The notes under the pieces are model-generated. The model was not told the origin of the DNA. It saw nothing but the letters and a program-made list of their open reading frames with translations, and searched no databases. From assembly GCA_018818205.1 (NCBI GenBank), contig JAHISJ010000023.1, positions 95,103 to 159,102 on the forward strand: a stretch of 64,000 bases of DNA, in the 5' to 3' direction. Source of the stretch: Patescibacteria group bacterium. GTDB taxonomy: Bacteria > Patescibacteriota > JABMPQ01 > JAHIRA01. A program made the translations under genes and the position numbers. Positions 1 through 64,000 of the stretch are shown piece by piece (the stretch's first letter is position 1; each line of letters starts with the position of its first letter).

Positions 1-725
1 TTACGCCGCTTATGGTACCGGTGCTTGTGCGTGACACTGTACTTGAAGGCTCAGGGTTTTTTCCTGCTGAAAAAAATGAAATTTATGCGGTAAATCCAGA
101 CGAAGATAATTTGTACTTAATCGGAACATCAGAAGCATCTGTTGCCGGGTATCATATGAATGAGATACTCGACAAGAAAGATCTTCCTAAAAAATATGTG
201 GCCTTTTCCTCCTGTTATAGAAGAGAGGCAGGAGCGTATGGTAAAGACACCAAGGGTCTCATTAGAGTGCATCAGTTTGAGAAGGTAGAAATGTTTAAGA
301 TAACGACTGAAGAGGATTCCTGGAAGGAGTTTGAGGAGTTAGTTGCACTTGCAGAAGAGATCTTACAAAGACTGGAACTGCACTATCAGAAGGTTAATTT
401 ATCTCTGGGAGACATAAATCACAAAGCAGCAAAAACATACGATTTAGAAGCATGGTTCCCAAGTCAAAATCGGTTCAGAGAACTTGTTTCCGCAACAAAC
501 ACAACAACGTTTCAGTCGAGACGACTCAATATTCGCTACAAAGATGAAGACAACAAGAAGTACTTCGCACACATGATGAACAGTACTGCAGCTGCATTCC
601 CTCGGATTCTCGCTGCAATAATGGAGAACTACCAGAACAAAGATGGAACTATAGGTATTCCGCAAGTTCTCCAAGGATATATGTCTGGTCAAGAAAAAAT
701 TGAGCCAACACAAAAGACAAAATAA
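1..725 (+). CDS. serS: seryl-tRNA synthetase, C-terminal catalytic part (5' end lies outside the window)
   Basis: Reading frame is open from base 3. Class II aaRS motifs (GYHMNEIL..., FSSCYRREAGAYGKDTKGLIRVHQFEKVEMF) and the tail are typical of SerRS. Confidence 0.85.
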   Translation, partial: TPLMVPVLVRDTVLEGSGFFPAEKNEIYAVNPDEDNLYLIGTSEASVAGYHMNEILDKKDLPKKYVAFSSCYRREAGAYGKDTKGLIRVHQFEKVEMFKITTEEDSWKEFEELVALAEEILQRLELHYQKVNLSLGDINHKAAKTYDLEAWFPSQNRFRELVSATNTTTFQSRRLNIRYKDEDNKKYFAHMMNSTAAAFPRILAAIMENYQNKDGTIGIPQVLQGYMSGQEKIEPTQKTK

Positions 726-847
726 TCACTAGCTTGTTTTACATACGTTTCTCGTGAGACAAGTCTTTTAGAGTGAAACCCTCATGAATATGCTATGAAT
801 TATAGCCATTATTGTTTATAATTACCGGTAAGGATTAAACGCACTAC

Positions 848-1630
848 ATGCAGATACAAGAGCACAGAATAATTGTTCAAGGCATTAGAGTGACCTATAA
901 AACCTGTGGCGAAGGTTCGCCTATTGTGGTGCTGCATGGTTGGGGAGGCTCGTCAGACACGTGGAAGCAGTTTTTGAAGGAATGCGATACAAAAAATGTT
1001 CAGTTTATTATTCCAGATCTTCCGGGGTTTGGCAAAAGTGACGATCCACCAGTGTCTTGGACTGTTTCTGATTATGTCCATTTTGTTTTGGACTTTTTTA
1101 AGTATATACATATTCAAAAAGCAGTACTTATTGGACACTCTTTTGGCGGGCGAATCGCAATTAAACTCGCAGTTAGATATCCAGAGAAGGTATCAGCGCT
1201 TATCCTTGTTGCATCTGCAGGCGTTAAGCATACAAAAAGCCTCAAGCAGCGCGTTGGAAACTTTCTTGCAAAATATGGAAGAGCGCTCTTTGAACTCCCG
1301 GTTCTCAATAAATTTTTTACTTTTTCAAGGAAGTTGTTGTATAAAGCTCTCAGAGAACAGGACTATGTTGCAACGCGTGGAGTTATGAAGGATACGTTTA
1401 AAAATGTAATTGATGAGGATCTTACTGACTTGCTTGGCACTATTGCATTGCCAACACTCATTGTCTGGGGAACAAACGATTCGTATGTGCCCGTGTCAGA
1501 CGCGGAAGTTATTCATTCAAAAATAAAGGGATCAATGGTTGAATTGATTCAGGGGGGTAGACATGGTCTTCATAGAGATGTGCCAAAGAGGCTCTATAGA
1601 ATAATTATGCATTTTGTTTCACGTCCATGA
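848..1630 (+). CDS. alpha/beta-fold hydrolase
   Basis: HGWGGS oxyanion motif and GHSFGG nucleophile elbow; ~260 aa, typical size for the fold. Confidence 0.75.
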   Translation: MQIQEHRIIVQGIRVTYKTCGEGSPIVVLHGWGGSSDTWKQFLKECDTKNVQFIIPDLPGFGKSDDPPVSWTVSDYVHFVLDFFKYIHIQKAVLIGHSFGGRIAIKLAVRYPEKVSALILVASAGVKHTKSLKQRVGNFLAKYGRALFELPVLNKFFTFSRKLLYKALREQDYVATRGVMKDTFKNVIDEDLTDLLGTIALPTLIVWGTNDSYVPVSDAEVIHSKIKGSMVELIQGGRHGLHRDVPKRLYRIIMHFVSRP

Positions 1631-3252
1631 TATTTGTTCTTATATGCATATATGTGCTCGCAACAGGACTTATTGTAGTTGATCTTTTGTTTTGGACGTA
1701 TCTTGCACAATTAAAGGAATATCGAGTTGATAGACTTAAAGAGTATTTTTCCTCAACTGAGGGGCGAGAGCTTATAAAAAAGCGATTATTTCTGATTTTC
1801 TTTTTCTTCATTTTCTTGGCAATTGTGCTTATTATATCCTACCTCTCTCAAAATAAATCTATTCCTGCCGAAATAGCCGCCTCTCCTGTTTTGCTCTTTG
1901 CATTCTATGTCTTTGCACAAACGTACTCAATAATGCAAAAAATAAGAAAAAAACAGTTACGACTTCCAGGGATCACATCCAGAGCTATTTTGACCCTTGC
2001 TATTGCGATACTGCTTATGCTGATTATTGTCATTTTTAGTTACTCATTTCTCTTGCACTATATGGATGTTACGTTGCTTATGTTCCAGACGTGGTCTCCC
2101 ATTTTTGTTTTTACTGCAGTACTTGCCATTCACCCAATGAGTGTATTCTTAAAAAAACGAATATTCAAAAAGGCAACAGAAAAGCGAGACAAATGCAAGA
2201 ACCTTATAGTCATTGGTGTTACGGGGAGTTATGGCAAAACCAGTGTCAAAGAGTTTTTATATGGAATTCTAAAGGATCAGTTTAACACGCTTAAAACTGA
2301 AGAACACGTAAATACTGAGGTTGGTGTTGCTCGTACCGTACTTGAAAAGCTAACCAGTGATCATGAAATATTTATTGTAGAGATGGGCGCCTACAAAAAG
2401 GGAGAAATAAAAAAGATTTGTTCAATCGTTAAACCAACTATTGGAATAATCACTGCAATAAACGAGCAGCATATTGCACTGTTTAAATCAATGAAGAACA
2501 TTGTCAGTGCCAAAGCAGAACTTGCCTTTGCAGTGCCAAAAAAAGGACAGGTCATTTTAAATAAGGACAATAAATACTGTAGGTTAATAGGGTCAAAAAT
2601 CAAGAAAAAAACATCATATTATTCTATGAAGACACGGGCTGATTTAACACTTAAGAAGAGTGATATTGGGGCAAAAGGAACAACGTTTAGTGTAATTTAT
2701 AAAGGTGCCATACATCAATTTTCAACAAAACTTATTGGTGAGCATACTGTCCAAAATCTTCTTGCGGCAATAGTAACTGCACTAAAACTTGGGGTACCCT
2801 ATCAGAACATACAAAAGAGTGTGTCACAACTTAGACCGGTTCATGAAAATATGGAAGTGATTACAGCAAAAAATAGAGTGTACATTGATAATACCTACAA
2901 TTTAAATCCAGAAAGTATTGTTGCGGCAAAAAAACTAATGAACCAAGCGTATCCACAATACAAAAAAGTAGTAGTGCTTGACGATGTTTTGGAGCTAGGG
3001 AATAAAAGCTCGGCAATCCATGGTAACATTGGAAAAACGCTCTCTAAAGGGGTTGACGACGTGTACTTAATAGGGAAGAATTATGCAGTGATTGTTAAAA
3101 AGAGCATGCTTCGCGCGGGAAAATCGGCTTCCAGGGTACATATTGGAAAGCAGACCACCATTGTAGGGGACATAAGAAAAATGAAGGGTAACGTTGCAGT
3201 AGCGTTCCTTGGTAGGGGAGCAAAAAAGATTTTTAAGGGTCTTCATGACTAA
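1627..3252 (+). CDS. murF: MurF-like UDP-MurNAc-peptide:D-Ala-D-Ala ligase fused to a ~170-aa N-terminal polytopic membrane domain
   Basis: Five or so hydrophobic helices come first. Then the Mur ligase P-loop IGVTGSYGKTS and C-terminal MurF-like motifs (DNTYNLNP, DDVLELG). Confidence 0.65.
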   Translation: MIFVLICIYVLATGLIVVDLLFWTYLAQLKEYRVDRLKEYFSSTEGRELIKKRLFLIFFFFIFLAIVLIISYLSQNKSIPAEIAASPVLLFAFYVFAQTYSIMQKIRKKQLRLPGITSRAILTLAIAILLMLIIVIFSYSFLLHYMDVTLLMFQTWSPIFVFTAVLAIHPMSVFLKKRIFKKATEKRDKCKNLIVIGVTGSYGKTSVKEFLYGILKDQFNTLKTEEHVNTEVGVARTVLEKLTSDHEIFIVEMGAYKKGEIKKICSIVKPTIGIITAINEQHIALFKSMKNIVSAKAELAFAVPKKGQVILNKDNKYCRLIGSKIKKKTSYYSMKTRADLTLKKSDIGAKGTTFSVIYKGAIHQFSTKLIGEHTVQNLLAAIVTALKLGVPYQNIQKSVSQLRPVHENMEVITAKNRVYIDNTYNLNPESIVAAKKLMNQAYPQYKKVVVLDDVLELGNKSSAIHGNIGKTLSKGVDDVYLIGKNYAVIVKKSMLRAGKSASRVHIGKQTTIVGDIRKMKGNVAVAFLGRGAKKIFKGLHD

Positions 3253-4513
3253 AAAAGTTATCACTACATCGCTATCTCCTAATATAACAGTAAGACAGGT
3301 GCGCACATGCCTTGGTTTTTTGTTTAATCCCTTTAAGTGGGGTGCATGGAGAAAGGGAGCGTGCGGAGATACGCTGGAGCGTTCATTAGAAGAGTATTTG
3401 CACGTACCTCATGTCATTAGGTTTGATAGTGGAAGAGCGGCGCTTTATTTTGCGCTTAAGGCGTTTGGTATTGGAAAAGGTGATGAAGTATTGGTCCAGG
3501 CATATACGTGTGTTTCTGTACCAAATGCAGTACTGTGGGCCTCAGCACATCCTAAATATGTAGATATTCAAGATGACTTCAATGTTGACCCAAAGCAAAT
3601 AGAAAAGCATATCACAGAAAAAACAAAGGCTATTATTGTGCAGCATACTTTTGGCAAGCCGGCAGATATGGATGCCATAGTAGAGATTGTCAAGAGATAT
3701 AATCTTATTATCATAGAGGATGTCGCGCATGCATTGGGGGCAGAGTATAAAGGCAAAAAAGTAGGCTCTTTTGGAGACGCGGCTATCTTCTCGTTTGGAC
3801 GAGATAAAGTTATTTCTGGTGTCTCGGGTGGCGCTGTGTCATGTAAGGATGATTCCATCTCTAAAAGAGTCAGAGAGTATCAAGAGAGTGTACCATCGTT
3901 TGGAAGAATGGCCACTGCAAAGCATCTAGTATATCCACCACTTTTTTATCTCATTAAGAAAACGTACTCGGTTGTATCATTTGGCAAGGCTCTAGCGTAC
4001 ATAGCAAAGAAGCTGAGAATCACTCCGCTTGTACTTACTGATTCAGAAAAGTGTGCGGTCATGCCAAAAGATATTTTTAAAAAAATGCCCAATGCGCTTG
4101 CCTGTCTTATCTTGGAACAATTCTCCTCTGTTGATACTATAAATAATGACAGAAGAAAAAAAGCTCAAGACTATTCAGAAGCGCTTAAAGAAGTAGAGGG
4201 TATTATTCTTCCCAGAGAAGACGTAGATGAAAAACATATTTTTCTAAGGTATACTGTGTTAGTAAAGAATGGAAACGAGCTTAGAAAAGTGGCAAAAGAA
4301 AATAATATCATTTTAGGCGATTGGTATTCTGTAGCCGTTGCTCCTCCTGATACTGCTTTTGAAAAAGTGTTCTATACTCAAGGGATGTGCCCTAATGCAG
4401 AAAAACGTGCAGCTGAGTCAGTAAATCTTCCCAGTCATGCTGACGTGTCTAGTAGTGACATGAGTAAAGTAATTAAGATCGTTAAAGACTATTGTTCAAA
4501 GAACCCACTATGA
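3245..4513 (+). CDS. DegT/DnrJ/EryC1/StrS-family PLP-dependent aminotransferase (amino-sugar type)
   Basis: GDEVLV...IVQHTFGKPADMDAIVEI...IIEDVAHALGAEYKGKKVGSFGDAAIFSFGRDKVISG is the characteristic DegT core. The ATG at 3245 overlaps the murF stop by 8 nt. Confidence 0.75.
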   Translation: MTKKVITTSLSPNITVRQVRTCLGFLFNPFKWGAWRKGACGDTLERSLEEYLHVPHVIRFDSGRAALYFALKAFGIGKGDEVLVQAYTCVSVPNAVLWASAHPKYVDIQDDFNVDPKQIEKHITEKTKAIIVQHTFGKPADMDAIVEIVKRYNLIIIEDVAHALGAEYKGKKVGSFGDAAIFSFGRDKVISGVSGGAVSCKDDSISKRVREYQESVPSFGRMATAKHLVYPPLFYLIKKTYSVVSFGKALAYIAKKLRITPLVLTDSEKCAVMPKDIFKKMPNALACLILEQFSSVDTINNDRRKKAQDYSEALKEVEGIILPREDVDEKHIFLRYTVLVKNGNELRKVAKENNIILGDWYSVAVAPPDTAFEKVFYTQGMCPNAEKRAAESVNLPSHADVSSSDMSKVIKIVKDYCSKNPL

Positions 4514-5544
4514 TAGAAGCTAAGGAAATAACAAAAAAAGAGACCTTTGAGGCGTTTAATTTGTCAGCAAAGAATCAACTCTTCTTGCAATCATGGAACT
4601 ATGGTGAACTATGCAAAGGACTTTCGGAGAAAGTGTTTAGACTAGGCGTCTACGAAGAAAACAGGCTTGTTGGTATTGCACAGATAATTGTAGTTGAGGC
4701 AAAGAGAGGAAGTCATTTTTTCTGCCCGTATGGCCCCGTATTTAACGAATGGAAGTCAGAATACTTCTCTACATTTATTGATTACCTCAAAAAGAGAGGG
4801 GAGAATGAATCAATCGCATTTGTCCGAGTGAGTCCATTTATTAAAAATACAATTAAAAACGATACTCTTTTTAAAGACCAAGGTGCAGTCGATGCACCAA
4901 TGCATGCACTTGCAGAAACTACGTGGCTTGTTGATTTGACCCAATCGGAAGAAGAAATCATGGAAGGTATGAGAAAAACCAATAGAAATTTGATTAGGCG
5001 AGCAGTAAAAGAAGGAGTTGTGGTAGAAAAAAGTACTGACGACAGCGCGGTCGAGGAGTTTATTGCTCTTCATAAGCAAACAAAGCTTAAGCATGATTTC
5101 ACGCCGTATCCTGATTCATTCTTTAGAGAGCAGGTGAAGCAGTTTAGGAGGGAAAGCGAAGTGCTCGTGTATAACGCGCGGTATCAAGACACCGTTATTA
5201 GTTCTGCGATAATTATGTATTATGGAAAAATGGCAGCATACCATCATGGTGCTAATTCGCTTGAGCATCAAAAAATACCTTCATCGTATTTGATTCAATG
5301 GGAAGCAATGCAGGAGGCAAAAAAACGAGGGTGCACAGTCTACAATTTCTGGGGTGTCTCACCGGACAAAGATAGGCCACATCCTATTTCGGGAGTCAGT
5401 CATTTTAAGCGAGGGTTTGGAGGGTATCAGTATGATTTATTGCACGCGCAAGACTTTCCGTTAGGTATTAAGTATCGGTTAAACTGGATTGTAGAGACTA
5501 TGAGAAGAAGGAAAAGAGGCTACTATTTTAAAAAACCAGAGTAA
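4510..5544 (+). CDS. FemAB/FemX-family peptidyltransferase (peptidoglycan branch/bridge formation)
   Basis: N-terminal FLQSW..G motif. C-terminal YLIQWEAMQEAKKRGCTVYNFWGVSP...HFKRGFGG resembles FemAB (Y..MK.A...G...YDFGG...FK..WG). Confidence 0.65.
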   Translation: MIEAKEITKKETFEAFNLSAKNQLFLQSWNYGELCKGLSEKVFRLGVYEENRLVGIAQIIVVEAKRGSHFFCPYGPVFNEWKSEYFSTFIDYLKKRGENESIAFVRVSPFIKNTIKNDTLFKDQGAVDAPMHALAETTWLVDLTQSEEEIMEGMRKTNRNLIRRAVKEGVVVEKSTDDSAVEEFIALHKQTKLKHDFTPYPDSFFREQVKQFRRESEVLVYNARYQDTVISSAIIMYYGKMAAYHHGANSLEHQKIPSSYLIQWEAMQEAKKRGCTVYNFWGVSPDKDRPHPISGVSHFKRGFGGYQYDLLHAQDFPLGIKYRLNWIVETMRRRKRGYYFKKPE

Positions 5545-5550
5545 CCATAT

Positions 5551-6423
5551 ATGGCGTTTACCCAAAAAAATAGACGAACACACAGCAGGAAGAAGCTTTT
5601 TGAGCAAAAACAAAAAAACAGGTTCAAAAAACCGCTCTATAAAACAAGAAAGAGACGTTCATTTAGCAGCAACTCTTTTCTTAATCAAAAGGCATATTTT
5701 GTTGTTTCAATACTTCTTGTTGTTTCTGTATTTTATTTTGTGTTTTACTACAGTTTCTTCCAAATACATAATATTATTGTTTCAGAAAACACTGTTGTTA
5801 CTGAGGGAGAAATAACGGAATCGGTAGAGAACCTTTTTAGCGGGCGTTCATATCTTATATTTCCTGCACGAAATATCTTTGTGTTCAATAAAGAAAAAGT
5901 AAAAGAAGACTTACTTAATAATAATCCACTCATAGCACAAGTATCATTTAAAAAGGAGTTTCCCGATGTATTAAGGGTTGTTGTTAAAGAACGAGAAATC
6001 GTGTGTGTGTGGGAGCAAAATAGTAGCCTGTATTTTCTCTCTTCTGATGGCCTCTTGGTACGTAATGCAACTCTTGGTGAAATAGAGTCATCTGATTATC
6101 CTATTGTAAGGAATTTGCAAGAGAAAGATCTTTCTCTTGGATCTGAAGCAACAACCCCTCGTATTATCCATTTCATTAAAAAAATCGATGAGCAATACGA
6201 GCAAGCAACAGGGAAAAAGGTATCACACTTTGAACTTCCATCCTCGCATGCATTTGAAGTTCATGTAAAAACAGAAGAAGGGCCAGCGGTATACTTTAAT
6301 CTAGAAAGCAGTGTGGAAAGTCAGCTGGAAGCATTAAATCTTATTTTAAGAAAAGAAATTGAGGGGAAGAAGCAGGTAGAATACATTGATCTGAGGGTGG
6401 GTAGTAGAGTTTATTATAAGTAA
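5551..6423 (+). CDS. ftsQ: cell division protein FtsQ/DivIB-like (basic N-tail, one TM, POTRA domain)
   Basis: Basic N-terminus, single TM helix, POTRA-like segment (IIVSENTVVTEGEI...VLRVVVKEREIVCVW). Sits inside a cell-wall gene context. Confidence 0.55.
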   Translation: MAFTQKNRRTHSRKKLFEQKQKNRFKKPLYKTRKRRSFSSNSFLNQKAYFVVSILLVVSVFYFVFYYSFFQIHNIIVSENTVVTEGEITESVENLFSGRSYLIFPARNIFVFNKEKVKEDLLNNNPLIAQVSFKKEFPDVLRVVVKEREIVCVWEQNSSLYFLSSDGLLVRNATLGEIESSDYPIVRNLQEKDLSLGSEATTPRIIHFIKKIDEQYEQATGKKVSHFELPSSHAFEVHVKTEEGPAVYFNLESSVESQLEALNLILRKEIEGKKQVEYIDLRVGSRVYYK

Positions 6424-6428
6424 ATGAT

Positions 6429-7556
6429 ATGAAAATAGGCATTGATGCACGTTTCTATGGTCCATTTGGCAAGGGGCTGGGAAGATATACAGAACGTCTC
6501 ATACACTCGCTTGAACGTATCGATACGAAAAATGAATACTACATCTTTTTGAGGAAAGAGAATTTTGATGCATACATTCCTCAAGGTAGCCGATTCAAAA
6601 AAATACTGGCTGACTTTCAGTGGTATACGCTTGAGGAACAAAGAGAGATGCCGCGAGTACTAAATGAGCATGCTCTGGATCTGGTTCATTTCCCGCATTT
6701 TAATGTACCGCTTATGTACCGTAAGCCTTTTGTGGTAACAATCCATGATCTTATTATCATGCGGTTTCCAACTAAAAAGGCAACAACATTAGGCCCCCTT
6801 AAATACAAATTTAAGCAGTGGGGGTACAAAACAGTTATTCGTTCAGCGGTAAAGAGATCAAAAAAGGTTATTACCGTTTCAAACTACTCTAGAAGCGAGC
6901 TTGCGAAATATTTTCATGTCCCAAAAGAAAAAGTGGTAGTGACTTATGAGGCGATAGATGAAAACGATATTCATTGCAGGGATTTTGCTTCAGTGAAGGA
7001 AAAATTCTCGATTAATGAGCCATATTTATTGTATGTTGGCAACGTCTATCCACACAAGAATATTGAAAGGCTTGTTAGGGCGTTTAAACGGGCACGGGAG
7101 AATCCCGAGCTTAAAAATATACACCTGACCATTGTATGTAAAGAAGACTATTTTCTCAGTGAGATTAAGAAAATAGTCAAAAATGAATGTATCGATAATG
7201 TGAATTTTACCGGATATATCTCTGACGATGAGCTTGCATGTATGTACTCAAATTCGCTTGCATATGTGTTTCCCTCGCTTTATGAGGGGTTTGGACTTCC
7301 GCCACTTGAGGCAATGGGTCATGGCATTCCGGTTATTGCATCTAATACCACCTGTATCCCCGAAATTTTAGGAGATGCAGCGGCCTATTTTGATCCAATG
7401 AGTGTGGATGATATTGTTGGAGCAATAACTAAGATTGCCGTGCAAAGTGAGCTTCGTGAAAGTCTCATAGAAAAAGGAAAGAATCGAGTGAAAGAGTTTA
7501 GTTGGAACACCTGTGCAAAGCAAACCCTTGCCGTCTACAAGCAGGCTTTAGAATAA
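6429..7556 (+). CDS. GT4-family (GT-B) glycosyltransferase
   Basis: MKIGIDAR... N-terminal fold and the C-terminal EGFGLPPLEAMGHGIPVIAS motif of family 1/GT4 glycosyltransferases. Confidence 0.8.
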   Translation: MKIGIDARFYGPFGKGLGRYTERLIHSLERIDTKNEYYIFLRKENFDAYIPQGSRFKKILADFQWYTLEEQREMPRVLNEHALDLVHFPHFNVPLMYRKPFVVTIHDLIIMRFPTKKATTLGPLKYKFKQWGYKTVIRSAVKRSKKVITVSNYSRSELAKYFHVPKEKVVVTYEAIDENDIHCRDFASVKEKFSINEPYLLYVGNVYPHKNIERLVRAFKRARENPELKNIHLTIVCKEDYFLSEIKKIVKNECIDNVNFTGYISDDELACMYSNSLAYVFPSLYEGFGLPPLEAMGHGIPVIASNTTCIPEILGDAAAYFDPMSVDDIVGAITKIAVQSELRESLIEKGKNRVKEFSWNTCAKQTLAVYKQALE

Positions 7557-7611
7557 ATACAAAATGTAGTATGATAGTAACTGCCAGGAGGGCTGTTTTG
7601 TAGTACGAACT

Positions 7612-10200
7612 ATGAACGAATTTTCTGGAAACACTAACAGAAAAAGACCATTACCGCTGGGTAGAAATAGAAGAACCCCGGCTTTTTTGGCATGGGGTAA
7701 AGGGAACCTTACTTCCAAAAAAAGCACTAGCATGCAAAAAGAGGTGCACGGAAAGGTAAGCACAGATATACGAAAAGTTCCGGTTACAATAAATAGTGGG
7801 AAAAGGGCTCAGGCAAGAATTGTGCCAAGAAAAGAAATTACCAAAGCACTTAAAAGCCTTAATGCAAAAGAGCGGGTTGTAAATCTGCGTGAGACACGGG
7901 AGCCTAAGAACAGAAAAACGGAAAGTATTGAAGCAATAGTCCCTTTAAAGACCGCAAAAAAAATACAAAGTCAAAAGAAAAGTGAACCAAAAGCTGAAGC
8001 AAACGTAGCACCATCTCTATTTTCTGGACGAAGCCAAAAAACGCATAACTTTTTAAAGCCGGCCTTTACTCTAAATACGATACAGGCTACAGAAAGTTCT
8101 GGAAAAAAGGAAAAGAGTGGTATCTTGGGGTTTATTAAGAGCTACTTTAAGACAATAAAAGATTGGAGGCTGAGTAGCGCATTTTCTCTCAATTTCAAAG
8201 CATCATTTGTATGGTTTGTTCTCTTTGCATTCATTTTTACCTATACTGTGCACTCTTTTGCATTTGTAACAGATAATGTGTATGAGGCAAAAGACAAAGT
8301 TGTCGACAATGCGGGTATCGGGTATCACTACATGACCTCGGCATCAAACTCTTTGGTGGACAAAGATTTCCATTTGGCTGAGTATAAGTTTGGTGTTGCG
8401 GCAGAGCGATTCTTTTCTTCAAAAGAGGAGATTGACTCACTTAGTAGAGGCCTTACCGGTGTTTTGGAGCATGTTCCCGGCGGTACGCAAGTGACAACAG
8501 CAGAAAACCTTCTTCAAGCGGGAGGAAACCTTGCTGTCGCGGGCGAATATGCAACTAAAGCAATGGAGCCTTTTTCTGAGTCGCAAGATCTCTTTGAAGC
8601 AATAAAAGAAAATGAAGAGGAATATGACAGAGCAGCTGAGGTGAATAAAGATCAACAAACATTAACTGAGGCGCTTGCCGTGTCGAGTGAGAACTTACAT
8701 TTAGCTCTTGGTAAGATTAAAGAAGCTGAAGGAGATTTAGAAAACGTGTATCCAGAGAAACTTCCGGAGGATCTAAGACCGAGTATTGAGCTTGCAAAAG
8801 ACAAAATGCCCAAGATTCGTGCATCACTCGAGTACTTTCTCTCATATTCAGACGTTATCTTAGAAATTCTTGGCAATAGAACGTTTAAACGGTATTTAAT
8901 CCTTTTCCAAAATAATGCTGAACTTAGGGCTACCGGTGGATTTATCGGCACGTATGGACTTGCTGAACTTGATGAAGGAAAGCTCACAAATCTTAAAGTA
9001 GAAGGTCCATACAACGTTGATGGTCAACTTACAGAGAATATTGTTGCACCAGAGGCGCTACATCTCATTAATCCGCGTTATTTCATGCGTGATGCCAACT
9101 GGTTTGCTGACTTTCCAACTTCCGCAAAAAGCGTTTCTGCCATGCATGAAAAGGCAGGGGGCCCATCTGTTGATGGAGTAATCGCGATAAACGCAAATAT
9201 GATAGTTGAGCTTCTAAAGCTCACTGGGCCAATAGAAATGGAGGAGTATGATGTTACCGTTACCCATGAGAATTTCTTTGAAGAAACCCAAAGAGAGGTC
9301 GAAATAAGTTATGATAAAGAACTTAATCGTCCAAAGAAGTTTATCTCTGACCTAATACCAAAAATTCTCGAAAAGATCCAAGGGGTAGAGCAAAAAAAGT
9401 GGCTAGATGTTCTTATGGTGCTTACGGGACTTTTTGACGAGAAAGACGTGCTTGTGTATTTTAATGATCAAAATCTTGAAGGTATTGTTCAAGATTTAGG
9501 TTGGGGAGGTGAACTTACGGAGACCGAAGGTGATTATCTTAACATTGTTTCTTCCAATATTGGTGGTGGCAAAACAGACAGGGTGATCGATCAAGAAACA
9601 GATGTTCAGGTTGATGTGCTTCCGGATGGTTCTGTAGTAAATACAGTGACGGTTAAAAAAACTCACAATGGAAACCCGAGCGATTTTTGGACAAGAGTAA
9701 AGAATGTTTCCTATATGCGTTTCTACGTACCTGAGGGAAGTGAGCTTATCGAAGCAAAAGGTTTTGACTCCGAACTTTTTAACCTGCTTTTGCCCAATGA
9801 AGATGGTGCGATAGTTGATCCGGTATTAGATGCGACTGAAGGGAAGGCTGCTATTCATGCTCCATCGCATACGAGGATGTATGCGGAGACAGGGAAGAAG
9901 GTGTTTGGCAATTTTGTTGGTGTTGAAGTAGGAGAGACCAAGGAGGTGCAAATAAAATATCGGTTACCCTTTAACATTGCACTTTCAGCTGATACCCCCA
10001 CCCAGCACTATAGTATGGTACTAGAAAAGCAGCCAGGGTCTATGCCTTCTCATGTTTCGTTTGTGATTAATTATCCGGTCTCATATATTGCATCTTGGCA
10101 GTATTTAACGGACGCGTATGTAGAAAAGAAGTTTAGACGGATAGAAAGCGAGTTCCTATTAGATAAAGATCAAACGTTTGCGGTCGTGTTTTCGAAATAG
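7612..10200 (+). CDS. large membrane-anchored extracytoplasmic protein, possibly DUF4012 family
   Basis: 862-aa ORF with a basic, disordered N-tail, one TM helix (FVWFVLFAFIFTYTV) and a large exo-domain. The RATGGFIGTYG motif resembles DUF4012. The start codon is uncertain (7612 or a downstream Met). Confidence 0.45.
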   Translation: MNEFSGNTNRKRPLPLGRNRRTPAFLAWGKGNLTSKKSTSMQKEVHGKVSTDIRKVPVTINSGKRAQARIVPRKEITKALKSLNAKERVVNLRETREPKNRKTESIEAIVPLKTAKKIQSQKKSEPKAEANVAPSLFSGRSQKTHNFLKPAFTLNTIQATESSGKKEKSGILGFIKSYFKTIKDWRLSSAFSLNFKASFVWFVLFAFIFTYTVHSFAFVTDNVYEAKDKVVDNAGIGYHYMTSASNSLVDKDFHLAEYKFGVAAERFFSSKEEIDSLSRGLTGVLEHVPGGTQVTTAENLLQAGGNLAVAGEYATKAMEPFSESQDLFEAIKENEEEYDRAAEVNKDQQTLTEALAVSSENLHLALGKIKEAEGDLENVYPEKLPEDLRPSIELAKDKMPKIRASLEYFLSYSDVILEILGNRTFKRYLILFQNNAELRATGGFIGTYGLAELDEGKLTNLKVEGPYNVDGQLTENIVAPEALHLINPRYFMRDANWFADFPTSAKSVSAMHEKAGGPSVDGVIAINANMIVELLKLTGPIEMEEYDVTVTHENFFEETQREVEISYDKELNRPKKFISDLIPKILEKIQGVEQKKWLDVLMVLTGLFDEKDVLVYFNDQNLEGIVQDLGWGGELTETEGDYLNIVSSNIGGGKTDRVIDQETDVQVDVLPDGSVVNTVTVKKTHNGNPSDFWTRVKNVSYMRFYVPEGSELIEAKGFDSELFNLLLPNEDGAIVDPVLDATEGKAAIHAPSHTRMYAETGKKVFGNFVGVEVGETKEVQIKYRLPFNIALSADTPTQHYSMVLEKQPGSMPSHVSFVINYPVSYIASWQYLTDAYVEKKFRRIESEFLLDKDQTFAVVFSK

Positions 10201-10202
10201 CA

Positions 10203-11783
10203 ATGGATATTCATAAAGCAAAAGCAACTCTTATTAATGCGGCAGTTGTCTTGGCACTCTTTTCTTTTGTAAGCAGAGTACTTGGAGTGCTCCGGGATAG
10301 AATCATTGCATCAAAATTTGGTGCCGTTGGCACTGTTGATGCCTATTACGCTGCATTTAGAATACCTGATTTTGTGTTTAACCTCTTAATTTTGGGAGCT
10401 CTTTCTAGTGCGTTTGTGCCGGTGTTTACGTCATACCTGGCACACAACAATAAAAAGAAGGCGTTTGAAACAGCAAACAGTCTAATAAATCTTACCCTTG
10501 TTGTGCTTGTTGTGGTTTCTGCGATTTTATATATTGCTATGCCGTATGTGGTTTCGCTTATTACTGCGGGGTTTGATAGTGAGCTCAGAGAATTAACGGT
10601 AAAGCTCTCTCGCATACTGCTCCTCTCCCCAATATTTTTTGGCCTTTCAAACATTCTCTCGGGTATATTAAATTCATTTAAGCGGTTTACTGCATACGCT
10701 CTTGCACCTATTTTCTATAACATCGGTATTATTATTGGCGCATATTTTCTAACTGATTTATGGGGAATTTATGGACTGGTTGTTGGTGTTATTATCGGTT
10801 CCATTGCACATTTTCTTGTCCAGCTCCCAAGCGCTATTAAGTGTGGCTTTAAATATGCATTCTATATTCGTTTTCACGAGGGTGTAAAAAAGATTGGGAA
10901 GCTTATGATTCCAAGAACAGTTGGCATAGGCATGATGCAGATAAATCTGTTCGTAACGACCTCTATAGCAACAACACTTCCGGAGGGAAGTGTTACCATC
11001 TTTAATCTAGCAAACAACGTGCATAGCTTTCCCATAGGTATTTTTGGAATATCGTTTGCGCTTTCCGCGTTTCCTTTTCTTGCTGAGGCGGTATCTAAAA
11101 ATGATGCTAAAGGATTTAAGTATTACTTTGCTAATGCTTTTTCAAAAATACTGATTTTCATTATTCCCTTAAGTATCTTGATTTGGATCCTAAGGGAGCA
11201 GATTATTCGAATCTTTTTTGGCGCAGGTAATTTTGATTGGACTGCAACACTTATTACTGCTCAGACACTTGGATACTTTGCCATGGGGCTTTTTGCTTCA
11301 GCGCTTATTCCACTTATCGCTCGTGCGTTTTATGCGACGCACAATACTAAAACTCCTGTAATAATAAGTGTGGTAAGCATGGTTATAAACATTGCGGCAA
11401 GCCTTTTACTTGCACCGCGCATGGGTGTTCCTGGGCTTGCTCTGGCATATTCTATAGCTGCAATTATTCAGTGTGTTCTTCTCTTTATTTTTCTTCGTCA
11501 AAAAGCAGGCTCTCTTGATGGGAAAAGGCTCTTTAATCAATTTGTAAAAATACTGGCTGCAGGTGTGGTACTCTATATAGTAGCTGCAGGTATAATGGAA
11601 CTTTCCAAATACGTTTTTGATCTTAAAACGTTTATGGGAGTCTTTCTTGAAACAAGTATTGTTACTGTTTCTTCTGCGGTGCTTTACGTGTTCTTACTCT
11701 ATCTCTTTAAAGATGAGGAAGTTCGCGCTATGATAGAGGGAGTGGTAGTCAAGATAAAAAAACTAAAGAAAAAGAATGGTTGA
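10203..11783 (+). CDS. murJ: lipid II flippase MurJ/MviN (copy 1)
   Basis: N-terminal signature ...LGVLRDRIIASKFGAVGTVDAYYAAFRIPDFVFNLLILGALSSAFVPVF, 14-TM-like hydrophobicity, 526 aa. Confidence 0.85.
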   Translation: MDIHKAKATLINAAVVLALFSFVSRVLGVLRDRIIASKFGAVGTVDAYYAAFRIPDFVFNLLILGALSSAFVPVFTSYLAHNNKKKAFETANSLINLTLVVLVVVSAILYIAMPYVVSLITAGFDSELRELTVKLSRILLLSPIFFGLSNILSGILNSFKRFTAYALAPIFYNIGIIIGAYFLTDLWGIYGLVVGVIIGSIAHFLVQLPSAIKCGFKYAFYIRFHEGVKKIGKLMIPRTVGIGMMQINLFVTTSIATTLPEGSVTIFNLANNVHSFPIGIFGISFALSAFPFLAEAVSKNDAKGFKYYFANAFSKILIFIIPLSILIWILREQIIRIFFGAGNFDWTATLITAQTLGYFAMGLFASALIPLIARAFYATHNTKTPVIISVVSMVINIAASLLLAPRMGVPGLALAYSIAAIIQCVLLFIFLRQKAGSLDGKRLFNQFVKILAAGVVLYIVAAGIMELSKYVFDLKTFMGVFLETSIVTVSSAVLYVFLLYLFKDEEVRAMIEGVVVKIKKLKKKNG

Positions 11784-12711
11784 AGATTTTTTTCGTGAAA
11801 TGTTCACAAGCTCAAAAACGTATTTTGATCAAGTTGCTATAGAGTTGCCCAGGTACCTGATGGCCTTTATTATATTTACCGTCTTTTGGGGTATTTCACG
11901 TCTTCAAAGAATAATGTCGACAAAAGTAATAGACAGGATAGAAAATGATTCTAGGAAGGCCTATTCAATCCTTATTGCACGGGTAACGCGTATTGCATTA
12001 GTGTTTATTGGTGCGGTGATTGGTCTCTCAATCATTGGTGTTAACTGGACGGCGCTCGCAACCGGTTTTGGACTGGTTGGTTTTGGCATTAGCTTCGCGT
12101 TTAAAGATTATTTGGAAAACTTCTTAGGTGGTGTCATTGTCTTAACACAAAGGCCATTTATTATTGGAGACCAGGTGCATATTGGTGAAACGCATGGCAT
12201 TGTTCAAAGAATTTCTACCAGATATACAGTGATTAAAGATTTTGACAATAAGCAGGTCACTGTTCCAAACTCAGAAATGCTCAAAAAATCAGTAATCAAA
12301 GACAATGCATATGGCAGAAAACGATATGAGGTAGAATTTGAGCTTGACTACAAAACCGATCTAAAAAAGGCATTGACTAAAGGGCTTACTGTAGTACAAA
12401 AGAGTGTAGGAGTGCTTACCAAACCAAAACCGCGTGGAGTAATTACTGATTTCAAAGATCATATTGTGCTTTTACGGTATTATTTTTGGGCACATCCAAG
12501 GGAGGTATATGAATTCTCCGTTCGTTCAAAAATAAGACAAAACATGCTTACATTTTTTGAGAATGAAAATATTAAGCTTGGGGTAAAAACGTCGGCAGTT
12601 ATTTCAAAAAATAAGCGTGTGTTTGATGATCGGGAAACGCCTGGAAAAAGGAAAAAAGAAGAAGATGACATACCAATTGAGGAAGATACTAGTGAATTAT
12701 TTGATGCGTAA
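11776..12711 (+). CDS. MscS-family small-conductance mechanosensitive channel
   Basis: Three TM helices followed by the MscS beta-domain (LTQRPFIIGDQVHIGETHGIVQRISTRYTVIKDFDNKQVTVPNSEM). Confidence 0.8.
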   Translation: MVEDFFREMFTSSKTYFDQVAIELPRYLMAFIIFTVFWGISRLQRIMSTKVIDRIENDSRKAYSILIARVTRIALVFIGAVIGLSIIGVNWTALATGFGLVGFGISFAFKDYLENFLGGVIVLTQRPFIIGDQVHIGETHGIVQRISTRYTVIKDFDNKQVTVPNSEMLKKSVIKDNAYGRKRYEVEFELDYKTDLKKALTKGLTVVQKSVGVLTKPKPRGVITDFKDHIVLLRYYFWAHPREVYEFSVRSKIRQNMLTFFENENIKLGVKTSAVISKNKRVFDDRETPGKRKKEEDDIPIEEDTSELFDA

Positions 12712-14502
12712 ATGAAATCATTAGAGAACGTTCGTAATTTTAGCATTATAGCCCACATTGATCACGGAAAATCAACACTTGCTGATCGGTTTTTGGAAAT
12801 AACAAAAACTATTTCAAAGCGAGACATGAAGGATCAGCTCCTAGATCAAATGGATTTAGAACGAGAGAAGGGAATTACTATCAAGCTTGCACCGGTTACC
12901 ATGGAATATACTGGTAGTGATGGAAAAGAGTATATATTGAATCTTATTGATACGCCAGGTCACGTAGACTTTTCGTATGAGGTCTCAAGAAGCCTTGCCT
13001 GTTGTGAGGGAGCTCTACTACTTGTTGATGCTTCACAAGGAATACAAGCACAGACACTCTCTAACCTATACTTAGCGATTGAGCATGACCTAGAAATTAT
13101 TCCGGTGATAAATAAGATCGACCATCCTAACGCAAATGTTGAGCTTGTTGAAAATGAAATAAAGAACATTGTTGGTGTAAAAAGTGATGAGATCTATAAA
13201 ATAAGTGCAAAAACGGGTGAGGGTGTTCAGGATCTTTTGCAAGCTGTTTTAAAAAAAGTCCCTCCACCAGAAAAGATTGAAGGTAAAACAAAAGCACTCA
13301 TCTTTGATTCAGTGTACGACAATTTTCAAGGAGTAATTGCGTATGTTCGTGTATTTTCAGGATCAATCAAGCGTGATGATATAGTAACTTTTCTGCAAAC
13401 GCAGTCAGAGATCAAGCCCGGTGAGGTTGGTATTTTTACACCCAAAAGGCACAAACAAGACGTGCTTGAGATGGGAAGCGTGGGGTATGTTGTTACTGGG
13501 TTAAAGAAGTTGCAAGACTGTAAAGTGGGTGATACTCTTGCGACATCAAAAGAGGCAAAACCACTTCCCGGCTACAAAAAGATGCAACCTATGGTGTATG
13601 CAAGTTTTTACCCAGTTGACGCGGATGATTTTCCGACATTCAAGGAAGCATTAGAAAAACTTAGCTTAAATGATGCATCTATAACGTATGATTTTGAAAA
13701 CTCTAAAGCACTGGGAAGGGGCTTTAGATGTGGTTTCCTTGGTCTCTTACATTTAGAGATTATCCAGGAGCGGCTAAAGAGAGAGTTCGATTTGGATATG
13801 GTTATTACAGTACCAACGGTTGCCTATACTATTGTACTAAAAGATGGAACAGAAAAAGAAATAATGAATCCTGCTGAATTTCCAGATCCATCAAACGTAA
13901 TTGAAATCAAAGAGCCATGGGCATCCGTAGACGTCATTGTTCCTACAGAGAAGATCGGAAGAATTATGGAGCTTATACAAGCCTATAGAGGTGTGTATAA
14001 AAATACTGAGTACCTTGATCCAACCAGAGCGCTTTTGCATTATGAGCTGCCTCTCTCTAGCATTATCTCTGACTTTTATGATAAACTTAAGAGTGCCTCT
14101 TCTGGATATGCGTCACTCAGCTATGAAGTACTTGATGAGAAAAGACCATCTGCCTTGGTTAAGCTTGATATACTCATTGCTGGAGAGACGGTAGAGGCTT
14201 TTTCCAAATTTGTGCCAAAAGATGAAGCGCAGCATGAGGGGAGAGAACTGGTAGGACGGTTAAAAGATGTTATTCCTAAAAAGAATTTTCTCATTCCTGT
14301 GCAGGCCGCAGTTGGGAGCACTGTCATTGCCAGAGAAAACATTAGGCCATATAGAAAAGACGTTACCTCAAAACTCTACGGAGGAGATATCACCAGAAAA
14401 AGAAAACTACTTGAGAAACAAAAGAAAGGAAAACAGAAAATGAAACAAATGGGTGACGTTGATATTCCGCAGGAAGCATTTTTAGCAGTATTAAAAAAAT
14501 AA
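12712..14502 (+). CDS. lepA: elongation factor 4 (LepA)
   Basis: NFSIIAHIDHGKSTLADR G1 motif, DTPGHVDF, and the LepA-specific C-terminal domain; 596 aa. Confidence 0.95.
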   Translation: MKSLENVRNFSIIAHIDHGKSTLADRFLEITKTISKRDMKDQLLDQMDLEREKGITIKLAPVTMEYTGSDGKEYILNLIDTPGHVDFSYEVSRSLACCEGALLLVDASQGIQAQTLSNLYLAIEHDLEIIPVINKIDHPNANVELVENEIKNIVGVKSDEIYKISAKTGEGVQDLLQAVLKKVPPPEKIEGKTKALIFDSVYDNFQGVIAYVRVFSGSIKRDDIVTFLQTQSEIKPGEVGIFTPKRHKQDVLEMGSVGYVVTGLKKLQDCKVGDTLATSKEAKPLPGYKKMQPMVYASFYPVDADDFPTFKEALEKLSLNDASITYDFENSKALGRGFRCGFLGLLHLEIIQERLKREFDLDMVITVPTVAYTIVLKDGTEKEIMNPAEFPDPSNVIEIKEPWASVDVIVPTEKIGRIMELIQAYRGVYKNTEYLDPTRALLHYELPLSSIISDFYDKLKSASSGYASLSYEVLDEKRPSALVKLDILIAGETVEAFSKFVPKDEAQHEGRELVGRLKDVIPKKNFLIPVQAAVGSTVIARENIRPYRKDVTSKLYGGDITRKRKLLEKQKKGKQKMKQMGDVDIPQEAFLAVLKK

Positions 14503-14504
14503 GT

Positions 14505-14600
14505 ATGCATAAAAAGATAAAAAAGGCGCTTTTGATCCTCTTCGTTGCGTTTATCACGCTATCAATGATCGCGTGGCTTGTTATGCCTGCCTTCTACTAA
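14505..14600 (+). CDS. possible 31-aa single-TM micropeptide (MHKKIKKALLILFVAFITLSMIAWLVMPAFY)
   Basis: ATG 3 nt after the lepA stop. Basic N-terminus plus one hydrophobic helix. Below the ORF-track length cut-off, and there is no homology evidence. Confidence 0.2.
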   Translation: MHKKIKKALLILFVAFITLSMIAWLVMPAFY

Positions 14601-14604
14601 ACGT

Positions 14605-15162
14605 ATGTTTAGGGACCCAATCAGTAACAATTTGAAAGAAGATGAGGAGATAGATGAGATTATCAGAAAACACTGGGGGAGCTTCATTAAGCAGGTGGTG
14701 GTCACTTTTGTTCTGCTTGTCCTTCCTTTTTTCTTTATCGTTTTTTTCTTCTCTCGGTGGTGGACTATGCTTATCTTTTTCATCTGGGTGACAGTTGGTA
14801 TTTCGTACGGGATATATCAGTGGCTCATGTGGTATCTTGATTCACTTATTTTAACCAATCAGCGAGTTATTAATATTGATCAAAAGAGTCTGTTTTCTAA
14901 ATCTGTGGCAGAAATTCCACTTGAACATATTCAAGATATTACGTACGAGATTGATGGAATAGCAGCATCACTATTTGGATTTGGCATGTTAAACGTTGCG
15001 TCAGAAGGAGGAAATGGTATGCGGGTAAAGAACGTAGCGAATCCACAGGAAATTCAAGAGCTAATATTTGATTTAAAAATTGCGGCAGATTTAACGGTTT
15101 CTGCAGAGGAGCTTGTTGAGTTAATACAAGAATCAAGAGATAATGCGAAAAAAAAGAAATAG
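14605..15162 (+). CDS. membrane protein with bacterial PH-like (bPH_2/YdbT-like) domain
   Basis: Two TM helices, then LILTNQRVINIDQKSLFSKSVAEIPLEHIQDITYE..., typical of the DUF304/bPH_2 family. Confidence 0.5.
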   Translation: MFRDPISNNLKEDEEIDEIIRKHWGSFIKQVVVTFVLLVLPFFFIVFFFSRWWTMLIFFIWVTVGISYGIYQWLMWYLDSLILTNQRVINIDQKSLFSKSVAEIPLEHIQDITYEIDGIAASLFGFGMLNVASEGGNGMRVKNVANPQEIQELIFDLKIAADLTVSAEELVELIQESRDNAKKKK

Positions 15163-15562
15163 TTCAAATTCACTTTTCAAAGCGCTCTTTAGCTCAAAGA
15201 TCGTGGTGTTTATTGGGTTTATTTTGCTCGTGCTTGTCTCTGTAGCTCTCACAAAAGAGCTTATGAGAAAGCATAATGTAAATAACGAGATAGAAGAGGT
15301 AAAGAAAGAAATAGATAGACTAGAGAGACGAAACGCAGAATTATCTTCTCTTATTGATTATTTACGAACTGATTCGTTTAAAGAAATTCAGGCTAGGCAA
15401 AGCTTAGGGATGCAAAAAGATGGGGAGACCTCTGTTGCTATCACTGAGCCGGTTACGCCAAATACAGACATACCAGAGGTGCCTGAGATCAATGAAAAAA
15501 CCCTTGAAGCAGAAGGGTCAAATGTTTCTAAGTGGTGGAACTACTTTTTTAAAAAAAGGTAA
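15143..15562 (+). CDS. septum-formation initiator FtsB/DivIC-like
   Basis: Short protein with an N-terminal TM helix and a coiled coil (EIEEVKKEIDRLERRNAELSSLIDYLRTDSFKEIQARQSLGM), as in FtsB/DivIC. Confidence 0.5.
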   Translation: MRKKRNSSNSLFKALFSSKIVVFIGFILLVLVSVALTKELMRKHNVNNEIEEVKKEIDRLERRNAELSSLIDYLRTDSFKEIQARQSLGMQKDGETSVAITEPVTPNTDIPEVPEINEKTLEAEGSNVSKWWNYFFKKR

Positions 15563-15565
15563 GAT

Positions 15566-16579
15566 ATGGTTAAGGAAAACAAAAAAGAAGAGCTCGATTT
15601 TTCTAAGCCCAAGATGAGTAAGAGAATTGTTCATTGGGTACTTATTGTGTTTGTGATTGTTATTCTTGCTTTTGCTGGTCTTGGCGTAGTAGTCTATGGT
15701 TTTATCTCTGCTCCATCGCTTGCAAAGCCTATTGCTCAGTACATTCCTTTTCCACAAGCTATTGCTCAAGGAACGTGGGTTCGGTTGAGTGATGTTTCTA
15801 ATGCGGTAGAAGGGCTAAGACATTTTCGTACGTATGAGACTATGATTACAGGCGAGGAACAGGGAGAACAAATGAGTAATGCTAAATATCAGCAAATGGT
15901 TCTTGCACGAATGATAGACGATGCACTCATTGCAAAGCAGCTAGAAAAATATTCAGCACTCGTTTCTAAAGAAGAGGTTAATGACGAGCTAGCGCGTGTA
16001 CAAGAAAATCTTGGAAATGACATTGATTTAGAGACGCACGTGCAAGAACTGTATGGGTGGACCAAGGAAGATTTTATTAAGTATGCAGTGAAACCTGCAC
16101 TTCAGGAAAAAAAGCTTAAAGATCTTTACATGAGCAATGAATCATTAGGGAGCGAGCATAAAAACGATGCCGAGATTAAAAAGAGAGCACTTGAGGTATT
16201 AGCGCTCGCCAAGAATGGGTCAGATTTTAATACTCTTGCATCTGAGCATAGTGAAGATGTGTATACCCGTGATTTAGAAGGAGACTTAGGTACTATTTCT
16301 AGAGGATACATGCCCGAGTCATTTGATGAAGTTGCTTTTGAACTACAAGAAGGAGAAGTGAGTGATCTCGTACGTACGGAATACGGTTACCACATTATTT
16401 ATGCAGAGGAAGTGCAAGAAAACAATGGAGAAAAGGAAATTCATGTACGGCACATACTTTTCTTAGTTGATGATACTTTTGACTCATGGCTTGCTGACCA
16501 AAAAAAGGCTCAGAACGTATATATTTTTGGCAAAGATATTTCCTGGAATAAAAATGAGTCTTTGGTAGAGATAAAATAA
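15566..16579 (+). CDS. membrane-anchored parvulin (PpiC-type) peptidyl-prolyl isomerase, PrsA/SurA-like
   Basis: N-terminal TM helix and a C-terminal parvulin domain (SEHSEDVYTRDLEGDLGTISRGYMPESFDEVAF...GYHIIY). Confidence 0.7.
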   Translation: MVKENKKEELDFSKPKMSKRIVHWVLIVFVIVILAFAGLGVVVYGFISAPSLAKPIAQYIPFPQAIAQGTWVRLSDVSNAVEGLRHFRTYETMITGEEQGEQMSNAKYQQMVLARMIDDALIAKQLEKYSALVSKEEVNDELARVQENLGNDIDLETHVQELYGWTKEDFIKYAVKPALQEKKLKDLYMSNESLGSEHKNDAEIKKRALEVLALAKNGSDFNTLASEHSEDVYTRDLEGDLGTISRGYMPESFDEVAFELQEGEVSDLVRTEYGYHIIYAEEVQENNGEKEIHVRHILFLVDDTFDSWLADQKKAQNVYIFGKDISWNKNESLVEIK

Positions 16580-16622
16580 TTGTGAGATAAAAGGAGTACA
16601 CACTGTCTTGTTGTGTTTTTTT

Positions 16623-17852
16623 ATGGCAAAAGAAGGTAACAAACAAGAGAGAAATAGTGCATTAAAGAGAAACTTTTCTAGAATGTTTTGGATTCGTCTG
16701 TTTTTTGATGTGCGCTTCTTGCATGTGGTAAGTGTGTTGTTCTATCTGCATCGTGGGTTAACGCTTGAAGAAGTTTTCTATCTCGCTATAGTGTGGTCGG
16801 TTGTATCACTTATTTCTGAGGTTCCCTCAAGTTATATGGCAGATAAATGGGGAAGAAAAAAGACACTTATCTTGGGTACTCTTTTTGTGAATCTCCATTG
16901 GATTATCTACTTTTTTGCATGGGACTTTGTGTGGTTTGCAGTAGGGGTAGGGCTTGTTTCCTTGAGCTATTCCTTTTTCTCCGGCACAGATGAAGCACTT
17001 ATTTATGATACAGGTAGAGAGCTTAAAAAAGAGGGAAAAAGCCTAAAACGATTTGGAAAATACTATTCTGCGCGGCACTTAGCAAAAGTATTCACGCCGG
17101 TTATTGGTGCACTTATTGCTAGAAACTTACTCGAGTGGCAGTTTCAAACACTCATCATCCTTGATTTGATTGCGACAATGGTAAGTTTAGTAATTGCTTT
17201 TAGGATTGTTGAACCTAAACACTTCTATAAAGTGGAAAAGCAAGAGGCAGGTATTATTCTTGATGCCATAAATATAATTAGAGCTAACTGGGTTTTTGTT
17301 AAGGCCATTTTGAGTCGAGTATTAATTTTTATTGCAACATTTATAGCATGGCGGTATCATCAGAAGTTTTTTGTAGATATTAATATTTCGATTTTGACTA
17401 TAGGCATCATGTATGGAGTAACTCAGCTATGCGGGTTTATTTTTAATCAAAAGGCACATTTGTTTTTACCTAAAGTAACTCTTAGAAAAAAGATAAATGT
17501 GTTTAATGGTATTGTCACGTTTTTTATTTTTCTTTTTGTGATGTGTTATTTTTTCTTCTTTAATAATTATCTTCTTTTGATTTTCTATTCCGCGTTTGTT
17601 TTCTTTGAGCTTGCCAGGTGGCCCATGTATTCTGAGTGGTTTAATAAGAATATTAAGTCATATAATCGTGCTACAACTCTATCCCTTGCCAATTTTCTAA
17701 AAGGCGTTCTAGATATTCCTATTTTATTTTTGGGTGCATATTTAATCGGTATGGGAATGATTTATCCGTATATCTTGAGTCTTGCATTGGCAGTAGTTGT
17801 CGTACTCTTTTTTAGGCTTCCAAAAAAGGTTGAAAAAGGAGCTAAAGTGTAA
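16623..17852 (+). CDS. MFS-type transporter
   Basis: About 12 hydrophobic segments with an MFS-like loop motif (ADKWGRKKTLILG). The ATG at 16623 is preferred over the upstream TTG/ATG of the ORF track. Confidence 0.55.
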   Translation: MAKEGNKQERNSALKRNFSRMFWIRLFFDVRFLHVVSVLFYLHRGLTLEEVFYLAIVWSVVSLISEVPSSYMADKWGRKKTLILGTLFVNLHWIIYFFAWDFVWFAVGVGLVSLSYSFFSGTDEALIYDTGRELKKEGKSLKRFGKYYSARHLAKVFTPVIGALIARNLLEWQFQTLIILDLIATMVSLVIAFRIVEPKHFYKVEKQEAGIILDAINIIRANWVFVKAILSRVLIFIATFIAWRYHQKFFVDINISILTIGIMYGVTQLCGFIFNQKAHLFLPKVTLRKKINVFNGIVTFFIFLFVMCYFFFFNNYLLLIFYSAFVFFELARWPMYSEWFNKNIKSYNRATTLSLANFLKGVLDIPILFLGAYLIGMGMIYPYILSLALAVVVVLFFRLPKKVEKGAKV

Positions 17853-17981
17853 GTCTCATAGAGCCTCGAAACGGTTACCTAGCTAATTTTTATTTGACTT
17901 TTGAATAATTTAGCGTTAAATGAGTAGTGTTGACCTTTTTACTAGGGGGAATGTGCAAAATTTCTGCAGCAGGAGGTAAAA

Positions 17982-18887
17982 GTGGCCGTACAGAAGAAAA
18001 GCGTTTCAAGAGCAAATTATAGAATGCTCGCGCTTCTGTTTTTGGTGATTGTTTTGTTGTTAATAATTATTTTTGCATCAAGCGGTGACAAAAATTTAGA
18101 GCCGTATGCAGCGCCGATTGTTCAAAAAACGCCACGTGACGATTTCTCTCACCCCTCGTTCTCGGGTAGAGTACCACAAGCAAAAAAAATGTTTAGAAAA
18201 AAGTTTTCTCGTAAAAAAGAGACGAAAAAGCTTACTAAAAAAAAGCAGACTCAGTTTAAAAAAAAGGCACTTGACTGGTGTTATGCACTTGCCAAAAAGA
18301 CAATGGATACCGTTAAGGAAAATCCTTTAAAACATGGTTTAATCTCGTATGATATGATTTATAATGCAGGCAACCCTGAAAAACAAAAAAAGGAATGGGG
18401 GAGCATAGAATCACGACTGAGAAAGATTAAGGACTCTTGTGGTGCATATTCAAAAAGGCCATGGAAAGAACTTGCGACATCATTAATAAACCGTGTCGCA
18501 TTGATTAGATATTCAAATATGCTTTGTCATGAGGCAAAGAAAATTTGCGTTAAGTATCCAAAATGGTTTTCTCATCAAAACTTCAAAGGTCTTCTTAGAG
18601 CTAAAGATTTGCAAAAACTTAATTCTAAATGTAAGCCGTATACAACATTAAAATGTCCAAATAAGGCTGACAAAACGTTTTTAGATTTTAGAAAGTCACT
18701 CCATTCCAGCGTTAATAAAGCAGGGCTGCCGATGACTGCTTTTACTGATAAAGTTGCACATACATACAAAGGTAGATTTTTTGATTTTACAAAACATTTC
18801 TTGAAGAAGGGTACACCCAGATTGTGGTGTTTCTCCAGTGGTAGAACGTATTCAGAAAAGTTGAAACGATGCATTGCTAAGAAATAA
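17982..18887 (+). CDS. hypothetical membrane-anchored, highly basic, Cys-containing protein
   Basis: N-terminal TM helix (LALLFLVIVLLLIIIFA), Lys-rich stretch, 10 Cys in the exo-domain. No family recognised. Confidence 0.45.
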   Translation: MAVQKKSVSRANYRMLALLFLVIVLLLIIIFASSGDKNLEPYAAPIVQKTPRDDFSHPSFSGRVPQAKKMFRKKFSRKKETKKLTKKKQTQFKKKALDWCYALAKKTMDTVKENPLKHGLISYDMIYNAGNPEKQKKEWGSIESRLRKIKDSCGAYSKRPWKELATSLINRVALIRYSNMLCHEAKKICVKYPKWFSHQNFKGLLRAKDLQKLNSKCKPYTTLKCPNKADKTFLDFRKSLHSSVNKAGLPMTAFTDKVAHTYKGRFFDFTKHFLKKGTPRLWCFSSGRTYSEKLKRCIAKK

Positions 18888-18910
18888 AAACTGTTGTATA
18901 TACATTGTTT

Positions 18911-18946
18911 GAGGCTCTCGTAAGAACCATGAGAGCCTTTTTTTAT
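18911..18946 (+). terminator. rho-independent terminator (GGCTCTC-loop-GAGAGCC plus T8)
   Basis: Perfect 7-bp GC-rich inverted repeat at 18913-18919 / 18931-18937, followed by TTTTTTTATT. Confidence 0.7.
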
Positions 18947-19057
18947 TGGAAATGTGGATAGCTCGTCATTGTATTCTTGGGCTATAAGATGTACAATACA
19001 AATGTTGCTCTTTTCACATTAATGCAAATAAAAATATTTGCTTGGAGGACTTGAAAG

Positions 19058-20623
19058 TTGTTTAGAAAAAAAATTGGGCTCGTTGCCCTTTTAGCTACTG
19101 TTATTTTTTCGGCGTGCCAAATGGGTATGCCGCCACAAGAAGAAGCACAAAAGGCATTAGGACAAAAAACGAGTAGTTGTACGGTGTCTGCCCCTATCGT
19201 GAAAGGGGTACAAGAAGTTACTACTGACGTTGACCCATATAAAAATTTATACAGGTTTGTTACGCACGAAGATCTTGAGTTACGCGCCCAACTCTATGAT
19301 ACTCAGGTTAACGATCCCAGTGAGCCGGTTACCCCAGCGGGGTTCCGGATGCATGAGTTCAATAGAACCACGCTTACATCGGGAGCGCACATAAGTGCAA
19401 ACCAGTTTGACTGTGGGGCCCTGGGATGTATGATTCCGATCATGTGGCAAGTTATTACGCGTTATCCGGGAGGAAATATTGACGCGAATAGGCTCTATGG
19501 TCCTGACCCCATCCATGCGCTGAACGATGGATGGGAGTGCAAACTGCGTCCAGAGCGGATCGAAAAACAGGGTAATGGTTATGTCGTCACCGCTCTTGCC
19601 CCCGAGATTACTTTGAGCAGTTGTATTAATCAGTTGATGCATGGACAGCAACCAACTGCCAATTGCATATACATGGCGACCAAGGTTTCTCATACCGAGG
19701 GTACGCTGTATCCCATGGTTGTCTATGGAACAGTCAGCAATAAAATTCTTATCAAGCGAAGTGCCTCATCAGAGTTTGAGGTTGCTATTGCACCTCATAC
19801 GCCTCAAGAGGTTGCCCTGCTCAAAGAGTGGGAAGTTGTTTATGAATTTGGTGCCTGGTGGCCGGGCCGATGGGTCGTCATCAATCTTACGCCTGGTGTA
19901 AGAACCACTAAAGCATATGTGATGCCCATGGGGATAGCGCCTGGCTACCATGATGGTACTCGCCACAAGACAGTGGAAGGCCTTGTTTTTGCACGAAACA
20001 TTAAAGATCTTTTCTGTTTTAGTAATCCACAGGATTATGGCCCGTTCTGCCTACCCTATGCAGTGTTCATTGATCCTAATATTTCCCCAGAGGATAAGGT
20101 TCAATATATTCAAAGAAATATGGTTGACATTCCAATGGGTGGCAACCGGTGGGAAGCAGAGCTTGTAAGCATTGACCACAAAATTGTTAATGGATTTATT
20201 GTTAAAAGAGGCGGACTGATTTCAACAGTGGTTACCAGTAAACCACTTCCAACCGATACGTATCCTCCGGAAGTGACTGGTGCCATTCTTACTCAGGTTC
20301 AAGCCTACAACGCAATGGACCCTGTTGAAGCTGGAATCATTTTGCCAACAAACCGGCTTGTCTGGAGCGGGAGTAAGCAAAAATTTGTTCAAATTCGTTT
20401 AGGACACGGTGGACTTTTTCGGTGGTTCTCATCATTCCTTGGGGAACCAGAAAAGCTTTCCGATGGATCTCACTTTGTGCCGCTTGCGTCAAACCAGCAG
20501 TATGACTTGGTGTTCACGGATCCCTTCGCGCAGTACGGTGATTTGACAGGTAACATTCATAACGGGGGGCTGAGGATTTTTCTCAATCTAAACCTCGTTT
20601 CGAACCTGCCGCTTTTCAACTAA
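19058..20623 (+). CDS. hypothetical lipoprotein with GC content well above its surroundings
   Basis: Lipobox MFRKKIGLVALLATVIFSAC. No recognisable domain. Local GC is ~48% against ~36% around it, estimated by eye. Confidence 0.6.
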   Translation: MFRKKIGLVALLATVIFSACQMGMPPQEEAQKALGQKTSSCTVSAPIVKGVQEVTTDVDPYKNLYRFVTHEDLELRAQLYDTQVNDPSEPVTPAGFRMHEFNRTTLTSGAHISANQFDCGALGCMIPIMWQVITRYPGGNIDANRLYGPDPIHALNDGWECKLRPERIEKQGNGYVVTALAPEITLSSCINQLMHGQQPTANCIYMATKVSHTEGTLYPMVVYGTVSNKILIKRSASSEFEVAIAPHTPQEVALLKEWEVVYEFGAWWPGRWVVINLTPGVRTTKAYVMPMGIAPGYHDGTRHKTVEGLVFARNIKDLFCFSNPQDYGPFCLPYAVFIDPNISPEDKVQYIQRNMVDIPMGGNRWEAELVSIDHKIVNGFIVKRGGLISTVVTSKPLPTDTYPPEVTGAILTQVQAYNAMDPVEAGIILPTNRLVWSGSKQKFVQIRLGHGGLFRWFSSFLGEPEKLSDGSHFVPLASNQQYDLVFTDPFAQYGDLTGNIHNGGLRIFLNLNLVSNLPLFN

Positions 20624-20674
20624 ACTGGTAACCTAGGCTAAAAAAAGAGCAACACTGACAAAGAACATAATCGA

Positions 20675-20707
20675 AGGCCCTGTCTTATTAAGACGTGGCC
20701 TTTTTTT
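20675..20707. terminator. hairpin terminator between convergent genes (AGGCC..GTCTTA / TAAGAC..GGCCT plus T7)
   Basis: Long imperfect inverted repeat followed by TTTTTTT on the + strand. It overlaps the last codons of the minus-strand gene. Confidence 0.55.
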
Positions 20708-21386
20708 CTGTTTGTTTTTGGAGATACATATTGAATGGTGAATCCTTGAGAATAATATCCGTACTTATATTCCATATTGTACCTACACAAAACGCGTAAT
20801 CATCTTTAAGAAGAGATAAATTCATAATATCGTCCATGTTGTAGGTATACGTATCTAAAACGAGTATTTTCTTTATCTGTTTTGCTGATTCATGCGCTTG
20901 TTTTAAATTGAACACAAAAAGGGAATCAAAGAGTGCAATAAGCAACTTGTTATCCGGGGTTGATTCATTGTAGCTGGCTAAAAATGGTAATGAAAGCAAA
21001 GCACTTTTAAGATTATTGGGGAGAGTAAAAGGATTTATGAGAAGCTTTAAGAGAAAATACCGGGAGCCTCCTATGCATATAGTTGATTGCACAGTAGATA
21101 AGAATTCATACATGCGGTCAAAGTATGGAACGTCTAGGTATTTACCCCATATTATTAAGTACTGCTCTCTAACGGCAGAAGAGGACTGTAAGAAAGAGAC
21201 ATATTGTTCAGAAATAGAGTCTTTGAGAAGTGAAATTGTAGTATTCCATTCACTGTCAGTGAATGTTTTTAAACCCTTAATCGATAATTCATTTATCTCG
21301 CCGCTATCAGTGCTCATTAACATGTGAAATTGTTGAAGTTTTCTTAAGTCGCCTACAGAAATTTCCTGATCAAAAAATTGTTGCAT
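20688..21386 (-). CDS. hypothetical cytoplasmic protein
   Basis: 232-aa ORF with no recognisable motifs. It converges on the lipoprotein gene. Confidence 0.45.
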   Translation of the reverse strand: MQQFFDQEISVGDLRKLQQFHMLMSTDSGEINELSIKGLKTFTDSEWNTTISLLKDSISEQYVSFLQSSSAVREQYLIIWGKYLDVPYFDRMYEFLSTVQSTICIGGSRYFLLKLLINPFTLPNNLKSALLSLPFLASYNESTPDNKLLIALFDSLFVFNLKQAHESAKQIKKILVLDTYTYNMDDIMNLSLLKDDYAFCVGTIWNISTDIILKDSPFNMYLQKQTEKKATS

Positions 21387-21520
21387 ATAGATGAGTAATA
21401 GTTAATGTACACTCATTATAGCAAAGATTTTTTTTAAATAAATAGACAATCAAGCCTATTTATGCTACTCTAAAATATAAATTCGAGCACCTTGTTGTCT
21501 CTCACCATTAGCAATGTGCC

Positions 21521-22915
21521 ATGACGCTACTCAATACCCCGTGCTCTAATTGGCCACAAGACAGAAGGCGAGCACAGGAACAAATCAAAGAAGTTGTCCA
21601 GATTATTTCAACTGACCATGGGAACGTATTGTGGTATCAAAAAAATACAATACACTATTTAACCACGTATTGCTGTAGGTATGAACCAAATGTGTTGCCT
21701 AAACTTGTGGAGGGGTTTAGTACACACAAACAGTATATAGAGATGTTAACCGGACTTTCCTACTTTTTTGTCGAAAATAAAAAAAGAAATAAAGAAATTT
21801 CGGGAACAGTAACTCAAGCATATAAGATGGTTTTAGTAAACGTGGATGTTATTGATGCTAAGGAAAAAAAGCTTGGGCTTATGCTCAAGGGAACTGGTGA
21901 ATTGAGAAATACAGAGTTGTTTGAGGGGACGTGGGATCGGCTTCAAAAAAGTAGACTTGGTGCAATAGGGTTTAGTACTGCTTTTGGAGCGGCGGGTCGC
22001 CTAAGATCTGATGTCCTGTTAAGAAAAATATGGTCAGAATCTGACAAGACTACGTTCACATCATGGACGTATGGGTCTGCGTTTAAGGCAGCAGGGGATG
22101 TCTTAAGCGGCGATCTTTTAGTAGAGATTTGGGCTGAGTCATCAAAAACACCTCTTGGAAGCATAGAGTATTCAGTTGCGTTACTTGCAGCAAGCAAGAC
22201 ATATAATAAGCCATTGCTAAAGGAGATATGGGAAAAAGCATCAAGTGGTGATTTAGATTCAAAGGCATATGGAGCTGCCTTAAAGGCGGCAGGTGGCGTG
22301 CATGATAAAGAGTTACTTGTAAAAATGTGGAAGAGTATTCCAAAAGCTAATTTGACCCCGGCTGAGTGGGGATCTGCATTTACGGCCGCGGGTGCTGCAT
22401 ATTCTCCTGACTTACTTGAGGAGATTTGGAAAGGTGCACCTAAAGTTAGCTTAACTGCGCCCGAGTGGGGTTCTGCACTCACAGCTGCCGGTGCCGTTCA
22501 TAGTGAAGATCTTTTAATCGATGTCTGGGAGCAGACGCCCAAAAATATGCTTACCCCAATTGAGTTTGGTTCTGCGTTTACTGCTGCAGGTGAGGTAGGA
22601 AGCAGTCGACTTTTAAACGAAATGTGGAGGGAGGCTCCAGCTAAAAAAATGAACCTCATTAGTTATGCATCGCTTATTAAGGCAAGTGGAAAGGTTAAAG
22701 ATAAAAAATTATTTTTAGAGGTATATAGTGAGATTAAGAAGAGACAAGTATTTAGGGAAATGAGGGAGCTTGGGAAGGTAATTGCGTGCTGCAAAATTTT
22801 TGACCTCAGTGATATTTTTTTTGAGGTCTACAACTATGTTCATTCATCCGGACTTAATCTTACCAGAGCAGAGAAGAGGTTTTTAGAAAAATCAGTAGAG
22901 TATTTTGAAAAATAA
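21521..22915 (+). CDS. helical-repeat protein with ~8 tandem 33-aa repeats (PPR/TPR-like)
   Basis: Repeats such as TPAEWGSAFTAAGAAYSPDLLEEIWKGAPKVSL, APEWGSALTAAGAVHSEDLLIDVWEQTPKNML and IEFGSAFTAAGEVGSSRLLNEMWREAPAKKMNL, with a 99-nt period. Confidence 0.6.
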   Translation: MTLLNTPCSNWPQDRRRAQEQIKEVVQIISTDHGNVLWYQKNTIHYLTTYCCRYEPNVLPKLVEGFSTHKQYIEMLTGLSYFFVENKKRNKEISGTVTQAYKMVLVNVDVIDAKEKKLGLMLKGTGELRNTELFEGTWDRLQKSRLGAIGFSTAFGAAGRLRSDVLLRKIWSESDKTTFTSWTYGSAFKAAGDVLSGDLLVEIWAESSKTPLGSIEYSVALLAASKTYNKPLLKEIWEKASSGDLDSKAYGAALKAAGGVHDKELLVKMWKSIPKANLTPAEWGSAFTAAGAAYSPDLLEEIWKGAPKVSLTAPEWGSALTAAGAVHSEDLLIDVWEQTPKNMLTPIEFGSAFTAAGEVGSSRLLNEMWREAPAKKMNLISYASLIKASGKVKDKKLFLEVYSEIKKRQVFREMRELGKVIACCKIFDLSDIFFEVYNYVHSSGLNLTRAEKRFLEKSVEYFEK

Positions 22916-22975
22916 AACAAAAAAGCCATCTCTTAAAAAAGAAATGGCATTGATTTTTAAACATTTGTGGTCCTC

Positions 22976-23227
22976 TTAGAGACCGAGTAATCGTTTCCAC
23001 CAAGGACGCTTGGCAGTTTCTAGTGTTGCAATAATCTGATGAGCTTGAGCCAAACTTTCTTCACCAAGTGGAGTGTCTTGAGAAAGCTTATGGAATTCTT
23101 CTTCTTTATTTCCCTGTTCGGCAATAATGCCTTTTTTAAATTCAACAAGTGCTTCTCCAATAGTAAACACATCAATGGTTGTTCCAAGTTTTTTTGCAAT
23201 TTCTTCTTGTGCCCTACGTAAAACCAC
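22976..23227 (-). CDS. small hypothetical charged/helical protein
   Basis: 83-aa ORF; this frame looks more protein-like than the overlapping 23020..23262 frame. No homology evidence. Confidence 0.3.
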   Translation of the reverse strand: MVLRRAQEEIAKKLGTTIDVFTIGEALVEFKKGIIAEQGNKEEEFHKLSQDTPLGEESLAQAHQIIATLETAKRPWWKRLLGL

Positions 23228-23397
23228 AATAATCCTCCTCTGTTTTGATCAAAAGTGATCATGGGCTATTTTTATCACACCTTTAAAATTTGTCAAGACT
23301 TTTTACTTGATTTATTTCAAAACCTATGATATATAAAGTCTAGCGCAGCAAAGAGCTGCGTTGTAGTTTCCAGTTCATTTTTGTGTCTTAAAGACAC

Positions 23398-24177
23398 ATG
23401 GGAGGAGTAGTGGTAAGAAAGGATGTTTATAATTATTTGAATATCCCGTTTACACGGGAAAACGCAGCTTCTATAATTTCTAGCCCAGGTTTAACGCAAC
23501 AAAATATTAATGGTGCCTTTTTGACTCCTGCCCAGTGGCAGGCGAGACGTAGACTACATTCAAGCGATGGAAGGTACGCTGGATATCAGAATTTACTAAG
23601 GATGTTGGATATGCCAGTTCCTGCTGGCAAGGAAGATTTTCTCATGGGATTAGATATGCTGGGAACTCACAATCCCGCGATGCTATTTGTTGCAGCACTT
23701 CTTAATGTAAAACCAATTGATCTTAAGGATATTTCCGAAGAACAAGCTTTAACAGTCACCAGCTTCTTTGGAAACGCACGCGCTATTGTGTTGCAGGTTC
23801 TAATCCTTATAGAAATTATGAGAGTAAATGAAATCGAAAAACTCAAAGTACCAGTATTTGAAAGAAGATTGTTGGGTGCGCTTAATTTAAGTGACGCAAA
23901 ATTAATCCTTCCAGTTCTCTATGAAGGAATGGCGCTCCTCCCGGTTATCAATGATTCGCTTTTGCATTATTTGGCAAGCTATTTCGAGGCATTGCAGGAT
24001 CCGACATTGGAAAAGGTTGGAAACTGGAATTCATTTGAGCCGGGCATTTTTCTTGATAAAAGCTTGCCTCCTGAGATAAAAGTTAGTGCATCACAATGCT
24101 TGCAAACCCAAAGGGGGTCTATTAGTGAACGCATGAGAAGAGTTCAAGAGAACCTGCAAAGAATTCGCGTTAAATAA
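23398..24177 (+). CDS. hypothetical protein
   Basis: 259-aa ORF preceded by an AT-rich promoter-like region (TTGATT-N17-TATATA). No known motifs. Confidence 0.45.
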   Translation: MGGVVVRKDVYNYLNIPFTRENAASIISSPGLTQQNINGAFLTPAQWQARRRLHSSDGRYAGYQNLLRMLDMPVPAGKEDFLMGLDMLGTHNPAMLFVAALLNVKPIDLKDISEEQALTVTSFFGNARAIVLQVLILIEIMRVNEIEKLKVPVFERRLLGALNLSDAKLILPVLYEGMALLPVINDSLLHYLASYFEALQDPTLEKVGNWNSFEPGIFLDKSLPPEIKVSASQCLQTQRGSISERMRRVQENLQRIRVK

Positions 24178-24255
24178 TATCATGAAGATTTATTTTTTTT
24201 AGGCAACTCACGCTTTGCGTAAGTTGCTTTTTTGTATTTGTTGTTGTGTTCTTCT

Positions 24256-25161
24256 TCAAATAGTATCTGTAAATCTTTTTTCTACAGTAAAGGTAATAGG
24301 AGTTGTAAGGGCAACGGGAACGTTATCAAGAATTCTTACTAGTCTTGTACGCTTAAGCAGTGAATACAATGCAACAAAATATTTTTGTCGCTCAGCAAAA
24401 CCTGGGTCAGTATCTAATCGATGGAGCGTTTTTTGTAGACTGTCTCTCTTAAATGTAATTGTTAAATCCATTGATTTACATAGTTTTTTCAGTTTTCTTG
24501 TTGTAACAAAATACAACCCATTCCACAGCGATGATTTTTTTAAGCGTGGCGCAAAAAATGGTGTAAGCTTAGGGAAAAGTGGCACCAACATGATGTTAAT
24601 GTGAGGTTCATAGGGAACAAAATAGTTAGCAGTGTTATGTATCATTACGCCCCCGGGTTTTAAGACGTTCTTCATTGCTAAAAAGGATTTATCGAACTCT
24701 GGTATATGTTCCAAAACATTATTAGAAAAGAGTACGTCAAATCGCTCATTGATTTTTGTGCAGTCTTCAGATAGTAGGGGATAAAAGTGAGATTTATCAA
24801 CATCAATTATCTTAAACAACTCTCTTGCAGCGTTAAAATATCCACCAAAACCTGAGTCAGAGGGCTCTATAGCATAGATAGTGTATCCTTGTTTTCTTAG
24901 AAAACCATACACTAATCCAAGGCCACCTCCAATTTCCAGCATAAAATCTTTTTTAGAATAATGTAAAGTTTGGATAAGTGATAATGTCAGCTCCGCTTCT
25001 TCGAGGTAGTGCTGCAAGATTTTTTCAAACGTTTCTTTTCCACTTAAGCTGTTACTAGTATTTAGAAATTCCTGATGCGACAATATTTCCTTGCTAAAAA
25101 TAGGATTCTTGTATAATTCATTACTGTATGACAGATAAAAATCAGTTAAAGATGTAGCCAT
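24256..25161 (-). CDS. class I SAM-dependent methyltransferase
   Basis: Motif I LEIGGGLG and motif II-like DVLFSNNVLEHI...LKPGG (Methyltransf_11/12 type). Confidence 0.75.
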   Translation of the reverse strand: MATSLTDFYLSYSNELYKNPIFSKEILSHQEFLNTSNSLSGKETFEKILQHYLEEAELTLSLIQTLHYSKKDFMLEIGGGLGLVYGFLRKQGYTIYAIEPSDSGFGGYFNAARELFKIIDVDKSHFYPLLSEDCTKINERFDVLFSNNVLEHIPEFDKSFLAMKNVLKPGGVMIHNTANYFVPYEPHINIMLVPLFPKLTPFFAPRLKKSSLWNGLYFVTTRKLKKLCKSMDLTITFKRDSLQKTLHRLDTDPGFAERQKYFVALYSLLKRTRLVRILDNVPVALTTPITFTVEKRFTDTI

Positions 25162-25295
25162 TGTTTTAGTTGCGAATTTTAAATAGCATCATTGCCTTTT
25201 GTGTAGTATGGAAAGGGAAATAAATTTGACACAAATACAAGCACTCACTCTGCATTTTCTAAAAAAGTGCGAAGCATGACAGCTCAGTGAGAGTA

Positions 25296-26132
25296 CTATT
25301 TACAAGAAAGTCTACGTCCATCTAAAGTATCATTCATTTTCAACCAACTAAAATTCAAGCGATTTGCCTCTTCACAAAATTCATTAGGATCTAACTCATA
25401 TTCCACACCCAAAACGGCTTTATCTTGTTCAATAAATGGTAATAGTTTCTCACATTCATCATAATAAAAACAGTGTTCATTAATGGCAAAATCAAAATAA
25501 TTCACTAAATCATCAACTTGTTCCAGGTCATTTTTTAGAGCAATGGAAAGATTTCTTTTGTGTGCTTCTTCTGCTAGCCATTTATTGTAATTGAGTTGGT
25601 CTTCGTACGTTAAATCAAAACCCGTATCATTTTGATACCCGTCACTATTGTCTGGCTCAACACCATCACATCCTTTTTGCATCGCAAGGTCAAGGCGCTT
25701 TTTTATACTGTCTGCAAAGAGAGCATAGTGAGAAATGTCCAGCCACTTTTCATCAGGCCAATTTTCTAATGGTTTTCCAATAACTTCATCTGGAAAATCC
25801 TTTGCATCTTCTCTATAATTTTCCACACTTCCTGCAGAAAAATAACAGATAACGTTGATATCTCTGCTATGAAGTTCATCAATAACTGTTTGAGGAGTTT
25901 CTGAAAGGTCTATGTCATACAAATCAACAGTGTAATCAGTATTTATGGTGCCTGATAGCTGCCATTGCCAAGTTGTCCCTTGTTTCGGCCTATACCATGA
26001 ATCATCATTGTTTGTATCAATTGTGGAAGTTTCTTCTTTTGGTGTTGTAGTAGTGTTCGTATCAAGTGGTGATATACAACCGTTTAGGATTAGGATAACC
26101 ATAATTAGCGCTTTGAGTACTATTTTATTCAT
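25296..26132 (-). CDS. GH114-like endo-alpha-1,4-polygalactosaminidase lipoprotein
   Basis: Lipobox LILNGCIS and conserved GH114 blocks (WQWQLSG, NVICYFSAGS, KGCDGVEPDN, LKNDLEQ, FDFAINEHCFYYDEC). Confidence 0.7.
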   Translation of the reverse strand: MNKIVLKALIMVILILNGCISPLDTNTTTTPKEETSTIDTNNDDSWYRPKQGTTWQWQLSGTINTDYTVDLYDIDLSETPQTVIDELHSRDINVICYFSAGSVENYREDAKDFPDEVIGKPLENWPDEKWLDISHYALFADSIKKRLDLAMQKGCDGVEPDNSDGYQNDTGFDLTYEDQLNYNKWLAEEAHKRNLSIALKNDLEQVDDLVNYFDFAINEHCFYYDECEKLLPFIEQDKAVLGVEYELDPNEFCEEANRLNFSWLKMNDTLDGRRLSCK

Positions 26133-26339
26133 AGGTAGTGGCTAAAAGTAGCGAAGCATTAAAACTTTCGCATCATTTTTGAAAATTATTTCACATACTG
26201 CCTGTCTGGCATACACATTTGCCAATATCTATTTTATTGTATCTAATAAAAGGAAAATCGGCAATTTTGTATGATTAATAGAGTGGTCTCTTCCTAACCT
26301 AGCGAGCATGAGATACAAAACACCAAATATCTTTGACAA

Positions 26340-26367
26340 CAAAAAAGCCCAAAATTGGGACTTTAAC
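26340..26367 (-). terminator. intrinsic terminator downstream of the tRNA (CCCAA..TTGGG plus T6 on the minus strand)
   Basis: Reverse complement reads ...AGTCCCAATTTTGGGCTTTTTTG directly after the tRNA 3' end. Confidence 0.5.
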
Positions 26368-26443
26368 TGGAGCCAGGAATGGGGATCGAACCCATGACCT
26401 GCGCGTTACGAGTGCGCCGCTCTGCCAACTGAGCTATCCTGGC
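26368..26443 (-). tRNA. tRNA-Thr (anticodon CGU), CCA encoded
   Basis: Reverse complement GCCAGGA-TA-GCTC-AGTTGGCA-GAGC-G-GCGCA-CTCGTAA-CGCGC-AGGTC-ATGGG-TTCGATC-CCCAT-TCCTGGC-T-CCA folds as a cloverleaf. The anticodon loop CU-CGU-AA gives anticodon CGU. The single 31-39 A-C mismatch leaves the isotype slightly uncertain. Confidence 0.8.
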
Positions 26444-26566
26444 AATTTTTATGACATCTTTAAAATACCATAGCAATGTGGTGCTTTCAAGCACAGTTTC
26501 AATGTGAAAAAAGAAATACGATAGATCTATATTTTCTCAAAGGTAGTCTGGAATAAGCCAAAATCA

Positions 26567-26594
26567 TTGACAAAACCTCTAATTACCGTAGAAT
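26567..26594 (+). promoter_or_regulatory. sigma70-like promoter, TTGACA-N16-TAGAAT
   Basis: TTGACA at 26567-26572 and TAGAAT at 26589-26594, ~35 nt upstream of the AGGAGG-ATG of paralog 1. Confidence 0.5.
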
Positions 26595-26629
26595 TCGAAG
26601 TCACACTACACAAATGTTCAGGAGGAACA

Positions 26630-27622
26630 ATGAAAAAAATATTCACAATTATTCTATTTATGTTGATTCCATTTTATGCCCAGGCAAGTGTTAACAAACT
26701 GGGCGTACTTCAACTCGGTCATGCACTTGTGTGTAAAAGATTACAGCAAGAAATTTTACCAGTAGTTTTAAAGATCCTTCGTCAAAGAGATGTACAATTT
26801 GATATTATCGATATTGAACCACAAATATATTATGACAACTATCTTAAGGAAGCACGAAAAAGAAAGTTACCATATTTACTGTTATTGTCCTGCCAAAGTA
26901 CAGAGGTAAGTAAATTCAAATATCAGACTCTCTTTATACCAGTGCTCTTAAAAATTCTGGGGAAAAATTCTAAAAGCTTTAAGACAGATAGCTTAAAGCT
27001 ATATCATGTAAAGAAGTTCAAGGGGGTAAAAAACTACGTGATTAAGATAGTAAAAAGATATCTGTCATTAGTTTGGGAAAAACGAAAATTATCGTTTGTT
27101 CGTGGTTTTGTGCTCTGTGGGAACTTAATCACAACCGACTTTAATCTGGGACTTATCTTTATGGGGGTTTACGATTTAAGGTACAAAAGCAGACGCAGAC
27201 TTGCTTTTGGTATTACTGCAGGAATTGATTTTGCACAACGCTATAGAGTATCTCTTTCTGCTCTTGGTGGGTATCCCATCACTTCTGCCTCATTAAACCT
27301 GTTCTTTTCTTTAAGCGGGGCGTATGCGTTACTCTTTAAGCAGTGGAACGTTTTTTCACTTTGGATATCACCGATTGGATACGAAAATAGATTATTTTTC
27401 TTTTCAAAGAGTACCGATTTCAGAGGTCATGAGCACAGGTTTCCAGTGGGTATTGATCTTGAGCTTAACCTACTTCGTATTTTTGGAGTGAGAGCGTATG
27501 ACCTGAAACTTGTTCTAGGCGCGCGGTATTCATTAGGCTTTGCTGTTTCCAACACTAATACGCCTGCAACATTTTTGTGGAGAGATGTATCTTTTCACTC
27601 ACGATTGCTGTGGACATTTTAA
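26630..27622 (+). CDS. secreted protein of unknown function, paralog 1 (beta-rich C-terminal domain ending in aromatic residues)
   Basis: AGGAGGA RBS plus ATG at 26630. Signal peptide MKKIFTIILFMLIPFYAQA. The C-terminal ~170 aa are homologous to the 27723 ORF. Confidence 0.6.
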   Translation: MKKIFTIILFMLIPFYAQASVNKLGVLQLGHALVCKRLQQEILPVVLKILRQRDVQFDIIDIEPQIYYDNYLKEARKRKLPYLLLLSCQSTEVSKFKYQTLFIPVLLKILGKNSKSFKTDSLKLYHVKKFKGVKNYVIKIVKRYLSLVWEKRKLSFVRGFVLCGNLITTDFNLGLIFMGVYDLRYKSRRRLAFGITAGIDFAQRYRVSLSALGGYPITSASLNLFFSLSGAYALLFKQWNVFSLWISPIGYENRLFFFSKSTDFRGHEHRFPVGIDLELNLLRIFGVRAYDLKLVLGARYSLGFAVSNTNTPATFLWRDVSFHSRLLWTF

Positions 27623-27627
27623 TTCTA

Positions 27628-27662
27628 CGCCCCCTAGCCATTACGCATAGGTGGGCTTTTTT
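27628..27662 (+). terminator. strong intrinsic terminator (CGCCCCCTAGC...GCATAGGTGGGC plus T6), copy 1
   Basis: GC-rich ~11-bp stem followed by TTTTTT. A near-identical copy follows paralog 2. Confidence 0.75.
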
Positions 27663-27663
27663 C

Positions 27664-27692
27664 TTGACAGTATCTTACATTTATTGTATTAT
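27664..27692 (+). promoter_or_regulatory. sigma70-like promoter, TTGACA-N17-TATTAT
   Basis: TTGACA 27664-27669 and TATTAT 27687-27692, then AAGGAGGA and a GTG start at 27723. Confidence 0.55.
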
Positions 27693-27722
27693 TTTAGGCT
27701 ACCCTAAAACCAAGGAGGAACT

Positions 27723-28721
27723 GTGAAAAAATATCTGTGTTTTTTTTATTTCTTAACTCTATTTCCTTGCGCTGCTCAAGGCGCTGCTCAAGTAGATTTG
27801 TCAAAAAAACTTGCTGTGCTTAAAGTCGGAATGTCTGGGAAATGTGCCCAGATTCAACAAAATCAGTGGAAAAATGTGGTAAAAAAAATGATTATCAAAA
27901 AAGGGATCCCCTTTGAAGTACTTAAGACACCTCGTAATCGTAAAGAGTTTTTAGCATTGATCAAAGATGCTGAGAAAAAAAAGGCAAGATTGATTCTTCT
28001 TATGATGTGTGGTCCGGCTAGAATTCATCAGAAAAAAGTGTATAAGCATGCGATTTTTCTATTCTTTATTAAAAATGAAGATAAAAATGCATTTTCTATT
28101 TATGCCCAATCTAGGACCACAAAAACAATCAAAGACGTTAAAAAACGTTTAAGTGTAATTTTGGATCATGGAAAAAGGTTTTTAGAATCAAGATATGTTC
28201 CAAAAAGATTCTTCAAAAACGAATCAAGAGGAAAAAAGCTCGATACTGCCTTTAATCTTGGACTTTCTGCTATAAGTACATATGATTTTATGTATAAAAC
28301 CAAGGGAAGACTTGCCTTTGGTGTAGCAGGTGATATTGACTTTGTACGTCGATACAGATTGTCGCTTGCTGTGCACGGCGGATTTCCACTATCCTTACCT
28401 TCCCTTAATATATTCGTTTCAGTGAGTGGAGCGTACGCATTACTCCACAAAAAATGGAATGTGTTTTCCTTCTGGATTGTTCCAATTGGGTATGAGGCAA
28501 GGCTGCTATTTTCAGGAAGTAGCCTTAAAGGACATGAGCATAGAATTCCGCTGGGAATTGACTTAGAGCTTCATGTTTTGCGATTGTTTAAAGTTAATAA
28601 ACCTGATTTACGTTTTGCTGTTGGTGGACGATATTCGATTGGCTTTGCCTTTGGCAAGTCTAAAAGCAGGTTTTCCTATTCTGAAATTTTATTCAATGCC
28701 GGCTTAAAGCTGGCATTATAA
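27723..28721 (+). CDS. secreted protein of unknown function, paralog 2 (tandem duplicate of 26630..27622)
   Basis: GTG start after AAGGAGGA. Signal peptide MKKYLCFFYFLTLFPCAAQGAAQ. Shares LAFG..G.DF..RYR.SL...GG.P...SLN.F.S.SGAYALL.K.WNVFS.WI.PIGYE.RL.F......GHEHR.P.GIDLEL..LR.F with paralog 1. Confidence 0.6.
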   Translation: MKKYLCFFYFLTLFPCAAQGAAQVDLSKKLAVLKVGMSGKCAQIQQNQWKNVVKKMIIKKGIPFEVLKTPRNRKEFLALIKDAEKKKARLILLMMCGPARIHQKKVYKHAIFLFFIKNEDKNAFSIYAQSRTTKTIKDVKKRLSVILDHGKRFLESRYVPKRFFKNESRGKKLDTAFNLGLSAISTYDFMYKTKGRLAFGVAGDIDFVRRYRLSLAVHGGFPLSLPSLNIFVSVSGAYALLHKKWNVFSFWIVPIGYEARLLFSGSSLKGHEHRIPLGIDLELHVLRLFKVNKPDLRFAVGGRYSIGFAFGKSKSRFSYSEILFNAGLKLAL

Positions 28722-28726
28722 TCCTA

Positions 28727-28761
28727 CGCCCCCTAGCTGTTACGCTTAGGTGGGCTTTTTT
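28727..28761 (+). terminator. strong intrinsic terminator, copy 2 (CGCCCCCTAGC...GCTTAGGTGGGC plus T6)
   Basis: Same stem as 27628-27662 with small loop/bulge differences, followed by TTTTTT. Confidence 0.75.
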
Positions 28762-28833
28762 ATTACAAACTATCTTACTTCTCTTTTTACAATTTGATAT
28801 ACTAAAGTATCAGTTAATAATTAATACTCATGT

Positions 28834-29922
28834 ATGCTCGATGTAAAACAAGTAAAGAAATATTCTGACATTGTTTCAGAGAAAGAAGATATCGTATCAC
28901 TCTACTTAAATGCTGATCAAAGCGTAAGAACAACAGAGGAGATTCGGATAGAACTTAAAGATCTATTGCGCGTTGTAGAAGAACGAGGTCTTACAAAAGA
29001 TGCAAAAAAAATTGATGACTACCTCAAGCAAGATCTTATGCGAAGTATTAGGTCACTGATGTTTATTGCATCCGATGCTCAGGGGATTTTTGATGTATTA
29101 CGCCTTCCTGTTCCTGTAGTTGACCAGGTTTCTGTGTCAAATAAAGTTAATGTGACACCACTATGCAGAATGCTTGATGAATACGAGCGATACGCAGTGA
29201 TCATGATTGATAAAGAAAAGATGCGTCTCTTCACCGTCTATATGGGTGAAATAGAAGAGCATGATACAGATGCATTATCATACTTTCCAGGACATCACAA
29301 AAAAGGGGGCTGGTCTCAAGCACGGTTCCAGCGTCATATTGAAGACCATACCAATTCAATGATAAAAGATACAGTAAAAGCAATAACTCGGTATGAGAAG
29401 GATTACCCGTTTGACAGACTCATTATTGGTGGTAGCAAGGAAGTACTTCCTGAGTTTGAAAAAATGTTACCCAAAAATCTTCAAAGCAAAGTTGCAGGCA
29501 AGCTATCTCTAGAGATGTTTGTCTCAGACCATGACGTGCTAGAAGAATCAATGAGGATAGAAGAGCAAATAGAACGAGAGAAAGAAGAGGACCTCGTGAA
29601 GAGACTTGTGGATAATCTTGGAGAAGGAAACAAAGCGGTAAGAGGAATGGACAAAGTACTTCTTATGCTTGAGGAGGGTAAGGCAATGGAAATCGTTATT
29701 GATGAGGAGCTAGAAGAAACGGGTAAAAAGTGTACCAAGTGTGATCATTTAGCTCTTGATGAACTAAAATGTTCGTACTGTGGTGGTGACATGGAGATTC
29801 TTCCAGACCTTATCTCTGAGATAGTGAACAAAGCACTAAACAGTAATGTTGAGATTGAGTTTGTGCGTGGCAGTGATCTTCTTAAGGAAAACAAAAGCAT
29901 AGGTGCATTCCTAAGGTTTTAA
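28834..29922 (+). CDS. bacterial eRF1/aRF1-like release-factor homologue (baeRF1) with a variant GGQ loop (GGWSQ) and a C-terminal Cys4 zinc ribbon
   Basis: FPGHHKKGGWSQARFQRH...DRLIIGGSKEVLPEF aligns with aRF1 domain 2 (PGKHKAGGQSARRFERL...IIGGPGPTKEEF). An eRF1-domain-3-like segment follows (GMDKVLLMLEEGKAMEIVIDEEL) and carries CTKCDH...CSYCGG. Confidence 0.6.
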   Translation: MLDVKQVKKYSDIVSEKEDIVSLYLNADQSVRTTEEIRIELKDLLRVVEERGLTKDAKKIDDYLKQDLMRSIRSLMFIASDAQGIFDVLRLPVPVVDQVSVSNKVNVTPLCRMLDEYERYAVIMIDKEKMRLFTVYMGEIEEHDTDALSYFPGHHKKGGWSQARFQRHIEDHTNSMIKDTVKAITRYEKDYPFDRLIIGGSKEVLPEFEKMLPKNLQSKVAGKLSLEMFVSDHDVLEESMRIEEQIEREKEEDLVKRLVDNLGEGNKAVRGMDKVLLMLEEGKAMEIVIDEELEETGKKCTKCDHLALDELKCSYCGGDMEILPDLISEIVNKALNSNVEIEFVRGSDLLKENKSIGAFLRF

Positions 29923-29931
29923 CTAAAACGT

Positions 29932-30570
29932 ATGACATTTCCTGACCGCGTTGAGGCGGGAAAAAAGCTTGCAAGCGAGCTGCAACAAAAATATAGTAAT
30001 GTACCAAATGCCATTGTAGTTGCACTTCCCAGAGGAGGATTACCTCTAGGTTATGAGGTTGCAAAAGCAATGAATATCCCGCTTGATATTGTTGTTCCTA
30101 GGAAAATTGGTGCACCAGGGCACGATGAATATGCAATAGGCGCACTTACAGAAATAGGAGAACCAATCTTTAATGAGTCAGAAAAAGAGCGATTTAACCA
30201 AGATGCAATAGAGAAAATTGTTGCTGAGGAAAAGAAGGAAGCAAGACGGAGACTTGGTTTATACCGAGGGAAAAGCAAACCCCTGAACCTGAAAGATAAA
30301 ACAGTATTTTTAGTGGATGACGGCATAGCTACGGGGCTTACCATGCGTGCAGCGATTCTCTCATGCAAGGCCAAGGAAGCAAAGAAAATCATTGTTGCAG
30401 TACCTGTTGCCTCAAAAGAAGCCCTAGATACTATAGAAAAAGAAGTGGATGACGTAGTATGTCTATATGAGCCTCGCTTCTTCATGGCAGTTGGACAATT
30501 TTACGAAGTGTTTCCACAAACTAAAGACAGCGAAGTTATAGAAACTATGAAAAAGTATCATTCATTTTAG
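29932..30570 (+). CDS. type I phosphoribosyltransferase of the COG1926 'predicted PRTase' type
   Basis: VVALPRGGLPLGYEVAKAMNIPLDIVVPRKIGAPGHDEYAIGAL plus the PRPP-binding loop TVFLVDDGIATGLTMRAAI. Starts 10 nt after the baeRF1 gene. Confidence 0.75.
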   Translation: MTFPDRVEAGKKLASELQQKYSNVPNAIVVALPRGGLPLGYEVAKAMNIPLDIVVPRKIGAPGHDEYAIGALTEIGEPIFNESEKERFNQDAIEKIVAEEKKEARRRLGLYRGKSKPLNLKDKTVFLVDDGIATGLTMRAAILSCKAKEAKKIIVAVPVASKEALDTIEKEVDDVVCLYEPRFFMAVGQFYEVFPQTKDSEVIETMKKYHSF

Positions 30571-30580
30571 CCAAAATAAT

Positions 30581-31456
30581 ATGGATACAAAGGCACTCAG
30601 TGAGCTGCTTATTAGAAGAGAGCCAACTTCACACAAAAAATCTGTAGGTACGGTTCTTGTCATTGGGGGTTCTGCGTTTATGCCTGGAGCGCCTATCTTG
30701 GCGTGTCATGGCGCGTACCGTGCTGGAGCAGGCTTAGTAAAGCTTCTCTTCCCGGAAAGTGTATATGACATTAAGAATAGACTTATGCCAGAGGTTGTAT
30801 TAATGCCTGGCTTTGAGGAGGACAATCAATCTCTTTCTCCAGAAAATATAGAATTGTTGAGTGAGGAAATGGTTCAAGAGGTAGATACGGTGGTCATTGG
30901 CCCTGGCATGTCACGAAACAAAGAAACGATTGAGTTTATTTTACAGGCCATCAAAGTCATTGATAAACCACTTATTATTGATGCGGATGCGTTGTACGCA
31001 CTCTCTGGAAATGTAAACGTGCTTTCTGAAAGAACCGCACCAACCATTTTAACACCTCATGAGGGAGAGATGGGACGATTGCTAGAAATTGATTATCAAG
31101 AAGTTTCAAAGAAGAGAGAAGAAGTGACGTTGACAATGGCAAAAGAGTGGAACAGTTTTATTGTTCTTAAAGGCAATAAAACAGTAGTATGCAGTCCCGA
31201 TGGTCAGAAGTGTATTAACGAGACCGGTAGTCCTGCACTTGCAACTGCAGGAACGGGCGATGTTCTTTCTGGTATTCTTGCAGCGCTACTCGCTCAGTTT
31301 CCAAATCAGAAACTACATACTGTACTTTCTGCAGGAGTATTCATTCATGGCTTTGCAGGCGATTTAGCCGAGAGGGATCTCGGTGAGAGATCAGTTGTTG
31401 CAACAGATCTCATCAGGTATTTACCAAAAGTGTTTAAACAAGCCCAAAGTGTCTGA
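30581..31456 (+). CDS. nnrD: ADP-dependent NAD(P)H-hydrate dehydratase (YjeF C-terminal domain)
   Basis: VLVIGGSAFMPGAP..., GSPALATAGTGDVLSGILAALLAQ; carbohydrate-kinase fold. Confidence 0.75.
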   Translation: MDTKALSELLIRREPTSHKKSVGTVLVIGGSAFMPGAPILACHGAYRAGAGLVKLLFPESVYDIKNRLMPEVVLMPGFEEDNQSLSPENIELLSEEMVQEVDTVVIGPGMSRNKETIEFILQAIKVIDKPLIIDADALYALSGNVNVLSERTAPTILTPHEGEMGRLLEIDYQEVSKKREEVTLTMAKEWNSFIVLKGNKTVVCSPDGQKCINETGSPALATAGTGDVLSGILAALLAQFPNQKLHTVLSAGVFIHGFAGDLAERDLGERSVVATDLIRYLPKVFKQAQSV

Positions 31457-31748
31457 ATTTTCAGAAAAGATTCTCTCTTTGACCAAAAAAATACCTCGTG
31501 GTAAAATAACGACGTACAGCATTTTGGCAAAAAAGGCAGGCTATCCTGGAGCGTATAGAGCATGCGGGACAGCACTGAACAATAATAAAAAACCGATTCT
31601 TATTCCGTGTCATCGTGTTGTCTGTTCCAATGGGTGTGTAGGTGGCTATGCTTTTGGTGAAAAAAGAAAAATAGCTCTACTTGTGAAAGAGGGGATAACT
31701 ATTGATGATGAACATATACGAAATTTCAAACAAAAATTATGGACATAA
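31449..31748 (+). CDS. ogt: methylated-DNA-protein-cysteine methyltransferase (MGMT/Ogt DNA-binding domain)
   Basis: IPCHRVV active-site motif with the surrounding TTYSILAKKAG...ACGTAL helix-turn-helix. The likely start is the GTG at 31449, overlapping the nnrD stop; the start is uncertain. Confidence 0.65.
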   Translation: MSEFSEKILSLTKKIPRGKITTYSILAKKAGYPGAYRACGTALNNNKKPILIPCHRVVCSNGCVGGYAFGEKRKIALLVKEGITIDDEHIRNFKQKLWT

Positions 31749-32587
31749 TGACTAAGAATATGAAAAAAGTAACTGTATCCATAGTGCTTCTAAGCGTTTT
31801 TCTTTTAAGTGGTTGCTCTGTAACAAACTTTTTTAAAGGGCAGGTAGATAAGCTTGGCGGCGGTCCAGAAGTTACTGCAGTTGACCCTACAGATGGTGCA
31901 AACAATGTTGCATTAGATACCCAGGTTAGCGTTACGTTTAACAAGGAGATGGATGAGGGTACACTTAATGCGAAGGGTGTCTATATCTCGTATACTAATG
32001 AGGACTTGGTCGTCTATTTAAATCCATTTTTAAATAGTCAGTATGAGTACAATGCTGACGCAAAGAAATTGAGCATAACTCCATCTCAAGAATTTATTCC
32101 TGACCAAGAAGTAGCTCTTGTAGTAACTGAGTCGGTGAAGGACAGTGATAATAATTCACTGCCAATGAGTAGTAGTTCAGATTCACGTGAGCGATATAAA
32201 TCGACTTTTAGAACGACTAAAGTCCAAGGTGAGGCAAAAGCACAAGACGAGGAAGCGGCTGAAGATACCACCGAGGATCTGTCATTTAACGAGCAGTCCG
32301 CACGCAATGAGGCTGTAGACTTTATTGTCACTAAAAGTGAGACGTATAAGTTCGATGGTAAGGCAGAAACACTTGCTGTAAAATCGGTTACACCCGTTGG
32401 GTGTAAAGGGTGCTATGATGTTGTTATTGTCTTTATTTCAAGAAACGAGGGGTTTGGAGATAGAACAAGGAAGGAGATAATTGGAGGAGATACCCTACAT
32501 GAAACGTCTATCCGATTTGAAAATGGTGAGGTTACAGAAGCTACTATGGACAATGAGTGGGATGTGCTAGAGCAAAAGGAAATGTAG
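31739..32587 (+). CDS. lipoprotein with an Ig-like (Big/SbsA-type) domain
   Basis: Lipobox LLSGCSV; the PEVTAVDPTDGANNVALDTQVSVTFNKEMD segment resembles Big_5/SbsA Ig-like domains. Confidence 0.5.
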   Translation: MDIMTKNMKKVTVSIVLLSVFLLSGCSVTNFFKGQVDKLGGGPEVTAVDPTDGANNVALDTQVSVTFNKEMDEGTLNAKGVYISYTNEDLVVYLNPFLNSQYEYNADAKKLSITPSQEFIPDQEVALVVTESVKDSDNNSLPMSSSSDSRERYKSTFRTTKVQGEAKAQDEEAAEDTTEDLSFNEQSARNEAVDFIVTKSETYKFDGKAETLAVKSVTPVGCKGCYDVVIVFISRNEGFGDRTRKEIIGGDTLHETSIRFENGEVTEATMDNEWDVLEQKEM

Positions 32588-32600
32588 TTAGTATGATGTA

Positions 32601-34187
32601 ATGGCAAAAAAGGTAAAAACGCCAGGACGTAAGAACCAGTCAAAAATTACAAAAGGAGCCGCTATTCTAGCGGTTTCTTCTTTTTTTAGTTATGCCTTTG
32701 GACTACTTAGAGACAGATTGCTTGCAGGGAAGTTTGGTGCAGGTGAGTCTTTGGATGTGTATCAGGCCTCTTTTTTAATTCCTGATCTGGTTCTCAATAT
32801 CTTTTTGGCAGGCGCTCTCGCGTCTGCAATTGTTCCGGTATTAAGTGATTTGCTGCAAAGCAAAGAGAAAAAAGAGCTCAATGATACGGTGAGTTTTCTT
32901 ATAAATGCGGTGCTCATAATCATCAGTATTATTTCTCTGGTATGTTTTATACTCATGCCATGGCTCGTATTAATAACTGCTCCAGGGTTTGTGGGGGAAA
33001 AGAGAGAACTGCTCATTGCTACAAGCCGTATTATGCTTCTTTCTCCAGTTATTTTTGGACTGAGCAATCTTCTTGGTGGGGTGCTTATTTCTTATAAAAA
33101 ATTCGTAGCTTACTCGTTTTCACCCGTTTTGTATAATGCAGGGATAATTGTAGGTATTCTTTTCCTTGCAGACAGGTATGGCGTTATTGGTGTAGCATAT
33201 GGCACTGTTTTTGGTGCCTTGCTCCATTTGTCAATACGCCTTGTTTCTGTGATCCGCTCAAAAATGCGGTATCGTTTTATTACAAAACCAGTTCCAAAAC
33301 CTGCAGTGAGGTCTCTAAAACTCATGCTCCCTAGAATTTTAGGCCTTATTGCGTGGCAAGGAAATTTATGGGTATTTACATTTGTTGGGTCAACACTGCA
33401 GGAGGGGAGTGTTGGCATCTTTAATTTGGCACGCAATTTCCAAAGTTTACCGGTAAGTCTTATTGGCATTTCCCTTGCAACGGCAGTGTTTCCTTTTTTG
33501 TCATCAGATTTTGCAAAAAAAAGGGAAAAATCATTTATGTCTGATTTTATACATTCGTTCAAAAAAATAATATTTCTTACACTCCCTGCATCTTTTGCTC
33601 TAGCACTCCTTAGTACAAGTATTATTTCACTTTTCTTGGGAACAGGTAAATTTAGTGCAGAGGCTGTTGCCGTTACAGCGGGAGTTCTCGCAATTTTCTC
33701 ATTTGTTGTACCCTTTGAAAGTGTAAATCATCTTCTGAGCAGAACATATTATGCGCGGCACAATACCCTTGTTCCGGTTATCATTTCATTTGGTGCCATG
33801 GGGATAAATATTGCATTATGTTTTGCACTAACACGCTATATGGGTATTTATGGCCTTCCTCTCGCATTCTTAATTGCATCAATTGTGCAAACGTTCACGC
33901 TTGTTATTGTTTTAAACAAGGCATTTATCAGGTTGCATCTGAGTAAAATGCTTGGCTATACTCTGCGAGTACTCGTTCCTACAATAAGCATGGCAGGAGT
34001 TATTGCAGTAATCTTGAACTATTTTCCATTACGTGATACGCTGTTAAGTCGTTTTTTTCAATTATCCACTGCTTCCATTTTAGGATTTAGTATCTATTTG
34101 ATAATCGCGTATGTGCTTAAGATAGAAGAAGTACACTACGTTGTAGCGTATATAAAGAAATGGCAAAGAAAGTTCGTGTCACAATAG
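32601..34187 (+). CDS. murJ: lipid II flippase MurJ/MviN (copy 2, paralog of 10203..11783)
   Basis: LAVSSFFSYAFGLLRDRLLAGKFGAGESLDVYQASFLIPDLVLNIFLAGALASAIVPVL and a 528-aa polytopic profile; ~35% identical to copy 1 by eye. Confidence 0.8.
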   Translation: MAKKVKTPGRKNQSKITKGAAILAVSSFFSYAFGLLRDRLLAGKFGAGESLDVYQASFLIPDLVLNIFLAGALASAIVPVLSDLLQSKEKKELNDTVSFLINAVLIIISIISLVCFILMPWLVLITAPGFVGEKRELLIATSRIMLLSPVIFGLSNLLGGVLISYKKFVAYSFSPVLYNAGIIVGILFLADRYGVIGVAYGTVFGALLHLSIRLVSVIRSKMRYRFITKPVPKPAVRSLKLMLPRILGLIAWQGNLWVFTFVGSTLQEGSVGIFNLARNFQSLPVSLIGISLATAVFPFLSSDFAKKREKSFMSDFIHSFKKIIFLTLPASFALALLSTSIISLFLGTGKFSAEAVAVTAGVLAIFSFVVPFESVNHLLSRTYYARHNTLVPVIISFGAMGINIALCFALTRYMGIYGLPLAFLIASIVQTFTLVIVLNKAFIRLHLSKMLGYTLRVLVPTISMAGVIAVILNYFPLRDTLLSRFFQLSTASILGFSIYLIIAYVLKIEEVHYVVAYIKKWQRKFVSQ

Positions 34188-35026
34188 GATTTACGCTTGC
34201 CTGTCTTTTTATTGTTCTTGCAACTTTTTTCTTTAGAGCTCCACTGGCAAATCTTTACTTTGAATTAACACGTCCCAAAGAAGAAGTTCCTGACGCGATT
34301 TCGCAGGAAGAAATTCAAGCCTCGCTGGTAACGCATGCGCAAAGCGTTGAAGAAGAGATAGAAAGGGACAATTCTAATGACAGCAAAGACAACATTGCCC
34401 TTGCAAAAGAAAACATCTCAAACTTACACAAAAAATCAGAGCAGCAGAATTCTCAGTACCAATTACCAGAGAGCATGAATCTAGCTGTCCCTTTTACGTC
34501 ACAAGCACCACACGCAAATTGGGATCTGCCGTATCAAGAGGCATGTGAGGAGGCAGCAATGCTCATGTCAGCTCACTTTTTGTTAAATAAGGGTGGTTTT
34601 ACCAAGGACTCGGCTGACGCAGGTATTCTTGATTTAGTCCATTTTGAAGAAAAAAAAGGAATGGCAATAGACATGACCACAGAAGAAACGGCGAGAGTAT
34701 TTGAGGAACGTTTTGGTCTTAAAGCAGAAGTAAGATATGATTTTGATGAAACCGACATAAAAGAGGCGATTGCAAAAGGACATCCGGTTATTATGCCGTT
34801 TGCAGGAAGACAACTGGGAAATCCAAATTTCACACCACCGGGGCCGTTGTATCATATGCTTGTTATAAAGGGGTACACGCCAAATGTATTTATCACCAAT
34901 GATCCAGGGACTAGAAATGGGCGCGATTTTCAATACACCTACAAAAAAATTCTCGACACAAATCATGACTGGAATAATGGGGATGTGACAAGAGGTAAAA
35001 AAGTAATGATAGAAGTGTATAAATAG
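34160..35026 (+). CDS. membrane-anchored C39-like (Peptidase_C39_2) cysteine-peptidase-domain protein
   Basis: N-terminal TM helix; VPFTSQAPHANWDLPYQEACEEAAMLM (Cys region) ... GHPVIM...YHMLVIKGY (His region) fits C39-like domains. Confidence 0.5.
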   Translation: MAKKVRVTIGFTLACLFIVLATFFFRAPLANLYFELTRPKEEVPDAISQEEIQASLVTHAQSVEEEIERDNSNDSKDNIALAKENISNLHKKSEQQNSQYQLPESMNLAVPFTSQAPHANWDLPYQEACEEAAMLMSAHFLLNKGGFTKDSADAGILDLVHFEEKKGMAIDMTTEETARVFEERFGLKAEVRYDFDETDIKEAIAKGHPVIMPFAGRQLGNPNFTPPGPLYHMLVIKGYTPNVFITNDPGTRNGRDFQYTYKKILDTNHDWNNGDVTRGKKVMIEVYK

Positions 35027-35037
35027 AATAGTGCGTT

Positions 35038-36312
35038 TTGATTAATGAATATCCTCACTTCATGGACTTATTCGACAAAAACATACAGCAGTACGAAAAA
35101 AAAGCTGCACCACTCGCTGATCGCATGCGTCCCAAGACACTCAATGATTTTATTGGTCAAAGCGAGTTAGTTGGGAAGGGAAAGGTGCTGAGACAAATGA
35201 TTGAAGACGATACCATCTCTTCAATGCTTTTTTGGGGTCCACCGGGGTCAGGAAAAACAACACTTGCCAAAATTATTGCAAAAGAGAGTAAAACAACATT
35301 CGTACCGCTCTCTGCAGTTTCTGTTGGGAAAAAGAAGGTTATAGAAGTATGCACTAAAGCATATAATGATCTTAAGTTTTATCAAAAGAGGACAATTTTA
35401 TTTTTGGATGAAATCCATAGGTTTAACAAAGCCCAGCAAGATACCTTTTTACCGTTTGTAGAAAAGGGGATAATCACACTCATTGGAGCAACAACAGAGA
35501 ACCCTTCATTCGAAATCAATAATGCTCTTCTCTCTCGCTGTCAGGTATTTGTGTTTAATACTCATTCCGAAGAGGATATTAGAAAAATACTTTCTCAAGC
35601 GCTAAGTGAATCTGAGTGGGGGCTTGGTACGTTTAATCATACAATCGAGCCTAAGGCACTTGATTTTCTAGCAAATGTGGCGGACGGTGATGCAAGAACC
35701 GCTCTTTCAACACTTGAGCTTGCATCACAGAGCGTAAGGAGTAGTGGAAAAAAGAAAATTACACTGAGTGCTATAGAAGGAGCTATTCAAAAACGTGCAC
35801 TTTTATATGACAAAAAGGGAGAGGAGCACTACAATATCATTTCAGCTCTTCATAAAAGCATGAGAAACTCAGATCCGGATGCTACGCTGTATTGGCTTGA
35901 GCGAATGTTGCAATCGGGTGAAGATCCCAGATATATCTTAAGGAGAATGATCAGGTTTGCCTCAGAAGATGTAGGTCTTGCAGACCCAAATGCACTCACC
36001 GTAGCAGTGTCAGCACTTAGCGCATATGAATGTGTAGGACTCCCTGAAGGGTCGCTTGCACTTGCTGAGTGCGCCGTCTATTTAGCAAAAGCTCCAAAAG
36101 ATAATTCACTGTATGTTGCGGAAAAACAGGTTCAAAAAGATATTAAAGAAAAAGGAGCATTGCCGGTGCCAAAACATATTAGAAACTCACCAACCAAGCT
36201 TATGAAAGATCTGGACTACGGCAAAGGGTACAAATATGCACACGATTTTAAAAACAAAAAAACAGACATGCAGTGTATGCCGGATGAGCTTAAGGGAAAG
36301 AAGTACTTTTAG
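35038..36312 (+). CDS. rarA: replication-associated recombination protein A (AAA+ ATPase RarA/MgsA)
   Basis: FWGPPGSGKTTLAKII Walker A, LFLDEIHRFNKAQQD Walker B/sensor, and the MgsA C-terminal helical domain. Confidence 0.85.
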   Translation: MINEYPHFMDLFDKNIQQYEKKAAPLADRMRPKTLNDFIGQSELVGKGKVLRQMIEDDTISSMLFWGPPGSGKTTLAKIIAKESKTTFVPLSAVSVGKKKVIEVCTKAYNDLKFYQKRTILFLDEIHRFNKAQQDTFLPFVEKGIITLIGATTENPSFEINNALLSRCQVFVFNTHSEEDIRKILSQALSESEWGLGTFNHTIEPKALDFLANVADGDARTALSTLELASQSVRSSGKKKITLSAIEGAIQKRALLYDKKGEEHYNIISALHKSMRNSDPDATLYWLERMLQSGEDPRYILRRMIRFASEDVGLADPNALTVAVSALSAYECVGLPEGSLALAECAVYLAKAPKDNSLYVAEKQVQKDIKEKGALPVPKHIRNSPTKLMKDLDYGKGYKYAHDFKNKKTDMQCMPDELKGKKYF

Positions 36313-36814
36313 TAAGAGGTAACGATCTTGACTACTCATTTTTTTTGAGCCATAACAAAAGGCATTTTACGTTAAGGAGGAGCTGGTGATAAAGTACCAA
36401 AAGACAATTGAAGCATTATCTTTTGTAGAGTATTTAGAGAAAACAAAAAATCCTGAGGAAATTTTTTTGTTTTCTTATGATACACATAGAGCAATTATTA
36501 TTAGCAAAAAACACAATGACTCCAGAAGGCTTTGGCAGAGGGTTTGAAGTTCCACCAAAAAGAAAAGAACCTCACGAAGAATCACTGGATGAAAAAACAA
36601 CACAAGACAAAGAACAGAGAAACGTTGAACAAAAACCGTTTGAGAAGCCAAGGGTTGATTCTAATGACGATGATACGAGTGACGGAGAAGAGAAATAAAG
36701 TATTCATTTTTTGTCATTCCGGACAGTCTTTCTTAAGACTGAGCCGGAATCTCAACGCTTACAGTTTAGTCACAATATTCCTGGATGATATTTAACCAAA
36801 GAATTACGTAATAA

Positions 36815-37252
36815 TTACGTAATTCTTTTGAAATGCTCAACCGCTGGTTTTATATTTGGAGCTACATCTTCTGGCAAATCATCAATAGCAATCCATTGCC
36901 ACTCACGCACATCTCTCCCTGGTGTGATAGTCTCATTTAGTAATTCAGCTTTGTAGTGAAATAAAACGACGTATTCTGTTTTATTTTCTGCACCTCTAGT
37001 AAACGAAATCACAAATGGCTTCCCATCAATTTGAACATCAACACCAAGCTCTTCTTTCACTTCTCTTTTGGCTGTTTCTATCATAGATTCGTCATCGTGC
37101 ATTCTACCGCCTGGGAACTTCCAAAAATTATCGTCTCCGTGTTTATCTAAAAGGACTTTGCTGTCTTGAATAATCACCGGTCCCGAGGCTATTGAAAGAA
37201 GTGTCTTAGTATTTTCAGGATCAATAGAAGGAAATTTGTTAAATTCTATCAT
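36815..37252 (-). CDS. NUDIX hydrolase
   Basis: Nudix box GGRMHDDESMIETAKREVKEELGV (Gx5Ex7REUxEExGU). Confidence 0.75.
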   Translation of the reverse strand: MIEFNKFPSIDPENTKTLLSIASGPVIIQDSKVLLDKHGDDNFWKFPGGRMHDDESMIETAKREVKEELGVDVQIDGKPFVISFTRGAENKTEYVVLFHYKAELLNETITPGRDVREWQWIAIDDLPEDVAPNIKPAVEHFKRIT

Positions 37253-37316
37253 ATTGTTTATTAAGAAGTATATTCTAATGATAGCAAGCTTTTAGACAGT
37301 GAGTCTATCCCGTTCC

Positions 37317-37505
37317 TGTTTTTTTATAAAAAAAATGATATGCGCAGTGCATATCATACTAATATATTTTCTCAAAAGTGTCAGTAATTTTAAAATCTAT
37401 TGATCCTCAAGCAGTGGATTTTCTCCATCATGAACCCATTGCTGTTGTACTTTTCCTGGTTCAAGAGGCTCAGGCTTCCACACCTCTAACCATTCAGCTT
37501 CCTTG
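37317..37505. repeat. direct repeat copy A (~95% identical to 39985..40174): 3' coding end plus terminator of WD40 paralog A
   Basis: Aligned by eye: ~189 bp with ~9 mismatches. Includes the 9-bp palindrome ATGATATGC-GCAGT-GCATATCAT plus a T/A run, which is an intrinsic terminator on the minus strand. Confidence 0.8.
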
Positions 37506-38839
37506 TCGCTAAAATAGCATACCCAATATCCAAGCTCTTCAAGAAAAACAGGAGTGGAGGAGGAAAGATTACCAGTATCGACAGCATAGTGGGCCAATTG
37601 TTTAGTGATTTTGGAGGTGTAATAGTTTTTACCGGGAGTGAATTGAACCAATAATTTAGTTTCAAAATCAAAGAGATAGATGACTCCGTTTTCATTTCCG
37701 GCAACAATTTTTGAACCATCGTCTAAAACATTCCAGCAAAGTATTGATCCTTTTCCTGTTTCAAAGCTTACCTTTCCAATATAAAAGGTATTAGTGGTGT
37801 AATTTTCTGTACGTGGAGGATTTAATGAAGTATTTTCTATATGAGATAGTTCGGTTTTGCTTGCAGTTTTCCCGTCTTTAAGTAATCTTATTTCACGTTT
37901 TTCAGCTACACCGCCTCCATATGTTCTTTGTATACGATGTGTGGATGATGATGTTTTAGCGTCAATCGAGGCTATTTCTACTGGGTCTGTTTTTTGAGCG
38001 TCACCAATATCGATTTCAACTTTATACGTAACAATCGATTTCCCACCCCAACCATGGGTGACCTTCGTCTCATAAGTTACAAAAACTTTTTCCCCAACGA
38101 ATTTTGAGCCTGTGATTTCACCTTCAAAAGGAATGAATAGTATATTCTCTCCATTAAAGCCAAAAATTTCAATAATGCTTTGTTTCTGCCCGTTATGGCT
38201 TGTATCAGTAACGTAAGTATAAAGAAAACTACTATCGTCAGGACAAATTGACAGTTGAGCTCCTGAAACATCTTGGTCTAAGTCATCTTTTGGACAAAAG
38301 CTGTTTTCTCCTGTTTCTAAATTGACAATTTGGAAACCATCTTTGATTTCATATGCTAAAAACTGGTTAGAGGGTGAGATTGCTACAAGGCTGGTCCTCA
38401 CTTTTGGTCTGTGTAAGATTGGCTTGAGAGTATCATCTTGAACTGCAAAAATTTCAATACTATTTCGTGTTACACAACAAATATACTTGTCATTTGACGA
38501 AAAAAATACCCTTGCTTGTTTATGGTAAGAATATTTGCCTGGAATTTCGCTATTATCTTCATTTTTCCTTGCAATTCTTAAAACAGAGAGGCACTTCATG
38601 CTTTTTATGTCAAAAAGCATCAACATACCTCCCTGATTCACAAGAGTGATGTAGCCATGGCTGATTGCAATACCACAAAATCTATAAGCATTTTTAATTT
38701 CGGACTTATTTTGATATTTTTCTTCAATGAGCGGGGAAAGTTCTCTACGATATTCTCGTAAATGACTGTCAGGAATAAATGGGTTTCCATCAGAATAAAG
38801 GGGAATTATCCACTTGGATAATTTTTTTTCTTCTTCCAT
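37397..38839 (-). CDS. WD40-like beta-propeller protein, paralog A
   Basis: Propeller-type repeats (VNQGGMLMLFDIKSMKCLSVLRIA, FSSNDKYICCVTRNSIEIFAVQD). C-terminal 35 aa EAEWLEVWKPEPLEPGKVQQQWVHDGENPLLEDQ are shared with paralog B. Confidence 0.6.
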   Translation of the reverse strand: MEEEKKLSKWIIPLYSDGNPFIPDSHLREYRRELSPLIEEKYQNKSEIKNAYRFCGIAISHGYITLVNQGGMLMLFDIKSMKCLSVLRIARKNEDNSEIPGKYSYHKQARVFFSSNDKYICCVTRNSIEIFAVQDDTLKPILHRPKVRTSLVAISPSNQFLAYEIKDGFQIVNLETGENSFCPKDDLDQDVSGAQLSICPDDSSFLYTYVTDTSHNGQKQSIIEIFGFNGENILFIPFEGEITGSKFVGEKVFVTYETKVTHGWGGKSIVTYKVEIDIGDAQKTDPVEIASIDAKTSSSTHRIQRTYGGGVAEKREIRLLKDGKTASKTELSHIENTSLNPPRTENYTTNTFYIGKVSFETGKGSILCWNVLDDGSKIVAGNENGVIYLFDFETKLLVQFTPGKNYYTSKITKQLAHYAVDTGNLSSSTPVFLEELGYWVCYFSDKEAEWLEVWKPEPLEPGKVQQQWVHDGENPLLEDQ

Positions 38840-38845
38840 GCTTCC

Positions 38846-38932
38846 TCCTTGAAGCGTTTTTCAAACTTCCTCCGTGAAGTTTTTAAAGGATACTGGATTT
38901 ATACAGTATTAGATTAAAAAAGTCAAGACCAA
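38846..38932. repeat. direct repeat copy A' (near-identical to ~41500..41592): promoter/5'UTR of WD40 paralog A
   Basis: On the minus strand: TTGACT-N17-TATAAA promoter (+ strand 38921-38926 / 38898-38903) and AAGGAGG RBS. Matches the copy upstream of paralog B apart from a 4-nt indel and a few SNPs. Confidence 0.75.
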
Positions 38933-39103
38933 AGTACTCAAATAGCGAATTACTTATTTAAGACAAAAGAACAATCACTAGTTTTTACGCGAATGGCTTA
39001 AAAAAAGAAAAAATAAGTTTTATGCAATTCAAATCAACAGTATTGAACTTTAGTAATTTTCAGCTACTTTTCAATCATTGCACCAAAATCTCAAGGAGGA
39101 GAC

Positions 39104-39934
39104 ATGTGTAAATGCGCCCCCATAACTTCAATCGAGGCAATCTCGGTTGAGAAATTAGATGAGCTTTCGACACACGTCAAGGAATGTGACACGTGTCGAG
39201 AAAAACTTATGCAATCAGCAATGACCAGTAGGGATGAATGGTTTGTAGTCAGCATAATCAAATTTACGTTTCAAAGATTAATTTCCTTCTTTAGCAAACC
39301 AACGTGCTTTTGTTATTCTGCTCAAGAGATAAAAGCGTATGGTTCAAAAGAAAATGACTTGAGTGATGAAGAAAAAGCAGCAATGGAGTATCATTTGAGA
39401 ATTTGTAATTGTTGTGCAAAACAGTATGTCCTATTAGATCTTGCTCCGCATAAAGCAGAGTGTGAAGAAATCCATGGATTGATTGATAGTCTGCTTCAAA
39501 ATCATCGGATGCAAGAAGTTGCAACGCATCTTTTATCTTGCAATCGTTGCTTGTTGTACCTTTGCCGGAAAATACGAAATTCTACCGCTTCAGAAGAACT
39601 GTCCTCAGCGAATGTAAAAATTCTGAAGCTCCAAGAACTGAAAGCACACCTAATGTCCTTATTTGTTAAGGAAGGTGATCCTGAACTTGCAGAAATTGCA
39701 GATGGTAAAGTTCAAGATTGTTTCTCAAAAGAAGAACTTGCCAATTGGCTCTTAAGACCTGCTCCTACTCAGTGCGGTGAAAAAATATATCCTTGTTTAA
39801 CCGGAATTTTTGATTCGTATGCATCGGTAGCACTGAGGTTAGGAAAAGATCCAAAAATCTTATCTCAAGAAGAAAGACAATTGATTCGACTTCATTTACT
39901 GTTCTGCGAAGAATGTGTTGAAAAAATAAGTTAA
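39104..39934 (+). CDS. Cys-rich protein with four HxxxCxxC (zf-HC2, anti-sigma-type zinc finger) motifs
   Basis: HVKECDTC, HLRICNCC, HLLSCNRC, HLLFCEEC; AAGGAGGA RBS before the ATG. Transcribed divergently from paralog A. Confidence 0.55.
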   Translation: MCKCAPITSIEAISVEKLDELSTHVKECDTCREKLMQSAMTSRDEWFVVSIIKFTFQRLISFFSKPTCFCYSAQEIKAYGSKENDLSDEEKAAMEYHLRICNCCAKQYVLLDLAPHKAECEEIHGLIDSLLQNHRMQEVATHLLSCNRCLLYLCRKIRNSTASEELSSANVKILKLQELKAHLMSLFVKEGDPELAEIADGKVQDCFSKEELANWLLRPAPTQCGEKIYPCLTGIFDSYASVALRLGKDPKILSQEERQLIRLHLLFCEECVEKIS

Positions 39935-39984
39935 ATCTAGTGAAGAAACACTTCTATCAGAGAAACACCTGTATCCATACAGCG

Positions 39985-40174
39985 TGTTTTTTTTATAAAA
40001 AAAATGATATGCGCAGTGCATATCATACTAATATATTTTCTCAAAAGTGTCAGTAATTTTAAAATCTATTGATCTTCAACCAGTGGATTTTCACCATCAT
40101 AAACCCATTGCTGTAGAGTTTTTCCTGGTTCAAGAGGCTCAGGCTTCCACACCTCTAACCATTCAGCTTCCTTG
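39985..40174. repeat. direct repeat copy B (pairs with 37317..37505)
   Basis: See copy A. Same palindromic terminator and the same last ~35 codons. Confidence 0.8.
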
Positions 40175-41493
40175 CTGTTATGGTATTGAACGTACAAGCC
40201 AACGCTTTCCAAGTAAATCCAGTCGTCTAGAGAATAAGCTTCACTAAATTCTGTGTCTCTAAATAGCCAAAGAAATGAACCAACAATCTCTGAATCATAA
40301 TGACTACTTGTGTAAATAAATTCCTTTGACACGTTGTGCTCTGTATCAAAAAAGTTAATAACACGTTCAGCAAGCCAATGACGATCTAGTCCGCTTGGAT
40401 CATTTTCACTTCCAATAACAATCCTTGAGTAATCTTCGCTAATACCCCAACATATCATAGTATGTTTAGCATTAAATGCTTTTTCCGTTCCCACAATAGG
40501 AACTTTACCAAGTCCATCGTAATGTAACACATCGGTAATAATCCATACCCTAGAAGTATCTTTATACACGTAACCTTCTTGAATAAACTCTAATTTCTCC
40601 TCGTAGTTGTAATAATGCAAAACAATTTTAGGTTCCGCTATTTCTTGCCCATTAAAATCAAGTTCTAATTCATAAAAACGTGTATAGCGTCCATGCTCGT
40701 CCCTTCCGCTTACTCGATTAATGACAATAATCTTTTCTTTATCTTCATCTACTCTTGCTGCTTCAACGAATCCTTCAATAACTATGCTCGCATAAAGCTT
40801 CCCTGTAAAATCAATAATTTCTATAACATTATGGCCCGGCTGAAAGTCATACCCTCTCTCATCGGTAATGGTTCTAAAAGCAAGAATCCTCGTGTCTTCG
40901 TGACATAAGGAAAGGTGGCGTGGAGGATACCACTCTCTTTCTATAAAATGTTTAATAAGCTCATTATTTCCTGTTTTTAAGTCTAACTTACAGTATCCAT
41001 CCCTAACGCGGTACACAAAGAATTGGCTTGAGGATGAAAAAGTATGTGCGCGACATACACAATCTGGATCAGTAAAAATGGGGGTTTGATTTAGTTTATT
41101 GTCTTGAATTTCAAATACTTTAAGATCGTGCGAAATACAGTACAGGTACTGTCCGTTTGGGGAAAATCCAATAGATGCAATTGATTTACGAGAGTCCGGT
41201 AACTCATCTTCTTCTTCACGAGCAACCCTTGACAAAGAAAGGCATTTTTCAGTTTCAATGTCAAAAAGCATTAATATCCCCCCTTTATTTACCACTGCAA
41301 TATGCTCGTTACTCACTGCGATATCACTGAACTCATGTGCTCTAAATATTTTGCCTCGTGGAAATTGTTTTTCATCGAGTACTCTCTTCTTGTCGCTGTC
41401 GTAAGCTTCATTATAACCAATTGTTCGTCTATGAAAATCAAAGGGTTTACCCGTGTAATACAAGGGTATATACCAGCGTGTTATTTCTGTCAT
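40066..41493 (-). CDS. WD40-like beta-propeller protein, paralog B
   Basis: SIGFSPNGQYLYCISHDLKVFEIQD propeller blade. N-terminal ~130 aa resemble paralog A, the middle is diverged, and the C-terminal 35 aa are near-identical. Confidence 0.6.
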   Translation of the reverse strand: MTEITRWYIPLYYTGKPFDFHRRTIGYNEAYDSDKKRVLDEKQFPRGKIFRAHEFSDIAVSNEHIAVVNKGGILMLFDIETEKCLSLSRVAREEEDELPDSRKSIASIGFSPNGQYLYCISHDLKVFEIQDNKLNQTPIFTDPDCVCRAHTFSSSSQFFVYRVRDGYCKLDLKTGNNELIKHFIEREWYPPRHLSLCHEDTRILAFRTITDERGYDFQPGHNVIEIIDFTGKLYASIVIEGFVEAARVDEDKEKIIVINRVSGRDEHGRYTRFYELELDFNGQEIAEPKIVLHYYNYEEKLEFIQEGYVYKDTSRVWIITDVLHYDGLGKVPIVGTEKAFNAKHTMICWGISEDYSRIVIGSENDPSGLDRHWLAERVINFFDTEHNVSKEFIYTSSHYDSEIVGSFLWLFRDTEFSEAYSLDDWIYLESVGLYVQYHNSKEAEWLEVWKPEPLEPGKTLQQWVYDGENPLVEDQ

Positions 41494-41499
41494 CTTGCT

Positions 41500-41592
41500 T
41501 TCTCCTTGAAGCGTTGTTTTTTCAAACTTCCTCCGTGAAGTTTTTAAAAGATACTGGATTTATACAGTATTAGATTAAAAAAGTCAAGACCA
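41500..41592. repeat. direct repeat copy B' (pairs with 38846..38932): promoter/5'UTR of paralog B
   Basis: The same TTGACT-N17-TATAAA (+ strand 41582-41587 / 41559-41564) and RBS block. Confidence 0.75.
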
Positions 41593-41699
41593 ATGCAAGT
41601 GATATTAGCTAAAAAACCTCTTAGATACCTATTATTCTTTAATTCCATTCATACTTATTCACTTGACACGCATCCCCACATAAATTAGCGTAATAACAT

Positions 41700-42650
41700 A
41701 TGAAACCGATGATACACGTAAAAAACCTCTGCAAAAAGTATTCAAGCTTTGAAGCACTCAAAGACATCTCTTTTGATGTTGAGAAGGGAGAGGTTGTTGG
41801 CTTTCTTGGTCCTAACGGTGCCGGGAAGACCACTACTATGCGTATTTTAACTGGCTATCTCCCCATGACCTCGGGTAAAGTCGAAATTGATGGACTTGAT
41901 GTGTATGAAGAATCACTTAAAGTACGCTCAAAGATTGGGTATCTACCAGAGACAACGCCACTGTATATGGATATGACCGTCAAAGAATATGTGTCGTATA
42001 TTGCAGAGCTTAAAAAGATTTCTAAGGAAGAGCGAAAAGAGCAGGTCAAAAAAGCCATGAATGATTGTGGCGTTGGACATATAAAGGACAAACTAATAAA
42101 AACGTTGTCAAAGGGATTTAAACAGCGCGTTGGAATTGCACAGGCACTTGTTGGAAATCCTGAGGTCCTTATCTTGGACGAGCCAACCATAGGTCTTGAT
42201 CCAAACCAGATCGTTGAGATAAGAAATTTGATTAAGGATCTTGGAAAAGAAAAGACGGTTATTTTGAGCACACATATTCTACAAGAGGTAAGTGCCACGT
42301 GTAATAAAGTTATTATTATCAGCGAAGGTAAAATAGTTGCAATTGATTCTCCAGAAAATCTAACCTCCAGACTCTCTGGTGGGATGCGTGTTGATATCAC
42401 CGTAAAGGGACCCGAAAGTGAGATTCGCACCTGCTTAGAAGGGCTTGATGCGATAAAAGAAGTAAAAGAAGCTGGCCAGGAAGGCGGCATTGCAACACTC
42501 AGGGTATTTGCAAAAGAAGGGCAAGACCCACGCGAGGTAATCGCATCAGCAGTGGTAAGAAATGGCTGGGGACTTAAAGAAATGAGACGCGAAGCAGTAA
42601 ACTTAGAAGAGATATTTATGAAGCTTACGAAGGACGATAAAAAATCATGA
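41700..42650 (+). CDS. ABC transporter ATP-binding protein (ABC-2 type)
   Basis: Walker A GPNGAGKTTTMRILTG, signature LSKGFKQRV, Walker B ILDEPT. Confidence 0.85.
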   Translation: MKPMIHVKNLCKKYSSFEALKDISFDVEKGEVVGFLGPNGAGKTTTMRILTGYLPMTSGKVEIDGLDVYEESLKVRSKIGYLPETTPLYMDMTVKEYVSYIAELKKISKEERKEQVKKAMNDCGVGHIKDKLIKTLSKGFKQRVGIAQALVGNPEVLILDEPTIGLDPNQIVEIRNLIKDLGKEKTVILSTHILQEVSATCNKVIIISEGKIVAIDSPENLTSRLSGGMRVDITVKGPESEIRTCLEGLDAIKEVKEAGQEGGIATLRVFAKEGQDPREVIASAVVRNGWGLKEMRREAVNLEEIFMKLTKDDKKS

Positions 42651-43354
42651 ACATCTTTGCCATAATGAAGAGGGAGCTTAAGGCATACTTCTATTCACCA
42701 ATAGCGTATGTTGTTTTTGCTTTGTTTTTGCTTCTCGCTGGTTATTTTTTCTCGATGATTTTGTTACTCTCAAAAGAAGCGTCAATGCGAGCAGCGATGT
42801 ATAATTTTGTTATTACGCTTCTCTTTTTCGCACCACTTATCACTATGCGGCTCTTTGCAGAGGAGAGAAAAACAGGAACGCTCGAGGTGCTCATGACTCG
42901 TCCGGTACGTGACATAGAGGTTGTGCTCGGCAAGTTCTTTGCGGCACTATCACTGTACGCATTAATGCTTGCATCTACCTTGGTATACGTAGGCGTTTTA
43001 GTTAAATACGGCAATCCTGATATGGGACCAATCTGGAGCGGTTACTTAGGTCTTTTTCTCCTTGGTGCATGTTTTATTGCGCTGGGGATCTTTGCATCAA
43101 CTCTTACAGAAAGTCAAATCATTGCTGCTGTTGTTGGTTTTGCGTTTATGTTACTCTTTTGGGTTATTGGATGGCTTTCAGGCACGCTAGGCTTTTCTAC
43201 CGAGAGTATCTTTACCTATATTTCACTCTCTTCACATTTTGATGACTTTGTGAGAGGCATTATCGATTTTAGAGCGGTGATTTATTATCTCTCATTTGTA
43301 GTATTCTTTCTATTTGTCACGGTTAAGTCAATCGAGGTACGAAAATGGAAGTAG
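42647..43354 (+). CDS. ABC-2 family permease
   Basis: Six-TM hydrophobic protein; stop/start overlap with the ATPase gene. Confidence 0.7.
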   Translation: MNIFAIMKRELKAYFYSPIAYVVFALFLLLAGYFFSMILLLSKEASMRAAMYNFVITLLFFAPLITMRLFAEERKTGTLEVLMTRPVRDIEVVLGKFFAALSLYALMLASTLVYVGVLVKYGNPDMGPIWSGYLGLFLLGACFIALGIFASTLTESQIIAAVVGFAFMLLFWVIGWLSGTLGFSTESIFTYISLSSHFDDFVRGIIDFRAVIYYLSFVVFFLFVTVKSIEVRKWK

Positions 43355-44817
43355 ATAACGATAATAAAGATACAATGAAGTCAAAGAAATCAATTGGCTT
43401 TTTTGACAAGCGGTCAACGCAGTATGGAACAAACTCCATTCTTTTGATTGTGGCTGTTTTAGGAATTCTCATTTTAGTAAATTACATTGCGCAAAAAGAA
43501 GTGTATCGTGTAGATGTGACAAAGAATAAGCAATATACTCTTTCTGATCAGACAAAAAATGTCCTAGATCAGGTTGATGAAGAGATAAAAATTATTGCAT
43601 TTTACACGGATAGCACAGGAGCAAAGCAAGAAGTTCAGGATTTGGTAGAAGAGTATAAAGCACTAAATAGCAATATTACTCTTGAGTTTATTGATCCGGA
43701 TAAAAATCCGGGGACGGCTCGTCAATACGGAATTTCACGGTATAATGCAATCATTATAGAAAAAGGTGATAAGTCAGAAGAATTAAGCTCGGCCACAGAG
43801 AGCGAGCTTACCAGCGGAATCTTACGTTTGGTTAAAGATGACACAAAGAAAGTATATTTTTTGACGGGTCATGGGGATAAGAGTGTTACTTCGACAGAGC
43901 AGACCAAAGCGTACGGCATGATAAAAAATGAGCTAGAAAAGCAAATATATACTGTAGAAGAGCTTTCAATTATTTCAACGCAGGGTATCCCAGAAGATGC
44001 AGCAGTAGTTATTCTTGCTGGTCCAACGGTAGAAATTTCTGACAAAGAAAAAGAAGTCATGCGAGATTATATCGTAAACAGAAAGGGTAAAGTACTATTT
44101 CTGTTTGATCCGTTGATCGATACAAGCGCAGGTCTTAATATGGGTGATTTCCTGAATGAATTCGGGCTTGCGTATAAAGACGGTGTTGTTATTGATCAAG
44201 CGCAAGGATATTACGGAGATGCGCTGACGCCAGTTGTTCAAAAAGATGGGTTTGAAAGTCATCAAATTACTCAAAAGCAAGAGCTTGTCTATTTTCCTGG
44301 AGTTTCAAATGCAGGAAAGGCAGAATCAGTTCCGGAAGGATGGGCAGTTACAGAACTTGCCAGATCTACTGCCACTTCATGGTTAGAATCTGATACAACC
44401 AAAACAGAAGTAGGTTTTGGAGAAGGTGATATAGAAGGCCCAGTATCACTTATAGCAGTAGCACAAGAAGTTGTTCCAACAGATCAAAAGGAAGGTGAGG
44501 AAAGTTCAGATGATAAAGATAGCGCACGTATAGTCCTTGTTGGTGATTCTGACTTTGCTCTTGATGCGATCATCGGTTCAGACATTGGTCTTTTTAACCG
44601 CGATCTCTTCTTAAATATGGTTAACTGGCTAACAGCAGATGAAGATTTAATTTCAATTCTACCAAAAGAAGCAGTAACGTCAGAAGTTGCTCTTACTGGA
44701 ACCCAATCAAAAGTAATCTTTTGTCTGATCGTGTTTGGTATGCCCGCCATCTTTGTTGTTGTTGGTATCGTGGTTATTGTGAGACGTAAAAGAAAATCAA
44801 ACAAGGAGCATGCATAA
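43345..44817 (+). CDS. GldG-like ABC-transporter auxiliary protein
   Basis: N-terminal TM helix, a large periplasmic-type domain with GldG-like blocks (NPGTARQYGISRYNAIII, VYFLTGHGDKS), C-terminal TM helix. Confidence 0.55.
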   Translation: MEVDNDNKDTMKSKKSIGFFDKRSTQYGTNSILLIVAVLGILILVNYIAQKEVYRVDVTKNKQYTLSDQTKNVLDQVDEEIKIIAFYTDSTGAKQEVQDLVEEYKALNSNITLEFIDPDKNPGTARQYGISRYNAIIIEKGDKSEELSSATESELTSGILRLVKDDTKKVYFLTGHGDKSVTSTEQTKAYGMIKNELEKQIYTVEELSIISTQGIPEDAAVVILAGPTVEISDKEKEVMRDYIVNRKGKVLFLFDPLIDTSAGLNMGDFLNEFGLAYKDGVVIDQAQGYYGDALTPVVQKDGFESHQITQKQELVYFPGVSNAGKAESVPEGWAVTELARSTATSWLESDTTKTEVGFGEGDIEGPVSLIAVAQEVVPTDQKEGEESSDDKDSARIVLVGDSDFALDAIIGSDIGLFNRDLFLNMVNWLTADEDLISILPKEAVTSEVALTGTQSKVIFCLIVFGMPAIFVVVGIVVIVRRKRKSNKEHA

Positions 44818-45379
44818 ACGATATATAACAACGATAGCGGTTGTTTTAGCGTTTTTTGCGCTTCTCGCATTTGTGTTCTTTTTTGAAAAAGATAAAAAGA
44901 GTAAAGAAGATATAGAAGTCGAAAAAGAGGAATTGCAGGAAATCCCTGTGCTGGGTTTTGCTGAAGACGATGTTTCAAGGCTTGTTATCCAAAATGCAAA
45001 CGGAACGTTTACTCTTACCAAAGATGGTGAAAGCTGGAAGCTTGCCGAGGATGAGGCATATGATGTCAATCCGCTTGAAGTTTCATCGCTTATAAAGTAC
45101 GCAAATAATTTAGTTGCACGGTCAACGTTTCAGGCTGAAAATAAAGAGGAATATGGGTTAACGGAGCCTAGTATTAAAGCTACTTTTGACCTCACATATG
45201 ATAAACAGATTACACTTGATTTTGGTGATCCGACACCCGATGAGGCTAATATTTACGTTATGAGCAGTGAAAGTAATGATGTACTTGTTGTACCGGTTAT
45301 ATTGTTTACACAGTATAGTGCTGTTACCAAGGATTCGTTTAAACGTACAAAAGAGGAAGGTGAAGTACAGACAGAATAG
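44810..45379 (+). CDS. DUF4340-like membrane-anchored protein, the usual GldG partner
   Basis: N-terminal TM helix plus a soluble domain. The position directly after a gldG-like gene is typical; sequence-level evidence is weak. Confidence 0.4.
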   Translation: MHKRYITTIAVVLAFFALLAFVFFFEKDKKSKEDIEVEKEELQEIPVLGFAEDDVSRLVIQNANGTFTLTKDGESWKLAEDEAYDVNPLEVSSLIKYANNLVARSTFQAENKEEYGLTEPSIKATFDLTYDKQITLDFGDPTPDEANIYVMSSESNDVLVVPVILFTQYSAVTKDSFKRTKEEGEVQTE

Positions 45380-45525
45380 TTTTTGATGTGAATACTTACT
45401 GTTGCAGCGTTGTGCTGTTTTTTTGTTGACTTTAGCGATTCTGTGGTTCCTCCCCTTTTAATAAAGGCGAGGGGATAAGAAGTCTCAATGTTTTTTCTAT
45501 ACAGTCTTTGTGCTACAATATCCAA

Positions 45526-46638
45526 ATGAAACAACCACTAAAACATGTATTAGAATCCTCATGTGGCATGAAAAATCCATTCAGGATATTTGCTGAATTT
45601 GGTTTTTCCGAGATACCTGGTCTAAAGAGGGTAAACAAGTACAATAGAAAAATTGCAAAAACAAGAAACGGGCTTAAATCATATGCTGGGTTTTCGGGCT
45701 TTGAGCTTGGGCTGTGGTCTCTTGGGTTATTTTTAAGGGATGGCAGTATTAATCACGATAGACTCAGACATTTTATTAATGATGGTGAAAGATACCCGCG
45801 CTTTCATGCTTGTCTGGAAATTGTACCTGAATATTTTAAATCGACACATTTCAATTTGGCAAATGGAGAGCAAAAAAATGTGCACTTTCTGAAGTCTCAG
45901 ATTGCGATTAGCCGTACACTTTCTAGTGTGGAAAAACCGGTGCTTGTTGTTCACCCGGGATTTGTTGAAGATATTCGCAATAAAGAGGCAGGGATACAGA
46001 ATATCAAAAAAACCCTTAGCGAAGTTATTGCATATGCTGAGCAGCAAAACGTAATTCTGGGCATAGAAAATATGTTTTGGAATGATGCGGTATATTACAT
46101 TGGCATGGACGCGGAGGAGCTTAGAGAAATCATTGATACCTTCTCTTCAGACTTTGTAAAAATTACTTTTGATTGGGGGCATCTTAGTACTGTTCTTTCT
46201 AGGCGGAAACTAAAAGACCCATACAATGAAATTGACAATTATATTTCCTATTTGGGTAAACGCATTGTACATACACATATTAACTATAACCATTGTTTAG
46301 AGCCTCTTTGGCAGCCCAAAGTGTCTTTAAAAAGAAGATTTTTTGCACGCGCAACCCGGAGGTCATCTAAAGGTGGTGTAAGGGTTATGGCGACAGAAAC
46401 ACATGATGAACATTTGCCCTTTTCATCCATGGAACGCGATGGAAGAGAGCATTTTCTAAAAAATATTAAGACACTCTTCGCTCAAAGCGATGTGGTTGAA
46501 CATGGCTTTGTGACCCATGAAGTGCTTCCACAAAAAGTATTTAGTATTTTCCCCGTTAATAAAGAAGGCGCAGCTTTGGAAGATCACAAGCATGACATTA
46601 CATTGCTTAATGGTTTGCTTGCTAAACCAAGTAGCTAA
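45526..46638 (+). CDS. sugar-phosphate isomerase/epimerase (xylose-isomerase-like TIM barrel)
   Basis: VLVVHPG...ILGIENMF...ITFDWGHL metal-ligand blocks of the AP_endonuc_2 fold. The start is uncertain (TTG 45508 / ATG 45526 / ATG 45568). Confidence 0.55.
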   Translation: MKQPLKHVLESSCGMKNPFRIFAEFGFSEIPGLKRVNKYNRKIAKTRNGLKSYAGFSGFELGLWSLGLFLRDGSINHDRLRHFINDGERYPRFHACLEIVPEYFKSTHFNLANGEQKNVHFLKSQIAISRTLSSVEKPVLVVHPGFVEDIRNKEAGIQNIKKTLSEVIAYAEQQNVILGIENMFWNDAVYYIGMDAEELREIIDTFSSDFVKITFDWGHLSTVLSRRKLKDPYNEIDNYISYLGKRIVHTHINYNHCLEPLWQPKVSLKRRFFARATRRSSKGGVRVMATETHDEHLPFSSMERDGREHFLKNIKTLFAQSDVVEHGFVTHEVLPQKVFSIFPVNKEGAALEDHKHDITLLNGLLAKPSS

Positions 46639-46693
46639 TTGATTTTTTGTTCTATAAGTGCTACAATTGGTCTGCAAATTAATCAGAAAATGT

Positions 46694-46909
46694 ATGTCAA
46701 AAAAGTATCGAATTGTCGTAAATGAAGACCAGTGCCTGGGTTGCGGGACCTGTGCGGCTTTGCAGCCAAAATATTTCAAAATGGAAGGACAAAAATCAAG
46801 ACCAGTCAAGGAAGTTGTGGTAGAAGGTGAAGATGATATTGATGCAATAAATGAAGCCATTAGTATGTGTCCAAGCGAGGGTATTTTATTAGAATCTCTA
46901 GAGGAATAA
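46694..46909 (+). CDS. small single-cluster ferredoxin
   Basis: CLGCGTCAA...CP cysteine pattern (CxxCxxC...CP), 71 aa. Confidence 0.7.
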   Translation: MSKKYRIVVNEDQCLGCGTCAALQPKYFKMEGQKSRPVKEVVVEGEDDIDAINEAISMCPSEGILLESLEE

Positions 46910-46910
46910 G

Positions 46911-47846
46911 ATGCTCACTGAGTCTGTATTAATCGGCTTGCTCATGACCATTCCTACGTGGGCGGGCTTAGAAAATAGCATTGTGCTTGACCAAGCTCAA
47001 GATGTTCAGCATGTGAGCAAAATTCAGGAAACAAAAGCAGCTGCAAAAGAGGAATCAACCGGACCGACAAAAACATCAAATAGTCTGGGCATTAAAGTAA
47101 CTGCCGAATCTGCGTTAGTTGTGGATAGAGATTCAAAGCAGGTTCTTTTTTCAAAAAACCCAGATGATGTACGAGCAATGGCAAGCATTACCAAAGTAAT
47201 GACGGCTATTGTTGCGCTCGAAAGCGCAAAAGACCTAGAAGCTACTGTTACTATTGATCCGGAGCTGACCAGGCTTGAAGGTGGAAAGATCAAGCTTCTT
47301 TCAGGAGAAGAGATAACATTGTATGATCTTATCTGTGGTGCGCTGATTGCTTCCGGAAATGATGCGGCTTCAGCTGTAGGTAAATATGTAGGCGGAGGTG
47401 ATATGGACGTTTTTGTTGAAATGATGAATACTAAAGCCAAAGAAATTGGCATGAACCACACGCAGTTTAGAAATCCATCAGGATTAGATGAAGATGGCCA
47501 AATTACCTCTACCCGCGATTTAGCAATTATGTTTGACTATGCGCTTAAAAACGAGAAGTTTCGCGAGATAATTGGTATGAGACATGCTGAGGCACATGCT
47601 TTAAATGTAGATAAGATTCACTATTTTAATAATACAAACAAGCTTTTACGAGATACGTATTCGTATATGAAAGGAGGCAAAACAGGATTCACGGACAATG
47701 CAGGGTTTTGCCTTATTTCTGTATCTGGGCATTCTGCTCAAGATGAAATTATAACGGTAGTCCTTGGAAGCGATTTAAGCGGCAACCAGTTTCAAGACTC
47801 AAAAGCACTCATAGAGTGGACGTACGATAATTTTGAGTGGAAATAG
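46911..47846 (+). CDS. dacA: D-alanyl-D-alanine carboxypeptidase (S11, PBP5/DacA-like)
   Basis: SITK (SxxK), ASGND (SxN), KTGFT (KTG) motifs; signal sequence. Confidence 0.8.
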   Translation: MLTESVLIGLLMTIPTWAGLENSIVLDQAQDVQHVSKIQETKAAAKEESTGPTKTSNSLGIKVTAESALVVDRDSKQVLFSKNPDDVRAMASITKVMTAIVALESAKDLEATVTIDPELTRLEGGKIKLLSGEEITLYDLICGALIASGNDAASAVGKYVGGGDMDVFVEMMNTKAKEIGMNHTQFRNPSGLDEDGQITSTRDLAIMFDYALKNEKFREIIGMRHAEAHALNVDKIHYFNNTNKLLRDTYSYMKGGKTGFTDNAGFCLISVSGHSAQDEIITVVLGSDLSGNQFQDSKALIEWTYDNFEWK

Positions 47847-47962
47847 GTTACCATTTTTAGATTTGACATACCAAGTAGTAGCCATGTGGCGATGTACTGC
47901 TTCTTTTTTTTCCGTGTCATTTATAGACATCCTCCACATAAATTGCTACAATACGCTCACAA

Positions 47963-49021
47963 ATGCATACTATTCAGGACCCCATTTTGGTTGGAAACGT
48001 TATTAAAGTGTTTATTCTTGCAGCGCTTGCTTTTGGTATTGCTATCCTTTGGACACCACTGCTTACACATTTTCTGTACAAATATCGACTTGGCAAGAAT
48101 ATTAGAAAAGGCGACTCACCTGTCTACACTGAGATGCACAAGAAAAAGGCGGGAACGCCAACAATGGGGGGAATTTTAATATGGGGCACAGTACTGTTTT
48201 TAGTGGGTATTTTTTATCTTTGTGATCTACTAAATGTACCCGTCCTTAAAGAATTTAATTTCCTTAGTCGACCTCAAACGTTCTTGCCGCTAGCATCACT
48301 GGTGCTGGCAGCAATCATTGGTCTTTTTGATGACGTAATGAACGTATTTAAAATTGGGCCAAAAGGCGGAGGCATGAGGCTAAGAGTCAGACTACTTTTA
48401 TATACGGTAGTAGCTATGATTGGCGCATACTGGTTTTACGTAAAACTAGGCTGGGACACCATTCATATTCCTGCATTTGGTGATGTGTCAATTGGGTTTT
48501 TGTATGTTCCACTGTTTATTCTTGTCATTGTAGCAACCTCCTTTTCAGTTAACGAGGCAGACGGTCTCGATGGTCTTGCAGGCGGCATTCTATTCATCTG
48601 TTTTAGTGCATATGCAGTAATAGCGTTTTTGCAAGGCAAGGTTGAACTCACCATGTTTTGTGCAGTCATAGTCGGAGCACTCCTCGCCTTTTTATGGTTT
48701 AATATCTATCCGGCACGGTTTTTTATGGGTGACACGGGGGCTATGTCACTAGGGGTAACTCTGGGTATTGTTGCAATGCTTACCAATACCGTTTTAGTGC
48801 TCCCTATACTTGCTTTTCCGCTTGTACTTGAGACAGGGTCGGTGCTTATACAGATCCCGTATAAGAAGCTTACCGGCAAGAAGATATTTAGATCGACACC
48901 AATACATCATCACTTTGAAGCGCTCGGTTGGCCAGAGTCAAAAGTGACCATGCGTTTTTGGGTTATTGCTCTCATTTCTGCAGCGGTTGGTATGGTGATT
49001 GGGCTTATAGGAATGGGGTAG
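47963..49021 (+). CDS. mraY: phospho-N-acetylmuramoyl-pentapeptide transferase
   Basis: 10-TM profile, DDV..N..DGLDGLAGG motifs, HHHFE. Confidence 0.85.
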   Translation: MHTIQDPILVGNVIKVFILAALAFGIAILWTPLLTHFLYKYRLGKNIRKGDSPVYTEMHKKKAGTPTMGGILIWGTVLFLVGIFYLCDLLNVPVLKEFNFLSRPQTFLPLASLVLAAIIGLFDDVMNVFKIGPKGGGMRLRVRLLLYTVVAMIGAYWFYVKLGWDTIHIPAFGDVSIGFLYVPLFILVIVATSFSVNEADGLDGLAGGILFICFSAYAVIAFLQGKVELTMFCAVIVGALLAFLWFNIYPARFFMGDTGAMSLGVTLGIVAMLTNTVLVLPILAFPLVLETGSVLIQIPYKKLTGKKIFRSTPIHHHFEALGWPESKVTMRFWVIALISAAVGMVIGLIGMG

Positions 49022-49050
49022 TGTTGATTATTGATAACTGAAATGAAACT

Positions 49051-49848
49051 ATGGTTGGTATTTTTGACTCAGGAGTCGGCGGTCTTACCGTTGCAAAAGC
49101 AGTGTTAGGAGAACTTCCCTCCCATGCGGTGGTCTATTTTGGTGATACTGCACGAGTTCCGTACGGCAGTAAGAGTAAAGAATTAGTGGTGCAGTACTCA
49201 AAAGAGATCACAGAATTTCTCCTGAGTAAAAAAGCAGATGTAATTGTTGTTGGATGTCACACAGCCTCTGCTCTTGCTTCAGATGAGCTAAAAAGAGCAT
49301 ATCCTAAAATACCCATATTTGATGTAATCAAGCCAGGGCTTGTTGCTGCATATAAGGCGACTAAAAACAAAAAAATTGGTATAATAGGGACTGAAGGGAC
49401 AATAGCTGCAGAAGTGCATGAGAAGATGCTTAAACAAATGGACCCAAGTGTTAAGGTTTTCACAGCAGCATGCCCTTTACTTGTTTCGCTTGCTGAGGAA
49501 GGCTGGGTTTCAAAACCGGAAACCAAGCGCATAATAAAGTTTTATTTACGAAAGCTCAAAGCTGCACAAGTTGATACACTAGTGCTTGCATGTACTCATT
49601 ATCCTATTCTACTAAAAGATATTGAGTCATTTATGAGCAGAAGAGGAAAAAAGATTACTACCATTGACCCGGGAGTAGAAACAGCCAAGGAGTTGAAATT
49701 GTTTTTAGAAAAAAATCCCGAGTATGCAAAAGAAAAGGCAGAGAATGTGTTTTACGTTAGTGATTACACGCCAAGGGTTGATCGTATTGCCAAAATGATA
49801 TTTAAAAAACCAATCTCGTTTAAAAAGGCAGATCTAAAAACAAAATAA
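49051..49848 (+). CDS. murI: glutamate racemase
   Basis: IGIFDSGVGGLTV, VVGCHTAS and LACTHYP catalytic Cys motifs. Confidence 0.85.
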   Translation: MVGIFDSGVGGLTVAKAVLGELPSHAVVYFGDTARVPYGSKSKELVVQYSKEITEFLLSKKADVIVVGCHTASALASDELKRAYPKIPIFDVIKPGLVAAYKATKNKKIGIIGTEGTIAAEVHEKMLKQMDPSVKVFTAACPLLVSLAEEGWVSKPETKRIIKFYLRKLKAAQVDTLVLACTHYPILLKDIESFMSRRGKKITTIDPGVETAKELKLFLEKNPEYAKEKAENVFYVSDYTPRVDRIAKMIFKKPISFKKADLKTK

Positions 49849-49857
49849 TATTTTAGT

Positions 49858-51498
49858 ATGTACGACATACTCATTACAAATGCAACAATAGTCGATGGTA
49901 CAGGAAGAAAACGATATAAAGGTGATGTTGGTATTAAAAAAGAAATCATTGTTGAAATTGGTGAGCTTTCAGGAAAAAGCGCGCATAAAACTATTGATGC
50001 CAAAGGTCTTATTGTTGCTCCCGGATTTGTAGATATTTTAAATCATTCAGATAGTTACCTTACATTGCTAAAGAGTCCCAAGCTTTCAAGTTTGGCTGCT
50101 CAAGGAATTACGACTATTCTTGTAGGACATTGTGGGTCATCGCTTGCACCACTTGTGAGTGCCAATGTAGAGAAAGCTATGAATAGGTGGGCTCAGTTGT
50201 TTAGAAACGTGATACTTCCTCCTAAACAGAGCGATACTGCGCTTAAGTCAGTTAGAAAGTGGGCAGACACAACCGGTGTAAATATTAATTGGGTTACTGT
50301 TGCTGATTATCTTTCAGAGTTAAAGAAGATGGGAATGGGGGTGAACGTAGCAACGCTTATTGGTCATAGCACCATCAGAAGAACGCTGGTGCAAGATGAG
50401 CAACGTGAACTTTCTAGAGACGAGCTTGATCATTTAAAACAATTGGTGGCTGATTCAATGCAGGATGGAGCACATGGTCTTTCATTCGGTTTGCAGTATA
50501 CGCATGCATATTATGTGCAAAAAAAAGAGCTTGTTGAGCTCGCACAGGTAACCAGAGAATATGGAGGAAAATGTTACTTCCATTTACGTGATGAAGAGCA
50601 GGGCGTTGCTGAGTCAGTGCGAGAAGTGATTGACATTGCGAAGCAGGCAGAAGTAGGGGTTGAGATTGTGCACATGCAGACTCGTGAAAAATTTTCTAGT
50701 GAGTTTGAATCAGCACTAAATGAGATTGAACATGCTTCCAATGAAGGAGTCGAAATAAACTTTGACTTTTTTCCGTATAAGACGTCGTGGACAGTACTGT
50801 ATACGTGTTTACCAGAATGGGCGTATAGGGGAAGCAGGGAGGATCTACTCAGACGACTTTCTGAGAAAAAAAGCTATGATAAAATAGCTGAGGAGCTTTC
50901 AGAAACTGATAAGCCATTTGACGACTTTGTCGTTTCGTATGCTCCATATAACAAGGCCTATGTAGGGAGAAGAATCGGCGATATTGCACAAATCAGAGGA
51001 ATCCCTGTAGAAAATTCGGTTCTAGATGTGCTTAAGGCGTGTAAAGGACATGTTATTTGCTTTGAGCCAAAAAAAACAGAGAAGATCATTGAAGAAAGCA
51101 TAGAAGATCCCCTAAGTATCGTAGCATCAGGTGGTGCAGGATATGACCAAGCCATTGTTCACGAAGGACAATTGGTTCATCCACGGTGTTTTGGAACATT
51201 CCCTCGGTTCATAAGGAAGTACGTACGAGAAAGTGAGTTACTAACGTTAGAGAGAGCAATCCAGAAAATAACAAGCATCCCAGCTCTCAAAATAGGTTTT
51301 TTTGATAGAGGCTTTATCCATGAAAGCATGAAGGCAGATATTGTTATTTTTGACTATAAGAAAATTAGAGATCGTGCAACGCTGAGGAATCCGTTTCTTT
51401 ACCCTGAGGGAATAAAAGATGTCATTGTAAATGGCACGTTTGTGGTAGAAGAAGGCTCACTTACAAACAATCGTCCTGGAGCAGTTCTTAAGAAATAG
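49858..51498 (+). CDS. D-aminoacylase-like amidohydrolase (N-acyl-D-amino-acid deacylase family)
   Basis: MYDILITNATIVDGTG...APGFVDILNHSD N-terminus and overall Amidohydro_3 architecture. Confidence 0.65.
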   Translation: MYDILITNATIVDGTGRKRYKGDVGIKKEIIVEIGELSGKSAHKTIDAKGLIVAPGFVDILNHSDSYLTLLKSPKLSSLAAQGITTILVGHCGSSLAPLVSANVEKAMNRWAQLFRNVILPPKQSDTALKSVRKWADTTGVNINWVTVADYLSELKKMGMGVNVATLIGHSTIRRTLVQDEQRELSRDELDHLKQLVADSMQDGAHGLSFGLQYTHAYYVQKKELVELAQVTREYGGKCYFHLRDEEQGVAESVREVIDIAKQAEVGVEIVHMQTREKFSSEFESALNEIEHASNEGVEINFDFFPYKTSWTVLYTCLPEWAYRGSREDLLRRLSEKKSYDKIAEELSETDKPFDDFVVSYAPYNKAYVGRRIGDIAQIRGIPVENSVLDVLKACKGHVICFEPKKTEKIIEESIEDPLSIVASGGAGYDQAIVHEGQLVHPRCFGTFPRFIRKYVRESELLTLERAIQKITSIPALKIGFFDRGFIHESMKADIVIFDYKKIRDRATLRNPFLYPEGIKDVIVNGTFVVEEGSLTNNRPGAVLKK

Positions 51499-51499
51499 T

Positions 51500-52252
51500 A
51501 TGGGATATAGACTTTTCCCAGGGTTTTTTAAGGCAATTAATGGTATACATACCACGTTCTATATTGAGAAGCTTAGGTCATCGATCGATAGAAAAACATC
51601 TCAAGATCTCTCAAGGCGACTAGGTTTAGCTAAACCACTTGCTGTCATGGAGCAAGTGCACAGCAATTCAGTATTGGTAATAAAAAGTGCCCTACCAAAA
51701 AAACAAGAAATTATTCAAGGTGTAGATGCGCTTATAACTAAGAGAGACGATGTTATTTTAGGTGTATACTCAGGCGATTGTGTTGCAGCCCTGTGCTTTG
51801 ATCAAGAGAAAAGAGTCATTGCGGTGTTTCACGCGGGGTATAACGGTATACTGTCTGATATCTCTGGTAAGGTTATTTATAGAATGATTCATGAGTTTGA
51901 TTCGAACCCACGTGATATACTTATTCAAACTGCTCCGGCAATACAGTCATGTTGCTATAACGTCTCAGACGCTCGCGATAACAGAGTACAAAGGTTTAGC
52001 TCTCAGTTTGGTGATGATGCTATAGTGAAACAAGGTTCAAACGCATATCTTGACCTGCGCTATGCTTTAAAGAGGCAGCTTACAAAACACAAGATTTCAC
52101 GTAAAAATATGCTCCTTTCCAGAGAATGCACAGCGTGCTCAGAAAATGATTATCCTTCACACTACCGAACAAAATTTATAGAAAAGAAGAAGCAAAGAGA
52201 GTATACGCTTTTTTCAACAATAGAATTAACACACGATGGATCTACAACATAA
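51500..52252 (+). CDS. pgeF: YfiH/PgeF (DUF152, LACC1-family) peptidoglycan-editing factor / purine nucleoside phosphorylase-like
   Basis: VHSN.V...GVYSGDCV..L......AVFHAGYNGI motif set. Confidence 0.7.
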   Translation: MGYRLFPGFFKAINGIHTTFYIEKLRSSIDRKTSQDLSRRLGLAKPLAVMEQVHSNSVLVIKSALPKKQEIIQGVDALITKRDDVILGVYSGDCVAALCFDQEKRVIAVFHAGYNGILSDISGKVIYRMIHEFDSNPRDILIQTAPAIQSCCYNVSDARDNRVQRFSSQFGDDAIVKQGSNAYLDLRYALKRQLTKHKISRKNMLLSRECTACSENDYPSHYRTKFIEKKKQREYTLFSTIELTHDGSTT

Positions 52253-53669
52253 AAATATTCACGTCATTGGAGTGAGCGGTGCAGAAGGGTCGGCAGTTGC
52301 TCTTTTTTTGGCATCCAAAGTTGATGAAAAGAATCTAACAATGCATGATTTTTCATCAGAAAGCGAATTTAAGGAAAACTTTTTTTCATTTCATGATGCG
52401 TATACCGTAGATGAGAAAGAGGCCTTGTATCAAAATCTGATTTCCTTAAAAGTACACTATGCATTTGGGGATGATTACTTGCAAGGTATAGAAACAGCCG
52501 ATATAATTTTTGTTCCTCAAGCATGGTTTAGACATGCTATCAACGAACCCTTAAAACAATATGCAGATACTTTTTCAAGCATCATTGCGTTGTATTTGCA
52601 GTACGCAAAATGTCCAGTAGTGGGGATTACCGGCACATCAGGAAAATCGACCACATCAGCACTGACCTACCAGATGATAAAAGAAAGTGGAAGAAAAGTA
52701 CTTCTTACTGGAAACGAGCGTCATGTAAAGCAATGTCTTGATGACGTAGAGGCTCTAGCAGAGGACGATGCACTGGTGCTGGAAATATCGCATAGACAGC
52801 TCATGCTCGATCTTAAAAAGAGCCCACATATTGCCGTTATTACCAATATTTCTCCAAATCATATTGATGATTGTGGCACTTTTGAGACGTATACTGATAT
52901 AAAGAAGAGTATAGTAGCATATCAGAAAGAGAATGATGTTTTTATAACCAACTATGATAATAAGGTGACACAAGATATCGTGAGCCTCGGGGAAAGGCGT
53001 TTTTTTAGTAGAAAAACTCGTCAAAAAAACGGAGCATATGTTGAGAATGATCTATTGATTATTGAACGTGAAGGAAAAAAACAAGCAGTATGTAGTGTAG
53101 ATGAGATAGGACTTTCTGGGGGTTATAATGTAGAGAACACACTTGCCGCTTCTCTTGCCGCTTCTGCTCTTGGAGTTGAGGTAGAGCCTATTGCTCGGGC
53201 GGCAAAAAAGTTTACTCCACTTTCGGCACGTCTTGAGAAAATTAGAGAACTCAAGGGAGTTACCTACATTAACGATGGCAAATCAAGCAATCCAGAAGCG
53301 GTTATTGGAGCTCTAGAAGCATTAGAAAAACCTGTGATTCTTATTGCCGGAGGTACGCGCAAAGTCCCCATCGAAGGTGAATATGAAAAGCTTGCAGAGG
53401 GAATCGTAGGCAGCACTGTTAAGAATGTGATTCTTATTGGAGCAACCAAAGAAGAAGTAGCAAACGCGCTTCAAAAAATGAGTACATCAAAAGATATTCA
53501 GATTGTTACTGCGGGCTCACTCCAGGAAGCTGTATTAAACGCATACGGATTGGCAGAAGAAGGGGACGTTGTTCTTCTCTCTCCAGGAGCGGAAAGTTTT
53601 GATATGTTCACTGATTATCGTGAGCGTATTGACATTTTTAACGAAGCGGTTAACGGGTTACCATCGTGA
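52236..53669 (+). CDS. murD: UDP-N-acetylmuramoylalanine--D-glutamate ligase
   Basis: Rossmann N-domain HVIGVSG, Mur ligase P-loop GITGTSGKSTT, and a C-terminal Mur ligase domain. Confidence 0.8.
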   Translation: MDLQHKNIHVIGVSGAEGSAVALFLASKVDEKNLTMHDFSSESEFKENFFSFHDAYTVDEKEALYQNLISLKVHYAFGDDYLQGIETADIIFVPQAWFRHAINEPLKQYADTFSSIIALYLQYAKCPVVGITGTSGKSTTSALTYQMIKESGRKVLLTGNERHVKQCLDDVEALAEDDALVLEISHRQLMLDLKKSPHIAVITNISPNHIDDCGTFETYTDIKKSIVAYQKENDVFITNYDNKVTQDIVSLGERRFFSRKTRQKNGAYVENDLLIIEREGKKQAVCSVDEIGLSGGYNVENTLAASLAASALGVEVEPIARAAKKFTPLSARLEKIRELKGVTYINDGKSSNPEAVIGALEALEKPVILIAGGTRKVPIEGEYEKLAEGIVGSTVKNVILIGATKEEVANALQKMSTSKDIQIVTAGSLQEAVLNAYGLAEEGDVVLLSPGAESFDMFTDYRERIDIFNEAVNGLPS

Positions 53670-54763
53670 GAAAGACAAAGCTTAGCCATATGCTTTTAAT
53701 CCTCACCTGTATTCTGGTTGTTTTTGGGTTGGTAATGCTTTCTTCAGCAAGCGTGGTCAAGAGTTTTGAGCATAAAGGAAATAACTATTATTACTTTATT
53801 CATCAGTTGCTCTCCGGCGCAATTCCAGGGATAGCTGTACTTCTTATTGCCTCTTTTATTGATTATAGAAAATGGAAACGTTTTGCGGCTCCATTGCTTT
53901 TTATTACACTCATTTTGCTGATTTTAGTGCTTATCCCGGGGATTACTGTTGAAGCAGGAGGTGCGAGGAGGTGGATTAACCTGGGACCATTGTCGCTCCA
54001 ACCGACAGAGATTGCTAAGCTTACGTTTCTTCTCTATCTCACTACATGGATAGAAAAACGTGAAAAAGGAATTAAGGATTTTAATACAGGTTTCCTACCG
54101 TTTATTAGCATTGTCGGAATTGTCTGTTTTTTAATTATGCTTGAACCTGATCTTGGAACAATGTCTGTTATTGTATTTTCAGCAATTGTCGTTTACTATA
54201 TTGCGGGGGCACGCCTCAGCCATCTTGCATTGCTTGGCGTTTCAGGTGTTGCGCTTATTACGCTGCTTATTAAAACTGCGCCCTACCGTTTGGCACGCTT
54301 CACGGTCTTTTTAAATCCTGAGCTTGATCCAAGTGGTATTGGCTACCAAATAAATCAGGCACTTCTAGCCGTTGGATCAGGAGGTCTCTTTGGAAAGGGC
54401 TTGGGGAGGAGCGTCCAAAAGTATAACTATCTCCCAGAAGTAACCGGCGATTCCATTTTTGCTGTTATCGCAGAAGAGCTTGGTTTTTTTAGAATTATTT
54501 TTCTTTTGATTCTTTTTGCTCTTTTTGGTATTATTGGCTTTACTATTTCTAAACGAGCACCCGATTTTTATGGAAGAATTTTAGCTGCAGGAATAACAAC
54601 GTGGATTGTTTTTCAAGCATTTGTTAATATTGCTGCCATGCTTTCACTCGTACCGCTTACCGGTATTCCACTTCCCTTTATAAGCTACGGAGGTACTGCG
54701 CTTTTAGTTTCGCTTTCCGCTGTAGGAATCCTCATCAATATTGGAAGACAAGCTGATGTATAG
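53666..54763 (+). CDS. ftsW: SEDS-family peptidoglycan glycosyltransferase FtsW/RodA
   Basis: 10-TM profile, EPDLGT, and the SGGT..L..FLP consensus region. Confidence 0.8.
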   Translation: MRKTKLSHMLLILTCILVVFGLVMLSSASVVKSFEHKGNNYYYFIHQLLSGAIPGIAVLLIASFIDYRKWKRFAAPLLFITLILLILVLIPGITVEAGGARRWINLGPLSLQPTEIAKLTFLLYLTTWIEKREKGIKDFNTGFLPFISIVGIVCFLIMLEPDLGTMSVIVFSAIVVYYIAGARLSHLALLGVSGVALITLLIKTAPYRLARFTVFLNPELDPSGIGYQINQALLAVGSGGLFGKGLGRSVQKYNYLPEVTGDSIFAVIAEELGFFRIIFLLILFALFGIIGFTISKRAPDFYGRILAAGITTWIVFQAFVNIAAMLSLVPLTGIPLPFISYGGTALLVSLSAVGILINIGRQADV

Positions 54764-54768
54764 TTTTT

Positions 54769-55851
54769 ATGAATGAGCAGAAAATAGTATTGGTGGGGGG
54801 TGGTACGGCTGGCTCTGTTATGCCGCTTATTGCGATATATCAAAAACTTCGTACACAAAAACAAAAGTATACCTTTTTATTTTTAGGAACTAAAAATGGT
54901 ATAGAAAAAGACATCGCTCTCTCAGAGGACATTCCCTTTACTGCAATTATAAGTGGAAAGTTTAGACGCTATTTTGATGTAAGAAACCTTATTGATCCAT
55001 TTAAAACGATTGCAGGAATTTTTCAGTCACTATATGTTTTGAGCAAATACAAACCGGAAGTTGTTCTTTCCGCAGGAAGTTTTGTCGCAACGCCGGTTAT
55101 TTGGGCTGCATGGCTTCTTGGAATTCCAGTTATTGTCCATCAACTCGACATAAAGAAGGGACTTTCTAATGCACTGACGGCACCGTGTGCAACTCACATT
55201 ACCGTTGTACTTGAAGAGCTAAAAAACTTTTTTCCTGAATTCAAAACGATTTGGACGGGGAATCCAGTGCGCGAATCGCTTTTGCATGGTGATCGTGAAA
55301 GAGCAATAAATCGCTTTGGGCTGAGACATGATCTTCCGATTTTACTTGTCCTCGGTGGGGGTACCGGGGCTTTGGAACTTAACAAAATTATCGCTGACTC
55401 AAGAAGAGAACTTACCAAATTTGTTCAAATTATTCACATAACAGGCAAGGATAAAAAAGTGGTAGAAAGCGAGGGGAATTATCACGCCTACTCGTTTTTA
55501 AAAGATGATTTAAAATATGCGTATGCAGCAAGTGATGTAGTCATTTCCCGTGCAGGCATGTCAACAATAAGTGAGCTTGCGGTGCTTAAAAAACCGCTTA
55601 TTTTGGTCCCACTTCCACATAGTCATCAATTGGATAATGCCTCTTTTTTTGAAAAAAGGAACGCGTGTCAGGTGCTAAAACAAGAGGAACTTTCCGTTTC
55701 TACTATCACTAAAGCGGTTAAAAAGTATCTAGTAGATACTGAGTATAAAAGAAAAGTAACTGATCATTTAGCTGGACTTTTTAGAAGCGATTCTTTAGAG
55801 TGTTATATCAAGCTTATTCAAAGGACGATTAAAGAGAACCATGAAGAATGA
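54769..55851 (+). CDS. murG: UDP-GlcNAc:lipid I GlcNAc transferase
   Basis: GGGTAGSVMP N-terminal G-loop, GT-B fold, C-terminal GGSLGA-like GGGTGA. Confidence 0.85.
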   Translation: MNEQKIVLVGGGTAGSVMPLIAIYQKLRTQKQKYTFLFLGTKNGIEKDIALSEDIPFTAIISGKFRRYFDVRNLIDPFKTIAGIFQSLYVLSKYKPEVVLSAGSFVATPVIWAAWLLGIPVIVHQLDIKKGLSNALTAPCATHITVVLEELKNFFPEFKTIWTGNPVRESLLHGDRERAINRFGLRHDLPILLVLGGGTGALELNKIIADSRRELTKFVQIIHITGKDKKVVESEGNYHAYSFLKDDLKYAYAASDVVISRAGMSTISELAVLKKPLILVPLPHSHQLDNASFFEKRNACQVLKQEELSVSTITKAVKKYLVDTEYKRKVTDHLAGLFRSDSLECYIKLIQRTIKENHEE

Positions 55852-57217
55852 TTGTGACGTTTTGTACTGCATAGGAATTGGAGGTAAAGGTGTTGCTTCT
55901 GTCGCAAGTCTCTTTTTGCAGATGGGAAAAAAGGTGGTTGGTTCAGATTTAGTCGAAACACGGTCAACAAAGCAACTTGCAAAAGAAGGTGCAACGATTA
56001 GTATCGGAAAGCAGAAAAAAGAGAATATTCCCAATAACGTTGATATAGCAGTGTATTCAAAATCAATTACTGATGATAACTCAGAGCTCATTGAACTTAA
56101 AAATAGAAACATTTCGTGTTATACGTATCCATCTTTTGTTGCGCTTCTTACAAAAAATAAAAAGGTCATCGGCATTTCTGGAACACATGGGAAGTCTACA
56201 ACCACTGCGCTCACTGGTATTATGCTTGAGCATGCAAAACTCGATCCAACCGTTGTTGTTGGGTCCTATGTCCCATTTTTTAAAAGTACCGCACGGTATG
56301 GTTTAAGTGACTATTTTGTTTTAGAAGCAGACGAGTATCGTTTGGCTTTTCATGAGTATTCAGCGCAAATTGCGGTAGTGACCTCAATCGACTTTGATCA
56401 TCCTGACTGTTTTCCAGACATTAATGCAGTAAAAAATGCATTTAAGGGATTCATAGACAAAATGCCTCAAGATGGTGTTATTGTTGCAAATGCTGACGAT
56501 GTTTTGATTAAAGAGGTCGTTTCTAGTAGCAATAGAGAAACAATCTGGTATGGTATTGAGTCAGATGATGCTCAAATCCGTGCAAAAAATATTCATTTTA
56601 GTGACAAAACTACTTTTGATTGTTATTTATCTGAAGGGGAAATAAAAGACATCACTCTTCATATCCCGGGAACTCACAATATATCAAATGCACTTGCTGC
56701 AATTGGAGTTGGCAAAGTTCTTAACGTGCCTGAGGCTCTTATTAAAGAGGGATTGTATTTGTATAAAGGTGCGTTCAGGCGATTTGAAGTAAGAGGTGAA
56801 GTAGGTGGCATAACGATCATTGACGATTATGCACATCATCCATTAGAGGTTCAAAAAACCATTGAGGCGGCTAGATTAAGATTTCCAGGAAGACGAGTAG
56901 TAGCAGTGTTTCAGCCGCACCATCAAGAGCGGACGCGCGCACTATTTTCTGAATTCAGTGAAGCATTAAGTGTCGCCGATTTTGCAGTCATTACAGACGT
57001 GTATCGTGTTCCGGGAAGAACAAGTGAGGAGGAGATTCCAATGAAGAAAATGGCGTTTAGTGTTCGTGAAAAAGGTGTTGATTCTCTGTACGTAGCTAAT
57101 TACAATGAACTACCTGCCTTGCTTCCTTCAAAGCTTAGTGAAGGTGATGTCGTTTTAATAATGGGGGCGGGGAATATTAATACCATAATTCCTGCGTTAG
57201 TCAAAAAAATCTCATGA
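55841..57217 (+). CDS. murC: UDP-N-acetylmuramate--L-alanine ligase
   Basis: IGIGGKGVASVA, GISGTHGKSTTT P-loop, DDYAHHP. Confidence 0.85.
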   Translation: MKNDCDVLYCIGIGGKGVASVASLFLQMGKKVVGSDLVETRSTKQLAKEGATISIGKQKKENIPNNVDIAVYSKSITDDNSELIELKNRNISCYTYPSFVALLTKNKKVIGISGTHGKSTTTALTGIMLEHAKLDPTVVVGSYVPFFKSTARYGLSDYFVLEADEYRLAFHEYSAQIAVVTSIDFDHPDCFPDINAVKNAFKGFIDKMPQDGVIVANADDVLIKEVVSSSNRETIWYGIESDDAQIRAKNIHFSDKTTFDCYLSEGEIKDITLHIPGTHNISNALAAIGVGKVLNVPEALIKEGLYLYKGAFRRFEVRGEVGGITIIDDYAHHPLEVQKTIEAARLRFPGRRVVAVFQPHHQERTRALFSEFSEALSVADFAVITDVYRVPGRTSEEEIPMKKMAFSVREKGVDSLYVANYNELPALLPSKLSEGDVVLIMGAGNINTIIPALVKKIS

Positions 57218-58119
57218 ATGATTCTGATCTAAAAAAGAAGTTTCCCGCTATTAAACACGATGTAAGCTTGCAAGAACAAACAAGCATGCATCTTGGTGGT
57301 TTGGCAAAGTGGTTTATTGACGTATCGGAAAAAGAGAGCATGGAAGGGATTCTACAGTACGTACTTGAGCACTCTATTCCTTTTTTTATCTTAGGTGAGG
57401 GGTATAATACAGTTTTTTCTGACAAAGGATTTGAGGGACTAATAATACATCCAACTTTTTCTGACATTGCGCTTATTAAGGATGACCACATTTATGCTGA
57501 AGCCGGAGCTAGCCTCACTGATATTATTCAATTTGGATTGAGCCATGGACTTTTAGGGATGGAAAAACTCTGCGGAATCCCCAGTAGTCTTGGTGGAGCA
57601 ATCTTTGGAAATGCAGGAGCGTATGGCGTAGATATTCGTTCATTACTTGTGTCTGTAGAGGTTCTTTATGTTGATCATGATAAAGAAAGTGTTCAAAAGG
57701 AAACAATGCCAATCGATGAGTTAGATTTTGGTTATCGCTCTTCCAAGATGAAAAAACAGAGAAACTACGTCATCCTTGCAGCCGAGTTGCATCTTCGTCA
57801 AGGAGATACAGATGCTGCACGTCAGACGGTGAAGGATATTTTAACAAAACGTGCGCTAAAGCATCCGCTTGATAAACCAAGTGCAGGATGTGTCTTTAAA
57901 AATCCAAAGGGCGAGAGTGCGGGCATGCTTATTGAAAAGGCAGGGCTAAAAGGTCTAAAAATCGGCGGTGTGCAGGTATCAGAAAAACATGCAAACTTTA
58001 TTGTAAACGTGGGGGATGGTACTTTTGAAGACTATATTACACTAGTTGATCAAATCAAAAAAACAGTGAAAGAAAAATTTGGAGTTAATCTTGAAGAAGA
58101 AAATATCATTGTATCGTAG
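57214..58119 (+). CDS. murB: UDP-N-acetylenolpyruvoylglucosamine reductase
   Basis: FAD-binding domain (HLGG...FILGEGYN) and the C-terminal MurB domain (SAGCVFKNP). Confidence 0.85.
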   Translation: MNDSDLKKKFPAIKHDVSLQEQTSMHLGGLAKWFIDVSEKESMEGILQYVLEHSIPFFILGEGYNTVFSDKGFEGLIIHPTFSDIALIKDDHIYAEAGASLTDIIQFGLSHGLLGMEKLCGIPSSLGGAIFGNAGAYGVDIRSLLVSVEVLYVDHDKESVQKETMPIDELDFGYRSSKMKKQRNYVILAAELHLRQGDTDAARQTVKDILTKRALKHPLDKPSAGCVFKNPKGESAGMLIEKAGLKGLKIGGVQVSEKHANFIVNVGDGTFEDYITLVDQIKKTVKEKFGVNLEEENIIVS

Positions 58120-58186
58120 TTACTGTTCTTGCATTCCATGCAGTATTTACGTATAGTTAAAGCATCTAAAAAATATATACACACCT

Positions 58187-58498
58187 ATGGAAATAACATT
58201 TTACTCAAAGACAAACACCTTATCTGATGAAATTAAAGATTATGCATCAAATAAGATACACCATCTTGAAAAATACTTACATCATGCTATGATGGGTGCG
58301 CGCATTGAGCTTGAAGAAAAAACGGCAGAGCATTCAGGTGAAAAGTATAGAGCTGAGGCGACAATAGATCTAGCAAAAGGGCTTTTGAGGGCGGAGGCAA
58401 ACGGAAGAACGTTTCAGGAAGCAATTGATCTCATTATTCCTAAGCTCAAAAGTCAAATTGAGCGTTACAAGACAAAGAAGCGAGGAATTAGAGAATAA
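58187..58498 (+). CDS. hpf: ribosome hibernation-promoting factor / RaiA (short form)
   Basis: MEITFYSKTNTLSDEIKDYASNKIHHLEKY is the typical YfiA/HPF N-terminus; 103 aa. Confidence 0.7.
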   Translation: MEITFYSKTNTLSDEIKDYASNKIHHLEKYLHHAMMGARIELEEKTAEHSGEKYRAEATIDLAKGLLRAEANGRTFQEAIDLIIPKLKSQIERYKTKKRGIRE

Positions 58499-58509
58499 GA
58501 AAACAACGC

Positions 58510-61149
58510 ATGTCATTTTTTCATAAGATTTTTGGTGATCCAAATAAAAAAACGCTTGGTAAGCTTACGGAAGCGGTAGGTGAAATTAACGCGCTTGAAC
58601 CTCAGGTACAAAACCTATCTGATGATGAAATAAAGCAAAAAATCCGTGCGATTCGGGACAGTATTTGTGGTGGCAAATCAACAGATGCACATTTAGTTGA
58701 AGTGTTTGCATTAGTTCGAGAGTCATCAAAGCGTGTTCTTAATATGCGTCATTTTGATGTACAGCTTATTGGTGGCATTGTCTTACATCAAGGGAAAATA
58801 GCTGAAATGAAGACCGGAGAAGGTAAAACACTTGTTGCAACCTTGCCGGTAGTACTTAACGCTCTTGAGGGAAAAGGAGTACATGTAGTTACTGTGAACG
58901 AATATCTAGCCAAGCGTGATGCTGAGTGGATGGGCAAGCTGTACGATTTTCTAGGACTTAGTGTTGGGGTGACGTTGCACGGACAAAGTCCAGAGGAGAA
59001 AAAGCAGGCATATGATACAGACGTGACGTACGGAACAAACAATGAGTTTGGCTTTGACTACCTGCGAGACAATATGGTGCAAGACAATGAGGAAAAGGTC
59101 CAAAAAGAATTACACTTTGCCATTGTTGATGAGGTTGACTCGATTCTTATTGATGAAGCAAGAACGCCACTTATTATCTCAGCGCCAGCTAGTGAGTCTA
59201 CAGATGATTATGCTAGGTTTTCTCAGCTCGTTTCACGTCTTAAAGAAGGGGAGGATTACAACTTGGACGAGAAAATGAAGGCAGCGACGTTAAGCGAAGA
59301 AGGTGTCGCTAAGATGGAGCAAATGCTCGGTCTTTCCAATATATATGAAGAAAAGGGCATAAGAACAGTACATCATATTGAGCAAGCACTGAGAGCGTTA
59401 ACTCTTTTTAAGCTAGATAGAGACTATGTTGTTAAAGAAGGTGAAGTTATCATTGTCGATGAGTTTACTGGACGATTGATGCCGGGAAGACGTTATTCAG
59501 AAGGTCTGCACCAGGCTATTGAGGCTAAAGAAGGGGTTTCTGTTCAACGCGAGTCTATGACGCTTGCCACGGTTACCTTTCAAAATTACTTTAGAATGTT
59601 TAAAAAACTTTCAGGAATGACCGGTACGGCCGCTACTGAGGCAGAGGAGTTTAATAAAATTTATGCACTTGATGTCGTCGTTGTTCCAACTAATAAGCCA
59701 ATACAGCGTGATGACCAAAATGATCTCATATACCAAAGTGAACTGGGAAAATATAATGCGATTGTAGAAAGAGTGCGAGAATTGAAAAAAAAGGGACAGC
59801 CGGTATTGATCGGAACGGTATCAATAGAAAAAAATGAAAAACTATCTGGTCTACTAACAGAGGCTGGAATTGAACACAATGTCTTAAACGCAAAAAAGCA
59901 TGAAAGAGAAGCCGAAATAATTGCACAAGCCGGAAAGATAGGAGGAGTGACAGTTGCAACAAACATGGCTGGACGTGGTGTTGACATTGTGCTTGGTGGT
60001 AACCCAACTGATTCTACGGAAGCAGAGACGGTTAAACAAAATGGTGGTCTTTTTGTTCTTGGTACTGAGCGTCACGAAGCACGCCGAATCGACAACCAGC
60101 TTCGTGGTAGATCCGGTCGTCAGGGTGATCCTGGTGCTTCTCAATTTTATGTATCTACCGATGATGATCTCATGCGCCTTTTTGGCTCAGAGCGTATGAA
60201 ATCGATGATGGGGACGCTCAATATCCCTGAAGATATGCCTATAGAGCACAAGCTTATCTCAAGATCGATTGAGTCGGCTCAAAAAAAGGTGGAAGGTCAT
60301 AATTTTGATATTAGAAAGCATCTTGTTGAGTATGACGATGTTATGAATAAACATCGTGAAGTAATCTATTCAAGACGGGATGCAGTTTTACGTTCTTGGG
60401 AATGGGAAAAAGCGATTATTGAAGCGGGTGGCAACGTTTCTGATGAGCAAAAACGAACTAAACCCAAAGATACGCTCCGCGAGTTAGTCCTTGGTATGGT
60501 GGACGGAGAAATTGAAAATATTATTGTAGAGCACTCATCAAAAGAAGATGGGAAGGAGTGGGATTTTGAAGAAATTAGTGAAGTCATGGCAACAATTTGT
60601 CCTGTTCCATCTGATCTACATATTTCCCTTCTAAATATCTACAAGGGAAAAGACAAAAATGGAAATGGTGTAAAGACGCGTACTCGGTGTATAGAGTATT
60701 TAAGTGCAATTGCGCATGAACAATACAAAGCAAAGGAAGATACTATTGGCACCGAGATAATGCGACATATCGAAAAAACGGTCATGCTACAGACAATAGA
60801 TAAGTTGTGGGTAGATCATTTAGAAGATATGGTTGCGCTAAGAGAGGGAATTGGTCTCAGAGGCTACGGGCAACGTGATCCGTTGGTTGAGTATAAAAAG
60901 GAGAGCTTCAAAGCGTTCCAACAGTTACTGACGAGTCTTCAACATCGTATCGTACATACCATATACAAGGTTGGTGTTGTCAAGAAGGATGACACACCCA
61001 TGAAAAAAGAGAACATGCAGTTTTCTGGTGCAAAGAAGGGTGAAACAAGTCAGGAACCAATAAAAAAGGGTGACAAGGTAGGGAGAAATGACCCATGCCC
61101 CTGTGGCAGTGGTAAGAAATATAAAAAGTGTTGCGGTAAGTCGGAGTAA
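58510..61149 (+). CDS. secA: preprotein translocase ATPase SecA
   Basis: DEAD-like motor motifs (MKTGEGKT, DEVDSILIDEARTPLIIS) and the C-terminal Zn-binding CPCGSGKKYKKCCG. Confidence 0.95.
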   Translation: MSFFHKIFGDPNKKTLGKLTEAVGEINALEPQVQNLSDDEIKQKIRAIRDSICGGKSTDAHLVEVFALVRESSKRVLNMRHFDVQLIGGIVLHQGKIAEMKTGEGKTLVATLPVVLNALEGKGVHVVTVNEYLAKRDAEWMGKLYDFLGLSVGVTLHGQSPEEKKQAYDTDVTYGTNNEFGFDYLRDNMVQDNEEKVQKELHFAIVDEVDSILIDEARTPLIISAPASESTDDYARFSQLVSRLKEGEDYNLDEKMKAATLSEEGVAKMEQMLGLSNIYEEKGIRTVHHIEQALRALTLFKLDRDYVVKEGEVIIVDEFTGRLMPGRRYSEGLHQAIEAKEGVSVQRESMTLATVTFQNYFRMFKKLSGMTGTAATEAEEFNKIYALDVVVVPTNKPIQRDDQNDLIYQSELGKYNAIVERVRELKKKGQPVLIGTVSIEKNEKLSGLLTEAGIEHNVLNAKKHEREAEIIAQAGKIGGVTVATNMAGRGVDIVLGGNPTDSTEAETVKQNGGLFVLGTERHEARRIDNQLRGRSGRQGDPGASQFYVSTDDDLMRLFGSERMKSMMGTLNIPEDMPIEHKLISRSIESAQKKVEGHNFDIRKHLVEYDDVMNKHREVIYSRRDAVLRSWEWEKAIIEAGGNVSDEQKRTKPKDTLRELVLGMVDGEIENIIVEHSSKEDGKEWDFEEISEVMATICPVPSDLHISLLNIYKGKDKNGNGVKTRTRCIEYLSAIAHEQYKAKEDTIGTEIMRHIEKTVMLQTIDKLWVDHLEDMVALREGIGLRGYGQRDPLVEYKKESFKAFQQLLTSLQHRIVHTIYKVGVVKKDDTPMKKENMQFSGAKKGETSQEPIKKGDKVGRNDPCPCGSGKKYKKCCGKSE

Positions 61150-61155
61150 AGACGC

Positions 61156-61184
61156 TTGACGCAACACAAAAAATACGTTATTCT
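61156..61184 (+). promoter_or_regulatory. sigma70-like promoter, TTGACG-N17-TATTCT, for the LD-transpeptidase gene
   Basis: TTGACG 61156-61161 and TATTCT 61179-61184, with an AAAGGA RBS before the ATG at 61208. Confidence 0.45.
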
Positions 61185-61207
61185 ACAAAAAAAGGAACCA
61201 TACATTT

Positions 61208-62629
61208 ATGAAGAATATATTTCTCAAAAGTATTTTAGTGTTTTCGTTTCTTGGAGTTTTTTTGTATGCAGGTAATGCGCAAGCTGTCGATTACATGGCT
61301 CCAGAAGCTAAGATCTATAATGCACGTAATAAGCATTTAGATAAGACGTTTTATCCTTTTGATAGAACGTTTAAAGGTGGTGGAAAAATTGCCGTAGGCG
61401 ACACTAACGGAAACAAGAAGGATGAGATTCTTGTTGGTGCCGGACATGGCGGCGGTCCACAAGTACGAACCTTTGATAGCAATGGATCTTTCACTGGTTT
61501 TAGCTTCTTTCCATTCCATCCAAATTTTAGAGGAGGTGTTGATGTGGCAATGGGTGATACCGACGGTGACAAAGTAGATGAGATGATTGTTAGTCAGTTT
61601 ACTGACGGACAGGCATGGGTAAAAGTGTATGAGTTTGATAAGAATAAAACAGTAAAAGCAGAGTTTGTTGCATACGACCGGAATTTTAAGGGAGGTGCAC
61701 ATGTGGCGGCGTGTGATATAAACGGAAATGGAAAAGCAGAAATTATCACCGGTTCGGGAATGGGTTCAACGTCACATGTCCGTGCGTTTGATGGCAGTGG
61801 TAAGTATGTTGGTTTTGATATCTTTCCTTTTGAAAAGAGTTTTAAAGGTGGAGTTGACGTAGCGTGTGCTAATGTAGATAAGGGGAAAGAAAGTGAAGTG
61901 GTGGTGTCAAGATCAACCTTTGGGCAAGCACAAGTTAAAGTGTATAAAACAGATAAAAGCAAAAGAGTTGTTGGTGACTTTATTGCTTTTGATCACGGTC
62001 ATAAAGAAGGGGCAAACATTACCGGTGGTGATTTAGATGAGGATGGTGAAGATGAAATTATTGTTGGAACAAATGGAAACGGTCCACAAGTAGGTGTTTT
62101 TGAAGCGCATGGAAAGAAAATAGGATATCAGCTTTCTCCTTATAAGGATGACTTTAGAGGCGGTGTTAATGTTGCATATGGCAATGTAGATAAATCGAGC
62201 AACGGTGAAGTCATTACTATGCCGGGAAGGAGAATTTGGGAAGGAAGAAAAGGTGTCTATAAATATATTGAGATAGATATTTCAAAGCAACGTCTCTATG
62301 CGTATAAAGGCGGTAGAAAAGTCAGGGAAATACCTATTTCCAGTGGAATTGCACGGTATTCAACACCTATCGGTGATTTTGCAGTACGATCAAAACTGAG
62401 ATCAACAAGAATGAAGCACGAGTACGGACCAAATCATCCAGATAACTACGACATACCAAATGTGCCACATACTATGTATTTTACTGGACCATATGCACTG
62501 CATGGGGCATTTTGGCATAACAACTTTGGACATCCTATGAGTCATGGCTGTGTGAACCTTCCTTTGCATGAAGCTGCGTGGCTCTTTAATTGGGCAGACG
62601 TTGGAGATAAAGTTTTTGTAAGACAGTAA
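61208..62629 (+). CDS. secreted FG-GAP/VCBS-repeat protein fused to a C-terminal L,D-transpeptidase (YkuD) domain
   Basis: Signal peptide. Six or more GDTNGNKKDEILVGAG.GGGPQVRTFD-type repeats. C-terminal YkuD with the HGCVNL catalytic Cys motif. Confidence 0.7.
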   Translation: MKNIFLKSILVFSFLGVFLYAGNAQAVDYMAPEAKIYNARNKHLDKTFYPFDRTFKGGGKIAVGDTNGNKKDEILVGAGHGGGPQVRTFDSNGSFTGFSFFPFHPNFRGGVDVAMGDTDGDKVDEMIVSQFTDGQAWVKVYEFDKNKTVKAEFVAYDRNFKGGAHVAACDINGNGKAEIITGSGMGSTSHVRAFDGSGKYVGFDIFPFEKSFKGGVDVACANVDKGKESEVVVSRSTFGQAQVKVYKTDKSKRVVGDFIAFDHGHKEGANITGGDLDEDGEDEIIVGTNGNGPQVGVFEAHGKKIGYQLSPYKDDFRGGVNVAYGNVDKSSNGEVITMPGRRIWEGRKGVYKYIEIDISKQRLYAYKGGRKVREIPISSGIARYSTPIGDFAVRSKLRSTRMKHEYGPNHPDNYDIPNVPHTMYFTGPYALHGAFWHNNFGHPMSHGCVNLPLHEAAWLFNWADVGDKVFVRQ

Positions 62630-62637
62630 AGTAGAAA

Positions 62638-64000
62638 ATGACAATACGAAAAAAGATTTGGCTGACATTTTTTGCGCTTGTTGTATTGGTGGTTGTCGTA
62701 GGATACGTTGACTACCCCAAAAGCCCCGATATTAATATCAAATGGGGCGATTTTGAGTTGCAAAAAGAACTTAAAGTACGTTTAGGACTTGATCTCCAGG
62801 GAGGCGCGCATTTAGTATATGAGGCAGACCTTGAAAATATTCCTCCAGAAGAATACGACAGTGCAATGGCAGGAGTACGTGATGTTATTGAAAGACGGGT
62901 AAACTCCTTAGGGTTAAGTGAACCCATTGTACAAACTAATAAGGTAAGTGGTCATTACAGAGTTATTGTTGAGCTTGCCGGTGTTACCGACGTCAATGAA
63001 GCGATTAATCTTATTGGACAAACCCCCTCGCTTGATTTTAGAGAAATAGATGATGCCGCAGCTGAAGCAGGTATGATGCCAGTAGGCGATGTTCCTGCAG
63101 AACAAACGGGAGAAGAGTCGGAAAAGCCAAATGAAGAGGTTTCTGGAGAGGTCCCAAATGAGACATCAGTGGAAGGCACAGAAGATAAAAAGAAGCTTGT
63201 CCTTGCCGCTGCAACTGAAGAGCCTACACCAGAATTAATCTCAGAGGAACCTGCAAATACTGAGTCTCCAGAGGGTGAAAGTACAGAGTTAAACCTTGAT
63301 GACATTGATCTTGAAGCACTAAAGAGTCAACTTCCAGAAGGCCAGGAGCTTGACATTGAGGCGTTAAAGCAACAGCTCGAGATGCAGAACTCTCAGGCTC
63401 AGGCGTATGACGATTCATTTAAACTAACAGCGCTTTCCGGACAGCATCTAAAAAAAGCAGAGCTACAGTTTGATCCACAAACCAATCAACCCGTCGTTGC
63501 GTTGACATTCAATAATGATGGTAAGAAGCTTTTTGCCGAAGTTACTGATAGAAATGTTGGGAAGCCGGTTGGCATTTTTCTTGATGGACAAGTTATTAGC
63601 GCGCCTCGTGTTAATGAAAAAATTAGTGATGGAGTCGCTATTATTTCCGGAAGCTTTACTGTAGAGGAAGCAAAGCTTTTAGCTCAGAGATTAAATGCCG
63701 GTGCTCTTCCGGTACCTATTTCACTTGTTTCTCAAACAACTATTGGGCCAACACTTGGTAAAATTTCTATTGAACGAAGTTTTATTGCAGGTGTTATCGG
63801 ACTAGTATTGGTTGCATTCTTTATGATCGTATATTACAGACTTCCCGGTGTTTTAGCAGTTATTTCTCTTGCTATATATACAATGATTGTTCTTGCGCTC
63901 TTTAAGCTCATTCCAATTACACTTACGCTTGCAGGCATTGCAGGATTTATACTCTCCATTGGTATGGCAGTTGATGCAAATGTACTCATTTTTGAGAGAA
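62638..64000 (+). CDS. secD: protein-export membrane protein SecD (3' end outside window), with an acidic low-complexity insertion
   Basis: N-terminal TM helix, LGLDLQGGAHLVYEAD, ISAPRVNEKI..G, and the start of the TM bundle. The frame is still open at base 64000. Confidence 0.8.
   Translation, partial: MTIRKKIWLTFFALVVLVVVVGYVDYPKSPDINIKWGDFELQKELKVRLGLDLQGGAHLVYEADLENIPPEEYDSAMAGVRDVIERRVNSLGLSEPIVQTNKVSGHYRVIVELAGVTDVNEAINLIGQTPSLDFREIDDAAAEAGMMPVGDVPAEQTGEESEKPNEEVSGEVPNETSVEGTEDKKKLVLAAATEEPTPELISEEPANTESPEGESTELNLDDIDLEALKSQLPEGQELDIEALKQQLEMQNSQAQAYDDSFKLTALSGQHLKKAELQFDPQTNQPVVALTFNNDGKKLFAEVTDRNVGKPVGIFLDGQVISAPRVNEKISDGVAIISGSFTVEEAKLLAQRLNAGALPVPISLVSQTTIGPTLGKISIERSFIAGVIGLVLVAFFMIVYYRLPGVLAVISLAIYTMIVLALFKLIPITLTLAGIAGFILSIGMAVDANVLIFER

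Follow-up and report, generated by a model that had tools for sequence, protein, structure and literature searches.

Does a bacterial protein built like the archaeal and eukaryotic class-I release factors, and encoded directly upstream of a phosphoribosyltransferase (PRTase) gene, release peptides, silence ribosomes or form a system of its own with its neighbour? The locus lies in the window, by which we mean the whole 64,000-nucleotide stretch of DNA that was analysed, and a sequence-only reading of it had placed both plus-strand open reading frames correctly: one at 28834..29922 (362 aa, ATG start), referred to here as baeRF10, and the PRTase at 29932..30570 (212 aa, ATG start). The first is identical to NCBI protein KKH43_04465 of a Patescibacteria group bacterium MAG and is a direct member of baeRF-1 family 10 (Pfam PF18854, baeRF_family10; 121 bits against a cut-off of 27.1, E 6.1e-35), with residues 107-244 spanning profile positions 3-143 of 143. 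PF18854 was present in all of the closest 120 homologues, and the protein itself showed no differences from the family, which was defined and discussed by Burroughs and Aravind in 2019 (PMC6514570). baeRF10, a predicted three-domain A-site factor of the aeRF1/Balon-like kind, belongs as a typical member to a family already known and catalogued; it is not a new system, and is sister to the Balon ribosome-hibernation factors.

The aeRF1 fold claimed for the protein was borne out. The profile searches put forward as a check gave a divided result, with PF18854 and, for the second protein, Pribosyltran over their cut-offs but Pfam eRF1_2 at 23.6 bits, under its cut-off of 27.1, and it is the baeRF models together with profile and fold searches, not eRF1_2, that carry the eRF1 kinship. 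The AlphaFold model (pLDDT 88.7, pTM 0.79) has the three-domain aeRF1 architecture, consisting of an N domain, an RNase-H-fold M domain and a Pelota-like C domain, and full-length Foldseek and profile matches were obtained to aRF1, eRF1 and Balon. The top Foldseek match was ribosome-bound Balon Msmeg1130 (TM 0.85, rmsd 3.1 A), followed by Rv2629 (0.77) and P. urativorans Balon (0.75), and further down by aRF1 (0.57) and Pelota (no more than 0.44); the domain arrangement is thus nearer to Balon than to aRF1. Msmeg1130 was also the best match in a single-sequence search of the PDB (E 4e-7), and a family-10 profile built from 120 sequences matched Msmeg1130 (E 8e-27) and Halobacterium aRF1 4af1 (E 4e-22) over their full lengths, as well as A. 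pernix aRF1 (E 3e-18). The likeness to aRF1 greatly exceeds what chance would give.

The M-domain loop PGHHKKGGWSQARFQRH (29287..29337, plus strand) is homologous to the GGQ loop of aRF1, as judged from the translation and from alignments with aRF1, eRF1 and Balon, which confirmed the motif LIIGGSKEVLPEF. The change of GGQ to GGW with a Gln two residues on had been described accurately, and to the question raised there, whether this displaced Gln takes the GGQ position, the alignments answer no: in the profile alignment of family 10 (VPGKHKKGGWSQARYERHIE) with A. pernix aRF1 (VPGKHKMGGQSQRRYERIIE), W160 falls on the catalytic Gln, and Q162 is homologous to a variable, non-catalytic residue of aRF1 (A. 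pernix has GGQSQ here, Halobacterium and eRF1 GGQSA). The model leaves residues 149-164 of the loop disordered, at a pLDDT below 50. Among 150 non-redundant family-10 members, G158 was conserved in 119, G159 in 128, W160 in 99, Q162 in 71 and R167 in 132; Gln occupied the GGQ column in only 3, position 162 was Glu in 37 and Ala in 19, and no Gln occurred anywhere in the loop of 65. The displaced Gln is not required across the family. In the Patescibacteria subclade to which baeRF10 belongs, G158 and G159 were invariant and W160, S161 and Q162 were each at least 90% conserved.

The CxxC...CxxC ribbon of the C domain had also been recognised beforehand. The element CTKCDHLALDELKCSYC (29731..29781, plus strand; CxxC-9-CxxC) is an insert in the Pelota/eRF1_3-like domain; in aRF1 4af1 its aligned counterpart is an insert that also bears Cys, and in Msmeg1130 a loop that has none. 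Its four Cys columns were kept in 147, 140, 147 and 148 of the 150 members, the top-conserved feature of the family, and R167, a C-terminal GAxLR motif and S22/Y24/L25 were also among the most conserved. These elements are conserved above the loop Gln, as one would expect if they formed binding surfaces. baeRF10 shows what the published account of family 10 (PMC6514570) describes, namely all three domains, a Pelota domain that bears a zinc ribbon and a loop that contains Gln; to this our alignments add that Trp, not Gln, is the loop hallmark, with about 43% of non-redundant members lacking a loop Gln, and that the zinc ribbon is the most conserved element. A Patescibacteria-specific operon with a TT1426-type PRTase is likewise new for the family.

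Family 10 is the bacterial aeRF1 lineage nearest to aRF1 in catalytic loop and zinc ribbon, yet with the Gln turned to Trp. Homology with aRF1/eRF1 (TIGR03676; PDB 4af1, 3agk, 1dt9) extends over the full length of baeRF10; the M-domain loop is near-identical between aRF1 and family 10 (VPGKHKxGG-x-SQxRYERxIE), and aRF1/eRF1 and family 10 have in common an IIGG strand, the place of the zinc ribbon in the C domain and a C-terminal G-x-LR-[FY]. Unlike aRF1/eRF1, family 10 has Trp for the catalytic Gln and a shorter N domain, and lacks NIKS, YxCxxxF and GTS.

The closest solved relatives, the Balons (P. urativorans Balon, M. smegmatis Msmeg1130 and M. tuberculosis Rv2629; PDB 8rd8, 8v9j, 8v9k), were characterised in 2024 by cryo-EM, genetics and biochemistry (Helena-Bueno et al., PMC10901736). 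With relatives shown to be hibernation factors, and family 10 itself discussed five years before, baeRF10 is not the uncharacterised anomaly for which it had been taken. In the A site, alongside EF-Tu(GDP), Balon leaves the peptidyl-transferase centre (PTC) inert; it binds there under stress, on ribosomes both vacant and translating, and inhibits translation. Where GGQ would be it has a lasso loop, which winds round A2602 outside the PTC; its N-domain HP motif contacts A1492/A1913, a β-hairpin insertion in its C domain binds domain III of EF-Tu(GDP), and its M domain has a bL27 trap loop (PMC10901736). The same three-domain fold and arrangement are found in baeRF10, which is nearly colinear with ribosome-bound Msmeg1130; both lack NIKS and a Gln at the GGQ position, the N-domain motif VSLYLNAD of baeRF10 corresponds to VSLYFNAD of Msmeg1130, and the C-domain insert of baeRF10 lies at the site of the EF-Tu-binding β-hairpin, as an intact four-Cys zinc ribbon where Msmeg1130 has the Cys-free GTVGADGSLYADGEIAPHSHAATKD. 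Family 10 is also Balon-like in its sporadic, lineage-hopping distribution and in the stress-gene neighbourhoods of some lineages, such as locus L008, where ECF-sigma-baeRF10-Hsp20-Hsp20-BON-Hsp20-PRTase lie on one strand. Over 160 loci, the genes near baeRF10 included an ArsA-HSP20-like ATPase (26), PCMT (9), Hsp20 (6) and an ECF sigma factor (6).

Notwithstanding this likeness, identity to the Balons is just 14–19%, and baeRF10 lies outside the NCBIfam Balon equivalog families (MSMEG_1130, 70.7 against 480 bits; AOC03_06830, 58.2 against 330; Rv2629, 37.9 against 320). The family-10 loop is of the aRF1-like PGxHKxGG-W form (PGKHKxGG...RYERH type), to which the Balon lasso loop is unrelated; that of baeRF10 equals the Msmeg1130 loop in length but not in sequence. 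The Balon HP motif is not present in baeRF10, where the aligned loop is LNADQSVRTT, and Msmeg1130 (FNADPTQN) likewise lacks a literal HP there; we read VKTHREHPANDQ of P. urativorans Balon as the HP motif of the paper, which gives no residue numbers. No HPF gene was adjacent to baeRF10 in any censused locus.

The reading that we prefer, with belief and doubt about evenly balanced, is that baeRF10 is a codon-independent A-site factor that silences ribosomes and whose link to the PRTase is regulatory. It is supported by the family and fold match to Balon, the missing codon-recognition motifs, the poor conservation of the loop Gln and the stress contexts elsewhere in the family, and Burroughs and Aravind predicted most baeRF-1 proteins to be non-catalytic A-site inhibitors (PMC6514570); experiments on any family-10 member were not found in the literature searched. 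Under this proposal the protein would enter the A site irrespective of the codon, its SLYLNAD loop, which mycobacterial Balon also has, would seat the N domain at the decoding centre, and the GGW loop and the Arg-rich helix after it would come to lie at or in the PTC. The zinc-ribbon face of the C domain, by its position, might contact EF-Tu or the GTPase centre; a bacterial host would offer EF-Tu, not aEF1-alpha or eRF3. Ribosomes would then be occupied and silenced, and probably protected, in stress or growth arrest, and the peptide would most likely not be released. The PRTase link would most likely be regulatory, joining translation shut-down to nucleotide salvage in a salvage-dependent organism, and the two proteins are probably not physical or enzymatic partners. 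Set against silencing are the scores far under the Balon equivalog cut-offs, the missing HP motif, the aRF1-like rather than Balon-like loop, the lack of HPF adjacency in the censused loci and the housekeeping context in the window. An ArfB-like gene in one locus (L173) hints at a rescue theme, and the conservation of W160, S161 and Q162 in the subclade of baeRF10 is a pattern that Burroughs and Aravind read as compatible with catalysis (PMC6514570).

That pattern leads to the alternative which survives best, though we hold it to be rather unlikely: family 10 would be an active, codon-independent peptidyl-tRNA hydrolase engaged in ribosome rescue, like ArfB or Vms1-type proteins, with the Gly-Gly turn inserted into the PTC and water activated by Q162 (GGxSQ, compare aVLRF-1/acVLRF-1) or by the backbone of W160. 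For catalysis by release factors, the Gln side chain counts for less than the two glycines and the main chain at the Gln position, and if this holds here a GGW loop might still be active; apart from the exchange of Q for W the loop is near-identical to that of aRF1, with the PGxHK and RFxRH flanks kept, and the invariant glycines and conserved W160/S161/Q162 of the Patescibacteria subclade point the same way. Family 10 was moreover singled out as potentially catalytic, and the GGxSQ form was described in VLRF-1 families (PMC6514570); Pfam acVLRF1 gave 37 bits with baeRF10, and some homologues carry the NCBI name 'Vms1/Ankzf1 family peptidyl-tRNA hydrolase'. In L173 an ArfB-like GGQ rescue factor gene in the same operon overlaps the end of the PRTase gene, and RtcB-Archease is found near baeRF10 in L004 and L166. 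On the other hand, the 65 members without any loop Gln, the near-absence of Gln from position 160 and the frequent Glu or Ala at position 162, itself a non-catalytic position in aRF1, speak against a hydrolase. The closest relatives overall are the non-catalytic Balons, a bulky Trp at the water-coordinating position would fit canonical chemistry poorly, and ArfB, where found, already provides a GGQ hydrolase.

Membership of the VLRF-1/Vms1-ANKZF1 clade (acVLRF1, PF18859; GGxSQ or GxxQ loops) was considered and rejected. The GG-x-S-Q form of the loop is like that of baeRF10, but the N-terminal codon-binding domain has been lost in acVLRF-1 and the Pelota C domain is missing from aVLRF-1 (PMC6514570), whereas family 10 has both flanking domains and a Gln in only 71 of its 150 members; the NCBIfam acVLRF1 model gave 27.6 against a cut-off of 125, and the family-10 model scored far higher. 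Family 10 bears on two wider matters: whether the PTC is accessible to a factor of the Balon type, and whether a Gly-Gly turn alone supports hydrolysis.

A bolder version, which we regard as doubtful, treats family 10 as bacterial A-site factors in a class apart by mechanism, with Trp in the PTC, docking by the zinc ribbon and wiring to salvage. The conserved Trp may be pushed into the PTC as a 'PTC plug' or may serve a Gln-independent hydrolase, the intact zinc ribbon may dock on EF-Tu or the GTPase centre, and the operon may tie shut-down to PRPP-dependent nucleotide recovery in ultra-small, salvage-dependent Patescibacteria that bear a short HPF.

baeRF10 and the PRTase gene are separated by 9 nt (29923-29931), and NnrD (NAD(P)H-hydrate dehydratase; 30581..31456, plus strand; Pfam Carb_kinase E 4e-54, TIGR00196 221 bits) starts 10 nt past the PRTase in the same co-directional array without terminators; a terminator scan from 28834 to 32653 gave no terminator-like site. 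Upstream, a hairpin followed by UUUUUU (28728..28762, plus strand) comes after the preceding gene, whose stop is at 28721, and the RNA fold of 28722-28775 reached -15.3 kcal/mol (z = -2.58 against shuffles). It was not among the calls of a consensus terminator scan, and is likely an intrinsic terminator that sets the baeRF10 unit apart from the upstream paralogs. A promoter-like site, TTGATA-16-AATAAT (28794..28821, plus strand), matches the consensus at 10 of 12 positions, by consensus match only, and lies 12 nt 5' of the baeRF10 ATG, leaving a leader that is very short or absent; an Rfam scan of 26000-33000 gave no regulatory RNA. On the strength of the two short gaps, the absence of a terminator, the promoter-like site upstream and a junction kept across Patescibacteria, the PRTase is very probably co-transcribed with baeRF10, in agreement with the operon proposed in the sequence-only reading. 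NnrD, found downstream again in L004, L006, L161, L164 and L166, is a syntenic neighbour of the pair and at most a putative partner.

The COG1926-type assignment of the PRTase also stood. The protein matched Pfam Pribosyltran (E 2e-18; 66.5 bits against a cut-off of 26.3) and, over residues 1-202 to 1-199, T. thermophilus TT1426 (PDB 1wd5_A, E 2.1e-32), and carries the PRPP loop VFLVDDGIATGLTM (30304-30345, plus strand); full length and PRPP-binding loop agree with the type-I TT1426/COG1926 'predicted PRTase' family, with no structural difference. Its homologues number at least 7,975, and among the 120 nearest almost all are from Patescibacteria. Five Patescibacteria orthologs were sampled independently for their neighbours: four lay directly upstream of PRPP synthetase, on which ground the PRTase is read as a metabolic enzyme, and none had baeRF10 nearby. 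PRPP synthetase is thus the commonest neighbour, that with baeRF10 being clade-specific, and the protein is a PRPP-dependent type-I transferase of ordinary appearance; no biochemical substrate of the family was found in the literature searched.

Of the 9 Patescibacteria lineage groups, 7 had the two genes side by side and one more was mixed, and gaps ranged from a 1-nt overlap to 18 nt; groups with the junction are only 29–54% identical and the genes on both sides vary. Of 153 family-10 loci outside Patescibacteria none had an adjacent PRTase, and in three unrelated ones (L008, L144, L153) a PRTase lay within 5 kb, against a rough chance expectation of about 0.4 loci. The neighbourhood comparison proposed earlier therefore upheld adjacency within Patescibacteria and not in other phyla: the junction is ancestral in one Patescibacteria clade, and is conserved only as a clade-restricted operon, not family-wide.

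It is in our view improbable that the two genes form a dedicated module, possibly a stress or phage-conflict system, with the PRTase serving the pathway of baeRF10, for instance through phosphoribosylation or repair of tRNA or rRNA ends or through production of a nucleotide signal. The tight junction across deeply diverged Patescibacteria while flanking genes vary would suit such a module, as would the excess of nearby PRTases in other phyla and the 1-nt overlap of L162 and 1-nt gap of L172, where translational coupling is likely; in addition, the M. tuberculosis DosR regulon includes the Balon homologue Rv2629, RtcB and a putative PRTase, Rv0571c, possibly of this family. Yet the non-Patescibacteria loci lack the adjacency, the PRTase has been lost from L003 and L007, whose baeRF10 is 79–90% identical to that of PRTase-bearing L002 and L172, the L006/L164 group is entirely without it, and PRTase orthologs, with their PRPP synthetase neighbours, far outnumber baeRF10. 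PADLOC gave no match for baeRF10 and only weak PRPP-loop-region matches for the PRTase (E 2.6e-6 or weaker), and no defence, phage or transposase families were found among the window genes scanned, results that do not support the suggested role in phage conflict. The statement that comparative genomics had predicted baeRF1-PRTase pairs found no counterpart in the main text of the 2019 paper, which describes HPF linkage and does not mention a PRTase (PMC6514570). At most, the lineage-specific operon is a weak lead on TT1426/COG1926 function.

Nor is the pair in an accessory, horizontally acquired stretch, as had been supposed. In GC content it does not stand out from the window, its neighbours there are housekeeping and not stress genes, and it lies in a conserved housekeeping synteny block shared with other Patescibacteria (LepA-bPH-DivIC-PPIase ... 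baeRF10-PRTase-NnrD-MGMT-Big_5-MurJ-C39-RarA), only the 12 kb upstream of the baeRF10-PRTase block being variable. The tRNA said to adjoin the pair does exist upstream (tRNA-Thr, 26368-26443, minus strand), but 2.4 kb from baeRF10 and with two genes between.

With NIKS, YxCxxxF and GTS absent at the aligned N-domain positions, where eRF1 TASNIKSRVN faces family-10 '...knllkeveekld...' (window IELKDLLRVVEERG), baeRF10 is predicted not to read stop codons. That it is a true class-I release factor, decoding stops and supplementing or replacing RF1/RF2 in a reduced genome, is hardly credible: full-length aRF1/eRF1 homology (TIGR03676 E 6e-21; profile E 4e-22) and the retained Gly-Gly turn and aRF1-type zinc ribbon speak for it, but GGQ is missing together with the three codon motifs, TIGR03676 is far under its cut-off (74.7 against 234.7 bits), family 10 is sporadic in Patescibacteria and other phyla and never displaces RF1/RF2, and the window reads well under standard table 11. 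The genome that encodes baeRF10 also carries a short HPF, and the occurrence of a short HPF and a Balon-like factor together offers a link to dormancy in CPR/Patescibacteria, a group with very small genomes and few cultured members.

The gene under study, baeRF10 (28834..29922, + strand, 362 aa), is followed after 9 nt by a phosphoribosyltransferase gene (PRTase; 29932..30570, + strand, 212 aa), and the start codons of both ORFs are backed by homologues aligning from residue 1. The two ORFs and the peptides quoted from them in the sequence-only reading are genuine, as the translations agree: baeRF10 contains the M-domain loop PGHHKKGGWSQARFQRH (nt 29287-29337, + strand) and the zinc-ribbon peptide CTKCDHLALDELKCSYC (nt 29731-29781, + strand), and the PRTase contains the PRPP loop VFLVDDGIATGLTM (nt 30304-30345, + strand). 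The baeRF10 sequence is identical to NCBI entry KKH43_04465, encoded in the MAG of a Patescibacteria group bacterium. Past the end of the upstream gene there is a hairpin with a U-run behind it (28728-28762, + strand; -15.3 kcal/mol, z = -2.6), and a promoter-like TTGATA-16-AATAAT (28794-28821, + strand) directly precedes the baeRF10 ATG; terminator-like sites were absent from baeRF10 as far as 32653, and an Rfam scan for riboswitch, leader or regulatory RNA upstream of baeRF10 returned a tRNA as its sole match.

The bacterial eRF1-like protein proposed from the sequence was borne out: baeRF10 is a member of Pfam PF18854 (baeRF_family10, here family 10; 121 bits, cut-off 27.1) and so belongs to a known kind of protein, related to the Balon ribosome-hibernation factors. 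Scores were sub-threshold against the NCBIfam aRF1/eRF1 model (74.7 vs a cut-off of 234.7) and the three 'ribosome hibernation factor' equivalogs representing the Balon families, MSMEG_1130 (70.7 vs 480), AOC03_06830 (58.2 vs 330) and Rv2629 (37.9 vs 320). The top PDB match for the single sequence was the M. smegmatis Balon, Msmeg1130 (E 4e-7), which a 120-sequence family profile matched over its full length (E 8e-27), ahead of aRF1 (4e-22) and eRF1 (~1e-16). AlphaFold, given 120 homologues, produced a model that was confident (pLDDT 88.7, pTM 0.79) apart from loop residues 149-164, and the top Foldseek match of this model was ribosome-bound Msmeg1130 (TM 0.85, rmsd 3.1 Å), with lower scores for M. 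tuberculosis Rv2629 (0.77), P. urativorans Balon (0.75), aRF1 (0.57), eRF1 (~0.5) and Pelota/Dom34 (at most 0.44). Balon and the homologous mycobacterial factors bind in the A site alongside EF-Tu(GDP) without depending on mRNA, hold the PTC inert and inhibit translation, and their genes often share stress operons with those for RaiA, Hsp20, OsmY, alternative sigma factors or RtcB (Helena-Bueno et al. 2024, PMC10901736). The baeRF-1 clade was defined by Burroughs and Aravind (2019), who argued for non-catalytic A-site inhibition, with links to HPF, in most of its families, described GGxSQ for VLRF-1 families and viewed the zinc ribbon as an ancestral Pelota-domain insert (PMC6514570). Our literature search for family 10 specifically, or for Balon-like factors in Patescibacteria, found no paper.

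Profile alignment revealed that the family-10 loop consensus VPGKHKKGGWSQARYERHIE is nearly equal to that of A. pernix aRF1, VPGKHKMGGQSQRRYERIIE; the Msmeg1130 loop is of the same length but unrelated in sequence. The replacement of GGQ by GGW with a Gln two residues on, noticed in the sequence-only reading, was confirmed, with W160 rather than Q162 aligning to the catalytic Gln position and Q162 falling downstream in a column that is variable and non-catalytic in aRF1 (Q in A. pernix, A in Halobacterium and in eRF1). The GGW loop itself was predicted at pLDDT <50. The C-domain zinc ribbon that had also been recognised from the sequence (CxxC…CxxC) aligns to the Cys-bearing insert of Halobacterium aRF1, and also to a Cys-free stretch of Msmeg1130 where the EF-Tu-contacting β-hairpin of Balon sits. 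The N domain aligned without NIKS, YxCxxxF or GTS, and baeRF10 is therefore no stop-codon reader. It shares an N-domain motif with Msmeg1130 (VSLYLNAD and VSLYFNAD, respectively), and at the loop where P. urativorans Balon has REHPAN, taken as the published HP motif, baeRF10 has no HP-like motif. Thus baeRF10 resembles Balon in its fold and N domain and aRF1 in its loop and zinc ribbon.

Of the 120 closest homologues (clusters at 90% identity), ~117 carry Trp directly after the Gly-Gly, and the residue two positions on from it is Gln in the short-loop form and Q, E or G in the long-loop Nitrospirota form. A less redundant sample was drawn from a representative library with the family profile (1,839 clusters at E ≤ 1e-30), of which the best 150, aligned to the window baeRF10, were used for column counts. 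The zinc-ribbon Cys columns were conserved in 147, 140, 147 and 148 of these 150 members, R167 in 132, G159 in 128, G158 in 119 and W160 in 99. Position 162 was Q in 71, E in 37 and A in 19; a Gln at the true GGQ position occurred in 3/150, and 65/150 had a loop without any Gln. Conservation of W160, S161 and Q162 reaches at least 90% each in the Patescibacteria subclade to which the window's baeRF10 belongs; since Q162 is kept there and varies across the family, the 'displaced Gln' characterises the subclade and is not required in the family as a whole. Family 10 has a conserved core made up of the zinc ribbon, GAxLR[FY] at the C terminus, S22/Y24/L25, P109/L110, R131 and R167, which is the pattern that binding surfaces would show. 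Two modest points appear to be new, namely that the loop hallmark is Trp, not Gln, and that conservation across the family is highest in the zinc ribbon.

The best-supported reading, to which we give an even chance, is that baeRF10 may be a codon-independent Balon-type A-site factor that silences and protects ribosomes under stress, in keeping with the fold, the missing decoding motifs, the missing catalytic Gln and the conservation pattern, all of which the analysis shows. Judging by homology and by genomic contexts such as the Chloroflexota stress cluster described below, baeRF10 would bind in the ribosomal A site, its GGW loop may engage the PTC, the zinc ribbon could contact EF-Tu and expression would presumably be induced under stress. 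Such a protein would be no surprise to a specialist; it poses a useful and testable question about PTC entry by a Balon-type factor.

The main rival, that baeRF10 is a codon-independent peptidyl-tRNA hydrolase, is less likely, at perhaps half the weight we give a Balon-type factor. The Gly-Gly loop is strikingly aRF1-like, GGWSQ is conserved in the subclade, family 10 was picked out in 2019 as possibly catalytic (PMC6514570), and relatives lie near an ArfB-like gene (locus L173) or RtcB-Archease (L004 and L166), but any loop Gln has been lost in 43% of the family (65/150 sampled members).

The PRTase is a type-I enzyme of the TT1426/COG1926 family (1wd5 matched over its full length, E 2e-32; PRPP loop intact), a known but uncharacterised family for which a search of the TT1426 literature yielded nothing on function. 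Its adjacency to baeRF10 was surveyed in a genome scan with one genome per species (relatives in 380 species, 80 loci retained) and in a metagenome scan that added 80 loci (160 in all). A PRTase directly downstream of baeRF10 was found in Patescibacteria loci only, and the further homologues L161, L162, L166, L172 and L173 carry the junction, the two genes overlapping by 1 nt at one extreme and standing 18 nt apart at the other. Once redundancy was removed, nine Patescibacteria lineage groups remained (29-54% mutual identity), seven of which have the junction; one is mixed, with the junction present in L002 and L172 and lost in L003 and L007 despite 79-90% identical baeRF10 proteins, and one (L006/L164) is without it. 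Since the genes flanking the pair are variable, the baeRF10-PRTase junction is the most stable in the block. The conserved adjacency anticipated in the sequence-only reading therefore held within Patescibacteria and failed elsewhere, where none of 153 family-10 loci has an adjacent PRTase. The main text of the 2019 paper that defined the baeRF-1 clade makes no reference to a PRTase (PMC6514570).

A PRTase lies within 5 kb of baeRF10 in three of these 153 loci. In one (L144) the two genes are 4.8 kb apart and on opposite strands. The second (L008, Chloroflexota MAG JADGHJ010000202.1, 636-6351) reads ECF-sigma-baeRF10-Hsp20-Hsp20-BON-Hsp20-PRTase on a single strand, BON being OsmY-like and the PRTase TT1426-type; it is the clearest stress context of a family-10 gene and the sole such context outside Patescibacteria in which the PRTase, too, lies on the strand of baeRF10. 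In the third (L153, metagenome contig Ga0209810_1000519), baeRF10 is followed by a class-V FBPase and then, 1.3 kb downstream, by a fusion of a PRTase with a dienelactone-hydrolase domain (6158-7681). We take M. tuberculosis Rv0571c to have this same fused architecture. The DosR dormancy regulon of M. tuberculosis lists Rv0571c, the Balon homologue Rv2629 and RtcB.

The PRTase belongs to a far larger family (at least 7,975 matches), and none of five Patescibacteria PRTase orthologs picked independently of baeRF10 had baeRF10 nearby; PRPP synthetase (Prs) lay directly downstream of the ortholog in 4/5, and the general partner of the PRTase is metabolic. The baeRF10-PRTase operon is thus real but a clade-restricted, lineage-specific arrangement; this Patescibacteria-specific junction appears to be new, as a modest point. 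Co-regulation of the two genes is plausible and a mechanistic partnership is not supported. A dedicated baeRF10-PRTase module, for which the junction in Patescibacteria would speak, is poorly supported and improbable, and a true stop-codon release factor, aRF1-like in its loop and devoid of decoding motifs, is so poorly supported as to be barely credible.

In some Patescibacteria, two tandem PRTase paralogs follow baeRF10 (L166 5100-9095; L004 7100-8387; L167-L169), with DUF72, NnrD, Archease and RtcB genes behind them in L166; RtcB and Archease are present in L004 also. In 3/5 unrelated Patescibacteria, SPP-Archease-RtcB lies upstream of PRTase-Prs in divergent orientation. In L173 alone (Logan SRR10556092 contig), the array is baeRF10-PRTase-ArfB, the ArfB-like rescue factor (2769-3173, 134 aa; RF-1 domain, SSSKGGQNVDK motif and basic C-terminal tail) being encoded by a gene that overlaps the PRTase 3' end by 8 nt.

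A family-wide partner gene of baeRF10 was sought by flanking-ORF clustering with a Pfam census of ±2 ORFs in 78 genome loci and by tblastn over 160 loci, and only lineage-specific synteny emerged; neither search placed an HPF gene beside baeRF10. An ArsA-like ATPase with an HSP20-like domain adjoins baeRF10 in 26/160 loci, all Actinomycetota-type (e.g. L031 4510-5733), PCMT (protein-isoaspartate repair) in 9/160, and DUF72 in 7 loci, from Chloroflexota and Patescibacteria.

Within the window, baeRF10 belongs to a conserved block whose left part runs from LepA (12712) through bPH and DivIC to a SurA-like PPIase (ending at 16579) and whose right part comprises baeRF10, PRTase, NnrD, an MGMT DNA-binding domain, Big_5, MurJ, a C39-like peptidase and RarA. 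Between the PPIase and baeRF10 lies a variable segment of ~12 kb (16608-28721) with an MFS transporter, several family-less ORFs, a methyltransferase, a GH114 glycosidase, tRNA-Thr(CGT) and two paralogs. The block occurs in equal order, minus this insert, in other Patescibacteria, and GC over baeRF10-PRTase (0.38-0.41) equals that of the rest of the window, the variable segment being slightly lower (0.35-0.37). The suggestion of a horizontally acquired module in an accessory stretch is rejected on this shared order and flat GC, only 16608-28721 being variable, and the pair does not sit beside a tRNA, as tRNA-Thr is 2.4 kb upstream on the opposite strand with two genes intervening. A role in phage conflict or as a defence system likewise fell away, since PADLOC gave no match for baeRF10 and no defence, phage or transposase families were present among the window genes scanned. 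The remainder of the window encodes cell-envelope and division housekeeping genes; the window has no Prs, RtcB, Archease, SPP, Dps or ArfB-like gene.

A short HPF/RaiA-type factor with the N-terminal domain only is encoded at 58187-58498 (+ strand, 103 aa; Pfam Ribosomal_S30AE E 6.6e-17, PDB HPF matches E 1e-9), with SecA (58510-61149) just downstream. A canonical hibernation factor has therefore been retained in the organism, and the proposal that baeRF10 stands in for an HPF lost from a small genome is rejected; the combination of a Balon-like baeRF10 and a short HPF in one genome appears to be a further new, modest point.

Two MurJ-family flippase genes (10203-11783 and 32601-34187; Pfam MurJ 339 and 265 bits) lie 21 kb apart. 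The longest ORF for the MGMT-type protein, which consists of the DNA-binding domain only (31383-31748, GTG at 31383), shares 74 nt with the end of NnrD (30581-31456); the domain match begins at residue 25, which makes a true start downstream of this GTG probable. The tandem paralogs of the variable segment (26567-27622 and 27723-28721, + strand) are family-less in Pfam and 37% identical to each other, and both start with a signal-peptide-like stretch, while the alternation in their C-terminal halves recalls β-barrel strands, an oddity in a Patescibacterium. A near-consensus promoter-like TTGACA-16/17-TAxxAT precedes each of them, at 26567 and 27664.

Follow-up and report, generated by a model that had tools for sequence, protein, structure and literature searches.

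Two anciently diverged WD40-like paralogs in a Patescibacteria genome share near-identical ends, a pattern best explained by short-tract gene conversion

Within a 64,000-nucleotide stretch of a Patescibacteria genome (hereafter, the window), two paralogous genes combine interiors that are old and under net purifying selection with beginnings and ends that are nearly identical, including at synonymous and non-coding sites. The explanation we favor, with moderate confidence, is that the ends of these ancient paralogs, A and B, were recently homogenized by short-tract gene conversion. Recombination or gene conversion at the ends was among the possibilities raised by a first-pass annotation of the locus, and it best accounts for what we find.

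Conserved ends and saturated interiors

Paralog A (37397-38839, 480 aa) and paralog B (40066-41493, 475 aa) are open reading frames on the minus strand, arranged in the same orientation 2.7 kb apart. Their lengths agree with the 475-480 aa given at first pass, and all earlier positions and features were recovered, with deviations of no more than 1-3 nt. Between the two genes, on the plus strand (39104-39934), is an open reading frame for a 276-aa Cys-rich zinc protein; it is divergent from A, convergent with B, and outside the repeated units.

Each paralog is bounded by two modules that recur in direct orientation, 2.66-2.67 kb apart. The 3' module (37319-37505 in A, 39988-40174 in B) spans 187 nt with eight differences (95.7% identity). 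Its coding half (minus strand, 37397-37505 in A and 40066-40174 in B) holds the last 36 codons (KEAEWLEVWKPEPLEPGKVQQQWVHDGENPLLEDQ in A) and the stop codon, and its non-coding half (minus strand, 37319-37396 and 39988-40065), delimited by repeat comparison, terminator scan and RNA folding, holds the 3'UTR and an intrinsic terminator and is identical between A and B at 78 of 78 positions. All eight differences are coding and fall within 37406-37450. The module is thus a patchwork in which two perfectly matching segments, of 55 and 87 nt, enclose 45 nt that are 82% identical; these two segments are the longest exact runs in the repeat. A terminator scan of 36700-41800 returned exactly two sites, corresponding to the two repeat copies: a hairpin at 37357-37335 plus a T-run in A and a hairpin at 40026-40004 in B, both on the minus strand. 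The 3'UTR/terminator RNA folds somewhat better than shuffled sequences (z = -2.3).

The 5' module (minus strand, 38845-38932 in A and 41502-41593 in B) contains a promoter-like site, a leader and a ribosome-binding site, and in A ends ~5 nt before the ATG. It aligns with one mismatch over 76 nt (38857-38932 versus 41518-41593) and, beyond a 4-nt indel, over 14 further identical nt up to 38845/41502, for ~90 nt at 99% identity overall. The motif TTGACT-N17-TATAAA can be read directly in both copies (38926-38898 and 41587-41559), with the -35 element at 38926-38921 in A and 41587-41582 in B and the -10 element at 38903-38898 and 41564-41559. These values bear out the initial description of direct repeats of ~189 and ~90 bp, ~95% identical, that cover this promoter, the last ~35 codons, and a palindromic terminator.

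Pairwise alignment, proposed at first pass as a check for a step in identity, shows the ends to be far more alike than the interiors. Measured over 30 nt at a time, identity is 0.87-1.0 inside the modules, 0.2-0.7 in the interior (mean ~0.45), and 0.3-0.4 past the outer module edges, where it drops immediately to background and the flanking genes are unrelated. The modules adjoin a NUDIX gene, the zinc-protein promoter, the zinc-protein 3' end, and an ABC transporter, and all four junctions differ; A/B homology is limited to the transcription unit. Neither repeat pair has further copies in the window (none expected in shuffles), and a repeat search found no inverted repeats linking the unit ends.

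At the protein level A and B are 31% identical (BLASTP 2e-67; 60 gap positions), in keeping with the 30-40% estimated earlier for the interiors, and their interior DNA identity is ~45%. Interior synonymous sites are saturated (pS 0.73, dS > 2) and pN is lower (0.47), which marks the interiors as old and, on balance, subject to purifying selection. For the tail, we compared the final 37 codons of the alignment, which start at A residue 444 and include one codon outside the module; dS is 0.16 and dN 0.095. The identity of the ends therefore goes beyond what protein-level selection accounts for, given the invariant 3'UTR and a tail dS of this size set against the saturated interior.

Predicted features of A, B, and the intervening zinc protein

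A and B had been described as WD40 propellers, an assignment that is supported in part. Foldseek searches against the PDB gave, among the top matches listed, only beta-propellers, nearly all WD40 (E ~1e-8, TM-score <= 0.5). A profile built from A and B matched 67 multi-stretch proteins, with E from 6e-10 to 9e-4 and every match falling in profile positions ~92-295, and the two matches inspected (P0004 and P0017) contain typical 'AFSPDGKYLATAS' WD units; a PDB sequence match to WDR61 was also obtained (E = 6e-4). By these comparisons, A and B are significantly similar to bona fide WD40-repeat proteins over several repeated stretches. The description is not borne out along the full length: the best Pfam matches are far below threshold (WD40_WDHD1_1st for A, 20 bits versus a cutoff of 109.9; Beta-prop_EML_2 for B, 17.5 bits versus 90), NCBIfam returned nothing relevant, and the AF2 models (mean pLDDT 50-51) are confident over residues ~55-290 only. 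This confident part consists of 4-stranded blades, and the C-terminal 190 residues are outside the model. Combining the AF2 models with Foldseek, we assign predicted WD40-like blades to residues ~54-280 of A and ~55-290 of B. The C-terminal tail common to both proteins is acidic and Trp-rich.

A simple hydropathy test identified no signal peptide or membrane segment in A, B, or the zinc protein, with maximum Kyte-Doolittle 19-residue means of 1.1-1.25 versus 2.63 for the neighboring ABC permease, and all three are probably cytoplasmic. A surface or secreted product was rejected on the same test, which showed neither a signal-peptide-like N-terminus nor a hydrophobic segment.

The zinc protein contains the four anti-sigma-type HxxxCxxC motifs attributed to it, at H24, H97, H142, and H264, and its residues 253-271 match PF13490 (zf-HC2; 25.6 bits, cutoff 22.2). 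It resembles ZAS factors in the H-x3-C-x2-C pattern, each instance following 'L-S-x-E-E...' type helices, but differs from them in carrying four motifs in 276 aa instead of one. Scores against curated NCBIfam anti-sigma models are below cutoff (NF052368, 27.4 versus 50; TIGR03988, 27.1 versus 62.5), and the protein is without homologs. Its direct neighbors are A and B, and, as first noted for its immediate surroundings, no sigma factor accompanies it: no Sigma70 domain occurs among the genes called within +/-10 kb.

A third copy and the case for gene conversion

Among ~15 billion proteins, the sole further relative of A and B is a truncated pseudogene that resembles B (locus tag KKH43_00240). 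It is located on a separate contig of the same genome bin (GC 0.40; tetranucleotide r = 0.97 with the window) and carries a nonsense codon and a 72-nt deletion. Its 3' module is unremarkable: compared with B, the remnant is 75.6% identical in the interior, 77.8% in the tail, and 72% in the 3'UTR and terminator. Because this module is as diverged from B as the interior is, the 3' module appears not to be intrinsically slow-evolving and, judging from this pseudogene, would change at an ordinary rate when no partner copy adjoins; nor does the segment seem specially conserved outside the exchanging pair. The end identity of A and B would therefore reflect recent sequence exchange, apparently younger than the split between B and the remnant. 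The comparison carries a caveat, since the decay of the remnant as a pseudogene may have sped up divergence of its 3' module relative to that of an intact gene.

The patchwork of perfect tracts is a conversion signature, and near-identical segments sit beside saturated ones. We propose that A and B are ancient paralogs encoding a WD40-like protein that is specific to this lineage and probably located in the cytoplasm. Between them, short-tract, non-reciprocal recombination would recently have copied the promoter, leader, and ribosome-binding site. The same process would homogenize the last 36 codons, 3'UTR, and terminator, and the interiors, presumably too diverged for recombination, would evolve under separate purifying selection. 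Near-identity of gene copies kept by recurrent gene conversion, synonymous and non-coding sites included, is familiar from tufA/tufB and rRNA operons. There homogenization extends over the whole gene; in A and B it is confined to the two ends, with saturated interiors between them.

Elsewhere in the window, a second pair of tandem paralogs (26567-27622 and 27723-28721), 37% identical as proteins, shows a 51-nt stop-codon/terminator stretch that is 88% identical, versus ~50% for the interior. This suggests a general local process rather than a dedicated system, and a domain search found no recombinase, integrase, or reverse transcriptase within +/-10 kb of the A/B locus. Several points weigh against conversion. 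The evidence comes from one genome, and RecA-dependent rules make conversion inefficient for a tract of only 90 nt that lacks homology past its outer edge. Moreover, the 5' module has its inner edge almost exactly at the start codon, and the outer edges match the -35 box and the terminator end. Conversion alone does not predict such neat edges, which would also fit selected shared regulatory modules or modular replacement.

Competing explanations and biological meaning

The positions of these edges (from the -35 to the start codon, and from the last 36 codons to the terminator end) are also what speaks for cassette exchange, a reading we regard as unlikely. Here the shared ends would be recombination handles, and a recently duplicated whole transcription unit would later have had its interior replaced by a very divergent allele acquired from another cell; in a variant, the direct repeats would mediate deletion and duplication, toggling a population among A-only, B-only, and A+B states. 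Given the direct orientation and spacing of the repeats, A or B could be deleted along with the zinc-protein gene; GC content is also slightly reduced across the three genes (0.36 versus 0.39), all of which are orphans. However, searches of ~15 billion proteins and scans of genome, metagenome, and viral contigs uncovered neither alternative interiors with the same ends nor family members beyond the one remnant. The B-type 3' module of the remnant has diverged like its interior, so the ends are not universal handles, and for products that look cytoplasmic variation brings no obvious benefit. With two full copies and one remnant, own promoters, no recombinase within +/-10 kb, and no export signal, the locus does not support the first-pass view of a cassette-type locus or variable-component module.

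Established variation systems differ from A and B in several respects. In Anaplasma msp2/p44, Borrelia vlsE, and Neisseria pilE/pilS, conserved ends around a variable center anchor recombination between one expression site and many promoterless silent cassettes that encode surface proteins. A and B are each complete and promoter-bearing, which leaves no silent cassette, and neither has an export signal. We accordingly rejected a silent-cassette variation locus: both copies are full-length with a promoter-like module, and the one incomplete copy, the decayed remnant, lies on another contig. An integron or site-specific cassette array was likewise rejected on the lack of an integrase or recombinase within +/-10 kb and of inverted end repeats, together with the own promoters; a diversity-generating retroelement target was rejected because no RT domain occurs within +/-10 kb and the eight differences are mixed, not adenine-specific. 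Closer in architecture are the babA, babB, and babC genes of Helicobacter pylori, in which 5' and 3' homology regions (>90% identity) surround a paralog-specific middle and sequences are exchanged by intragenomic homologous recombination or gene conversion (PMC4552749). A and B share this mosaic of alike ends around a divergent middle. The bab products, however, are adhesins of the outer membrane that face host pressure, whereas A and B look cytoplasmic; bab homology regions are long and coding (hundreds of bp to ~900 bp, compared with mostly non-coding tracts of 90 and 187 nt here), bab loci are dispersed instead of 2.7 kb apart, and bab chimeras have been recorded in many strains, compared with a single genome for A and B.

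Constraint without exchange would hold that the ends are functional DNA or RNA elements, such as a stabilizing leader or a 3'UTR-derived small RNA, kept since an ancient duplication. The perfectly identical 3'UTR/terminator with its favorable fold is consistent with this, as are the similar terminator retained by the second paralog pair and a leader with two hairpins whose loops expose GGAG (a GGAGG-loop hairpin in the A leader). We nonetheless consider it improbable. Perfect identity over 87 and 55 nt, synonymous sites included, exceeds what element-level constraint normally gives, and the third copy has retained the 3'UTR and terminator at 72% only. In addition, an Rfam search yielded no family match, leader folding falls short of significance (z = -1.0 to -1.3), and pairing of the 5' with the 3' module is no better than in shuffles.

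A more elaborate possibility, which we rate as a long shot, is that the repeated ends are purpose-kept handles for both recombination and expression, with bodies exchanged and a fixed partner engaged through the tail. Propeller bodies may then be swapped by deletion, re-duplication, or natural-transformation exchange, and the zinc protein may be the fixed partner. Such a locus may represent a cytoplasmic set of interchangeable subunits, not surface variation. In a related reading, the perfectly conserved 78-nt 3'UTR/terminator may yield a small RNA shared by both genes.

An assembly or binning artefact, in which alleles of co-existing strains were joined in tandem via shared ends, is very improbable. 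The contig (k141_1722070) derives from a short-read metagenome assembly, and repeats can mislead assemblers; a collapsed repeat had been named as grounds for refuting the pattern. Yet the exact shared runs are at most 87 nt, below the assembler k of 141, and each junction to unique flank falls within one read length. The four junctions enter different unique sequence, an arrangement that joining of alleles would not produce, and a unique gene of 1.05 kb lies between the copies. The same A, B, and zinc-protein sequences are also recorded on two contigs of different origin, 318,406 and 318,370 bp long. Finally, a recent duplication with strong diversifying selection on the interior, also proposed at first pass, fits the raw pattern of conserved edges and variable interior but is refuted, as the interior has saturated pS, lower pN, and many indels, and protein selection cannot randomize synonymous sites beside 36 codons at a dS of 0.16.

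Most likely, then, A and B neatly illustrate a process already known and do not define a new kind of system. If short-tract gene conversion is the correct explanation, they would provide a clean small-scale case of concerted evolution limited to the regulatory ends and C-terminal tail of saturated paralogs, and short-tract recombination would be active in reduced-genome Patescibacteria, where paralogs are scarce. The two genes would rely on common signals for transcription, translation, and termination, so that two divergent proteins are kept under identical expression control with an identical tail. We infer that A and B may be co-regulated variants of one scaffold that dock a single partner through this tail, for which the zinc protein is a candidate. 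The lineage-specific set of three genes, encoding two WD40-like orphans and a protein with four ZAS motifs, would thus be a possible functional unit.

Matched ends around diverged interiors

Paralogs A and B are minus-strand, WD40-like orphan genes encoding proteins of 480 aa (37397..38839) and 475 aa (40066..41493), and an open reading frame (ORF) for a 276-aa zinc protein lies between them on the plus strand (39104..39934). A repeat finder detected two direct-repeat pairs in the paralogs. The first, a 3' module comprising the last 36 codons, the 3'UTR and the terminator, spans 187 nt and is 96% identical (37319-37505 versus 39988-40174); the second, a 5' module of core promoter, leader and ribosome-binding site, spans 76 nt and is 99% identical (38857-38932 versus 41518-41593). 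Base-by-base comparison places all eight differences between the 3' modules in their coding part, at 37406-37450, and the 78 nt that make up the 3'UTR and terminator match throughout; the two longest uninterrupted matches measure 87 and 55 nt. In the 5' module a single mismatch occurs, and a 4-nt indel is then followed by 14 further identical bases that stop ~5 nt before the start codon. Each module sequence occurs exactly twice in the window, versus zero expected.

When the two units are aligned globally as DNA, 30-base windows are 0.87-1.0 identical inside the modules, 0.2-0.7 (mean about 0.45) across the coding interior and 0.3-0.4 directly beyond the outer module edges. The encoded proteins share 31% identity (BLASTP 2e-67, 60 gap positions). 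Homology is limited to the transcription unit: it begins 6 nt before the -35 box and finishes where the T/A run of the terminator does; beyond these edges identity falls to background at once, and the flanking genes are unrelated. A first-pass annotation made from the sequence had described repeat pairs, high-identity ends and diverged interiors. Repeat finding, base-by-base comparison and alignment bore out each detail, including the step in identity at the module edges.

A promoter-like TTGACT-N17-TATAAA is readable at 38926-38898 (A) and 41587-41559 (B); we retain the term "promoter-like" because our consensus scan, which requires T at the last -10 position, does not list it. A terminator scan of 36.7-41.8 kb returned exactly two sites, the two repeat copies. 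Since core promoter, leader, ribosome-binding region and terminator are all common to A and B, the two genes would be expected to be expressed jointly and at similar levels. The zinc-protein gene seems to carry its own imperfect hairpin (ACACCTGTATCCATACAGCGTGT, within 39935-40026), which adjoins the T8-AT-A7 palindrome at the end of B's terminator module, so that this convergent gene and B would have a common back-to-back terminator region of ~90 nt.

The leader common to A and B (38840-38875 and 41493-41530) contains a ~25-nt unit in two tandem copies, each a short hairpin with a GGAG(G) loop. These hairpins score no better than shuffled sequences (z = -1.0 to -1.3), and neither does base pairing of the 5' leader with the 3' module, which 28-36% of shuffles equal. 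An upstream ORF in the leader (TTG 5 nt past the first GGAGG; 11 codons, ending in ATGA on the B start) is frame-shifted in A by the 4-nt indel and, since it is not conserved between the genes, is probably non-functional. Antisense promoter-like sites in the 3' module (TTCTCA-16-TAAAAT) match at 9/12 positions and are no commoner than in shuffles. None of these candidate features is above chance or kept in both copies. An Rfam search of 36300-42000 identified no RNA family (E <= 1).

Predicted products of the three genes

Neither A nor B reaches a curated family threshold, and a word-index search across 5.8 billion protein clusters returned no protein but these two. An exhaustive HMMER search with an A+B profile, covering representatives of about 15 billion proteins, recovered, besides A and B, a single 84-aa fragment (E = 2.5e-18). 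The remaining matches are generic multi-repeat WD40 proteins (E >= 6e-10), all aligned through profile positions ~92-295. Scans of genomes, metagenomes and viral contigs with a protein pattern and a 3'UTR DNA pattern found no further family members.

AlphaFold models of B and A, built from shallow alignments (two and three sequences), have a mean pLDDT of 50-51 overall; the confident part, residues ~55-290, consists of four-stranded blades. The top Foldseek PDB matches listed are all beta-propellers, nearly all with WD40 repeats (WDR61, WDR5; E ~1e-8, TM-score <= 0.5), and a profile search of PDB sequences also returns WDR61 (E = 6e-4). Together these results support predicted WD40-like blades in the N-terminal half of both proteins; for the beta-propeller initially proposed, support extends to these blades and stops short of a complete propeller. 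A and B have no signal peptide or hydrophobic segment, and we treat them as putatively cytoplasmic. They have in common the final predicted beta-strand and a tail that is acidic and rich in Trp (KEAEWLEVWKPEPLEPGK..QQWV.DGENPL.EDQ); this tail might plausibly dock to a common partner. The zinc protein is an obvious candidate for that role.

The zinc protein contains four H-x3-C-x2-C motifs (at H24, H97, H142 and H264), the last of which passes the Pfam zf-HC2 threshold. Scores against anti-sigma NCBIfam models are under the cutoffs, and a homologue search retrieved nothing but the gene itself under another start call. There is no sigma factor within 10 kb, in agreement with the earlier description of four anti-sigma-type motifs lacking an adjacent sigma factor.

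A decayed third copy and the origin of the matched ends

The 84-aa fragment, KKH43_00240, is encoded elsewhere in the genome bin, on a separate contig (ena:ERZ27247128:k141_801820; locus L002, 10001-10380), between an orphan 245-aa gene and rpmF (L32). This contig has a GC content of 0.40 and a tetranucleotide correlation with the window of 0.97. KKH43_00240 is the surviving 3' remnant of a decayed, B-like gene. Its identity to B is about 76% for DNA and 65% for protein; its 5' part is cut off at an unrelated, divergently oriented gene, a nonsense codon (CAA->TAA) occupies a Gln position of B, and most of the conserved tail has been lost to a 72-nt deletion. The remnant retains a recognizable 3'UTR and a hairpin terminator (ATGATATGCACAGTGCGTATCAT plus a T-run) of the same kind as in A and B.

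Comparison with this remnant is the most informative result of our analysis. Remnant and B are 75.6% identical in the interior, 77.8% in the remaining tail and 72% in the 3'UTR and terminator; for A versus B, the same three segments are 44%, 92.6% and 100% identical. Away from a neighboring copy, the 3' module thus appears to evolve no slower than the coding interior, with the qualification that the remnant is a pseudogene under relaxed constraint. Subject to that same qualification, the uniform divergence between remnant and B suggests that the near-identical A/B modules reflect recent exchange, which would have followed the separation of B and the remnant.

Gene conversion over short tracts between neighboring paralogs would homogenize both ends, the interiors being too diverged to recombine. 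It would give the pattern we see, a patchwork of perfect end tracts that includes non-coding and synonymous sites around a diverged interior, and we regard it as the probable explanation, held with modest confidence. Earlier speculation about sequence exchange at the gene ends is accordingly upheld by the perfect tracts, the identical 3'UTR and the uniformly diverged remnant. The module edges, however, coincide with functional limits: the inner edge of the 5' module with the start codon, and the outer edges with the -35 box and the terminator end. Conversion alone does not explain such neat edges, which leaves room for selection for common expression signals and a common tail. The same edges could reflect modular replacement, in which cassettes are exchanged or toggled, an alternative that we consider unlikely; the labels "cassette" and "variable-component module" first applied to the locus are overstated.

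Pure constraint with no exchange is less likely still, given that the 3'UTR and terminator of the remnant, albeit in a pseudogene, are only 72% identical to those of B. An assembly artefact is very improbable: exact common runs are at most 87 nt, below the largest k-mer of the assembler, which the contig name gives as 141; each of the four junctions between module and flank enters a unique sequence of its own; a 1.05-kb gene that is itself unique lies between A and B; and the same protein sequences occur on two contigs, 318,406 and 318,370 bp long, whose sources differ. A chimeric origin of the arrangement thus seems unlikely.

Codon alignment gives pS = 0.73 (saturation, dS > 2) and pN = 0.47 for the 409 interior codons, compared with dS = 0.16 and dN = 0.095 for the last 37; with two sequences and saturated synonymous sites, these values support pN < pS only, and a site-wise test would be meaningless. 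The interiors are therefore ancient and under net purifying selection. Recent duplication followed by diversifying selection of the interior, also raised in the first-pass annotation, is refuted, as such selection could not randomize synonymous sites beside a tail that retained its own.

A second tandem paralog pair lies at 26567..27622 (+, 351 aa) and 27723..28721 (+, 332 aa). Its proteins share 37% identity, and both have hydrophobic, signal-peptide-like N-termini. Over a 51-nt segment that takes in the stop codon and a terminator with a GC-rich hairpin, identity is 88% (27615-27665 versus 28714-28764), with interior DNA identity of about 40-60%, roughly 50%. The pair looks like a weaker form of the A/B phenomenon, and its alike ends point to a general local process and not a dedicated device.

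Genomic setting and relation to known systems

The window is part of a contig of 318 kb from a metagenome-assembled genome that NCBI labels "Patescibacteria group bacterium"; locus tags KKH43_04515, _04520 and _04525 denote the three genes of the locus. These genes are flanked by ordinary genes: RarA/MgsA, a NUDIX hydrolase, and an ABC transporter with auxiliary proteins. The auxiliary protein's best match among 185,579 species, each represented by one genome, is 43% identical. For the ABC operon (41700-44817), the nearest relative in the genome collection is another Patescibacteria bin (ATPase 57%, permease 64%, auxiliary protein 44%), followed by Aminicenantes and Acidobacteriota-type bins; matches this distant indicate an organism without a close sequenced relative. 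In the nearest genome, arginyl-tRNA synthetase and another unrelated gene precede the operon, and this absence of upstream synteny is uninformative as to whether the trio is an insertion.

GC content of the orphan region (37253-41640) is 0.36, versus 0.39 for the whole window, and only here does GC skew turn negative, an effect of the minus-strand orientation of the two large genes. These features are compatible with a lineage-specific addition. We reject a mobile-element reading, as terminal inverted repeats and a transposase are absent and only two copies occur in 64 kb, and the locus matches no defense-system or phage family (PADLOC, PHROGs). A highly charged 73-aa ORF (36477-36698, +), which the public record annotates as a gene, lies between rarA and the NUDIX gene; it belongs to no Pfam family, and tblastn against the loci fetched for comparison gave no match.

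The closest documented analogue is the bab family of Helicobacter pylori, whose paralogs are homologous over an N-terminal region and >90% identical over a C-terminal one, differ in the middle from paralog to paralog, and exchange through intragenomic gene conversion (PMC4552749). A and B likewise have alike ends around a paralog-specific middle. Unlike in bab, the A/B tracts are much shorter and mostly regulatory, the proteins look cytoplasmic, and exchange is read from sequence comparison, not from an event seen. The locus is of modest interest, with limited scope for more computational work; it represents a new, well-defined case of an evolutionary process already known, here acting on a family of orphan genes in an uncultured lineage.
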